Of a stretch of DNA of 46,093 nucleotides, positions 1-46,093 are shown one piece after another. The notes under the pieces are model-generated. The model did no database searches. It saw nothing but the letters and a program-made list of their open reading frames with translations, and was not told where the DNA came from. The position numbers and the translations under genes were made by a program. Every line of letters starts with the position of its first letter. Position 1 is the stretch's first letter. The DNA comes from an uncultured Fidelibacterota bacterium. Lineage in GTDB: Bacteria > Fidelibacterota > Marinisomatia > Marinisomatales > UBA1611. Location of the stretch: the NCBI GenBank assembly GCA_913040915.1, contig CAJWHW010000014.1:1-46093 (forward strand). The letters run 5' to 3'.

Positions 1-3000
1 GTTTCTTTACCATTTTTTTCTGTTTCACCTGCAAGATAAGTGGTATCGGTCAATAGAAAATTCATCGAAAAATAATCATTTGTCTTGTCTAAAAATGTTG
101 AACGATCTAAATCTTCTGTATCTGGGTATTTACCACCCTCTTGAATTTTCGAACCGGTGCCATTACCCTCTGTTCCATTTATTTTAGAATAATTATTAAT
201 ATCATTTTGATCATAATACCAATTATCACCATTAGGGTCTTCATCATCCACATCGCTGGAGGCATTAATCATTTCTGTCTCTCCAGCAGAAAGAAAATCT
301 GAATAAGTTCCGCCTTCTAGGCAGCCACCCCAACCATTTTCATAATCATCAAAGCATCCATCCAAACCAGTATCTTCATCATCTTCTAAAAATCCGTTAC
401 CAAGCGATAGACCTGCTCCAGGAATATCTTCTGTATTTAATATGCCATTCCCATCCATATCTTCGGATATTTTACCCAAATTTAAATGAAGTCGCCCGGA
501 AGTTCCTCTAAGCCATATTTCAAAAAATTTACTTTGTGTTTGATCATAATCACCGGAATATAAAGATGTAGTTACACCTACCCATGTAGAGTCTGGATTA
601 GTATTACGTTGATGTATTTTAGATTTATATCGTAAAACCATCACATCTGTTGTTTCATTTCCTGCTCGCAAAGAAGTGGATTGGTTAGGCCATATATCCC
701 GAGTACGGTAAGGGACGTAAGGATTGTACCAAATCATACTACCACGATTCCTTTGATTGTATTCAAAGCTAAATTCATTCAAATCTTTATTATAAAACAA
801 TGGTGCAGAAGACGCTTTCCAAAACCGTCTTTGAATAGAAGGTGATGTTGTACGTTTACTCCCTTCAAAATCATCAATAAAGGCTACACCATTGGGATCT
901 CCCGTTTCTGGATTACTGATTGAGTTTGGGTTTGGCATTACCTGGGCAACCTCTCCTTCTAAAGAAAAAGATGATAATTTATCTGCTTCAATCAGTGGTA
1001 ATCTATCTAATACTCTAGTTATTCCTTCCATTTCCCATTCGTAACGACCATTCAAATCCCAGATAAAGTTTCTAGTTGGCTCATATCCGACTTCAACTTT
1101 TTCATTAATAATTGATTGATTGAAATAAAGTGCCGTAAACCCAATGAAGGAATTTTTCTGTCCCAAGTCCATTTGAGCCCTGGTTCCAAATATAGTTTTT
1201 TTATCAAAAGAGACTAATTCATGCTTATCATAATTGATTTTAAGTTTAGCATTAGGGTCATTGGCTGCATTGCCTAAAAGAACAATAGTTCCTGTAAAAT
1301 AATCAATATTATAATCCTGTCCGCGTTTTAGAGTAACACCGTTTTGGATTACTTCTTCACTGTTTTCCACTAACATAAATCCTAAATTAATTGTAGAACT
1401 TTGATTCGTGTAAGCTGCTTCTATCATCCATCGATGATCTGCATTTAGCTCTGAAGATACTGAAGATGTATAAAGTACACCAGATCCCAGCTGGTCTTTT
1501 AACTCATTTGACTTGTTACCTCCTTCAAGAGAATCACCTCTAGCAAATGGATGTAAGTGGGGGAACAAAAGCTCACCATCTACCATATTCATAATATTTG
1601 CCATATCTTTATCAATGATTTCATCATAATTACGCTGGCCATTTTCATCTGTACTATCCAAACCAAATAAAGTAATATAAGGAATACTGGTTTTTCTATC
1701 CCGTTCTGTCACAGGGGTAGCATTTTTATTATAAATCTGTACATCAAAACCATCAGGGTTAATTTGTGAAGTTCCCAAATAATATACATTCTTGAACATA
1801 AGAGGCCAGGTAGAATGATTAGGGTGACTATTCCGGGGTTTAAGCATCATCAAGGATAAATTAGTGCCTAGTGAATCAGGGGCCGTACCAACCTTCATAA
1901 TTGTTACACCTGTCGAACGGTCTGCTAGAACAAATGTACACCCAAGGATATCCTGAGAAACTTGCTCCCTTACACGAATAAATCCTAAATCCGGATTTAT
2001 AAAATAATTTGTTCCCTGCTCCAAACGGATGAAACTCCCTTCTTCAATTTCATCAATGTAAGTTGTATCATTAGGATTTTCGGGATCAATAAATGCCGTA
2101 CCAGTTATAGCATCAGCATCATTAGTATTGATAGATTTGTAAAGTTCAAAGTTTTTTATAACAACATTACCTATGGAATGAAGGCCATTTTTTAAGGGGT
2201 AAAAGGATGGAATAGAGACTAATCTTATTTGATCATCAAAAATCACTGTAGTATCTATACCATTACGAAAAGCAGGATGAATAAAAAAGTATCTGTTCTT
2301 AATCCAGTCCACATCCCTGATTTGTTGTTTACTACTTTGTCCTCCACCTTCCCACTCTGATTGCTCTTTTTTAGTTTTTTCAATAGAAGCAATAGTCGTG
2401 ATATCTACAGGGCCTAATTTTGAGATTGCTTTAACACCGAATAGACCCTGATTCTTTCCGGAAAATGTGACATATTTTGTTGAAGGTAAAGATAATGAGA
2501 TATTACCGGCTTCTACATTTTGTACAATATCATCTTCATGTCCTTTGTATGAAATGCGAATATTATTTTCCCAATCAAAATCACGCTCCGAATCCTGATC
2601 CATAGCTACGGTAATTCGGTCTCCTATCTTTCCTTGAATATTTAGATTTTGCTTTTGATCAAATTCTAAATGTGTGTTTTGGGTTTGATTCAAAGTAGAG
2701 CGAACCAATTCCTGATCTTGAAAAACCATTTTTCCATTAATATTCACATTACCACTAACCTGAAGTGATGCGCGACCAAGCCTGCCGATATCCATACCTA
2801 CTACTTCTATCATTTGCCCCCTACGGCTGGTTTTATCATCTTTCGCATCCTTTTGCATCCTTTCCAAAAATGTTTTATGCCAAGCTTGCTGTTGAAACAT
2901 TTTAAGGTACCATTGTACAGAAGCAGTGAAAGGTATCTGAACTTTTTCTCCATCTACAGTTTCCGAAATAGTAATGACTTGCCAGTCCCAAGATAATTCA

Positions 3001-3275
3001 ATATCTGTTTTCCTGCGAGAGAAAGGAAAGGAAATGATTCCAATCGGTGTGGAGATTGTATCTAAGGGTTGTACTAATGTTTTTAGTCTCCTTGGAAATG
3101 GATCAATTACGTAAGGAGATGAGGGTATGTAGGTGGGCAGTAAAATTTGAGAAGGACCATCTATAGCTACGGTATCAATGTCCTGTGCATACAGTATTCC
3201 AAGATATAGGAATCCTAGTAAACCAATTTGGAATAACCGGTTTGAAAATTTTTGATATTTTTTTAAAGTGCTCAA
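1..3275 (-). CDS. sprA: Type IX secretion system outer-membrane translocon SprA/Sov homolog (3' end beyond left edge; >1090 aa visible)
   Basis: Not in ORF track because there is no stop inside the window. Manual translation from TTG at 3275 (in-frame TAA just upstream at 3288-3290): signal-peptide-like MSTLKKYQKFSNRLFQIGLLGFLYLGILYA-QD, then SprA-like motifs EFDQKQNLNIQGKIGDRITVAMDQDSERDFDWENNIRISYKGHEDDIVQNVEAGNISLSL..GLFGVK, LHLNLGKISED, DPNGDNW, NGTEGNG, PDTEDLD. Both ends are in the same frame. Confidence 0.9.
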   Translation of the reverse strand, partial: MSTLKKYQKFSNRLFQIGLLGFLYLGILYAQDIDTVAIDGPSQILLPTYIPSSPYVIDPFPRRLKTLVQPLDTISTPIGIISFPFSRRKTDIELSWDWQVITISETVDGEKVQIPFTASVQWYLKMFQQQAWHKTFLERMQKDAKDDKTSRRGQMIEVVGMDIGRLGRASLQVSGNVNINGKMVFQDQELVRSTLNQTQNTHLEFDQKQNLNIQGKIGDRITVAMDQDSERDFDWENNIRISYKGHEDDIVQNVEAGNISLSLPSTKYVTFSGKNQGLFGVKAISKLGPVDITTIASIEKTKKEQSEWEGGGQSSKQQIRDVDWIKNRYFFIHPAFRNGIDTTVIFDDQIRLVSIPSFYPLKNGLHSIGNVVIKNFELYKSINTNDADAITGTAFIDPENPNDTTYIDEIEEGSFIRLEQGTNYFINPDLGFIRVREQVSQDILGCTFVLADRSTGVTIMKVGTAPDSLGTNLSLMMLKPRNSHPNHSTWPLMFKNVYYLGTSQINPDGFDVQIYNKNATPVTERDRKTSIPYITLFGLDSTDENGQRNYDEIIDKDMANIMNMVDGELLFPHLHPFARGDSLEGGNKSNELKDQLGSGVLYTSSVSSELNADHRWMIEAAYTNQSSTINLGFMLVENSEEVIQNGVTLKRGQDYNIDYFTGTIVLLGNAANDPNAKLKINYDKHELVSFDKKTIFGTRAQMDLGQKNSFIGFTALYFNQSIINEKVEVGYEPTRNFIWDLNGRYEWEMEGITRVLDRLPLIEADKLSSFSLEGEVAQVMPNPNSISNPETGDPNGVAFIDDFEGSKRTTSPSIQRRFWKASSAPLFYNKDLNEFSFEYNQRNRGSMIWYNPYVPYRTRDIWPNQSTSLRAGNETTDVMVLRYKSKIHQRNTNPDSTWVGVTTSLYSGDYDQTQSKFFEIWLRGTSGRLHLNLGKISEDMDGNGILNTEDIPGAGLSLGNGFLEDDEDTGLDGCFDDYENGWGGCLEGGTYSDFLSAGETEMINASSDVDDEDPNGDNWYYDQNDINNYSKINGTEGNGTGSKIQEGGKYPDTEDLDRSTFLDKTNDYFSMNFLLTDTTYLAGETEKNGKE

Positions 3276-3303
3276 GTTCAGTCTTGATTAAACTGATATC
3301 GCT

Positions 3304-3924
3304 TTACTCGATAATATCTCCTTTATCAAAATAAGTTTTTAAAGATTTTTTCATTTTTTCTAGACCCTGAGCTCTATGACTAACCTTGTTCTTTTCAACA
3401 GAAGTCATTTCTGCAAATGTTCTTTTTTCATGCTCAGGTACAAAAACAGGATCATAGCCAAAACCTTCCTTTCCAGTTGATCTTTTTGTAATATTTCCTT
3501 TTATGACACCTTCTGTCCAGAGTTCCGTATTTCCATCCACAAAAGAAATAATAGTTCTGAAATGCGCAGTTCTTTTTTCCAAAGGTATTTCGCCCAATTC
3601 AGTTAATAGTTTTTTTACATTATCTTTAAAAGTTGCTCTCTCACCGGCAAAACGCGCTGAATAAACACCTGGAGCTCCATTTAATGCATCTACCTCCAAT
3701 CCAGTATCATCAGCCAATGATGGTAGCCCAGTAAAATTATGAACCGTTCTTGCTTTTAAAAATGCGTTTTCAATAAGCGTAGTGCCTGTTTCTTTTATAT
3801 CACCTATATCCGGAAAATGATCTAGTCCCACAATATTTACATCCAATTCCGCCAAAAGTCGATTCATTTCTTTTCTTTTATAAATATTATGAGTTGCTAA
3901 AACTAAAGTTTTCCGACGGGACAT
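3304..3924 (-). CDS. rdgB: Non-canonical purine NTP pyrophosphatase (RdgB/HAM1)
   Basis: LATHN..K, ADDTGLEVDALNGAPGVYSAR, GFGYDPVF and SHR motifs. ATG at 3924 preferred over TTG at 3930. Confidence 0.95.
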   Translation of the reverse strand: MSRRKTLVLATHNIYKRKEMNRLLAELDVNIVGLDHFPDIGDIKETGTTLIENAFLKARTVHNFTGLPSLADDTGLEVDALNGAPGVYSARFAGERATFKDNVKKLLTELGEIPLEKRTAHFRTIISFVDGNTELWTEGVIKGNITKRSTGKEGFGYDPVFVPEHEKRTFAEMTSVEKNKVSHRAQGLEKMKKSLKTYFDKGDIIE

Positions 3925-4012
3925 GATCAATGAAACACCACCTAAAAATGACGAGAAACCTATAAGTAATGCAGGGATGAAACAAGAGATAGTTCATTCC
4001 AAGATTTTTCAA

Positions 4013-4043
4013 TTTGTTTTGATAAAACGCTCCGGTAATTTTG
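4013..4043 (+). promoter_or_regulatory. Putative promoter of tRNA-Phe (TTTG-N19-TAATTTTG)
   Basis: Matches the Bacteroidota -33/-7 consensus TTTG-N19-21-TAnnTTTG, 34 nt upstream of the tRNA. Can also be read as a sigma70 TAATTT -10. Confidence 0.5.
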
Positions 4044-4077
4044 CGCCGCTTTTTTAAAGCGTACCCAACCCTAACGT

Positions 4078-4150
<73 letters not shown>

Positions 4151-4275
4151 CTTCTTAATAAAACCGCTACTAAATCGAATTACTGATTTTAAACCGAGTT
4201 TCACAAATATTTTATTTTTGTAAAAAAACCAGTATACAATCAACGAAGAATCTCCTACATTTTCTATTATTTATT

Positions 4276-7200
4276 ATGAAAAGATTAATACCACTTCTAT
4301 TTATTTATTTTTTTGTGAAGGGCGAAATTGTTTATGAATCTGGTAACCTAATTGAGTTTTTTGGTGGTACTGCTCCTGGAAGTACTTATGATAACTGGGT
4401 CAGTCACGTAACAGAAGGTATCGCACGTGAAGATTATAACGATTATGGCCCTAATTGGCTGGATGTACAAACCAACGGTTTCGGAAATTATAAACAATTA
4501 AATCCAGATTCTCCTATTTTAGATTATTGGGAATCTATTTTTTCTTCATTTATTGTTGGGGATACCACAATAGTTGATTCCCTACTCCAGGATTCTCTGA
4601 CATCTTTTTATTATGATTTAGTTATTTTTGAAGATACTTCCTTAAACAAAACCTTTCATCTTCTTCGCGAACAAATTGATTCTGTATTTGTTGACACAAA
4701 CCAAATTCATATTGAAGATGATGATGTAATTGGTGGTTTTCGAAATAGTTGGGGGCTTTACATAATTAACCCTGATGCTAGACGTGAACAGGTGATTATA
4801 CAAGTGCCTCATCCCTGCGACGATTTTATTGCACCATATGTTGCCATGGACCTTTTTCTTGAAATTGATGCATTTAGTTTTATGATTAATGGTGCAGGAC
4901 GCGAAGTCGCCTGGACAGAAGAAGGAACATATACAAATAGCAAATCGCTATCGGACCCATCGAGATATAAACATACCCTTTTCCAAAAATTCCATGAGAT
5001 TGTAACCGAACCGTTGATAAATATCCAACCTCATTGGCCACTTGTATTTGCTATCCATAGTTTTGATAATGCTTCTCACTCGACTAGAAATTCAGTTATT
5101 CTGGCTGCAGGAGCATCTAACTTAAATACAAATAAACCTATTCGGGACATTTCGGAAGACCATTTTGATATTATCAATTTTACCGAAGAATATCCTATAC
5201 CTGCAGGACAATTCTCTAATCCTGAGCCATTACATGTCATACATTATTATGAGGCAAACTATGATTATGAGTTTTTCTATGATAATGGGACAGAACAATT
5301 TCCTGTACATGAATCCACCAGTTTAAATGGTATACAAAACGGCTATCAGATGGTTCACCTTCAAGATCTGGTTAGTGGACTTTCCGTTTATGAACCATGG
5401 GTGCAAGTGGAGATGGATGAGAAACCAATGCTATTCGATAATAACAATCTATCTGATGAGCTAGTTTACTCTCAAGGTATTTATCCAACGAACGTCCATA
5501 ACTTCACAATGGTTCGTGATTATTATCAACCCTTCATTCAGGCCGTTGAGCAATATCTTTTACATTGGGAAACGAGCACGGATTTGACACCCCCAGATTC
5601 AATAGAGTACTTCATGGCCTACAATATGGAATATGGTAATTTGGTTTATCTCACATGGTCGCCTGCATTTGATACCAATTTTAAGACATATGAAATTCAG
5701 TTGGCTGAAGATTCAATAATGTATGATTCTCCAATATTAGATTTATCTGATTATCCATCATTACAATTTATGCGGGATGATGAACAAATTGTGTCCATTT
5801 ATAATGATAATGATCCTTGGTTATTTAGAATTCGAGCACGTGATTATTTTAATAATGTAGGTCCATGGTCTATAACTGTCCCAAATATACTGCCCGGGCA
5901 TAGCCCACCTGACACAATATTATTTTTTGATGAAAATACGGAAATTTTGAGCATCTATGATGAAGATATAGACCAAAATGATTATTCAATTGATACATTA
6001 ATGACGATGCCCGGGTTGAGCCCAACTCTTGCCCTTTACGGCAATACTTGGAAGGTGATACAGATTGAGCCATTTTTTCCAGAGACAACAACTATTCTCC
6101 AATTCTTTGCGCAAATTGACAGTATTTCTGAAATCCAGGCCATAGGTTTTTCAGATGGAGAAAAACATCTGCGATATTCTTTGGCAGGGACAGAAACTCT
6201 GGACATAGAAAAATGGATTCCTGTTTACCAAGGCTCAGGAATAGAAAATGTATGGCGTTCTTACGAAATTCCCATAGGGACAGATTGGTTAGCATGGTAT
6301 GATTCTCTATCTCCTATAAATAAAATTGAGTTTATAAATGACCACGGTGACACTGCACATGCTCCAGGGAGTATCCATTACAGTATGATCCTAGATTTAT
6401 CACCTGATTTACCTATTGCTCCAACTGTTTTAATTGATTATTCAACAGATGACCTAAGGATTGAAAACAACCAGGAAACCATGTCATTTATATTCACATG
6501 TACAGTTATTGATTCAGATTCATACAATTTTAAATATCTATGGGAATTTGGTGATGGCGGTACATCTGAAAATAAAAACCCCACGCATGACTATGTTATT
6601 GAAGATGACCACGAGTATGCTGTAATTCTTACAGTAGAAGATGAAACAGGATTACAAGGCTGGGCAACAACTGTAATTCAAATCGATGACGGAGAATCTT
6701 CTTTTCCTCTTACCATGAATTTTGTTGGTGATATAATGATGGGAAGAAGATTTGAGGATGAAAATGGGATTATAACAAATCAGGGAGTGAATGCTCTTTT
6801 TGAACCAACATACGAAATTCTAGGAGCAGCAGCAGATATTACAATAGCAAATCTCGAAATACCTTTATCTGATCAGGGGTCACCTCACCCAACTAAAAGT
6901 ATTGTCTTTCGCTCTTCTCCATCAAATGTTGGTGGATTGATTTATGGTGGAATTGATGTAGTATCTCTAGCAAATAATCATATTTTGGATTTTATGGAAC
7001 CTGGTATGATCCAGACACAAAACTTGCTGGATGAAGTAGGAATTCGCCATTCCGGCGCAGGGATGAATAGCTACGAGGCATATTTACCTGCTATTTTGTC
7101 TCGCAAAGGTCAGACCATTGCTTTCCTTGCATCTAGTGATAGAACCGGACAATATAACAATTACCAGCCTTATTTAAATGCCGGTGAAAACAAACCCGGC

Positions 7201-9030
7201 TTTGCTTACATGACGCCCTATTATCTGAAACAACAGATCCAGTCTGTAAGAGATTTTACAGATTTGTTAGTCGTTGAGATGCATGCTGGAAGTGAGTATT
7301 CCTATGCTCCAGGTTCTGATTATGATTTCTTTGATTATCCAGGTGGGTTTTCCGCCATGCGTATTAATCCTGCGAGTACAGTAGGCTATGAGCTAGATCC
7401 ATTGGTTGGTCTGGAAGAAGAAGATTATTCACCGCGGTTGGATAGGCCTCAAATGTGGGATCGTTCCATTCGCCAGTTCGCTATTGACGAAGGTGCAGAT
7501 GCAGTCATTGTTCATCACCCTCATATCATTCAAGGAGTAGAAGTGTATAAAGGGAAAATAATTGCACATTCACTAGGAAATTTTATTTTTGATCTGAATT
7601 ATCCTGAAACCTATCCATCTATTATCTTAAATGCTGAAGCGGATGAATCAGGATTCTATTCCTATTCTATTACACCTCTTTATATTGATGATTACTTAAC
7701 TGTTCCTGCCAAAGGAGAACTTGCTAATTATATTCTGGATTACATTGCTATGCGATCCAGAGAATTGGATACATATGTTCATGTAGATTCTGATAATCAT
7801 TTAGCAACGGTTATAATGGATTCAACTACTCTTCAGATCCAAATACTGGATTATATAGTGCAATTGAGAGATACAAAACAGTTCCAGTTCAATGAGCAGG
7901 CTTACTTTAAATCCGATCCAATTCCAATAGCTGAAGCCGGCAGTATTTCAGAAATAATGAGTGGATATCATCATATCACTCATTATCGATTAGGACGTGA
8001 AAAAATTTGGATGAAAAATTTTGAAAATGAAGGTAGTACCCTTTGGAATTTTAACAGTGAAAGTGAATTCATTGATGATTCTGTGTACCGCCGTGGCGGA
8101 GAAGCTGCAGTTCAAATCCGGCAAGAAAGTTCATCAGAAAATGTGATTACAAATTTAGAGAACAGAGTTCCTTTTAAAAACGAACTCGAACATACAATTC
8201 ATGGATTTATAAAAACTCATAATGCGAAAGATGCAACATTACAATTAAGGCTAGCTGAGAGCAGAAGCGATGAGAGTTTGATGACTGTATCATTAGATGA
8301 TTCTGTTCAAGAAGAGATGGACTGGCACTATTACTGGGGATTGGCACCAACCCATGAAGATGCCAATTTCTTTGATATACGGATGAGTTCCAGTCCGCCC
8401 GATTCCGGTCAATCACAAGTCTGGTTTGATGATGTGGGTTTAATTGAATGGGACAGTTTACAATCTTTTACCGATTTACCCATCTCAGTAACACACCCCA
8501 ATGATTATAATTATATTCAGATTTATTTTACTCAAACACAAATGGGACCTATAAATGTTCAAATAAGGAATGATATCATTGGTGATTTAGGGCCTTTAAC
8601 GGCCCGACCAAAGGCTGTTAAAACAAATATCACAGTACCAGGAAAATTTCATTTATATGATGAATCAATCGGCCCTGTTGGTAATAGAAATTGGAATTTT
8701 ATCGATGAAATTGGCGGAAATGGTAGAACACCTGTTTTTTACTGTGAAGAACCGGGAATTTATGAATTATCTCTAACTGTTACCGGTCCAAACGGGACTG
8801 AAGACACTGGTTATTTGACAGTTGTTGGCCTGGCAGAAGATGTAGAACAACACAGTATAGGTGACGTCAATGGCGATGGTAGTTTAACTGCAGTTGATGT
8901 GATGCTCTGTATCAATTTCCTGTTAAAACTGATTGAACTTGAACCAGAAGAATTTTTGGCAGCAGATGTGGATGGAAATGGAATAATTGAAATTTATGAT
9001 GCATTACTTATTTCTGATTTATTTAACTAG
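4276..9030 (+). CDS. Large secreted multidomain protein: putative Zn-hydrolase domain, FN3-like, jelly-roll, PKD, CapA/PGA_cap metallophosphatase, CBM-like, PKD, type I dockerin
   Basis: Signal peptide; PKD motif YLWEFGDG; CapA motifs FVGDIMMGR, ANLE, SLANNHILDF, EMHAGSEY, HHPHIIQGVE, HSLGNFIFD; C-terminal duplicated dockerin GDVNGDGSLTAVD...ADVDGNGIIEIYDAL. Confidence 0.85.
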   Translation: MKRLIPLLFIYFFVKGEIVYESGNLIEFFGGTAPGSTYDNWVSHVTEGIAREDYNDYGPNWLDVQTNGFGNYKQLNPDSPILDYWESIFSSFIVGDTTIVDSLLQDSLTSFYYDLVIFEDTSLNKTFHLLREQIDSVFVDTNQIHIEDDDVIGGFRNSWGLYIINPDARREQVIIQVPHPCDDFIAPYVAMDLFLEIDAFSFMINGAGREVAWTEEGTYTNSKSLSDPSRYKHTLFQKFHEIVTEPLINIQPHWPLVFAIHSFDNASHSTRNSVILAAGASNLNTNKPIRDISEDHFDIINFTEEYPIPAGQFSNPEPLHVIHYYEANYDYEFFYDNGTEQFPVHESTSLNGIQNGYQMVHLQDLVSGLSVYEPWVQVEMDEKPMLFDNNNLSDELVYSQGIYPTNVHNFTMVRDYYQPFIQAVEQYLLHWETSTDLTPPDSIEYFMAYNMEYGNLVYLTWSPAFDTNFKTYEIQLAEDSIMYDSPILDLSDYPSLQFMRDDEQIVSIYNDNDPWLFRIRARDYFNNVGPWSITVPNILPGHSPPDTILFFDENTEILSIYDEDIDQNDYSIDTLMTMPGLSPTLALYGNTWKVIQIEPFFPETTTILQFFAQIDSISEIQAIGFSDGEKHLRYSLAGTETLDIEKWIPVYQGSGIENVWRSYEIPIGTDWLAWYDSLSPINKIEFINDHGDTAHAPGSIHYSMILDLSPDLPIAPTVLIDYSTDDLRIENNQETMSFIFTCTVIDSDSYNFKYLWEFGDGGTSENKNPTHDYVIEDDHEYAVILTVEDETGLQGWATTVIQIDDGESSFPLTMNFVGDIMMGRRFEDENGIITNQGVNALFEPTYEILGAAADITIANLEIPLSDQGSPHPTKSIVFRSSPSNVGGLIYGGIDVVSLANNHILDFMEPGMIQTQNLLDEVGIRHSGAGMNSYEAYLPAILSRKGQTIAFLASSDRTGQYNNYQPYLNAGENKPGFAYMTPYYLKQQIQSVRDFTDLLVVEMHAGSEYSYAPGSDYDFFDYPGGFSAMRINPASTVGYELDPLVGLEEEDYSPRLDRPQMWDRSIRQFAIDEGADAVIVHHPHIIQGVEVYKGKIIAHSLGNFIFDLNYPETYPSIILNAEADESGFYSYSITPLYIDDYLTVPAKGELANYILDYIAMRSRELDTYVHVDSDNHLATVIMDSTTLQIQILDYIVQLRDTKQFQFNEQAYFKSDPIPIAEAGSISEIMSGYHHITHYRLGREKIWMKNFENEGSTLWNFNSESEFIDDSVYRRGGEAAVQIRQESSSENVITNLENRVPFKNELEHTIHGFIKTHNAKDATLQLRLAESRSDESLMTVSLDDSVQEEMDWHYYWGLAPTHEDANFFDIRMSSSPPDSGQSQVWFDDVGLIEWDSLQSFTDLPISVTHPNDYNYIQIYFTQTQMGPINVQIRNDIIGDLGPLTARPKAVKTNITVPGKFHLYDESIGPVGNRNWNFIDEIGGNGRTPVFYCEEPGIYELSLTVTGPNGTEDTGYLTVVGLAEDVEQHSIGDVNGDGSLTAVDVMLCINFLLKLIELEPEEFLAADVDGNGIIEIYDALLISDLFN

Positions 9031-9215
9031 TTTTTTTCAATTTCACAAAATTTGAATTTCATTCCATGCAATATTTTAAAAAGTCTAGAAACTTCATGGG
9101 GGGAATATCCTAGTATCAAGTTGCTCAAAATAGTCCTATTTAAAAACCATCCTTTAAATCTGCAGTAATCATAATCACCTTTATAGATGAATAATATTCT
9201 TCATTAAACCAAAGG

Positions 9216-9860
9216 CTATGGTTTATCTATGTATGATAAAAATTCCATCAACCCAGAGACTACTTTTCTTTTTGTAGTTACCAACCGTTGCCGGTTTACA
9301 TGTCCATTATCTACCAATACACAATCAATATCCATCGCTTCAGCAACATCACTGTCATGAATTGTATCACCTATCATAACAACCTCACTAGGATCATAAT
9401 CCAGCTCATTTATCCATTTCAGGCCAAGAGCTTTCTTACCGGTGGCATACTGATTATCAATGCCCATTACTTTTATAAAAAATCTGGATAAATTATGATT
9501 CTGAATCCAATCTAATAAAAAATCATTTTTTCCTGCAGACAAAACCGATTGAGTAATTCCGCTTTGTTCTAATTTCTCTAAAACATGAAGAGCATCCTGA
9601 TGTAAGTCAACTTTGTAAAAATTTTCACCATAATAAGCTACAAATTCATCCCCAGCTACATGGAAAGGTTCTTTTGTAAAATCAAATCCAACACTTTTAT
9701 AATAATTTTCAACGGGAAAACAAAAAACTGTCTGATACTTTTCTTCTGTTATTATATCAAGGTTTCGCTTTTTCAGCGCGTGATTAATTGCTTCTACACA
9801 GAGCCAGCGATCATCTAACAGTGTACCGTTCCAATCCCAAATAATGTGTTTGTATTTCAT
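9216..9860 (-). CDS. HAD-superfamily phosphatase (phosphoglycolate phosphatase-like)
   Basis: IIWDWNGTLLDD motif I variant, LSA motif II, MIGDTIHD motif IV. ATG at 9860 is the likely start. Confidence 0.88.
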   Translation of the reverse strand: MKYKHIIWDWNGTLLDDRWLCVEAINHALKKRNLDIITEEKYQTVFCFPVENYYKSVGFDFTKEPFHVAGDEFVAYYGENFYKVDLHQDALHVLEKLEQSGITQSVLSAGKNDFLLDWIQNHNLSRFFIKVMGIDNQYATGKKALGLKWINELDYDPSEVVMIGDTIHDSDVAEAMDIDCVLVDNGHVNRQRLVTTKRKVVSGLMEFLSYIDKP

Positions 9861-9920
9861 AAAATAAACAGTGGAAAAGTTCGGGCAGTTCAATTAAAAA
9901 AAGGATAATTTTTCTTCCTT

Positions 9921-10544
9921 ATGGAAACAAATTTTATTCAGTCACTTGCCGTAAAACTTAATCAGCCATTACCAGGGGAAAATGCACAGAAACATATGAG
10001 GGTTACGTCGCAAATCCCATTTCCAGAAATAGATCTACAAAAAAAAGGAATCCCCGCATCCGTATTAATTCTATTATTCCTTAAAAACAATGATTGGTAT
10101 TTTTTTCTAACAAAGCGTACAGAAACAGTTGACCATCATAAGGGACAAATATCTTTGCCAGGTGGCGTGGTAAATGATGGCGAATCCTTACAAAATGCTG
10201 CTTTGCGTGAAACGCAGGAAGAAATTGGAGTTGATCCAAAGGTTATTCATCTTATAGGTGAGTTATCTTCTTTTTATATTACAGTATCAGGATTTGAATT
10301 ATTTCCTTTCATCGGATGGACTAAATCAGAACCGAAAACATCGATTCACGATAAGGAAGTTGAAAAAATTTTCTCTGTGTCCATTAAAGATTTTATGAAT
10401 AAACAGAATCAAAAAAGTAAAAAGACTACTCTTCGTGGAATCCCCGTAAATATTCCATATTTTGACCTAGGTGGTGAAATGGTCTGGGGTGCCACTTCCA
10501 TGATTTTAGCAGAGTTCAAACAAATTTTGGAAGAAATACAATGA
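9921..10544 (+). CDS. Nudix CoA pyrophosphatase (NudL/Pcd1 family)
   Basis: LTKR...HKGQISLPGG motif followed by Nudix box ALRETQEEIG; VWGATSMIL. Confidence 0.9.
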   Translation: METNFIQSLAVKLNQPLPGENAQKHMRVTSQIPFPEIDLQKKGIPASVLILLFLKNNDWYFFLTKRTETVDHHKGQISLPGGVVNDGESLQNAALRETQEEIGVDPKVIHLIGELSSFYITVSGFELFPFIGWTKSEPKTSIHDKEVEKIFSVSIKDFMNKQNQKSKKTTLRGIPVNIPYFDLGGEMVWGATSMILAEFKQILEEIQ

Positions 10545-10792
10545 ACTTGGGACAATGGTTAAACTCTCTAAGTGCCATTGACCACGGGATTTTATTAACA
10601 ATATTTTTAGTGGGAATTTATTTCAGCAAAGCAACTCTTGATGGACTGATTGAATTTTACGACAAAAAGAAAAAATTCAGCAAGTTCAGGATACAATTCC
10701 GAGTAACGCCTGCGGCACTTATTTCAATAGGCTTGATTTATAGTTTAATTCTTTACCAGATTTTGAGTGCCATGTTCAGCTTCATTCCCTGA
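10541..10792 (+). CDS. Small hypothetical membrane protein (2 TM)
   Basis: 83-aa ORF, ATGA overlap with upstream gene, two hydrophobic segments flanking a Lys-rich loop. Confidence 0.7.
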   Translation: MNLGQWLNSLSAIDHGILLTIFLVGIYFSKATLDGLIEFYDKKKKFSKFRIQFRVTPAALISIGLIYSLILYQILSAMFSFIP

Positions 10793-10794
10793 AT

Positions 10795-11649
10795 TTATTT
10801 TTTCTTACGCTCTCTTGCCATATTCATGGCTTTCCAGGCCAGATTGGGCATTTTTTCTAGTCCGTTAAATTGCCCAGCGCCTTTCAGCCATTCTCCACCA
10901 TCCATGGTTACCACTTCACCATTCATGTATCCGCTTTCATCCGCCATCATATACGCTACAAGATTAGCAAGTTCCTCGTGTTCACCGAACCGTTTTAAAG
11001 GTATACGTTCTTTCATCTTTTTCTGAATTTTCATTCCAGGAGGCACCAACCGTTTCCAGGCACCTTTTGTAGGAAAAGGACCTGGGGCAATAGCATTGGT
11101 TCGAATATGATATTTAGCCCACTCTACAGCTAGAGATCGTGTCAAAGCTAATACTCCGGCTTTGGCGCAGGCAGAAGGGACCACCCAACCAGAACCTGTG
11201 AAGGCATAAGTTGTAATTATATTCAGGATTGTTCCTCCATTGTTCTCACGCATGACTTTACCTACTGCCTGAGTGCAATTAAATGTCCCGACTAAAACAA
11301 TATCAATAATAGTACGAAACGCATTCTCTGATAAATTTTCTGTAGGAGAAATAAAATTCCCAGCGGCATTATTTAAAAGGCCATTAATTTTCCCAAACTT
11401 TTTTTTAGTCTGTGTCACTATTTCTTCTACTTGATCAGAATGCCGAATATCTGCAGCAACTGTTAATACATCAGCCCCAGTTAAGTTATTGATTTCATGG
11501 GCAGCTTCTTCCAACACATCCTTTTTTCTGCTAGTCAATACCAGATTGGATCCCAAAGTACCAAATTTAGTAGCCATGGATTTTCCTAATCCGGTACCGC
11601 CACCAGTAACAATGATAGTTTTTCCTGCTAACAGATCATTTTTAAACAT
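10795..11649 (-). CDS. SDR-family 2,4-dienoyl-CoA reductase (DECR-like)
   Basis: TGGGTGLG, NNAAGNFISP, SACAKAGV (no canonical Tyr), IAPGPFPT, MDGG. ATG at 11649 is the likely start. Confidence 0.88.
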   Translation of the reverse strand: MFKNDLLAGKTIIVTGGGTGLGKSMATKFGTLGSNLVLTSRKKDVLEEAAHEINNLTGADVLTVAADIRHSDQVEEIVTQTKKKFGKINGLLNNAAGNFISPTENLSENAFRTIIDIVLVGTFNCTQAVGKVMRENNGGTILNIITTYAFTGSGWVVPSACAKAGVLALTRSLAVEWAKYHIRTNAIAPGPFPTKGAWKRLVPPGMKIQKKMKERIPLKRFGEHEELANLVAYMMADESGYMNGEVVTMDGGEWLKGAGQFNGLEKMPNLAWKAMNMARERKKK

Positions 11650-11822
11650 ATGGTGGTCTTCCCGGTTCTTAATGCTACTTATTTCAACATCTAAATTCAA
11701 ATAGCTCTATTATATCTTACATTAACTTCTTTCACTCAATCAACCTGTAATCATTGTAATGCCACAACCGATTACAAAAATATAGTGGCGATCATAAATC
11801 TAATACATCTTTCTGATTTAGG

Positions 11823-12152
11823 CTAATCACCCAAGATTTTATCTACTTTTTCTTCTAACTTTTTTTCAACAATTATTTTTGTGGACTCCTTAGCCTCTTC
11901 CAATGATTCTGATGCTGCTTCTTTCACTTTATCCACACTTTTAGTCACTGACTCCTTAAGTTCATCCACTGTCTTGGGTACCTCCTCTCCCATATAATTC
12001 AGGTAAATGGCGTAGATTACAAGGATGATACCAATTATAAAAATAAGTTTTATTATTTTTTTAATAATAGCATAAACCAGTATAATTGCTAGTACACACA
12101 CAATAGCAATATATACAGGATTAGAAAAAATAGTATCAATCATATTTTCCAT
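11823..12152 (-). CDS. Hypothetical membrane protein (2 TM plus charged helical tail)
   Basis: 109-aa ORF, two hydrophobic helices then K/E-rich coiled region. Start may instead be ATG at 12143. Confidence 0.75.
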   Translation of the reverse strand: MENMIDTIFSNPVYIAIVCVLAIILVYAIIKKIIKLIFIIGIILVIYAIYLNYMGEEVPKTVDELKESVTKSVDKVKEAASESLEEAKESTKIIVEKKLEEKVDKILGD

Positions 12153-12161
12153 GGCAAAATC

Positions 12162-12167
12162 TAATTA
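12162..12167. promoter_or_regulatory. Palindromic -10-like hexamer TAATTA centred between divergent start codons
   Basis: Exactly 9 nt from the minus-strand ATG (12152) and 9 nt from the plus-strand ATG (12177). Confidence 0.4.
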
Positions 12168-12176
12168 ATTTTTAAC

Positions 12177-12821
12177 ATGCAAAGGGTTATGATCATTTTT
12201 ACTCTTTCAATACTTTTTGGTCAGTCAAAATATCCTGCTGATTCTTTACTGGTATCTCCTGAAATCCCTATTATACATAAGATAGGACTTATACCAATAG
12301 CTGGCTGGCAACGTATTTCATACAATACAAAACTGCTTAATTGCCAATTTCACCCAAGTTGTTCAAATTATGGTGCTTTAGCAGTGAAAGAGTTTGGTGT
12401 GATTCGCGGAGGTGCCATGGCTAGTGAGAGAATTGTTCGGTGTAATCCATTTGCCCTTGATTATCAATTAAAATATAGGCGGGGATTCAATCAAAAAGAT
12501 GGACGATTAGAAGACCCATTAATTCAAATAAAAATGGTGGAACCAAAAAAATCACCTATCCTAGCTGCAATATTTTCAGCTGTGCTCCCAGGTTCTGGCC
12601 GAATCTATGCTGGACGTACATTAGATGGGATTATGGGTAGTTGGGTTACATTTATCATTGGAAATACTGCATACCTGGCCACTAAAAACAAAAGAACACT
12701 TATAGCACCACTTTATACAAGTATTTTCTTTTTTGTATATTTTGGAGAAATCTATGGAGGCTGGCGAGCGGCAAAATATAATGAACTTTCTAAAAATAAA
12801 ATTGATGAGAACTCTTTTTGA
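12177..12821 (+). CDS. YidD-like (membrane protein insertion efficiency factor) domain fused to TM2-like membrane domain
   Basis: CQFHPSCSNYG...ERIVRCNPF YidD signature; KKSPILAAIFSAVLPGSGRIYAG TM2-like motif; signal-peptide-like N-terminus. Confidence 0.8.
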   Translation: MQRVMIIFTLSILFGQSKYPADSLLVSPEIPIIHKIGLIPIAGWQRISYNTKLLNCQFHPSCSNYGALAVKEFGVIRGGAMASERIVRCNPFALDYQLKYRRGFNQKDGRLEDPLIQIKMVEPKKSPILAAIFSAVLPGSGRIYAGRTLDGIMGSWVTFIIGNTAYLATKNKRTLIAPLYTSIFFFVYFGEIYGGWRAAKYNELSKNKIDENSF

Positions 12822-12869
12822 ATGCTAAAGCCAAGATGTAAAATTTAATACTTCTAATTTAATAAATAT

Positions 12870-12942
12870 GCCACCGTAGCTCAGTTGGTAGAGCATTTCA
12901 TTCGTAATGAAGAGGTCGGAGGTTCGAATCCTCTCGGTGGCT
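12870..12942 (+). tRNA. tRNA-Thr (CGT)
   Basis: GCCACCG/CGGTGGC acceptor, GCTC/GAGC D-stem, anticodon loop TT-CGT-AA, T-loop TTCGAAT. 73 nt; no encoded CCA. Confidence 0.96.
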
Positions 12943-12944
12943 CT

Positions 12945-13361
12945 TTAGTATTCTTCTACTTCAAGTAGGTCAACTTCAAAAATTAAAGTTGCTCCCGGTG
13001 GAATTAAAGCTCCTGCACCTCGGTCTCCATATCCCAATTCAGAAGGAATGATTAATTTTCGTTTTCCGCCAACTTTCATACTTTTAACTCCCAAATCCCA
13101 GCCTTTGATCACAGAACCCACTCCCAAAGTAAAAGTAAAAGGCTCTCTACCCGGTTTCAAGGATGAATCAAATACAGTTCCATCTTCTAATGTACCAGTA
13201 TAATTCACAACAACCTTATTAAAATCTTTTGCTTCGGCTCCATCACCGATGACTATATCTTCGATCTTTAATCCATTTTCCATTGTATTTACCTGTCCTT
13301 TTTGGCAACCAGAGAACAGTAATAAAAGCCCGATTGCAATAAGTTTATTAATAATTTTCAT
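12945..13361 (-). CDS. FKBP-type peptidyl-prolyl isomerase, predicted lipoprotein
   Basis: [42 protein letters not shown]. Start at 13361 gives a lipoprotein signal ending FSG-C, with SD-like GGTGAGG upstream. Confidence 0.92.
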
Positions 13362-13396
13362 AGTATGTTGATTCCTCACCTTGTAAAAAAAGGGTG

Positions 13397-13406
13397 GTAA
13401 ATTTAC
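13397..13406. promoter_or_regulatory. Palindrome GTAAATTTAC giving a TAAATT -10-like box on both strands between divergent FKBP and rarA genes
   Basis: Perfect 10-bp palindrome. The plus-strand copy has an extended -10 TG and lies 9 nt before the rarA ATG. Confidence 0.45.
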
Positions 13407-13412
13407 TGTACT

Positions 13413-14717
13413 ATGAATTCCACCCAAATGTTATTCGATACACATTTACCGCCTTTAGCTGAGCGGATGCGACCAAAATGCTTTGAAGAATTTTTTGGCC
13501 AAAATCATCTGATGGGTGAGGGGAAAATTCTTCATCGCCTTATTAATAATTCGTCCATCTTTTCAATGGTCTTTTGGGGTCCGCCGGGAACAGGAAAAAC
13601 TACATTGGCCAGAATGATCGCAGAGTCGTCCGATGCAGAGATTCGAGAATTGTCTGCTATTTCCAGCGGTGTAAAAGAATTAAGGGAAGTAATCAAATTT
13701 GGAAAGAATAATCGTGAACTGGGTAATCAAACAATTCTATTTATTGATGAGATTCACCGCTTCAGTAAAAGCCAGCAGGATGCACTCCTCCATGCAGTGG
13801 AAGATGGCACCATTATTTTAATCGGGGCGACCACAGAAAATCCATCTTTTGAAGTTATTTCTCCTCTTTTATCCCGTTGTCGTATTCTTACTTTAAAGCC
13901 ATTAGGGATAAATCAATTAACTAATATTTTTCATACTGTTTTTAAAAATGATGTAGTTCTGTCTAAAGGAATTATTTTAATTAATGAAGCTGAACAAGAT
14001 ATATTAATCCAATCTGCCAGTGGTGATGCACGGAAAATGCTCAATACTTTGGAAGTGGCGGTGAATCTTATTGGCGGAAAAGGACACATCACGAAAGCAA
14101 TATTGGATGAAGCGATTCAATCCAAAACATTAATTTATGATAAGCAGGGAGAATATCATTACGATACGATCAGTGCTTTTATCAAATCAGTACGAGGATC
14201 CGATCCAGATGCTGCCCTTTATTGGCTAGCTGTCATGTTGGAAGGAGGAGAAAAACCGGAATTTATCGCACGGAGACTGATTATTCTCGCATCGGAAGAT
14301 ATTGGGAATGCAGATCCAAACGGGCTTACGCTGGCCACTTCCGGATTCCAGGCAGTCCATATGATTGGTATGCCGGAAGCATCTCTGGTCCTGGCACAAG
14401 TCACAACTTACCTCGCCAGTACACTAAAATCAAATGCCAGCTATTCAGGTATTAAAGCCGCTACCAATGCGATAAAAGAGTCGGGAACTCCTTCGGTGCC
14501 TCTGCATTTGAGAAATGCACCGACAGACTTAATGAAAGATATGGATTACGGTAAAGATTATCAATATCCGCATGAGCACTCAGATCATTTTTTGGATGTG
14601 AATTATTTTCCTGAAGGCAAGCAGCAGACATTCTATAAACCAACAACCCAAGGCCAGGAAGAGTGGATTCAAAAACGTCTGAAATCACTATGGAAGGATC
14701 GTTATCATAAAGAATGA
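13413..14717 (+). CDS. rarA: Replication-associated recombination protein A (RarA/MgsA AAA+ ATPase)
   Basis: [69 protein letters not shown]. Confidence 0.96.
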
Positions 14718-17700
14718 AAAAACTTCTTTTCATATTTTTATTTTCTTCATTCCTGTTCCCCGATAACAGGCTTCGTCTTAAAAAAGCTAACATGCTGGAA
14801 AACAAGACAATAAATGGAAAGTCTGTAAAATTTATTTCTGGTGATATAATCTTTACAAAAGGTACTCTTACGCTAAATTGTCAAGAAGGACGGCATTACG
14901 AAAGGGAAGAACTTGCTATTTTATATCGTCAGGTAATTGCACTGCAGGAAGGTCGTACCCTTACCTGCGACACATTGAAATTCTATTCTGATGAAGATAA
15001 GATAATCAGTATTGGAATTCCCCATGTCTGGGACCAAGATTATGATCTAAAAGCAGATTCCTTAACTGTGTTTACAGAAATAGATAGTGGTGTTGCTTTG
15101 GGAAATGTTATTCTTGTCCAAAAAGGGCAAATAATTTCCGCTGATCGGATTGAATATCAAAAAGACCCTATGGTAGATGGGGTTTCCTACATAGCTTATG
15201 GAAATGTGACTATCAAAGATTCATCTCGAATTGCAACCTGTGGCAAAGCAAAGTATGACCGTACCAATGAGAACACCACCTTGGAGATTGAACCTGAAAT
15301 AACCGATAACGGTCGTATACTTTCTGGTGAAAAAATTCTATTAACATATAAGGAAGAAGAATTAGAAAAACTATATATACCTAAAAAAGCCTTCGCCCTT
15401 ACACCCGTAAGTGGCTATAAACAGTCTAAATTTGATTCGTTGGCATTTGGAGACTCATTACAGTTTCATGATAAAATGGAAGGCTCCCAGTTAACCGGTC
15501 ATTTCATTGATGGGGCATTAGATTCTCTACGTATTGAAGGAATGGCAAAAACTATGTATCATGTTTTTGACGATTCTGTTTATCAAGGAAAAAACATTGC
15601 CTCCGGTGATACCATCACTATGGCTTTTTTAGAGGATGAACTGGATCTGTTACGTATCATTGGCGGATCAGAAGGAAAATATGTCCCCGATTCAATCGCC
15701 AGCGATGTAGATATGCCTATAGTTTATTCTGCTGATGAAATTAAATATAGAATGAAAGATGAAGAGTCTGACTTTAATGGGAAAGCAAACATAAAACACG
15801 ATGCTACAAATCTTGAAGCAGGATTTATAACGGTGAATTGGAAAACCCAATTACTGAATGCCATTCCGAAACTTGAATCAGATTCATTGTCAGAGCCCTT
15901 AAAACCCATCATCAAAGAAAAAGGGAAAGATCCGATGACCGGGGATGCCATGACTTATAATCTTGGAACAAAAAAAGGAAAAGTCACTAAAGGGCATACA
16001 AAAGCCGATGACGGTTATTATTCCGGGCAACAGATTAATAATGAAACCCATAAGATTTTCTTCATTGAAAGTTCAACCTATACAACCTGTGATCTGGATA
16101 CAGCACATTTTCATTTCGAATCTGAAAAAATGAAAATTATTCAGAATGATATCGTTATTGCACGTCCGATTATATTGCATCTAGGGCAGATTCCTATTTT
16201 TGGAATTCCATTAGGGATATTTCCCCACAAAGGTGGGCAACGACACTCAGGGTGGATTATGCCTTCTTACGGAGATACAAAAAATCGAGGACAATATCTT
16301 CAGGGTCTGGGGTTTTATTGGGCTCCAAGTGAGTATTGGGATTCAAAATTAACCTTGGATTTTAGTGACAGGCAAGGAGCGATTTTCAAAACAAGAAATG
16401 TCTATCGAATACGCTACAAGTTCAATGGAAGTTTTAATCTTCGTAATCAGCAATATTTAAATCAATCGAGTAATATTGCTGATATCACTGACGCACGGAA
16501 AACCAGTACAAATATTAAATGGACACACAGCCAAAAACTTCGGAACCACCAGAGTTTTAATGCGAATGTGACATATTCCAGTAGCGGTGATTATGATTTC
16601 AGTAAAAAATATGGGCAAACAGAGGCAGATAGAATGAATCAGAAGGCTATTTCTAATATGTCCTATTCTAAACGATGGCCAAAACATAAGAATTCACTCA
16701 GTGTCAGTTATTATTCGAATAGAGATTTACTGATTGATGATAAGATTAACCCAGATAGCCCCTATTTTGTTGAGCCTACTAAAACTGGAACGCAATTAAA
16801 CAGGCTAAACCGTACATTCCCAAAACTTTCATTCCGGCGCGGTCAAAGTAATTTTTTTCCAACAACAGCAAAAGAAAAAAAATGGTATAATACTATCACC
16901 TGGAATTATGGCCTCAATTATAGTAGTAAAGATCGAGACTTTTATGAATCAGTTTTTAAGGATAGTCTAGAATCATTTGGCTGGAATGATGAATTTGAAA
17001 ATGAACAAAACAGAGGATGGGTTCATACATCATCAATCAATGCTCCCCATAAAATATTCAAATATATTGCTATAAATCCCAGAATGAGTTTGAAATCAGT
17101 CTGGGTGGATAAATCCTATGATGGTATTTGGAATGATTCGACAAATACATTTGATAAATCTCTTAAAGAAGAGTACGAATTTCGGACCACTGGCTCTTTT
17201 TCCATGAACACAAATACGCAGATTTACGGTCTGTTCCCCATCCCTTTAGGTCCGATTAGAGCAATACGACATGTAATGTCGCCTTCAATCGGTTATTCTT
17301 GGACACCGGATTTTTCCAAGCCATTTTTTGGGAGAGACTTGGGCTATATTATTACTCATATAGATGATAACGGGAAGGAATATTTCCACGATAGATTTGC
17401 AGGAACGTTGGCTGGAGGAACGCCAAGGACTGAAAGAAAATCCATGAATTTCAGTTTAAATAATGTATTTCAAGCCAAAGTAAATAGAGGCGATGATGAG
17501 AAAAAAATTGACCTGTTAACTTGGCGGATGAGCAGCAGTTATAATTTTGCAGCAGATTCCATGAATTTTTCAAATATTCGTTCAACAATGCGTTCAAAAA
17601 TTGCCGGGAAATTGAACCTAGACTTAAATATGACCCATGATTTTTACCAATATAATACAGACCAGAGAAGACGAATTTCTGATTTTAACCGGAATGAAAA

Positions 17701-18220
17701 TAATTTTATCAGTCCGAGGCTTACATCAGCCAGGCTTTCAACAGGTTTTCGTTTTTCTGGGAAGAGATGGACTGATATCATGGGTAAGGAAGTTGAAGAT
17801 GATACAACGTCAATTGATGAAGATTTATCAGGACCAGGTTTGACCAATCCACAAAAAGAAACCCGGAACACATTAAATAATAAGGAGCTTTGGCGAACCA
17901 ATGTTAGTTTGAGTTATTCTTATACTGCAACCAACCCTGATGACCCACGTAAAACGTTTTGGGCAAATACGAATACTTCCATTAATCTGACAAAGAAATG
18001 GCGCATGTCTTACAGGGCAAGATTTGATTTAATTCAAAGAGATTTAGTAAATCACTCCTTCAATATCCATCGTGATCTACATTGTTGGGAATTATCCTTG
18101 GGCTGGACACCAACCGGTATAGGTCAAGGAGTTAATTTTAAACTGAATGTAAAATCGCCAACACTGAAAGATATAAAAATTGAGAAAAAATCAGGTGTTT
18201 TTTCCGGTCCAAGACTCTAG
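14714..18220 (+). CDS. lptD: LPS-assembly protein LptD-like with extended N-terminal OstA/LptA-like beta-jellyroll
   Basis: Signal peptide; repeated OstA-like strands (TLTCDTL, ISADRIEY); YTTCD...HFHF, SGWIMPSYG, GFYWA, HVMSPSIGYSW and RDLHCW motifs typical of FCB LptD. Confidence 0.85.
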   Translation: MKKLLFIFLFSSFLFPDNRLRLKKANMLENKTINGKSVKFISGDIIFTKGTLTLNCQEGRHYEREELAILYRQVIALQEGRTLTCDTLKFYSDEDKIISIGIPHVWDQDYDLKADSLTVFTEIDSGVALGNVILVQKGQIISADRIEYQKDPMVDGVSYIAYGNVTIKDSSRIATCGKAKYDRTNENTTLEIEPEITDNGRILSGEKILLTYKEEELEKLYIPKKAFALTPVSGYKQSKFDSLAFGDSLQFHDKMEGSQLTGHFIDGALDSLRIEGMAKTMYHVFDDSVYQGKNIASGDTITMAFLEDELDLLRIIGGSEGKYVPDSIASDVDMPIVYSADEIKYRMKDEESDFNGKANIKHDATNLEAGFITVNWKTQLLNAIPKLESDSLSEPLKPIIKEKGKDPMTGDAMTYNLGTKKGKVTKGHTKADDGYYSGQQINNETHKIFFIESSTYTTCDLDTAHFHFESEKMKIIQNDIVIARPIILHLGQIPIFGIPLGIFPHKGGQRHSGWIMPSYGDTKNRGQYLQGLGFYWAPSEYWDSKLTLDFSDRQGAIFKTRNVYRIRYKFNGSFNLRNQQYLNQSSNIADITDARKTSTNIKWTHSQKLRNHQSFNANVTYSSSGDYDFSKKYGQTEADRMNQKAISNMSYSKRWPKHKNSLSVSYYSNRDLLIDDKINPDSPYFVEPTKTGTQLNRLNRTFPKLSFRRGQSNFFPTTAKEKKWYNTITWNYGLNYSSKDRDFYESVFKDSLESFGWNDEFENEQNRGWVHTSSINAPHKIFKYIAINPRMSLKSVWVDKSYDGIWNDSTNTFDKSLKEEYEFRTTGSFSMNTNTQIYGLFPIPLGPIRAIRHVMSPSIGYSWTPDFSKPFFGRDLGYIITHIDDNGKEYFHDRFAGTLAGGTPRTERKSMNFSLNNVFQAKVNRGDDEKKIDLLTWRMSSSYNFAADSMNFSNIRSTMRSKIAGKLNLDLNMTHDFYQYNTDQRRRISDFNRNENNFISPRLTSARLSTGFRFSGKRWTDIMGKEVEDDTTSIDEDLSGPGLTNPQKETRNTLNNKELWRTNVSLSYSYTATNPDDPRKTFWANTNTSINLTKKWRMSYRARFDLIQRDLVNHSFNIHRDLHCWELSLGWTPTGIGQGVNFKLNVKSPTLKDIKIEKKSGVFSGPRL

Positions 18221-18334
18221 GATAGAAAATATATTTTTACAGAATATGATCATACCAAAAATAAATGAATATAAATCTTCAATTGAACTAACCCAATCAA
18301 ATATGGAAATTCAAGTCATAAATAGGAACAAATC

Positions 18335-18673
18335 ATGATCTGTCCCAAATGCTATGCCGAATATTTAGATCACATTCAGGAATGTGGTGATTGTAAAGTT
18401 CCTCTTGTAGATGCATGTTTGATTGATCTGCCTATTCCAGAAATGACATGGAAATCACTACCGCCATTTCAGGGAAAAGTTTATGCAAATATGGCTGCAG
18501 AAATTTTAGATGAAAACAATATTCCAAATTATTTAAAAATGGATTGGGCAACTTCTGCATTTAATATTAATGGAGCAAATATTCCTGGAGAAGTAGTCCG
18601 AATCTTTGTACCTGAAACATCTATGGAAAAAGCATCTGATCTTGTTTTAAGTATCATTGGAGAATCAAATTGA
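18335..18673 (+). CDS. Zinc-ribbon plus DUF2007-like hypothetical protein
   Basis: CPKC-x9-CGDC N-terminus, then A..L....IP...VRIFVP...A pattern. Confidence 0.7.
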   Translation: MICPKCYAEYLDHIQECGDCKVPLVDACLIDLPIPEMTWKSLPPFQGKVYANMAAEILDENNIPNYLKMDWATSAFNINGANIPGEVVRIFVPETSMEKASDLVLSIIGESN

Positions 18674-19926
18674 ATATCATTCGCACGATTAAAGGCACTC
18701 ATGATATTTTGCCTGCAGATTCAAAAAATTGGCAAAATCTAGAAAATATTGTGAATGAAGTATGTGGTAGATTTGGCTATGAAGAAATTAGGACTCCTAT
18801 CTTTGAGGAAACTCGCCTTTTCTCGAGAAGTGTTGGTGAGAATACTGATATTGTTTCAAAAGAAATGTACAGTTGGGAAGACCGAGATGGAATGTCACTC
18901 ACCCTCCGCCCTGAGCTGACTGCATCTGTTGTCCGATCGTTTATCCAACATAATCTAGGTACGCAGGCTCCTATACAAAGGTTATACTATATGGGACCGT
19001 TATTCCGTAGGGAACGCCCACAAAAAGGCAGGCAACGACAATTTCATCAGTTTGGCGTAGAAGCATTTGGATCAAAATACCCGGAGCAGGATGCAGAGAT
19101 TATTGCTATTGCCTGGCAAATTTTAGAAGAATGCGGGCTCAGTAATAAATCCACGCTTCATTTAAATAGTATTGGGTCTACAGAATGCCGACTGGATTTC
19201 AGAGATGCTCTGCGTGATTGTATTCGCCCCAATCTGAATCAATTCTCAGAAACGAGCCAAAAACGGTTTGAAACCAATCCGCTTCGCATACTGGATTCAA
19301 AGGCAGATTTTGAACAGAAATTATTAGAAAATGCTCCGAAGATTTCTGACTTTTTTACAGAGAATGATAAAATAGACTTTGATAAATTACAGTCTTATTT
19401 GACAGCCATGGGTATTCCATTTTCCTTGGATGAGAAATTAGTCCGGGGGCTCGATTATTATTCCAGGACTGTTTTTGAATTCAGATCAACTGCTCTAGGC
19501 GCTCAGGATGCTTTACTTGGTGGAGGACGTTATGACGGACTCGTTAAGACATTAGGTGGAAAGCCAACTCCAGGAATTGGTTTTGCTGCAGGTATGGAAA
19601 GATTTTTATTGGGTATGAATGAACAGAAAAAGGATTCTAAAACTGATATTTATTTTGTTTGTCTAGATGAATCTGTCCTTTCTACATGTCTTTCTCTATC
19701 AAATCAGATAAGGCGAGCTGGTTATTCTGTGATGACAGATCCTAGCCGAAGAAGTATGAAAGCACAGATGCGAGAAGCTAATAAAATGAATGCGAAATAT
19801 GCAATCATCCTGGGGCAAAAAGAGTTAGAAGATAAAACTGTTGTTTTCAAGGATCTTGCAAAAGGAGATCAGGAAAGTATTCTACAATCTGGTTTGATAA
19901 AAAAAATAGAAGGTTTGACAAAATAA
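18670..19926 (+). CDS. hisS: Histidine--tRNA ligase
   Basis: KGTHD, KEMY, LRPELTA, FRRERPQKGRQRQFHQ, LVRGLDYY, GGGRYD. TTG start overlaps the upstream stop. Confidence 0.97.
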   Translation: MNIIRTIKGTHDILPADSKNWQNLENIVNEVCGRFGYEEIRTPIFEETRLFSRSVGENTDIVSKEMYSWEDRDGMSLTLRPELTASVVRSFIQHNLGTQAPIQRLYYMGPLFRRERPQKGRQRQFHQFGVEAFGSKYPEQDAEIIAIAWQILEECGLSNKSTLHLNSIGSTECRLDFRDALRDCIRPNLNQFSETSQKRFETNPLRILDSKADFEQKLLENAPKISDFFTENDKIDFDKLQSYLTAMGIPFSLDEKLVRGLDYYSRTVFEFRSTALGAQDALLGGGRYDGLVKTLGGKPTPGIGFAAGMERFLLGMNEQKKDSKTDIYFVCLDESVLSTCLSLSNQIRRAGYSVMTDPSRRSMKAQMREANKMNAKYAIILGQKELEDKTVVFKDLAKGDQESILQSGLIKKIEGLTK

Positions 19927-19944
19927 ATTTTTCCACATTATATT
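19915..19944 (+). promoter_or_regulatory. Putative sigma70 promoter of topA (TTGACA-N18-TATATT)
   Basis: Perfect -35 inside the last codons of hisS; -10 is 55 nt upstream of the topA ATG. Confidence 0.6.
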
Positions 19945-19999
19945 ACATACGCGTACATGAAAAACAAATTTTTATAGCGATAAACAGGATTTCCATTCT

Positions 20000-22525
20000 A
20001 TGAGCCAAAAACAACTATTGATTGTTGAATCACCCACTAAAGTGAAAACTATACAACAGTATTTAGGGGATGATTATGAAGTTATCTCCTGCGTTGGGCA
20101 TGTGAAAGATCTCCCTTCAAATGAATTAGGAATTGATATTGATAATGATTTCAAGATAACACTTGAACCGTTGCAAGACAAAGAAAAGTTTTTGAAAGAA
20201 TTGCATAAAAGATCAAAAATAGCTGAGAAAGTATTAATTGCAACCGACCCTGACCGTGAAGGTGAAGCCATTGCTGCCCATCTTGCAAGTGAAGTTCCAG
20301 ATGATAAATTGCAGCGTGTACAATTTACTGAGATTACCAATGCTGGTATCAAAGAAGGTCTGACAAACATAAGAGAGATTGATCAAAACCTTGTTGACGC
20401 CCAAATTGCCAGGCGCGTAATTGACCGTCTAGTAGGTTATAAGGTATCCCCGGTTTTATGGGCAACTCTCCAAAGTAATATGAAATTTGTCAAATCAACT
20501 CTGTCTGCAGGCAGAGTTCAATCTGCAGCGGTGAAGATAATTGTAGACAGAGATCGGTTACGGGTTAAATATAAATGGACAACTTATTTTGATTTAAAAG
20601 CTGAACTTCAAAAACATGGAGATGAACAATCATTTAATGCAACTCTAGTCAAACTGGATGACAAGAAAATTGCTTCCAGTAACGATTTTGATTCTGAAAC
20701 TGGAAAATTAAAAAATGAGGATGTTCTCATTTTAACTGAATCTCAAGCGGAAGCTTTAGTGAAAGAATTAGAAAAAGGAGATTGGACTGTAAAAAAAGTT
20801 GAAGAGAAACCAAAAATATCAAATCCAAAACCGCCATTTACTACATCAACACTACAACAGGAGGCAGTACGTAAACTGAGAAGTTCAGCCCGCCAAACGA
20901 TGCGCACAGCACAACAATTATATGAAAATGGGTTTATTACATATATGCGTACAGATTCTACCCATTTATCAGAAGAAGCCATTATAGGTTCAAGACAAAT
21001 TATCCAAAATCTATATGGAGATGATTACTTGCCTAGCACAGCTAACCATTATTCTAAAAAAGTGAAAAATGCACAGGAAGCTCATGAGGCTATTCGCCCA
21101 GCACATAGGCGATTTCGAACTGTGGAGGAAGTCCAAAATATATTAGGGGATGACGCGGCCAGACTTTATGATATGATCTGGAAACGTACAGTTGCCAGCC
21201 AAATGAAATCAGCAAAATTGAAACAGACCAAGATAACTATTAAAAATCAATTATCAGAATTTCGTGCCAACGGACAAGTAATACTTTTTCCAGGGTATAT
21301 GCGGGTATATGTGGAAGGTCGTGATAATCCTGATAAAGATTTAGCTAATAAAGAAAGGATATTACCGAACCTGCAAGTTGATGAAGTACTAATATCTAAA
21401 AACCTCGAGGAAAACTCTCATACAACCAAGCCACCTGCACGTTTTACGGAAGCATCTTTAGTAAAAGCATTGGAGGACAATGGTATTGGGCGACCTTCAA
21501 CCTATGCATCGATTATTTCTACTATTGTGCGTCGAGACTATGTAGATAGATCAGGTGGAAAACTATCACCAACATTTCTTGGTTTAGCTGTAACACAATT
21601 GCTGGAAAACCATTTTACAAATCTAGTTAGTCGGGCATTTACTGCCAAAATGGAGGATGGATTAGATGAGGTTTCTAGAGGTGAATTAGGGAAAATACCA
21701 TTTATGACAAATTTTTATTTTGGCGGCGGTCGATTTACAGGACTGGAAAAAATGTTGGATGAAAAAGTAGATATTCCTGCTGCCTGTACCATTGAAATCC
21801 CTGAAAAGATCACTGGGAATACCGAAGGGAGAATTGGTCGGTATGGGCCATACCTCCGTCGAGGTGAAGATACTCGATCTATCCCTGAAAAAATTTATTT
21901 TGGGGATTTAACACTAGAAGCAATTGAAGAAATCTTCAGCGAAGAAGCAAAAGAGGAAGAATCACTTGGAAACGATCCTGACACCGGCGAACCTGTTATG
22001 ATAAAAAAAGGACCTTACGGTCATTACATACAGCTGGGTGAAACAACAACTCGAAAAGGTATCCCAAAAGGATTTCCATTAGACGATGTAGGTCTGGAAT
22101 ACGCATTAAAGCTTCTCGCACTTCCTCGAGAAGTCGGCACCCACCCTGAAACAAGTGAAACCATAATTGCAGATTATGGACGCTTTGGACCCTATATAAA
22201 ATGTGGTAATCAAAATGCCAGTTTGCGCGGACTGGAAACACCTTTAGACATAACCGTTGAAAAAGCTTTAGAGCTTTTGGCAAATCGAAATAAACGAAGT
22301 TCTGAATTGCGCATGGTTGGGGAACATCCTGAAACTGGTGAAAAAATCACAGTTAAAGATGGCAGATTCGGCCCTTACATAACAGATGGCAAAGTAAATG
22401 CAGCTCTTAAAGGAGATTTAACACCGGAAGCTATCACTCTAGAACAGTCAATAGAACTTATAAATCAACGACGACTTAATCCTCCGAAAAAAAGAAAAAG
22501 AAGAAAAATAAAAAAGAAGAAATGA
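20000..22525 (+). CDS. topA: DNA topoisomerase I with C-terminal Toprim_C repeats and basic tail
   Basis: IVESPTK, ATDPDREGE, SAGRVQS, ITYMRTDS, QEAHEAIRP, GIGRPST; four GR/PxGxY repeats; KKRKRRKIKKKK tail. Confidence 0.97.
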   Translation: MSQKQLLIVESPTKVKTIQQYLGDDYEVISCVGHVKDLPSNELGIDIDNDFKITLEPLQDKEKFLKELHKRSKIAEKVLIATDPDREGEAIAAHLASEVPDDKLQRVQFTEITNAGIKEGLTNIREIDQNLVDAQIARRVIDRLVGYKVSPVLWATLQSNMKFVKSTLSAGRVQSAAVKIIVDRDRLRVKYKWTTYFDLKAELQKHGDEQSFNATLVKLDDKKIASSNDFDSETGKLKNEDVLILTESQAEALVKELEKGDWTVKKVEEKPKISNPKPPFTTSTLQQEAVRKLRSSARQTMRTAQQLYENGFITYMRTDSTHLSEEAIIGSRQIIQNLYGDDYLPSTANHYSKKVKNAQEAHEAIRPAHRRFRTVEEVQNILGDDAARLYDMIWKRTVASQMKSAKLKQTKITIKNQLSEFRANGQVILFPGYMRVYVEGRDNPDKDLANKERILPNLQVDEVLISKNLEENSHTTKPPARFTEASLVKALEDNGIGRPSTYASIISTIVRRDYVDRSGGKLSPTFLGLAVTQLLENHFTNLVSRAFTAKMEDGLDEVSRGELGKIPFMTNFYFGGGRFTGLEKMLDEKVDIPAACTIEIPEKITGNTEGRIGRYGPYLRRGEDTRSIPEKIYFGDLTLEAIEEIFSEEAKEEESLGNDPDTGEPVMIKKGPYGHYIQLGETTTRKGIPKGFPLDDVGLEYALKLLALPREVGTHPETSETIIADYGRFGPYIKCGNQNASLRGLETPLDITVEKALELLANRNKRSSELRMVGEHPETGEKITVKDGRFGPYITDGKVNAALKGDLTPEAITLEQSIELINQRRLNPPKKRKRRKIKKKK

Positions 22526-22962
22526 CATATTCCAAAAGTCAGAAAATTCTCTTTTATTCATTAATATTTCTTATCTCTATTTTAAAAGGCAATCCTAATT
22601 TAGCTCAGGAAATAAAACAAAGCCTAGTATCTCCCTGTTGCTGGGCTGGAACTATTTATGACTTAGACCATAATCCAGAAATAGAAGAACAAATAGAAAA
22701 ATTTGTTTCTCAGGGTAAAACTAAGGATGAAATTCTGGGTTATTATGTTGGCTTGTATGGAGAAAGAATTTTAGCCATCCCTATAGCAGAAGGTTTTAAC
22801 TTAATGGCTTGGGGTGCACCAGTGATTGCAGGGATTATAGGAATTGTTATTTTTATTGTCTATATAAGGACTCCCAAGGAAATTGAAACAGGAGTAATTT
22901 ACAAATCATCAAAAATACCATTCGATGATGAAATAGAATCCGAATTGAGTAAAATGGATTAA
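22522..22962 (+). CDS. CcmH/CycL-like cytochrome c biogenesis protein
   Basis: Signal peptide, LVSPCCW, G.TKDEIL.YYV..YGERILA.P, then W..P and a TM helix. Confidence 0.78.
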   Translation: MTYSKSQKILFYSLIFLISILKGNPNLAQEIKQSLVSPCCWAGTIYDLDHNPEIEEQIEKFVSQGKTKDEILGYYVGLYGERILAIPIAEGFNLMAWGAPVIAGIIGIVIFIVYIRTPKEIETGVIYKSSKIPFDDEIESELSKMD

Positions 22963-22976
22963 AATTATTTCTTATT

Positions 22977-24299
22977 ATGGATAAAACTATCGAAAAAATT
23001 GTCTCCCTTTGCAAACGAAGAGGATTTATTTTTCAATCATCTGATATCTACGGCGGTTTTTCTGCTGTTTATGACTATGGCCCTCTTGGAATTGAACTAA
23101 AAAATAATATTTCACAAACCTGGTGGAAAGAAATGACCCAGGCTCATGAGAATATTGTCGGGATAGATAGCGGCATATTAATGCATCCGAAAATTTGGGA
23201 AGCATCTGGCCATGTTGGAGCTTTTAATGACCCATTAGTTGATTGTAAAAAGTGTAATGCCCGCTATCGTGCAGATGAATTATCTGAAAACTACAATTCT
23301 ATTAACTGGTCAGAAATACGATGTCTGAATTGCGGTACTACTGGGAACATGACTGAACCGCGCCAATTCAATCTAATGTTTAAAACACATGTGGGGCCGG
23401 TGGAAGAGACAGGGACTGAAGCTTACCTTCGTCCAGAAACAGCACAGGGAATTTATGTAAACTATCAGCTTGTTCAAGGTGCCATGCGCATGAAAGTCCC
23501 TTTTGGGATAGCCCAAATTGGAAAAGCATTTCGAAATGAGATTATCGCTAGAAATTTCATCTTTCGAACAAGGGAATTTGAACAAATGGAAATGCAATAT
23601 TTTGTAAAACCAGGAACTGATGATGATATTTTGCGGAAGTGGAAAAAGAAACGGTTCAATTTTTATATAGATAAGTTAGGCATTACTGAATCCAAACTGC
23701 GATTTCATGAACATGGTGAAAATGAATTAGCCCATTATGCCAAAGAAGCATGGGATATTGAATATGAATTCCCATTTGGTTGGTCAGAAATAGAAGGGAT
23801 TCATAATAGGACAGAGTTTGATTTGAAACGCCATGAAGAATTTTCTGGGAAAAATTTGACATATTTTGATCAGCCAAATAATGAAAGATTCCTTCCATAT
23901 ATCATAGAAACATCAGCCGGTCTGAACCGTAATCTTTTAACTGTTCTGGCTGATGCCTATTGGGAAGATAATGAAAATAATCGAATTGTAATGAAATTCC
24001 ATCCAAAAATTTCACCTGTAAAAGCAGTAGTTTGTCCGTTAACTAAAAAAGATGGATTACCTGAACTGGCAAGAAAGATCATGGATATTTTAAAGCCTCA
24101 TTTCAAAGTTTTGTATGATCAGCAGGGATCAATTGGGAAGCGCTACTATAGGCAGGATGAAGCAGGTACACCTTTTGGTATAACAGTGGACCACCAATCA
24201 TTGGATGACAATTCTGTTACTTTGCGTAATCGTGATACAATGGTACAGGATAGAATTTCAGTGGATTTACTATTATCAGCAATACATGATAAAATGTGA
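22977..24299 (+). CDS. glyQS: Glycine--tRNA ligase (alpha2 type)
   Basis: KRRGF, YDYGPLG, LRPETAQG, GKAFRNEI, FRTREFEQME, IGKRYYRQDEAGTP. Confidence 0.97.
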   Translation: MDKTIEKIVSLCKRRGFIFQSSDIYGGFSAVYDYGPLGIELKNNISQTWWKEMTQAHENIVGIDSGILMHPKIWEASGHVGAFNDPLVDCKKCNARYRADELSENYNSINWSEIRCLNCGTTGNMTEPRQFNLMFKTHVGPVEETGTEAYLRPETAQGIYVNYQLVQGAMRMKVPFGIAQIGKAFRNEIIARNFIFRTREFEQMEMQYFVKPGTDDDILRKWKKKRFNFYIDKLGITESKLRFHEHGENELAHYAKEAWDIEYEFPFGWSEIEGIHNRTEFDLKRHEEFSGKNLTYFDQPNNERFLPYIIETSAGLNRNLLTVLADAYWEDNENNRIVMKFHPKISPVKAVVCPLTKKDGLPELARKIMDILKPHFKVLYDQQGSIGKRYYRQDEAGTPFGITVDHQSLDDNSVTLRNRDTMVQDRISVDLLLSAIHDKM

Positions 24300-24358
24300 T
24301 TCTACTCTCCAATAGAAATTTTTATTTTTTATATCCATTTGAAACCAATAATTAAATA

Positions 24359-26053
24359 ATGAAAAGATTTTTACGTATATCATACCTAATACTTTCCTTA
24401 CAATTATTATTTGCTGCTAGTTCTGATCCTGTATTTGGAAAAAACGGCATGGTAGTTTCTACTAGTCGGCAAGCATCTGAAGCGGGGATTGAAATCCTGA
24501 AAAAGGGTGGTAATGCTGTGGATGCTGCCGTGGCAGTTGGGTTTGCCCTTGCAGTAACATCCTCTGGTAATGGAAATATCGGTGGTGGCGGGTTCATGGT
24601 CGGCGCTATGGTAAATGGTTCAAATTTTACTATTGATCACCGTGAGAAAGCACCTGCTTCAGCGCATCGAAATATGTTTATTAATGATAGCGGAAATGTA
24701 ATTCCAGAGATGTCATTATCTTCAAGATCAGCCAGCGGTGTTCCTGGAACAGTGGATGGTCTGATTAAAGCATTAGTAGATCATGGCTCTGGAAAAATTA
24801 GTTTGAGACAGGCATTGGCACCTGCAATCAAATTAGCAGAAAAAGGATTTCTTCTTTCTCATTATGAGGCACAACGGTTTAATTATTATAAAGAATTCTT
24901 TAAGAAAAATAAAGCAGCGGCAGCAATATTTAACAGAAAGGACGGAATCCCATGGGAAAAAGGACATAAGTTTATTCAATCTGATTTAGCAAAAACACTG
25001 AAAAGAATAGCAAAACATGGACGTGATGGATTTTACACTGGACATATTGCTGATCTTATTGTCGCTGAAATGAAAAGGGGTAACGGATTAATAAACCATG
25101 AGGATCTTAAAAATTATTCTTCAGTTTATAGGGATCCAGTTTCGGGAATTTATAAAGGTTATGAATTACTCTCTATGGGGCCACCTAGTTCTGGCGGTAC
25201 ATTGCTCATAAATATGCTAAATATGCTAGAATATTTTCCGTTGGATTCTAGCGGATGGAATTCATCAGATTATGTTCATCTTCTTACAGAAGTGGAGCGA
25301 CGTGCTTATGCGGACCGTGCTGAGCATATGGGTGACCCTGACTTTTGGAATGTCCCTGTTGAAATGCTTATATCTAAAGATTATGCAGCCAACCGCATTT
25401 CGGATATAGATTTAAAAAATGCAACACCTAGTGAGTCTATTCTTGCAGGTAAAACTTCTGATTATGAGTCAAGAGAAACCACGCATTATTCAGTAGTAGA
25501 CAAGTGGGGCAATGCCGTGAGTGTGACAACAACAATCAATTTAAGTTACGGCAGTGGGCATTTAGTTAAAGGGGCTGGGTTTTTTCTTAATAATGAAATG
25601 GATGATTTTTCATCAAAGCCTGGAGTGCCTAATGCTTTTGGTTTAGTTGGGAACGAAGCCAACGCAATCCAAGAGGGGAAGCGGCCTTTGTCCTCTATGA
25701 CACCCACTATTGTCTTAAAAGAGAATAAACCATTTATTATTATTGGCTCTCCGGGAGGATCCACAATTATAACAACAACGATGCAGGTTATATTAAATAT
25801 TATTGAATATGAAATGGATATTAAAGAAGCGGTAGATTCACCTCGGTTTCATTCTCAGTGGTTTCCGGATGTGATAATGACAGAACCCAGAGGACTTGCA
25901 AAAGACGTTGTTAATAATCTTAAAGCTAGGGGACATAATTTGATACCGTATAAATGGGGATATATCGGAGAAGCAAATGGGATAATGATTACTGAACATG
26001 GTTATTACGGCGGCGGTGACAACCGAGGAGAGACTTCAGCAGTCGGCTATTAA
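24359..26053 (+). CDS. ggt: Gamma-glutamyltransferase (exported)
   Basis: Signal peptide, GGNAVDAAVA, IGGGGF, autoprocessing ETTHYS, NNEMDDF, RPLSSMTP, GSPGGSTI. Confidence 0.96.
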   Translation: MKRFLRISYLILSLQLLFAASSDPVFGKNGMVVSTSRQASEAGIEILKKGGNAVDAAVAVGFALAVTSSGNGNIGGGGFMVGAMVNGSNFTIDHREKAPASAHRNMFINDSGNVIPEMSLSSRSASGVPGTVDGLIKALVDHGSGKISLRQALAPAIKLAEKGFLLSHYEAQRFNYYKEFFKKNKAAAAIFNRKDGIPWEKGHKFIQSDLAKTLKRIAKHGRDGFYTGHIADLIVAEMKRGNGLINHEDLKNYSSVYRDPVSGIYKGYELLSMGPPSSGGTLLINMLNMLEYFPLDSSGWNSSDYVHLLTEVERRAYADRAEHMGDPDFWNVPVEMLISKDYAANRISDIDLKNATPSESILAGKTSDYESRETTHYSVVDKWGNAVSVTTTINLSYGSGHLVKGAGFFLNNEMDDFSSKPGVPNAFGLVGNEANAIQEGKRPLSSMTPTIVLKENKPFIIIGSPGGSTIITTTMQVILNIIEYEMDIKEAVDSPRFHSQWFPDVIMTEPRGLAKDVVNNLKARGHNLIPYKWGYIGEANGIMITEHGYYGGGDNRGETSAVGY

Positions 26054-27219
26054 TTTAAATTTCCCAATAAATCTTCTATAAGGTTAAGATATACAGATGG
26101 CCCAACAAGTAGGGCTCTCTCATCCATTGTAAAGTGAGAACAATGATGTGGTGTCTCAAATAATTTTTTTTCATTAGGAGCTGAACCAACAAAGAAAAAA
26201 CATCCGGGGATTTGCTGTAAATAATAAGCAAAATCTTCTCCACCCATAGATAAATAAGGCATCCCTGCTTTTTCACCCACAACCTTTTCAGCCGCTTTTA
26301 ATACATTTTTTGCAGGTAATTCATGATTAATGGTTGGTGGATAACCATCTTCATAATGCAATAAAATTTCAGCACCAAACATATTTTCCACACCTGTAAT
26401 GATGTCTACCATCCTTGATTTAATCAATTGTCTATACTCTTCTTTATAGGCACGCACTGTTCCAGATAGTTTCACTTCATCAGAAATAATATTAAAATTA
26501 TGTCCACCTTTTATCTCTCCAACAGTAATAACTGCACTTTCAAGAGGGTTAGTATTTCTACTGATAATTGTTTGGAATGCTTGTATCAAATGAGAGGCTA
26601 CAATAATTGTATCTACGGTACCCTGCGGTGCTGCGCCATGACCACCAATTCCTTTTATGGTAATATCAAACATATCCGCTGCAGCTAGAACAGGACCTTC
26701 TTTTACGCCAACTTCGCCTACAGGCTGGTAATTCCAAATATGGATTCCATAAATCTCATCAACACTATCTAGGCATCCATCATTGATCATATACCTTGCC
26801 CCTCCTGCACCTTCTTCGGCAGGTTGAAAAATAAATCTTACTTTCCCTTTTAACTCATTTTGTGATTGAGATAATATTTGTGCTGCTCCCAGTAGCATTG
26901 CCATATGTCCATCATGCCCGCAGGCATGCATAACACCATCATTTTTCGATGCAAATTCTAACCCACTTGTTTCTTGTATTGGAAGTGCATCCATATCTGC
27001 TCGAAGTGCAATAGTAGGGCCATCTCCAAAATCAATATCTGCGGTAACACCAGTTTTACCAATATTCATTTTTGGGGAAAGTCCAAACGATTTTAAAAGT
27101 TCACCAATAACTTTTGATGTGCGATGCTCTTCAAACCCTAACTCTGGATAACGATGAAAATCTCTCCTCCAACTAATAATGTTAGATTCAATATCTTTTA
27201 TTTCTGATCTTATATTCAT
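26050..27219 (-). CDS. M20D family amidohydrolase
   Basis: RRDFHRYPEL, LRADMDALP, HACGHDGH, FQPAEE, EDF, PHH. Confidence 0.93.
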   Translation of the reverse strand: MNIRSEIKDIESNIISWRRDFHRYPELGFEEHRTSKVIGELLKSFGLSPKMNIGKTGVTADIDFGDGPTIALRADMDALPIQETSGLEFASKNDGVMHACGHDGHMAMLLGAAQILSQSQNELKGKVRFIFQPAEEGAGGARYMINDGCLDSVDEIYGIHIWNYQPVGEVGVKEGPVLAAADMFDITIKGIGGHGAAPQGTVDTIIVASHLIQAFQTIISRNTNPLESAVITVGEIKGGHNFNIISDEVKLSGTVRAYKEEYRQLIKSRMVDIITGVENMFGAEILLHYEDGYPPTINHELPAKNVLKAAEKVVGEKAGMPYLSMGGEDFAYYLQQIPGCFFFVGSAPNEKKLFETPHHCSHFTMDERALLVGPSVYLNLIEDLLGNLN

Positions 27220-27231
27220 TTTAAATTTTGT

Positions 27232-28272
27232 TTATTGGTTCATAGTTACTAATTGACCACAACCTGCTTCAATTTCTGTACCCTTACTCCAACGAATTGT
27301 TACAGAAAAATTTGCATTTTTTAAAGGACTCAGAAAAGCTTCAATTGCTTTATCTTCAGGTCGTTGATATTGCCCACCAATCTCATTGTATGGGATTACA
27401 TTTAATTTACAATGCATTGAATTTAATAAATGTTTTAATCTTTCAGCATCCCTTGGTTTATCATTTACACCAGCCATTAGAACATACTCAAACGTAATTC
27501 TGTTTCTAGATTTAAATGCATATTCTTTTGATGCTTTGATTAAATCTTTAAAAGAATGAGTCTTTGTAACTGGCATCGTTTTAAACCTTTGTGCACTATT
27601 CGAGCCGTTTAGACTTACGGCCAATTTATAAGGGAGATTTTCTTCTGTAAATTGCCGGATTTTTGGGATAATCCCCGCAGTTGATAAAGTGATTCGCCCT
27701 GCACCCATATTGATACCTTTGGGATTGTGTAGCAAATTCGCAGCAGTAATTGAATTCCTATAATTTAGAAAGGGTTCACCCATACCCATAAAAACTACAT
27801 TGGTAATTTTTTCTGAAATTATTTTCTGTAATTGCAAAAATTGATCTACAATTTCTCCGGCAGTGAGATTTTTTTTAAAGCCCATTTTTGCAGTTGCACA
27901 AAAATTGCAATCTACGGCACAACCAACTTGTGTTGATACACATACTGTTATTCTATTCCCCTCCTTCATTAATACAGATTCAATTTGATTCCCATCAGTT
28001 AATTCAAATAAAAATTTTCGGGTTAATTTAGATATCGATATATCATGTTTCAGTATTTTTAAAGGCTGGATAGGGATAGTTTTTATTTTTTTTCGAAATG
28101 ACTTTGATAAGTTTGTCATAACTGAGAAATCATATATTTGCTGCCGGTATATCCAGTCAAAAAGTTGCCTTCCTCGAAATGATTCTTCACCTAATTTTTT
28201 AGCGAATATTTCTAGCTCCGACATAGTTTGTCCTATAAGAGGCTTTTCATAAATAAGATCGTTCTCTTCCAT
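27232..28272 (-). CDS. rlmN: 23S rRNA m2A2503/tRNA radical-SAM methyltransferase RlmN
   Basis: IESV, CVSTQVGCAVDCNFC, MGMGEP, FEYVL, GCGQL. Confidence 0.95.
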   Translation of the reverse strand: MEENDLIYEKPLIGQTMSELEIFAKKLGEESFRGRQLFDWIYRQQIYDFSVMTNLSKSFRKKIKTIPIQPLKILKHDISISKLTRKFLFELTDGNQIESVLMKEGNRITVCVSTQVGCAVDCNFCATAKMGFKKNLTAGEIVDQFLQLQKIISEKITNVVFMGMGEPFLNYRNSITAANLLHNPKGINMGAGRITLSTAGIIPKIRQFTEENLPYKLAVSLNGSNSAQRFKTMPVTKTHSFKDLIKASKEYAFKSRNRITFEYVLMAGVNDKPRDAERLKHLLNSMHCKLNVIPYNEIGGQYQRPEDKAIEAFLSPLKNANFSVTIRWSKGTEIEAGCGQLVTMNQ

Positions 28273-28486
28273 AACATTGAATTTCCGTTGCTGGGAAGTT
28301 TTCTCAAATTATAATATCGTTATTATAAAATATTTTTTTCTTCCACATTTAGAATTTTAAATTAGGTCATTTACTATTAAGCAATTTAAAATTTCATATA
28401 AAAATTCTAGATTGATTCATTCTTTTTAGGGCTTGTACCTTGGAGTAATTTTTGCACCGTTTTTAACTACAAAATAAATATAACTT

Positions 28487-29482
28487 ATGACTGATTCACA
28501 AAAAGATTTGACTATTTTGAAAAAACTTACTGATGCAAGGCAATCCTTTTTCAATGAAGTTGGAAAAATTGTCATTGGACAACAGGAAATTCTGGATCAT
28601 ATGCTTATTGCATTATTGGCAAGAGGGCACTCTTTACTGGTAGGTGTTCCAGGATTGGCTAAAACATTACTCATCAAAACTTTGTCAGAAGTTTTGGACC
28701 TTTCTTTTAAACGAATCCAATTCACGCCAGATTTGATGCCAAGTGACATTACCGGAACAGAGCTTATTGATATTGATCAAAATACAGGACAACGTTCATT
28801 TCGATTTTATCAAGGACCTGTCTTTGCAAATATTGTATTGGCAGATGAAATCAATCGAACACCACCTAAAACCCAAGCGGCTCTTTTGGAAGCAATGCAG
28901 GAACATAAGGTCACTACTGGAGGAAAGACATATGACCTGGATGAACCTTTCTTTGTGCTGGCCACCCAAAACCCCATAGAGCAGGAAGGGACTTATCCAT
29001 TACCTGAAGCTCAGTTAGATCGTTTTATGTTTAATCTAAGAATAGATTACCCATCTACTGATGATGAAGTTGCTATAGTCAGGGAAACAACAAGAATTGA
29101 ATCAAAATCCCTTAAACCTATCATTACAAAAGATGAAATTGCATCTTATCAGGAGTTGGTTAGGCGTGTTCCTGTAGCAGATAATGTGGTAGAGCATGCA
29201 GTAAAACTCGTAAGTGCGACCCGCCCTCAAATAGCTTCATCCCCTGATTTTATCAAACAGTCTGTTGATTGGGGAGCCGGGCCAAGAGCTTCTCAATATT
29301 TAATTCTGGGTGCCAAAGCAAAAGCAATTCTGGATGGTAGACCTACCCCAAATGTTGAAGATATTCATTCCTTAGCTTTGCCGATTCTCCGGCACCGTGT
29401 TTTACCTAACTTTAATGCAGAGGCCGAAGGACTCAAAATAGATGATATATTAATTCAACTTATCGAGTCTTTAAGAGATTAA
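28487..29482 (+). CDS. MoxR-family AAA+ ATPase
   Basis: GVPGLAKT, RIQFTPDLMPSD, DEINR, ATQNPIEQEGTYPLPEAQLDRF. Confidence 0.95.
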   Translation: MTDSQKDLTILKKLTDARQSFFNEVGKIVIGQQEILDHMLIALLARGHSLLVGVPGLAKTLLIKTLSEVLDLSFKRIQFTPDLMPSDITGTELIDIDQNTGQRSFRFYQGPVFANIVLADEINRTPPKTQAALLEAMQEHKVTTGGKTYDLDEPFFVLATQNPIEQEGTYPLPEAQLDRFMFNLRIDYPSTDDEVAIVRETTRIESKSLKPIITKDEIASYQELVRRVPVADNVVEHAVKLVSATRPQIASSPDFIKQSVDWGAGPRASQYLILGAKAKAILDGRPTPNVEDIHSLALPILRHRVLPNFNAEAEGLKIDDILIQLIESLRD

Positions 29483-29485
29483 TCA

Positions 29486-30388
29486 TTGTCATCTCTATCC
29501 GATAAACGAAAATATTTACAGCCAGAGACTGTAGCCATGCTAAATTCCATGGCGCTTAGGGCTCGGCTGGTAGTGGAGGGGTATATTATTGGACAGCATC
29601 GGAGTCCATACCATGGTTTTTCCGTGGAATTTGCAGAACATCGTGCTTATGGTTCTGGAGACGAAATCAGATATATTGATTGGAAACTTTTCGGAAAAAC
29701 AGACAGGCTCTATGTAAAAAGATATGAAGAAGAAACAAATCTTCGTTCTCATTTAATTCTTGATACGAGTGGCTCTATGCTTTATAAAAGCGGTTTAGTA
29801 ACTAAGTTGAATTATGCCAATTCATTGACAGCTTCCTTATCCTATTTAATGATGAATCAGCAGGATGCTACTGGATTAGTTCAATTCTCTGATCGTATTG
29901 AATCCTTTATCCCGGCAAAATCAAAACCTAGCCATTTAAATGCCATTCTCACGAAACTAAACGATGAAAAAACTGGAAATGATACAAATTTAGAACCAGT
30001 CTTACATGAAATGGCAGAACGCTTTACAAAACGAGGATTGGTTGTGTTGGTATCAGATCTGTTTGATGAACCGGAACGAATTATAAATGGCTTAAAACAT
30101 TTCCGTCATAAAAAGCAGGAAGTAATAGTTTTTCATATTCTGGATAGGAAGGAATTAGAATTTGATTTTGACACAAGGACAAAATTTCATGATATGGAAA
30201 CAGGTGAGGAAATCACAACAGAGCCTTGGCATATAAGGCAAAGTTATTCAAAACTAATCCTTGATTTACAAAATTATTATCAAAAACAATGCCGACAGCA
30301 TTTAATTGATTATATTCCTTTATTTACTGATCAGAACCTAGATCGAGGATTAACTGAATATTTAAATAAACGTAAAAAACTAAAATAA
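29486..30388 (+). CDS. DUF58 (VWA-like) protein, MoxR partner
   Basis: GQHRSPYHGFSVEFAEHRAY..GDEIRYIDWK, LDTSGSM MIDAS-like motif, SDLF. TTG start. Confidence 0.93.
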   Translation: MSSLSDKRKYLQPETVAMLNSMALRARLVVEGYIIGQHRSPYHGFSVEFAEHRAYGSGDEIRYIDWKLFGKTDRLYVKRYEEETNLRSHLILDTSGSMLYKSGLVTKLNYANSLTASLSYLMMNQQDATGLVQFSDRIESFIPAKSKPSHLNAILTKLNDEKTGNDTNLEPVLHEMAERFTKRGLVVLVSDLFDEPERIINGLKHFRHKKQEVIVFHILDRKELEFDFDTRTKFHDMETGEEITTEPWHIRQSYSKLILDLQNYYQKQCRQHLIDYIPLFTDQNLDRGLTEYLNKRKKLK

Positions 30389-30417
30389 AAATCAAATCAT
30401 AATTATTTATAGAGTTT

Positions 30418-31530
30418 TTAATTCCCTTCAGCTACATCGCGCTTGTACCGAATTAATTCTAAAGTTTTCTGATATTGTTCTTTATTATCGATATCAATAA
30501 TCATAACCGATTTAATCTTTTTCTCTGCTTTACGATACCACCTAGATGCTTCATCTAAATCTTTTTTAAACCCTTCCGAACCATTGAGATAATTATTTCC
30601 TAAGCCTTCATAGGCCTGAGCCATACCTAAAGCAGACTCAAAATCATCTTCATTTAAATAGAATGCTTCATCAAAAGATTTTTCAGCTTCTTCAAAGTTT
30701 TGCATTTGATTATGAATTACTCCCAGATTAAAATAAAGATCAGCTTTAATAATTTTGTCTTTTTCATTGGATATAGAATTTTCAAAGACTTCAATAGCTT
30801 TTTCTTTTTGGTCTAAATCATAATAGGTACTCGCTAATTCCCTAAGAACCTTACTATTTGAAGGTTCAAGAGAAGCTGCTTTTTCATAATATGGAAGTAC
30901 TCCTTTAGCATCAACATTTGCCCTGACTAATATTTGCCCCGCACTAAAATTTGCATCAAAACTTTCGGGGTTTTTACTCACAGCAACAAGAACTGTATTC
31001 TTTGCTGCTTCCTTATCTCCCTTATCAAAATAACATTGAGCAAGCGATGTATGAGCAACTGCATCTGTTGGATTAATAATAGCAGCATTTTGAAAATGAG
31101 TAATTGCCACATCTAAATAATTTTGTTTGTTATCTTGATCTTCTTGAATTTTTTTAAATTGTTCAACACCAATATTAAATTCTTTTGCCCAGTAAAATTC
31201 AGTATAATTATTCACTGCTTCTTCAACAGAAATAAAAGTTCCTCGAACTTCAATTTTCTGTTTAGGATCAATAGACATTGCTTTATCAAATAAGTTTACC
31301 ATTTCCTGCCATTCCTTTTTTTCAGCGTGTATTTCTACGGCCATTACTATAGGAATTTCAGGATTATCTGGTTCGACTGCCATAGCTTTTGGTAGCCACT
31401 CTCCTGCTTTAGCCAGATCAGATTGCTGGATTGCTAATTTTGCAGTTGTGTATTCCTGGCTTGAGCATGCAACGATTAACATAGAAATTGTAAAAATTAC
31501 TGTTAGAAATATTATTTTTATATTCAGCAT
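30418..31530 (-). CDS. Tetratricopeptide-repeat lipoprotein
   Basis: ATG at 31530 with GAGG SD gives a lipoprotein signal ending IVA-C; multiple TPR helix pairs (YFNLG, A..INP, A.SLEP). Confidence 0.85.
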   Translation of the reverse strand: MLNIKIIFLTVIFTISMLIVACSSQEYTTAKLAIQQSDLAKAGEWLPKAMAVEPDNPEIPIVMAVEIHAEKKEWQEMVNLFDKAMSIDPKQKIEVRGTFISVEEAVNNYTEFYWAKEFNIGVEQFKKIQEDQDNKQNYLDVAITHFQNAAIINPTDAVAHTSLAQCYFDKGDKEAAKNTVLVAVSKNPESFDANFSAGQILVRANVDAKGVLPYYEKAASLEPSNSKVLRELASTYYDLDQKEKAIEVFENSISNEKDKIIKADLYFNLGVIHNQMQNFEEAEKSFDEAFYLNEDDFESALGMAQAYEGLGNNYLNGSEGFKKDLDEASRWYRKAEKKIKSVMIIDIDNKEQYQKTLELIRYKRDVAEGN

Positions 31531-31564
31531 TTTTTCCTCATAAAATAGAAGTTTAAAGTCTAAT

Positions 31565-31594
31565 AATTTACCCGAAGTAGGTTTATTCATCCAA
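31565..31594 (-). promoter_or_regulatory. Putative sigma70 promoter TTGGAT-N18-TAAATT for the TPR gene
   Basis: Read on the minus strand, 34 nt upstream of ATG 31530. Confidence 0.45.
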
Positions 31595-31617
31595 GGACTA
31601 GTATCCCAAGAACGATT

Positions 31618-32613
31618 TTAGTCAGCAAACAATTTTTTTTTCAAATATTTCAATTTTGATATTGGAAATTGTGCACCGGATTGTTGGATGATTTCTTCTG
31701 CCATAAGACCACCCATCTTTCCTGATTGTTCGTGAGATAATTCTTTTGCAAGCCCTGTCAAAAAGCCTGCGGCATACATATCACCGGCTCCTGTTGAATC
31801 GAATGCTTTTATTTGTCTTGGTGGAATAAATGATTTTTTATCATTCTCCAGAACTAAAGACCCTTTTTTACCTAGTTTTATTCCTGCATGATTTATCATT
31901 TTCATTAGATAGGTGGAAGTCAATAAATAATCTTGGGAATCAAACAAAATAGCAAGTTCAGATTGATTTGCAAATAATAGATCGACATCATTTCCAATCA
32001 ATTTTAAAAAATGTTTTTTATTTCTCTCTACAGCAAATGGATCAGCAACATCAAAGACAATTTTGACATCATGGTCTTTTGAAATTTGTATTGCTTTTTC
32101 TATGGCTGATTTTTGTGATTCTGTATCCCACATGTAGCCGGTAAAATATAAATAATCAGCCTGAATTAATTTTGCTTCATCTATGTCATTATCGGAAAAT
32201 TCTCTACAGATACCTAAATGTGTATTCATCGTACGTTCACCATCTGGCGTAACTAAAACTATACTTGATCCTGTTGAACCATCTACCTGAATGAGCCCTG
32301 AGCTTACACCATATTCTTTAGTTCGACTTAAGTAGATATCACCAAATGAATCATTCCCAATTTTACCTGCTATTAAACTTGGAGTTCCAAGTCCAGAACA
32401 AGCTAAGATAGTATTTGGTGCTGAACCACCAGGGTGATATTCAGGAGTGGTTTCTTTAAAATAATGTAGTATATCAGACTGACGATTTTCATCTACTAAA
32501 TACATAATTCCTTTTTGTAAACCCAATGATAAAAGATCTGCATCAGTTGCGTTGATTACAATGTCAATTAGAGGATTTCCTATACCATAAATGATTGGAT
32601 TAACTTGGAACAT
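31618..32613 (-). CDS. PfkB-family carbohydrate/adenosine kinase
   Basis: GIGNPLIDI, GGSAPNT, PDGERTM, ANQSE, DSTGAGDMYAAGF. Confidence 0.92.
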   Translation of the reverse strand: MFQVNPIIYGIGNPLIDIVINATDADLLSLGLQKGIMYLVDENRQSDILHYFKETTPEYHPGGSAPNTILACSGLGTPSLIAGKIGNDSFGDIYLSRTKEYGVSSGLIQVDGSTGSSIVLVTPDGERTMNTHLGICREFSDNDIDEAKLIQADYLYFTGYMWDTESQKSAIEKAIQISKDHDVKIVFDVADPFAVERNKKHFLKLIGNDVDLLFANQSELAILFDSQDYLLTSTYLMKMINHAGIKLGKKGSLVLENDKKSFIPPRQIKAFDSTGAGDMYAAGFLTGLAKELSHEQSGKMGGLMAEEIIQQSGAQFPISKLKYLKKKLFAD

Positions 32614-32722
32614 GTTTCGAAAAATATTAATTAATGAAAAGCAATCTAATAACTGCGATAATCTTATATTTTTTGTGCAAAAAACCCTATTTCAATCTTA
32701 TCACAAGCAATAATTTAATCAC

Positions 32723-32752
32723 TTGCCCGTCAAAATCACAAAAATGTATATT
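32723..32752 (+). promoter_or_regulatory. Putative sigma70 promoter TTGCCC-N18-TATATT, near-leaderless transcript
   Basis: The -10 ends 8 nt before ATG 32761; no SD present. Confidence 0.5.
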
Positions 32753-32760
32753 TAGATACT

Positions 32761-33537
32761 ATGGTATCTAAAACCTTTGCCATCATCACAGATATTCATT
32801 CTAATCTGGTGTCGCTTACCCATGCCTTACACATCATTGAATCTCGTGATGATATTGATCAAATTATTTGCCTTGGAGATTGCTTCGCTTTGGGGCCAGA
32901 ACCGGAAAAAACACTCGAGATGTTACAATCCATCGATGGCTGTATTTTTCTACGAGGTAATCATGATCGATATCTTTTAGAAAGATTATGGGAAGATGAA
33001 TTACCTTCTTTAGAAGGAATGGATCCATATGATCCTATCTGTCAAGCTATTGTTCAAAATGAAGAATGGACTGCTGGAAAACTTGGGCAAGCAGGAAGAG
33101 ATTTTTGTGAGAAAATGAAAATTGCTCATCGTGAAATTGTCGGTAATGTTTTGATTGAATTTACTCATGCATGGTATAAACGAGATGATAAGCCACCTTC
33201 AGTTAAAGAAGCAATGGACTGGCGGGATCGCGTCATGGAAGCACACCCGGAAATTGAAAAAGTTTTATTTATACATGGGCATGTCCATGTACCAAGACAC
33301 CAAGTGATTGAAAACCTTACAATACTGTGTCAAGGAGCTACCGGGCTGCCTTTCGACCGTGATCAGCGTGGATCCGTGGCCTTCCTTTCAGTGAATAATG
33401 GAGTTGTGGACTGGAATGTTGAGCGTTACGAATATGCACATGAAAAAACAACTGAACAGCTAGAAGAACGAAAACCTCCCTTTTTTACCAATCTCAAAAA
33501 TACAATCAAATTCGCATCTATTCGTAACGACCTATAG
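32761..33537 (+). CDS. Calcineurin-like metallophosphoesterase
   Basis: TDIHSN, CLGD, RGNHD, FTH, HGHVH motifs. Confidence 0.9.
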   Translation: MVSKTFAIITDIHSNLVSLTHALHIIESRDDIDQIICLGDCFALGPEPEKTLEMLQSIDGCIFLRGNHDRYLLERLWEDELPSLEGMDPYDPICQAIVQNEEWTAGKLGQAGRDFCEKMKIAHREIVGNVLIEFTHAWYKRDDKPPSVKEAMDWRDRVMEAHPEIEKVLFIHGHVHVPRHQVIENLTILCQGATGLPFDRDQRGSVAFLSVNNGVVDWNVERYEYAHEKTTEQLEERKPPFFTNLKNTIKFASIRNDL

Positions 33538-33577
33538 GTCTACCCGTCGTAATTTGTGCGACTGATTATAATTTAAT

Positions 33578-34693
33578 ATGTATTATTTTGACCATAGCGC
33601 GACTACACCGATTCACCATGATGTTTTGTATTTAATGAATGAGATCCAAAGAAATGTATACGGAAATCCATCCAGTGTTCATCAATTGGGAAGAAAAGCA
33701 CGCTCCACTATTGAAACTGCAAGAAAACAAGTTGCAAAGTCTATTGGCGCAAAACCAAATCAAATCATATTCACCAGCGGAGGTACAGAAGCGAACAACC
33801 ATGTTTTATGGTCTCGTTTAGGACAGAAAAATAATCATGTTGTTACCGATGAGATTGAACATCCTGCTGTATTAAAAGTTCTTCAAAACCTCTCATCAAT
33901 TGGTTTGGAGCACGATCTGGTATCTGTCGATGATAAAGGATGTGTATCTATAAATGAAATTGAAATGGCAATTTCAGAAAAAACGGGACTAGTTTCCGTT
34001 ATGCTGGCAAATAATGAAGTTGGAACTATACAACCAATTCAAAAAATTGTCGAGATCGCAAACAAACAGGAAGTTTTAGTGCATACAGATGCGGTTCAAT
34101 GCTTAGGGAAAATGCTAATCAATGTAGTTGAATTAGACATAGATTTCTTAAGTCTTTCTGCTCACAAGTTTTATGGTCCAAAAGGCATAGGTATTCTTTT
34201 TGTTAAAGATTGTTCTGTTTTGTCCTCTTTTATCATTGGAGCAAATCAAGAAAATGCACTAAGAGCCGGTACCGAAAATATTGCATCCATTGCAGGAATG
34301 GGACTTGCTGCAGAATTAGCTACATTAGAATTAGAAAACCACATACAACATTTGAATGAATTAGAGACCCAGTTTAAAATTGGGCTCACTTCTTTTTTCA
34401 AGGATGCAATATTTAATGGCGACCCTAAAAATAAACTACCGGGACTTATAAGCGTTTCTTTCCCAGGGTTTAGATCTGATATCCTGATGACAAAGCTTGA
34501 TCGTGCAAATATGGCTGTCTCAAGTGGCTCTGCCTGTGGTTCAGGTAATATTAAACCATCAGCTATTTTATCAGCAATGGGCATTGATGAGGAAACCAAT
34601 ATCTCCACCCTTCGTATTAGTTTTGGGACTTCTAATACTTGTGTAGAAGTAGATCTTCTTTTAGCTGAACTAGAATTACTATTAAGCAACTGA
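33578..34693 (+). CDS. Group I cysteine desulfurase (IscS/NifS-like)
   Basis: YFDHSATTP, FTSGGTE, HTDAVQ, SAHKFYGPKG, SSGSAC; 1-nt overlap with mnmA. Confidence 0.93.
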   Translation: MYYFDHSATTPIHHDVLYLMNEIQRNVYGNPSSVHQLGRKARSTIETARKQVAKSIGAKPNQIIFTSGGTEANNHVLWSRLGQKNNHVVTDEIEHPAVLKVLQNLSSIGLEHDLVSVDDKGCVSINEIEMAISEKTGLVSVMLANNEVGTIQPIQKIVEIANKQEVLVHTDAVQCLGKMLINVVELDIDFLSLSAHKFYGPKGIGILFVKDCSVLSSFIIGANQENALRAGTENIASIAGMGLAAELATLELENHIQHLNELETQFKIGLTSFFKDAIFNGDPKNKLPGLISVSFPGFRSDILMTKLDRANMAVSSGSACGSGNIKPSAILSAMGIDEETNISTLRISFGTSNTCVEVDLLLAELELLLSN

Positions 34694-35766
34694 TGGGTCA
34701 TATTGCAGTTGGAATGAGTGGTGGTGTTGACAGCGCTGTAGCTGCTGCCCTCCTTATTGATCAAGGTTATGTGGTAGAAGGACTATTTATGAAAAATTGG
34801 GAGGAAGAGTCAGAATATTGTTCTGCAGAACAGGATTATAAAGACGCCCTTCAGGTCTGTGATAGATTAGACATTCCACTTAGATCAGTCAATTTTGCTA
34901 AAGAATATTGGAATAGAGTATTCAAGCATTTTTTAAATGAATATAAAAATGGCCGGACACCTAATCCAGATATTCTTTGTAATACAGAAATCAAATTCAA
35001 GGAATTTCTCCAGTATGCATTAGATCTTGGCGCAGAAAAAATTGCCACAGGGCATTATGTTAGAAGCAATAGTTCCAATGGAGAGACTATCTTATTAAAA
35101 GGATTGGACCCTGCAAAAGATCAAAGCTATTTCCTGTACCAGTTGAATCAAAACCAAATAAACAGTGCACTTTTTCCAATAGGGGAAATTGAAAAAGACA
35201 ATGTACGAAAGCGTGCTCAACAACTGGGCTTTGATAATTATGACAAAAAAGATAGTGTAGGTATTTGTTTTATTGGTGAAAGAGATTTTAAAGCATTTTT
35301 ACAACAGTATATTCCAACCCAACCTGGAGATATAGTCACAACCAACGGAAAGACAGTGGGGCAACATGATGGTCTTATGTATTATACTTTAGGCCAAAGA
35401 AAAGGCTTAGGTATTGGGGGTGGTCATGGTGAAACAGGTGATGCTTGGTATGTTTTAAGCAAAGACTTATCGAATAATGAATTAATTGTTGGGCAGGGCC
35501 ACAATAACCATGGACTTTATCAATATTGTCTCACAGCATCTCAACTTCATTGGATTTCCGGTAAAGCACCTCAAAATAAAACCATAAATGCAAAAATTAG
35601 ATATCGCGCTAATGATGCAATATGCAAAATCACAGATTTAACTGATAATAAAATTTCTGTTAAATTTGCTGAACCACGTTTTGCCATTGCACCGGGACAA
35701 TCTGTTGTATTTTATGATGGTGATGTATGTCTTGGTGGAGCTGTGATTGATAAAGCATTTAATTAA
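34693..35766 (+). CDS. mnmA: tRNA 2-thiouridylase MnmA
   Basis: SGGVDS, TPNPDILCN, ATGHY, KDQSYFL, DSVGICFIG, GQRKGLG, PGQS. Confidence 0.97.
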   Translation: MGHIAVGMSGGVDSAVAAALLIDQGYVVEGLFMKNWEEESEYCSAEQDYKDALQVCDRLDIPLRSVNFAKEYWNRVFKHFLNEYKNGRTPNPDILCNTEIKFKEFLQYALDLGAEKIATGHYVRSNSSNGETILLKGLDPAKDQSYFLYQLNQNQINSALFPIGEIEKDNVRKRAQQLGFDNYDKKDSVGICFIGERDFKAFLQQYIPTQPGDIVTTNGKTVGQHDGLMYYTLGQRKGLGIGGGHGETGDAWYVLSKDLSNNELIVGQGHNNHGLYQYCLTASQLHWISGKAPQNKTINAKIRYRANDAICKITDLTDNKISVKFAEPRFAIAPGQSVVFYDGDVCLGGAVIDKAFN

Positions 35767-36088
35767 GGAAAAATCTAGTTGCTCAATAACCAATTAGCAG
35801 CACTTATCATTGAAAGCCGGGTCAAATAACTGAAAACAAAGAAAGATTTTTGGAAACAAACTTTGATGTTGAAATCCTATGATTTCAAAGATCGAAATGA
35901 AGAATAGATATCATTAGAGCTTCAACAAAAGTAGGCCCATATTTGGTTTCATATAGTGTATTATTCCAGTTGTATTCATATTGATATTAAAACTTTAGAT
36001 TAGGTTAATTTCTGGAAGTAAAGATAATGAAAAAAAATGTACTCTACCTATTTTGGAACAATTCTTCCTGTATTAAATTCATTCTTAT

Positions 36089-36559
36089 ATGCAGCTAATT
36101 TTAAAACAGATTCTTATCATTTCTTGCCTATGCTCTCTGATGTTAGCACAGTTCCGCATAGATGTACCTGTTAAAACATTACCATCGAATTTAAATGGTG
36201 AATTAGATGGACATTCATCCCTTAGTCTTTTTGATCATGCACGATTTGATATGTCGCATGGATTTAGCATGCAAATGATTAGTATGGGAGAACAATCTAT
36301 ATCTATGGCAGGATTTACTAATCGAATAAACTATCTTGCTATGGATAATCTAAATTTGGATGTCAATGTCACTTTGTTTAAAACCCAGATACCATTTCAG
36401 CAACAAGGTACCTTACTGGATCAGTTGGATATTGCTTATGATGCAGGCATCACTTATCAACCCACCAAGAATTCATTTTTGGAACTTCGATTCCAAAAGA
36501 TACCACACTATCAAAGATACCAAACCTATTCACCCTTCAACCAAAGGATCGTTAAATAA
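36089..36559 (+). CDS. Hypothetical exported protein (beta-strand-rich)
   Basis: 156-aa ORF; signal peptide ending MLA-Q; alternating amphipathic strands (ITYQPTKNSFLELRF). Confidence 0.75.
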   Translation: MQLILKQILIISCLCSLMLAQFRIDVPVKTLPSNLNGELDGHSSLSLFDHARFDMSHGFSMQMISMGEQSISMAGFTNRINYLAMDNLNLDVNVTLFKTQIPFQQQGTLLDQLDIAYDAGITYQPTKNSFLELRFQKIPHYQRYQTYSPFNQRIVK

Positions 36560-37102
36560 GTGGCAAGAAAAAAAGGTTTTAGACGCAAAAAGAAAGCCCA
36601 ATCCCAAAGCATAACACTGAATGCTGCCATCGGAATAGTTGGCGTACTCCTCTTAGGTTTTATATTTTCTTTTTCCAGAAATATAACCCATACTGGCGTA
36701 CCTATTGAAGTCACCTTCCCGGAAATTAAAAACCAGCCTCGGCTGGCTGTGGATGTTTATGAAGAAAATCCAATTCAGAATATTAAAGTAGAGGTTTTGA
36801 ATGGATGCGGCATTACCGGAATTGCTGCCAAAACAGCGGACCTTCTTAGATCCAACCAAGTTGACGTAATTCGTTCTGATAATGCCGATCATCATGATTA
36901 TCCAAATACAGTTATCATCAGCCGAAATGAAAATGTAGAAAGCCTAAAAGCAGTATCTGAATCGTTCGGTTTGGCCATGAATGATGAGAAGCATGTATTG
37001 ATCGTTCCGGATGAATCTCTTGGTGTAGATGTGACAGTTATTTTAGGAAAAGATATTCACGAATTTCCTGAACTATCTGGATTCATTCCAATAGATCAAT
37101 AA
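36560..37102 (+). CDS. Membrane-anchored LytR C-terminal domain protein
   Basis: Basic N-terminus, TM helix, VEVLNGCGITGIA...NAD...DVTVILGKD. GTG start. Confidence 0.88.
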   Translation: MARKKGFRRKKKAQSQSITLNAAIGIVGVLLLGFIFSFSRNITHTGVPIEVTFPEIKNQPRLAVDVYEENPIQNIKVEVLNGCGITGIAAKTADLLRSNQVDVIRSDNADHHDYPNTVIISRNENVESLKAVSESFGLAMNDEKHVLIVPDESLGVDVTVILGKDIHEFPELSGFIPIDQ

Positions 37103-37486
37103 ATGTCCAATAGCGATCAGGAATTTGTTTCTGAACAGCCTCTACTTCAGGAAATTGTAGAACTCGCCCTCCAAAAAAAAGCCAAAAATTTAATTGCATT
37201 AGATGTTCGAGGCTTATCCTCTGTGACAGATTTTTTTGTAATTTGTTCTGGAGAGTCAGATCCTCAAGTTAAAGCGATCTCAGATAGTATTCGTAAGGGT
37301 ACCCCACAAAAGCCTAAACATATGGAAGGCTATGAAAATCTCAATTGGGTTCTAATGGATTATTTTGATGTCGTGGTTCATATTTTCAATAATCAAGAAA
37401 GAGGATATTATAGTTTGGAACGATTGTGGGCTGATGCACCAATAAACAAGTTTAATAATGAAGCACCTGAAAAACAAAATAACTGA
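37103..37486 (+). CDS. rsfS: Ribosome silencing factor RsfS (Iojap)
   Basis: KKA..L..LDV, TDFFVICSG, WVLMDYFDVVVHIF, YYSLERLW. Confidence 0.95.
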   Translation: MSNSDQEFVSEQPLLQEIVELALQKKAKNLIALDVRGLSSVTDFFVICSGESDPQVKAISDSIRKGTPQKPKHMEGYENLNWVLMDYFDVVVHIFNNQERGYYSLERLWADAPINKFNNEAPEKQNN

Positions 37487-39092
37487 AGCTATTTCTTCTA
37501 TCCTTTCATCTTTGTCTTATCCGATGAAAGGGTTTTCTCTTGCTCCGCCCAAAAACTCAGAATTTGGAGATTTGTCTACAAATATTTCATTGCTAATTAC
37601 CAAAGAATTAAAAATTTCACCGATGGAAATCGGGCAAACTATTATGAAAAATTTGAATAAAAATTTGCCTGATTATATTTCAGAAATTACTGTAACAGAA
37701 CCAGGCTTTATCAACTTTAAAATTGCACCATCATTTTTCCAGAATAAGATTAGAGATATTATGGAGAAGGGAGAAGATTATGGAAAAGGAAAAAATGGAT
37801 CAGGAAAAACTGCAAATGTTGAATTTGTCAGCGCTAACCCTACAGGACCTTTAACTGTAGGGCATGGTAGGAATGCTATCTTAGGTGATACTCTTTCCAA
37901 TATTTTAGAATGGCAAGGTTACCAAGTGACCCGGGAATATTATTTTAATGACGCAGGACGACAAATGCGAATTCTGGGGCAATCAGTCGAGGCCCGTTAT
38001 TTTGAGAATTTAGGTAAGGATATTGAATTTCCGGAAGATGGGTATGAAGGAAACTACATCAGAGATATTGCCCAATCTGTACTAGATAATTACGGCCGAG
38101 AATTAGATATGGGAGAATCAATATTTAAAGAGCATGCGGAAAAAACCATATTTCAGAACATAAAAAATAGTCTAAAAAATCTCGGAGTTTATTTTGATCA
38201 ATTCACCAATGAAAAAACATTTTATAGAAATGGAGAAATTGACAAATTTTTAGATGAATTACGAGCCAAGGATCTAATCTATGAAATGGATGGTGCGACC
38301 TGGTTTAAGACTAGAGCATTAGGTAAAAAACAAGACCGGGTCTATATTAAAAGTTCTGGTGAACCTACATACCGCGTTCCAGATACAGCATATCATCGAG
38401 ACAAAATCAATCGTGGTTTTGATCTTATTATTGATATTTTTGGTGCTGACCATGCAGATACCTACCCTGATGTGCTTTTAGCATTAGATGCTTTAGGGCT
38501 TAAAACGAACCATATTAAAGTACTCCTTTATCAATTTGTAACACTATTACGTTCAGGCGAAAAAGTGAAAATGTCTACCCGGAAAGCAAACTTTGTTACT
38601 ATTGATGAATTGGTAAAAGAAGTTGGTCCAGATGTTGTTCGTTATTTTTTCATTATGAGAAGTATGAACACTCATCTTGATTTTGATTTAGACTTAGCTG
38701 CTGATCAATCAGACAAAAATCCTGTTTTCTATCTCCAGTACGCCTACGCAAGGATTTGTAATATAATTAGACATGGTCAGGATACAGGATATGTTTTTAA
38801 CGAGGATAGTGACTTGAATCTTCTCACACACCAGGATGAGTTAAAACTGATTAAACATATGGTTCGATTTCCTGAATTCATAGAGTTAGCCTATCATAAT
38901 CTTGAACCACAAAATATTGCAAATTATTTACAAGAATTGGCTGCAAAATTTCACAAATTTTATAGTCAATGCCGAGTTATAACAGAGAATAAAGAACTGT
39001 CCAATGCCAGACTAGCATTGGTATGCACAGTAAAGGTTGTATTAACGAACGGTTTGAAAGTATTAGGAATTTCTGCACCAGAAAAAATGTAA
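37458..39092 (+). CDS. argS: Arginine--tRNA ligase
   Basis: FGDLSTN, PGFINF, VEFVSANPTGPLTVGH, KMSTRK, NPVFYLQYAYAR, APEKM. Confidence 0.97.
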   Translation: MKHLKNKITEAISSILSSLSYPMKGFSLAPPKNSEFGDLSTNISLLITKELKISPMEIGQTIMKNLNKNLPDYISEITVTEPGFINFKIAPSFFQNKIRDIMEKGEDYGKGKNGSGKTANVEFVSANPTGPLTVGHGRNAILGDTLSNILEWQGYQVTREYYFNDAGRQMRILGQSVEARYFENLGKDIEFPEDGYEGNYIRDIAQSVLDNYGRELDMGESIFKEHAEKTIFQNIKNSLKNLGVYFDQFTNEKTFYRNGEIDKFLDELRAKDLIYEMDGATWFKTRALGKKQDRVYIKSSGEPTYRVPDTAYHRDKINRGFDLIIDIFGADHADTYPDVLLALDALGLKTNHIKVLLYQFVTLLRSGEKVKMSTRKANFVTIDELVKEVGPDVVRYFFIMRSMNTHLDFDLDLAADQSDKNPVFYLQYAYARICNIIRHGQDTGYVFNEDSDLNLLTHQDELKLIKHMVRFPEFIELAYHNLEPQNIANYLQELAAKFHKFYSQCRVITENKELSNARLALVCTVKVVLTNGLKVLGISAPEKM

Positions 39093-39098
39093 AAAATA

Positions 39099-39761
39099 AT
39101 GATTGAATTTATTAATTCTGAATTTCATTTTTTTATTCTTTGCCTAACAACCCTTTTTACATTGATTAATCCAATTGGAATTGCACCAGTATTACTGGTT
39201 ATGACTGAGAGGTTCTCTAAACAAGATAGAATTAATATTGCCAAGACCGGCTCACTTACAGCTTTTTTAACTTTAATTATATTTTCTATTCTGGGTTCAG
39301 TCATTTTCAATTTTTTTGGAATTACAATTGAGGCCTTTCAAATCATGGGAGGCATTTTATTTTTTCGTAGTGGTTTGAAAATGTTGGATGCAAAATTAAG
39401 CAGATCTAGGACTACACCTACTGAACAGGAAGAATCCCAAGAAAGTGATGATATTGCTATCAGTCCCATTGGTATTCCTCTTATTGCCGGGCCTGGGGCA
39501 ATTACGGCCTCAATGCTCTTATCAAGTCAAACACCTCAGCTATACAGTTATGCTACTCTGGTAGTATCAATATTACTTGTATTATCTATTGTTTATTTGA
39601 TTTTACGAAGTGGGAATATCATATTAAGGGCCCTTGGATACACTGGAATGCGGATTATACAACGGTTGATGGGATTAATTTTAATGGTAATTGCAGTACA
39701 GTTTATAATTGATGGCGTCTTAACAGTAGTAGAACCAATAATCAATAATTCATCACTTTAG
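39099..39761 (+). CDS. MarC-family membrane protein
   Basis: INPIG, FQIMGGILF, P.GIPLIAGPG, RLMGLIL; about six TM helices. Confidence 0.93.
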   Translation: MIEFINSEFHFFILCLTTLFTLINPIGIAPVLLVMTERFSKQDRINIAKTGSLTAFLTLIIFSILGSVIFNFFGITIEAFQIMGGILFFRSGLKMLDAKLSRSRTTPTEQEESQESDDIAISPIGIPLIAGPGAITASMLLSSQTPQLYSYATLVVSILLVLSIVYLILRSGNIILRALGYTGMRIIQRLMGLILMVIAVQFIIDGVLTVVEPIINNSSL

Positions 39762-42700
39762 AAGAAGCATTTTTTGTATACGCATTTCTTGTCCAGCAGT
39801 TAACTGTAAAAAATAAATTCCTGTGCTTACCATATTTCCAAATTGATTTTCTCCGTACCATTTAAATTCATGACGTCCACCAGGAACATCATTCAAATCC
39901 AGAGTTTTAACTGTTCTTCCTAGTAAATCATATATTACAATATTTACATTTCTAATATCCGGTAAATCATATCGTATAGTAGTTACGGGATTGAATGGGT
40001 TTGGATAATTGTTATAAACAGAAAATTTTTCTGGTAGAATTTCAACATCTATGTAGGTAATCCCTTTTTGCAACACCATCCCTTTTCTATTTTTGAATTC
40101 ATATTGTAGTCGTGTCTGAAAAAGTTCCTGATCGGAAGATGGAAGAATTAGTGTTAAAGTAGAATCAAAACCTAGTCGATCCGCAATAGAAAATTGAATT
40201 AAACCTGTGGTCGTGTCAGTCGCTGTAAACATAAATGTTGTTGGTCTGGGTCGAACCATTTTCATTTCCATCACATTCATATTTGATTCACCAATAAGAA
40301 GTTCAGCTGTATAAACATTCTTAGGAATATTCATAACTAATTCTTCCCCTTGAGCACTAAAAGATAATTCATCCAATGTCTTTGCTGCAATTAGCGAAGA
40401 ATCAAAGTCTAGTTTAAAATAACGCCAGTTCCACATTTTACCAAATGCAGCTAAATCAGTTAAGTCAGCTTCATCATCTGGCGATGGACGGACATGGGGT
40501 GGGTCTCCTTTAATTGGCCCTAAATCTGTTTCAGGCCAGGTTTGGTTAAAAGCTAGAATATCGTCAACTGTAATATCATAATCATCATTTAGATCTGCCC
40601 AGAGTCTGCTAAAAAACTGGATAGTATCTGTAACCTGTAGTGTATTATACGCAACAGCACTATCTACAATCACAGTTAATGTATCATAACTTGCCAATGT
40701 ATCAGTCCAAATTACTGTTATTACTGAATCTTCATAAGTGTGGGAAACAATAAAATTTGTGTCTACCACCGATTTTATTGAAAGATCATATTGATATATT
40801 GGCCGGTTGAATTTAATGGTAAGTGTATCCTTATCTAATACAGATAAATATTTTGCAGAATCAACAATTACATTTGGTGTGATTTTTTTCACAATTGGAA
40901 TTAAATCATCAAAATAAATTCCGTCCGTTCTTGCTGTATGGGACTGATTTGTAGCTAAATCAATAGCTCTGATATAGGTATAATACAATGTATCACGCAG
41001 TAGGCTAAGTCCAGTAACAGTCATGCTGTCTGTACTGTCAGATCTCATCCAATCTAAGACATTTGTTGTATCATCTCCCGTACCGATTGCGAGTTGATAA
41101 TAATCGATTTCTGAATTATCACTGAAGTTTGACCAAATATAACTTAATCTCGTAGAATCAACAGCATAATCCAAATCCATAACCCAATAAGCATCAATAA
41201 TTGATCCTGTATCCGGGTTTTGGACATCGATATATATGCTATTACCCCAAATAGTATCTGAAAGGTTTCCGGCTGAATCTCTTACAAAAACACCCCCATA
41301 ATAAATTCCGTCATTACTCAAGGTGAGACCCCCTAATCCTGCTAGAGAATCATAAGTGGTAAGCGTCCAGTTTAATATATCAGTTAAATTTGAATCTGTA
41401 CCTAAAGCAACATATCCATCACGCACACCTGCTAATGAGTCAAATGAATTCCAATATAAAGTAATAGAATCAGAACGATTATAATAATCAATATCCAACC
41501 CTTCATTCCCTTCTAATAAATTAGTAACCATTGGTTTTGTTTTATCCAAAATTAAAAAACTATTATCACTTGTAGTTGTTACTGGGGTGCCGGTATTACC
41601 TGCTGTATCTAAAAAAGTTATATTAAATAGAATAGTATCCTCGGCATCAGTTTCAGTGACTGTTTTTGCAATTCTCCAGTATCGCCCTGCATTAGTTCCA
41701 GTACCGACCAAGGAATCTAATGCTAATACAGCATTTACAAAGTTCAAGCCTTCGCTACTGATAAAATCAAGAGTAACCTCATCATCCATTTTTGCCCAGG
41801 TTGTATCTAATTCATTATTTGAGTAAAGTTTAATTTCATCTAATGTTGGAACTATTTGGTCAATATGGATGGTGGACATACTGGCAGTACCCGCAGTTGT
41901 ATTCCCCGCTTTATCCCAGATAAGTGCTTCAAAAGTTGCATTCTCACCTTCCAAAAACCCTGTTGAAGATTCAAAGTTTTCATCTGGAATGATGACATTT
42001 TTTTCCGTCCCTAAATCAACTTGTTCAATTAAAATGGTATCGGTTATAATAGAAATATTCTCGCCAAATTTTGTTTTGATCTGGATCCCGCCATCAACTA
42101 AGGTTTCATCATTATCAACAGGGACTATCAGCATTAGACTTTGATTTGATGAATTCCAATATCCATCAACTTCTGTTCCTTCTTTTGATAAGACCTCTCC
42201 TAAAACAAAATCTGTAGGTGGTGTCATATCAAACAGAACCGAAGAAGCATCTGTAGTTGTTTCAATGGTATCTCCAATATTTCCAACCAAGTCAGTATAA
42301 ACAATCATAAAAGGAATATAACCCTCTTCCTCTTCTCCATTCATGAGTCGCATTGACCGATAAGGAATGCGAGCGGGATTTTCATAGGTTGTGTCTGCAA
42401 TAAATCCTGCAATAGTTACTTCTGAAGAGTACAAATCTTCATCTGTATTAAAATCTAGTACCAGAGTATCACCAATAGTGGCTAGGTCATTTTCTAACTC
42501 ATTTGTAGATAAAAATGCTACACTGGTCAGAGTTGGATTTGTACCATCGAAACGAACCTGACTACCATCAGTTGTCTCTGAAACACCCAAACCTAGATTA
42601 CCTGCTGAATCACCAAATACAATATTAAAATTCACTAAACCGTCATCATCTGTTTCTTGAAAAGTATATGCTAAAGTCCATTCTCTATTCTCTCCTATGG

Positions 42701-45700
42701 GTATACCATCCTGGTTTAACATTTGAATATGAATCGAATCCAAGCCTTCAGAGGAAGTAAAGGATAATGTGTCTGTATCACCTACTTTAGCAAGTGAATC
42801 TGCAATGGCATTATTTGTCCTTTGGCTTACTAATTCTAAAGTAGGTAATATTTCATCGATATGAATAGTAGATGAGCTGACAGTACCTATAGTTGTATTC
42901 CCTGCTTTATCCCAAATTAGCGCTTGGAAACTAGCATTCCCACCTTCGATAAAATCATCAACACTTTCAAAATCTATTTCAGAAACAGATATAGTCTTAT
43001 TTGTTCCTAGGTCAATTTCTTCTATTAATACCGTATCTGCTAAATTCGAAAAACTTTCTCCAAAAGATGATTGTAGTTGAATCCCTCCATTTGGCAAAGT
43101 TTCATCATTGGAGATCGGGACAATCAAATCCAAGGTTTGATTTGATGAATTCCAAAAACCTGAAATTTCAATTCCATCTCGAGATGTTACTTCTCCAAGA
43201 GTGAAATTAGTTGGTGGTGTCATATCGAATAAAACACTGCTACTGTTTGATGTTGTATTAACTATTTCACCTATGTTACCTACCCAATCTTCAAGGCCAG
43301 ATATGGAGAAAGGAATAAACCCCTCAGTTTCAATTCCAGTCACAATATAAACAGCTTGATATTTACCATCGATAAATGATGTTTCATTTGGTGGATTATT
43401 TGCAATAGTAATATTAGCAGCCCTCAATGTTTCTGATGATGTATATTGTAAAAAAAGAGAATCGCCTAGAATGCTTAAAGTGGTGTCCAGGTTATTATTA
43501 CTAAAAAATGTTATGAAAGTCAGACTGGGCGGTGTACCATCAAAACGAACCTTAGACCCATCTTGAGTGGTTGTGATTGTATCGGAACCATTACCTGCAG
43601 AATCCGTCATGGAAAGTGAAAAAGACACCCAACCATCTAAATCATCATCTGTAAATGTGCGTATCGCAGAATAGTTTAATGCATCTTTAATTGGTGTTAG
43701 AGTCTGATCAGCTATTTCTACATTTAATTCACGACGCGGTTCGCTAAGACTGAAAAAAATTGTATCAACTGTACCAATTCCTGCCAGAGAATCGCCATAT
43801 AAGTTGTTTGTAGCCATCCGAACTGATGAAATCTCTGGTACTGTTTTATCAAATCTAACTCTGGAATTATTTGTAGTAGTATCTGCATCAGGGCCGATAG
43901 CCCCGCCTAAATCTGAATAACTGATCAAAAAAGGAATTTCACCCTCATTATCTAACTCTTCCATAATATGATATCCGCGATATTTCATCAGAGATAGTTC
44001 ATCATAATTAGCAGCCGCACCAGCAATGGTGATTGTTATTTCATCTAATACTTCGGAAGCTTTAAAAGTAACAAAAACAGAGTCTCCAATTTTTGCCCAA
44101 GTAGTATCAGTGCCACTAGAAGAAATGCTTGTAGATTCAATTTCTGGTGGATAGATGTCATGATTTACATAACTTTCGTCTGTCGTAGTCATAACCTGAA
44201 TTCCGGAGTTACCAGCTCGATCTCTAAAATCAATGGTAAATTCTAAAATACCTTCAGGCTCATTTCCTGAAATAGTTAAGGTTGCTGTGTAAGTGCCACC
44301 TAACTCAGTTAAAGTTGTTACTTGCTCTGCGATGGTAACCACAATTGAATCCATGATGAGCGGTTCTTCAGGCGTGAATGAAAGATAAACTTCATTCCCT
44401 CCTACAGCAATTACTGTATTGTTATCATTATTTGACTCGATATGAACCATAGAAAGGGTTGGTAAAGTCCTATCAAAAATAACATAACTTTCATCCGTTG
44501 TTTCTATAATCGGTGAACTCTCAATTCCTACACTGTCAGTTACGATGATTTCAAATATGATATTTCCTTCAGGATCACCATCATCCATTGCATAGGCTGC
44601 AGTATAATTCTGATTTCCTAAATCTGAAATGATTGCAGATTGATTAACAATTGATCCAATCTGAGATGACAATAATTCTTCTGCAGTGAAAGTTACAATT
44701 ACTGTATCACCAACTTTTGCCCATTCGGTTGATGGATTATTTGATAAAATTGATACAGGGTTTAATGTAGGCGCCGTATTATCAAACGTAACTTGGGTAC
44801 CATCTGTTGTTTCAGATGAACCTTCGGTGGGATTGCCTCTGGAATCAGTTAATGTGCCGATTTGAAATGGTATGACTCCGTCTTCATCGCTTTCTTGCAT
44901 CGTATAGGCCCCTGACCAACGGTTACTACCCAGATTAGAAATATTAGCTGAATTATTAGAAATGGTTGTGGTAGGAGTAAGAATTTCTACATCAGTTTCA
45001 AAAGTTAAGGTAATTACATTTCCAACTGTTGCCAGAGAAGAATCAGAAAAATCCGACTCATAGGAAACACTGACTAATGAGGGTGGTGTTTCATCAATAA
45101 GTAACTTCGTAGAACTTTCATTTCCTACGGTCTCATTTCCTGGGATGTCAAAAAGTCTAGCTTTTAAAGTGATCGTGTCATTTTCTGCAAAACCAGTAAT
45201 CTGTCTTACAGATTCTCCAGTGATAGACATGGTCTTAGTTCCTCCAACTTCTGCAGTAAGAATGAAAGAAGAGTTACCCAACATCTCAAATGAATTTGAA
45301 CCGACTTTTGCCCAAATTTGAACGCGGCCACTATCTAAAGTTGTATCACTATCTATAGGTACAATTATATCTAATCCAGTATTGGTAGAATTCCAAATAT
45401 TATCCACAGCATTTCCTCCGATGGAAGATGCTGCACCAACTGTGAAGTCCGATGGAGATGTTTGATCAAATATGATATAAGTATTATCTGTTGTCGATCG
45501 AACCGTATCACCACTATTACCCGCAGAATCAACGAATGCTATTCCGAATTGAATTAACCCTTCGGTATCTGTATTTGAAAAAGTATATCCTAAATCAAAT
45601 TCGTCCGGTCCGTACTGATGACCTGTGGTGCCAAAACCATTGAAAGTACAATTTATGGACAAAAGACCTTCACTGGCATTTACATAAAGTCTTGCAGAAT

Positions 45701-46093
45701 CATTTTCCAAGGCCCATTGTGAGTTCCAAGGATTATTTGTCTGAGCATTTACCTGGTCTAATATAGGCTTAGTTCGATCAAAAACTACCTTACTGCCATC
45801 GGATGTTGTTGTAAAGCCATCAGCAGGATTTCCTCTTGCATCAACTAATTGATTAACAATATATGAAACAATACCTTCATCATCAGTTTCAGTCATGGTA
45901 TAAGTTCCAGACCAATTAAAACTACCCAAGTCTGTAACTAGGCCATCGCCTCCGGAAATAGTTAGGGTTGGTGTTTGGATAAGTTCATCAACTTCAAATG
46001 TGATGGTAATAACATCATCTACTTTGGCCTTAGTAGAGTCCTGATTATTGGACTCAATATGGGAATTCACAAATGCTGGGGAAATCTGATCAA
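39753..46093 (-). CDS. Giant acidic Ig/FN3-repeat surface protein with C-terminal T9SS type A/FlgD-Ig sorting domain (5' end beyond right edge)
   Basis: Frame stays open upstream of GTG 46070 to the edge (DQISPAF, a repeat-boundary motif). Tandem repeats with D.AGN and D.T.P. C-terminus NYPNPFNPVTTIRYDLP..IYDLLGR..W.G....STGIYF..KMLLLK. Confidence 0.9.
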   Translation of the reverse strand, partial: DQISPAFVNSHIESNNQDSTKAKVDDVITITFEVDELIQTPTLTISGGDGLVTDLGSFNWSGTYTMTETDDEGIVSYIVNQLVDARGNPADGFTTTSDGSKVVFDRTKPILDQVNAQTNNPWNSQWALENDSARLYVNASEGLLSINCTFNGFGTTGHQYGPDEFDLGYTFSNTDTEGLIQFGIAFVDSAGNSGDTVRSTTDNTYIIFDQTSPSDFTVGAASSIGGNAVDNIWNSTNTGLDIIVPIDSDTTLDSGRVQIWAKVGSNSFEMLGNSSFILTAEVGGTKTMSITGESVRQITGFAENDTITLKARLFDIPGNETVGNESSTKLLIDETPPSLVSVSYESDFSDSSLATVGNVITLTFETDVEILTPTTTISNNSANISNLGSNRWSGAYTMQESDEDGVIPFQIGTLTDSRGNPTEGSSETTDGTQVTFDNTAPTLNPVSILSNNPSTEWAKVGDTVIVTFTAEELLSSQIGSIVNQSAIISDLGNQNYTAAYAMDDGDPEGNIIFEIIVTDSVGIESSPIIETTDESYVIFDRTLPTLSMVHIESNNDNNTVIAVGGNEVYLSFTPEEPLIMDSIVVTIAEQVTTLTELGGTYTATLTISGNEPEGILEFTIDFRDRAGNSGIQVMTTTDESYVNHDIYPPEIESTSISSSGTDTTWAKIGDSVFVTFKASEVLDEITITIAGAAANYDELSLMKYRGYHIMEELDNEGEIPFLISYSDLGGAIGPDADTTTNNSRVRFDKTVPEISSVRMATNNLYGDSLAGIGTVDTIFFSLSEPRRELNVEIADQTLTPIKDALNYSAIRTFTDDDLDGWVSFSLSMTDSAGNGSDTITTTQDGSKVRFDGTPPSLTFITFFSNNNLDTTLSILGDSLFLQYTSSETLRAANITIANNPPNETSFIDGKYQAVYIVTGIETEGFIPFSISGLEDWVGNIGEIVNTTSNSSSVLFDMTPPTNFTLGEVTSRDGIEISGFWNSSNQTLDLIVPISNDETLPNGGIQLQSSFGESFSNLADTVLIEEIDLGTNKTISVSEIDFESVDDFIEGGNASFQALIWDKAGNTTIGTVSSSTIHIDEILPTLELVSQRTNNAIADSLAKVGDTDTLSFTSSEGLDSIHIQMLNQDGIPIGENREWTLAYTFQETDDDGLVNFNIVFGDSAGNLGLGVSETTDGSQVRFDGTNPTLTSVAFLSTNELENDLATIGDTLVLDFNTDEDLYSSEVTIAGFIADTTYENPARIPYRSMRLMNGEEEEGYIPFMIVYTDLVGNIGDTIETTTDASSVLFDMTPPTDFVLGEVLSKEGTEVDGYWNSSNQSLMLIVPVDNDETLVDGGIQIKTKFGENISIITDTILIEQVDLGTEKNVIIPDENFESSTGFLEGENATFEALIWDKAGNTTAGTASMSTIHIDQIVPTLDEIKLYSNNELDTTWAKMDDEVTLDFISSEGLNFVNAVLALDSLVGTGTNAGRYWRIAKTVTETDAEDTILFNITFLDTAGNTGTPVTTTSDNSFLILDKTKPMVTNLLEGNEGLDIDYYNRSDSITLYWNSFDSLAGVRDGYVALGTDSNLTDILNWTLTTYDSLAGLGGLTLSNDGIYYGGVFVRDSAGNLSDTIWGNSIYIDVQNPDTGSIIDAYWVMDLDYAVDSTRLSYIWSNFSDNSEIDYYQLAIGTGDDTTNVLDWMRSDSTDSMTVTGLSLLRDTLYYTYIRAIDLATNQSHTARTDGIYFDDLIPIVKKITPNVIVDSAKYLSVLDKDTLTIKFNRPIYQYDLSIKSVVDTNFIVSHTYEDSVITVIWTDTLASYDTLTVIVDSAVAYNTLQVTDTIQFFSRLWADLNDDYDITVDDILAFNQTWPETDLGPIKGDPPHVRPSPDDEADLTDLAAFGKMWNWRYFKLDFDSSLIAAKTLDELSFSAQGEELVMNIPKNVYTAELLIGESNMNVMEMKMVRPRPTTFMFTATDTTTGLIQFSIADRLGFDSTLTLILPSSDQELFQTRLQYEFKNRKGMVLQKGITYIDVEILPEKFSVYNNYPNPFNPVTTIRYDLPDIRNVNIVIYDLLGRTVKTLDLNDVPGGRHEFKWYGENQFGNMVSTGIYFLQLTAGQEMRIQKMLLLK
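40895..46093 (-). repeat. Intragenic tandem domain array A-A-B-A6-B-A-A-B-A-C-C
   Basis: Manual parse of the protein: 11 type A units (~103 aa; SNN..AKVGD..D.EG..D.AGN..TTD...FD.T.P), 3 type B units (~123 aa; WNS.N..L.VP..D.TL), 2 FN3-like type C units (D.DY..W..ALGT..D.A.N). DNA 20-mer TTTGATTTGATGAATTCCAA recurs at 42140 and 43136 (996 nt apart). Confidence 0.85.

Follow-up and report, generated by a model that had tools for sequence, protein, structure and literature searches.

An sprA-led gene array and sorting-domain proteins point to a T9SS in Marinimicrobia (SAR406)

In Bacteroidota the genes of the T9SS are scattered, and the outer membrane translocon is represented by SprA of F. johnsoniae (PDB 6H3I/6H3J, 2403 aa) and Sov of P. 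gingivalis, which belong to the same family (TIGR04189). The attachment complex of P. gingivalis is formed by PorU-PorV and PorZ-PorQ, of which PorZ (5M11) has two propellers. Most of the T9SS abstracts examined still describe the system as specific to the Bacteroidota. In the accessible text of three papers (PMC11285876, PMC5837995, PMC12398890), the T9SS is also suspected in other FCB phyla (Fibrobacterota, Chlorobiota, Ignavibacteriota, Gemmatimonadota, and Cloacimonadota), likewise with core proteins and cargo carrying the C-terminal sorting domain (CTD) outside the Bacteroidota, while Marinimicrobia is missing from the phylum lists given there. For this phylum and this domain, the available portion of Thrash 2017 (PMC5596340) reports many Por-sorting-domain proteins in SAR406 and reads them as sorting factors, not cargo, with no description of SprA or of an array centred on sprA. 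A literature search on Marinimicrobia, SAR406, and Marinisomatota found no paper analysing T9SS machinery; secretion terms were not found in PMC8630151 or PMC6143742, and PMC8542988 mentions the T9SS in its reference list only.

The DNA analysed here is a window of 46,093 nt (the term denotes the whole stretch) from a genome of the Marinimicrobia (SAR406, Fidelibacterota), an FCB phylum outside the Bacteroidota. The left edge of the window holds the following features.

3..3275, minus strand: sprA, N-terminal 1091 codons of about 2111, TIGR04189 at 463 bits; the C-terminal half lies past the window's left edge
3276..3303, minus strand: rdgB-sprA spacer of 28 nt (rdgB stop to sprA start), from the sequence
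3304..3930, minus strand: rdgB (Ham1-family non-canonical purine NTP pyrophosphatase), PF01725 at 212.8 bits, TIGR00042 at 183.8 bits (cut-off 145)
4078..4151, plus strand: tRNA-Phe (GAA), by ARAGORN, bounding the upstream region of the rdgB-sprA unit

The initial annotation had proposed a long SprA-like frame on the minus strand, and a search with the SprA family models bears this out. The frame opens with a TTG at 3275, has a signal-peptide-like N-terminus (...LLGFLYLGILYAQD..., judged by eye from the translation), and is stop-free up to the window's left edge. It matched NCBIfam TIGR04189 (T9SS outer membrane translocon Sov/SprA) with an E value of 2.2e-138, far above the equivalog cut-off of 200 bits, with the best-matching region running from residue 402 to 1072 (model positions 359-1108 of 2319). 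In DNA of 36% G+C, a frame that stays open for 1091 codons and scores 463 bits against its family lies far outside what chance would produce, and on this homology the ORF is assigned to the N-terminal half of SprA/Sov. A full-length relative (P0002, 2111 aa), 99% identical to the window SprA over all 1091 residues, scored 762 bits against the same model and in a phmmer search of the PDB recovered F. johnsoniae SprA (6H3J/6H3I, E 2e-62 and 2.8e-62; query 384-1699, chain 402-1853), a homology of about 1300 residues. Like SprA and Sov, the protein is a giant with a signal-peptide-like start, and it occurs alongside type A CTD proteins and, in relatives, PorV/PorQ-family barrels; it differs from F. 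johnsoniae SprA in being about 290 residues shorter (2111 vs 2403 aa; relatives span 2009-2139 aa) and in belonging to another phylum. A Pfam scan of the 1091-codon fragment gave no match because PF14349 (SprA_N) corresponds to P0002 residues 1017-1477, mostly past the window edge; the domain is present in all of at least 120 SprA homologues among the matches listed. Amongst the same listed matches, 11 of the 13 homologues named by their source carry the name SprA or gliding motility protein (the other two are a ‘hypothetical protein’ and a record with a locus name only), and all eight that name an organism name Marinimicrobia or Fidelibacterota. The gene had been called hidden, though it merely runs off the window, and its novelty was overstated: NCBI records already call these Marinimicrobia proteins SprA, and CTD proteins of SAR406 are in print in the accessible text of PMC5596340. 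The C-terminal half of sprA in this organism and the cluster downstream of it are predicted from relatives of 50-99% identity.

The 28-nt linkage of sprA to rdgB extends to related loci, taken here as the best 80 of 150 contig stretches encoding SprA relatives. rdgB lies upstream of sprA on the same strand in all 76 that hold upstream DNA, the other four beginning inside or just before sprA; across the 76 pairs the gap ranges from 1 to 390 nt and is exactly 28 nt in 16. The true start of rdgB is likely the ATG at 3924, and the position of the tRNA-Phe gene implies that a listed ORF at 3887..4243 (minus strand) is spurious. No terminator-like site was found between 2900 and 4600, including the rdgB-sprA spacer, and promoter-like sites in this interval did not exceed the number in shuffles (4 against 5.8); for this phylum such a scan is uninformative.

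In the relatives, sprA heads a fixed array, whereas the T9SS genes of Bacteroidota are dispersed. The order begins with rdgB, sprA, an M28 peptidase, an Ig-like lipoprotein, and a PorZ-like protein that has one propeller and a CTD-like end. Two PorV/PorQ-family barrels come next, and then a YibQ-type deacetylase, asparaginase II, and a nuclease-like protein bearing a CTD. Amongst the best 80 of 150 loci, rdgB occurs in 76, the M28 peptidase in 60, the Ig-like protein in 55, the PorZ-like protein in 56, the first barrel in 55, the second in 50, and the CTD nuclease-like protein in 38, with all 11 array genes present in 22. The order is constant in nearly all contigs that reach far enough, single genes being missing or doubled in four loci, and these genes form a conserved operon-like array in the relatives. 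The M28 peptidase (PF04389, 110 bits) lies directly 3' of sprA in its 60 loci; in most of them the two genes are separated by -4 to +10 nt. A 580-aa EEP+LTD protein of the cluster, a putative cargo, matched TIGR04183 and PF18962 at 34-42 bits, in excess of the cut-offs of both models. For the conserved 286-aa lipoprotein, the AF2 model (pLDDT 86.9) consists of generic tandem Ig/FN3-like sandwiches, a fold too general to assign a specific role, and its profile found nothing in the PDB below E 0.3. The last protein of the array (about 396 aa or longer), most copies of which are cut by the 10-kb flank limit, had no Pfam, NCBIfam, or PDB match; an Atlas lead (0.94-0.95), and a lead only, connects it to clusters of hypothetical proteins, one of which is named T9SS C-terminal target proteins.

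The barrels and the PorZ-like protein of the relatives resemble parts of the P. gingivalis attachment complex: two PorV/PorQ-family barrels are encoded together with a beta-propeller protein that has a CTD-like end. The first barrel scored 84.5-85.9 bits against NF033709 (PorV/PorQ family), below the cut-off of 90, and its profile matched F. johnsoniae PorV (6H3I_F) at E 1.2e-5; the second scored 43 bits against the same model and 42.5 bits against the PorQ model, and its profile matched 6H3I_F at E 6.8e-9. The AF2 model of the PorZ-like protein (pLDDT 83, pTM 0.79) has one propeller and a C-terminal sandwich, and the top Foldseek matches, BT4673 (3OTT) and PorZ (5M11), tie at E 5.7e-11 (TMq 0.37 and 0.41), so that the protein resembles HTCS sensor domains equally well; against NF052228 it scored 18-38 bits (cut-off 260). 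A predicted complex of the PorQ-like and PorZ-like proteins scored 0.32, the best of three controls scoring 0.00, with a contact agreement of at least 65% and a partner pLDDT of at least 82 across runs. The pass mark admits 116 of 157 solved complexes and two of 215 mismatched pairs, counts that hold only roughly since our own alignments were used, and scores of 0.60 or less include only 18 of the 157 solved complexes but both passing mismatches; the models weakly suggest a contact between the two proteins. Unlike the P. gingivalis complex, the Marinimicrobia DNA examined is without a PorU-type sortase, the PorZ-like protein has a single propeller, an M28 peptidase and an Ig-like lipoprotein are encoded in between, and the barrels fall below the curated family cut-off.

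The right edge of the window holds a candidate substrate.

39753..46091, minus strand: candidate T9SS cargo, 2112 aa or longer, from the translation, with an open 5' end and the N-terminus past the window's right edge
39756..40007, minus strand: type A T9SS CTD, by TIGR04183 and PF18962, matching residues 2029-2109 of 2112 (about 39765-40007)

The T9SS-type sorting domain reported earlier on this far protein scored above both curated cut-offs, with 33.2 bits against TIGR04183 (cut-off 23) and 29.4 bits against PF18962 (cut-off 27), and the protein ends in ...NYPNPFNPVTTIRYDL...RIQKMLLLK followed by the stop. A CTD profile built from the related loci, run on window ORFs of at least 80 aa, matched this protein alone (90.6 bits), its CTD having been among the profile seeds. 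The rest of the protein consists of diverged modules, each about 104 aa long, with the motif F[DN]xTxP recurring about every 104 residues; a self-BLAST found no repeats at E<=1e-3, and the only Pfam and NCBIfam matches were FlgD_ig and Por_Secre_tail, both C-terminal.

Of the partners known from the F. johnsoniae and P. gingivalis systems, the motor, the ring, PorU, Plug, and PorW were not seen in the Marinimicrobia DNA examined. Within the window, no other T9SS component scored (of 35 distinct ORFs with at least 100 aa, 30 were scanned with NCBIfam and three with Pfam only, the remaining two being nested), including GldK/L/M/N, PorT/SprT, PorW/SprE, PorP/SprF, and the catalytic region of PorU, and the only other match with a T9SS name was a TPR cross-match to PorW/SprE (29 bits, cut-off 250). 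The same set was not found in the flanks of sprA, about 10 kb to either side, in the best 80 of 150 relatives, where 895 non-nested ORFs formed 174 clusters with 153 unexplained representatives; 120 of these were scanned with NCBIfam at E<=1e-12 and the 55 without a match rescanned at E<=1e-4, the other 33, shorter than 185 aa or SprA fragments, being left out. In the DNA examined, the PorU model (NF033707) gave only matches to its CTD end (positions about 1000-1095), none to the catalytic region. The machine is therefore incomplete in the DNA examined, which is a small fraction of each genome. The observation in the initial annotation that no other T9SS gene lies in the window is true as it stands, but it reflects the window edge, which falls inside sprA and before the array; in relatives the PorV/PorQ barrels and the PorZ-like gene follow directly 3' of sprA.

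Taken as a whole, the window sprA is very probably an orthologue of the Bacteroidota T9SS translocon, which would work in a Marinimicrobia CTD-cargo system with PorV-like and PorQ-like/PorZ-like partners. By homology with the characterised systems, Sec-exported proteins with a C-terminal domain of about 80 aa, such as the >2112-aa protein at 39753-46091, would pass through SprA, the PorV-like barrel would receive the exported CTD proteins, and the PorQ-like/PorZ-like pair may act as an attachment complex. A GldLM/GldKN-type motor and ring would be expected elsewhere in the genome.

A T9SS outside the Bacteroidota could be an artefact if the contig were mis-binned Bacteroidota DNA or the product of a recent horizontal transfer, a reading invited by one related locus (L048) titled Winogradskyella sp. 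The genome had been taken for a non-Bacteroidota member of the FCB group rather than an ordinary Bacteroidota, and its closest relatives and syntenic housekeeping genes do sit in Marinimicrobia, Neomarinimicrobiota, or Fidelibacterota records. The housekeeping genes around sprA are syntenic in a Marinimicrobia-labelled contig (L007; SDR 81%, NUDIX 70%, HAD 69%, PGA_cap protein 71%, and rdgB 69%) and in another related stretch (L021; TopA 74%, HisS 65%, and LptD 67%), the G+C content is even at 32-39% throughout the window, and the identities of SprA and rdgB to those of the window co-vary (Spearman 0.73; 75 loci from the best 80 of 150). Amongst the titles of these best 80, 38 name Marinimicrobia, Neomarinimicrobiota, or Fidelibacterota, one the FCB group, and one Winogradskyella, the remaining 40 reading ‘bacterium’ only. 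As the rdgB and SprA of L048 are 58-59% identical to those of the window, just as in other Marinimicrobia loci, L048 is itself probably a mis-binned contig. On synteny, G+C, co-variation, and the labels of the relatives, we reject a foreign origin, the chance of which is minute, and the sprA array appears conserved and vertically inherited in Marinimicrobia. A second reading, in which the SprA-family barrel has a role other than export (e.g., general surface or outer membrane biogenesis) and the CTD-like domains are ordinary Ig-like or FlgD-like folds, draws on the higher score of FlgD_ig in the CTD region (41 bits, against 29-33 bits for Por_Secre_tail) and on the accessory proteins falling below curated cut-offs. 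It is very unlikely, as the CTD matches lie at the extreme C-terminus and exceed both curated cut-offs, further CTD proteins are encoded in the sprA cluster (38 of the best 80 of 150 loci) and in its flanks, the genes for SprA and the PorV-like, PorQ-like, and PorZ-like proteins are co-localised, and SAR406 genomes are reported to carry many CTD proteins, 24 in one bin, in the available portion of PMC5596340.

The initial annotation suggested that the organism may use a divergent or minimal T9SS. More weight can be given to a minimal system of this kind, in which SprA, PorV/PorQ-type barrels, and a PorZ-like protein alone would export CTD proteins without GldKLMN or a PorU sortase and the M28 lipoprotein peptidase next to sprA might process the CTD, though we still consider it unlikely. 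The lack of GldK/L/M/N, the PorU catalytic region, PorT, PorW, and PorP matches in the window and in the sprA flanks of 80 relatives (about 10 kb) is what such a system would show, but it covers a small fraction of each genome, and gldKLMN/porKLMN are normally unlinked to sprA in Bacteroidota genomes too. The M28 peptidase follows sprA directly in 60 of the 80 loci, yet, as with rdgB and asparaginase II, the gene may simply travel in the operon without a related function. In the accessible text of the Fidelibacter/Marinimicrobia genome papers, ‘gliding’ was not found (PMC11652737, PMC6143742), nor was ‘motility’ (PMC6143742); against this, the available text of PMC12365241 reports that in characterised systems the release of PorV-bound cargo from the translocon needs an energy input. 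There is a small chance that the compact sprA operon, phylum-wide, could represent a streamlined T9SS, with a metallopeptidase in place of the cysteine-type sortase PorU and with GldKLMN reduced or absent; if true, this would be the simplest natural version of the system.

With the SprA orthologue read as the translocon of a CTD-cargo system, the locus widens the range of a known system to include a sister phylum of the Bacteroidota, and the Marinimicrobia sprA array adds weight to the view that the T9SS predates the split of the FCB phyla. Because public databases already annotate SprA and these genes there, the practical gain is modest; their clustering makes the array convenient for comparative work on which parts of the T9SS are indispensable. 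Marinimicrobia are amongst the most abundant uncultured groups of ocean bacterioplankton. The array would give SAR406 a concrete route to the surface for CTD-tagged enzymes and adhesin-like giants, a route relevant to the attack of these cells on polymers and particles.

The left edge of the window cuts through a reading frame that the initial annotation had described as SprA-like, and a search with TIGR04189, the NCBIfam equivalog model for Sov/SprA, the translocon of type IX secretion (T9SS) (cut-off, 200 bits; model length, 2319), returned 463 bits (E 2.2e-138). The genes central to the analysis are:

3..3275, minus strand: sprA, N-terminal part; 1091 open codons, TTG start at 3275, running past the left edge
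3304..3930, minus strand: rdgB (Ham1 family); probable ATG start at 3924
39753..46091, minus strand: giant repeat protein; 2112 open codons, start past the right edge

The best-matching stretch of the sprA fragment (residues 402-1072) corresponds to model positions 359-1108 of 2319. Pfam gave no match on the fragment, which is compatible with SprA identity because the SprA_N domain, found at residues 1017-1477 of the full-length relative P0002, falls almost wholly past the window edge. P0002 (2111 aa) is 99% identical to the window protein (1079/1091 residues, same start codon), scores 762 bits on TIGR04189 and matches the solved SprA of Flavobacterium johnsoniae (6H3J, 6H3I) at E 2e-62 (query 384-1699, chain 402-1853). 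By eye, the N-terminus of the window protein (RLFQIGLLGFLYLGILYAQD) resembles a Sec signal peptide, the predicted signal (3275-3180, minus strand) ending in ...ILYA followed by QD, and the consensus of its relatives (A1) keeps GQ at this point. Glutamine may be the first residue of mature SprA, in line with the ‘Q-rule’ of Bacteroidetes.

The giant protein at the right edge ends in ...NYPNPFNPVTTIRYDL...KMLLLK*, and its residues 2029-2109 exceed two cut-offs, those of TIGR04183, a type A sorting domain (33.2 bits; cut-off, 23), and of PF18962 (29.4 bits; cut-off, 27), in agreement with the T9SS C-terminal sorting domain (CTD) claimed for it initially. It contains a diverged module of ~104 residues, and outside the CTD it has no family match. 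The reported position of sprA 28 nt downstream of rdgB also holds, and the spacer contains no terminator-like sites. As SprA, the CTD protein and the rdgB spacing were all verified, the initial observation is upheld in every particular.

Relatives were sought in one genome per GTDB species; 150 stretches encode them and the best 80 were analysed. PF14349 is present in all 120 SprA homologues among the matches listed, and the eight of the matches listed that name an organism are all Candidatus Marinimicrobia or Fidelibacterota. The titles of the best 80 of the 150 loci comprise 38 Marinimicrobia, Neomarinimicrobiota or Fidelibacterota, one FCB group, 40 ‘bacterium’ and one Winogradskyella. Candidatus Neomarinimicrobiota is the phylum Fidelibacterota of the FCB group in the NCBI taxonomy, given as formerly Marine Group A or SAR406 in PMC11652737. 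The rdgB-sprA pair on the contig titled Winogradskyella sp. (L048) is 58-59% identical to that of the window, like other Marinimicrobia loci, and the contig was probably mis-binned into a Bacteroidota MAG.

Further features of the window are:

4078-4151, plus strand: tRNA-Phe (GAA), with rdgB on one side and the divergent 1584-aa gene on the other
4276-9030, plus strand: 1584-aa protein; signal-peptide-like start, PKD domain and PGA_cap (capsule-synthesis/metallophosphatase-like) domain
12177-12821, plus strand: YidD-domain ORF, 214 codons; YidD at residues 35-92, then a long uncharacterised C-terminal extension
12870-12943: tRNA-Thr (CGT)
12945-13427, minus strand: FKBP-type isomerase; BamJ family match below threshold (65.9 bits; cut-off, 100)
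14714-18220, plus strand: LptD, 1168 aa; PF19838 LptD_2 (324 bits) and LptD_N domain

The phylum assignment rests on more than sprA: housekeeping genes that neighbour it in the window keep their synteny in L007, a locus labelled Marinimicrobia (SDR, 81%; NUDIX, 70%; HAD, 69%; PGA_cap protein, 71% in the same position; rdgB, 69%), and in L021 (TopA, 74%; HisS, 65%; LptD, 67%). The G+C content is even along the window, and the identities of SprA and rdgB to their window copies co-vary across 75 loci (Spearman, 0.73). On these comparisons, sprA is native to the Marinimicrobia, and neither contamination with Bacteroidota DNA nor recent transfer accounts for it. That the genome is FCB but outside the Bacteroidota, as proposed initially, is borne out by the relatives and the syntenic housekeeping genes. 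The 1584-aa PGA_cap protein ends in a type I dockerin in place of a T9SS sorting domain, and the YidD-domain ORF has counterparts of 37-45% identity in five loci (L025, L026, L031, L032 and L033). A 118-codon ORF (3887-4243, minus strand) overlaps tRNA-Phe on the opposite strand and was rejected as spurious.

The linkage of rdgB and sprA extends to the relatives, with rdgB immediately before sprA in 76/80 loci (the other four contigs start within or just before sprA) and a gap of 1 to 390 nt, exactly 28 nt in 16 loci. The genes 3' of sprA lie on the same strand, mostly a few bases apart, in an order shared by almost all loci whose contigs reach that far; in four, a single gene is missing or doubled. 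The array members, with the number of the 80 loci in which each occurs, are:

M28 peptidase, lipoprotein-like start, after sprA: 60
286-aa lipoprotein, Ig-like: 55
~556-aa PorZ-like protein: 56
Barrel one, ~317 aa: 55
Barrel two, ~290 aa: 50
YibQ-type deacetylase: 49
Asparaginase II: 48
~580-aa EEP nuclease/phosphatase protein, also with lamin-tail and sorting domains: 38
Conserved array-end protein, at least 396 aa: 26

The entire series is present in 22 of the best 80 loci. Examples of the array, which was read downstream of sprA in loci L002-L080, are L019:16212-26312 and L004:6966-16961. The array-end protein (L004:15657-16961, L019:25152-26312 and 20 other loci), most copies of which are cut by the flank limit, has a mean column identity of 63% and no Pfam, NCBIfam or PDB match in these mostly incomplete copies; its nearest ESM Atlas clusters (0.94-0.95) are hypothetical proteins, one of them named T9SS C-terminal target proteins. 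A single relative encodes a GspD/PilQ-type secretin (L078:5063-7162, minus strand; TIGR02517, 161 bits, below the cut-off of 351) a few kb upstream of rdgB-sprA.

Several array products resemble components of the attachment complex, which in Porphyromonas gingivalis consists of PorV anchoring PorU and PorQ anchoring PorZ, as described in PMC12365241. Barrel one falls slightly below the cut-off of the PorV/PorQ family model (84.5-85.9 bits; cut-off, 90), and barrel two reaches 43 bits with it and 42.5 bits with that for PorQ; both have profile matches to F. johnsoniae PorV (6H3I chain F; E 1.2e-5 and 6.8e-9, respectively). The 556-aa protein has weak matches to PorZ and PorU at the C-terminal end of either family model, and its AlphaFold2 model (pLDDT, 83.1; pTM, 0.79) has a single beta-propeller and a C-terminal sandwich, for which PorZ 5M11 and the BT4673 sensor domain tie as the first Foldseek matches (both E 5.7e-11; TMq, 0.41 and 0.37). 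The predicted complex of barrel two and the PorZ-like protein scored 0.32 (best of three controls, 0.00), on a scale where that mark is reached by 116/157 solved complexes and 2/215 mismatched pairs and where scores ≤0.60 include only 18/157 solved complexes and both passing mismatches; all these counts are approximate, as custom alignments were used. With contact agreement of at least 65% between runs and partner pLDDT of at least 82, the prediction weakly suggests that barrel two contacts the PorZ-like protein. The array thus has the appearance of a gene for the translocon with attachment-complex-like genes downstream but, in contrast to the P. gingivalis complex, has no recognisable PorU.

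GldK, GldL, GldM, GldN, PorT/SprT, PorW/SprE, PorP/SprF and the catalytic region of PorU were not detected in the window (NCBIfam; 30 of 35 distinct ORFs of at least 100 aa) or around sprA in the 80 loci, where the flanks reach ~10 kb either way and make up a small part of each genome. The flank scan covered 120/153 unexplained ORF-cluster representatives at E≤1e-12, with 55 lacking a match rescanned at E≤1e-4 and 33 short or fragmentary representatives left out; additional CTD-bearing proteins were its only further T9SS-type matches. In Bacteroidota, too, linkage between sprA and the motor genes is not known. The divergent or minimal T9SS that the initial annotation suggested for this organism appears unlikely, and so does the boldest reading, a streamlined system combining a different CTD peptidase with a reduced motor. 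Beside sprA, the M28 peptidase is, by position only, a candidate for the CTD-removing enzyme.

SprA with a CTD cargo in this non-Bacteroidota FCB genome is real and of a known type, annotated already in NCBI records that name homologues ‘cell surface protein SprA [Candidatus Marinimicrobia bacterium]’. Abstracts of T9SS papers call the system Bacteroidota-specific; a review treats it as an FCB-superphylum system (PMC12398890) and Bochtler et al. mention BLAST hints of it in Chlorobi, Fibrobacteres and Ignavibacteriae (PMC5837995). Marinimicrobia are absent from these lists, and a literature search found no paper on Marinimicrobia T9SS machinery, nor a description of the sprA array. Thrash et al. 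did note numerous proteins with Por sorting domains in SAR406 (PMC5596340). The phylum-wide conserved sprA-centred array is the addition of this work. The family assignments and the linkage of the genes were observed directly; how transport proceeds, what energises it and which enzyme removes the CTD are inferred. By homology to known T9SSs, Sec-exported CTD proteins, such as the giant repeat protein of the window or the nuclease-like protein of the array, would be threaded through the SprA barrel, move on to a PorV-type barrel and be set free or anchored at the cell surface, aided by the PorQ-like/PorZ-like pair.
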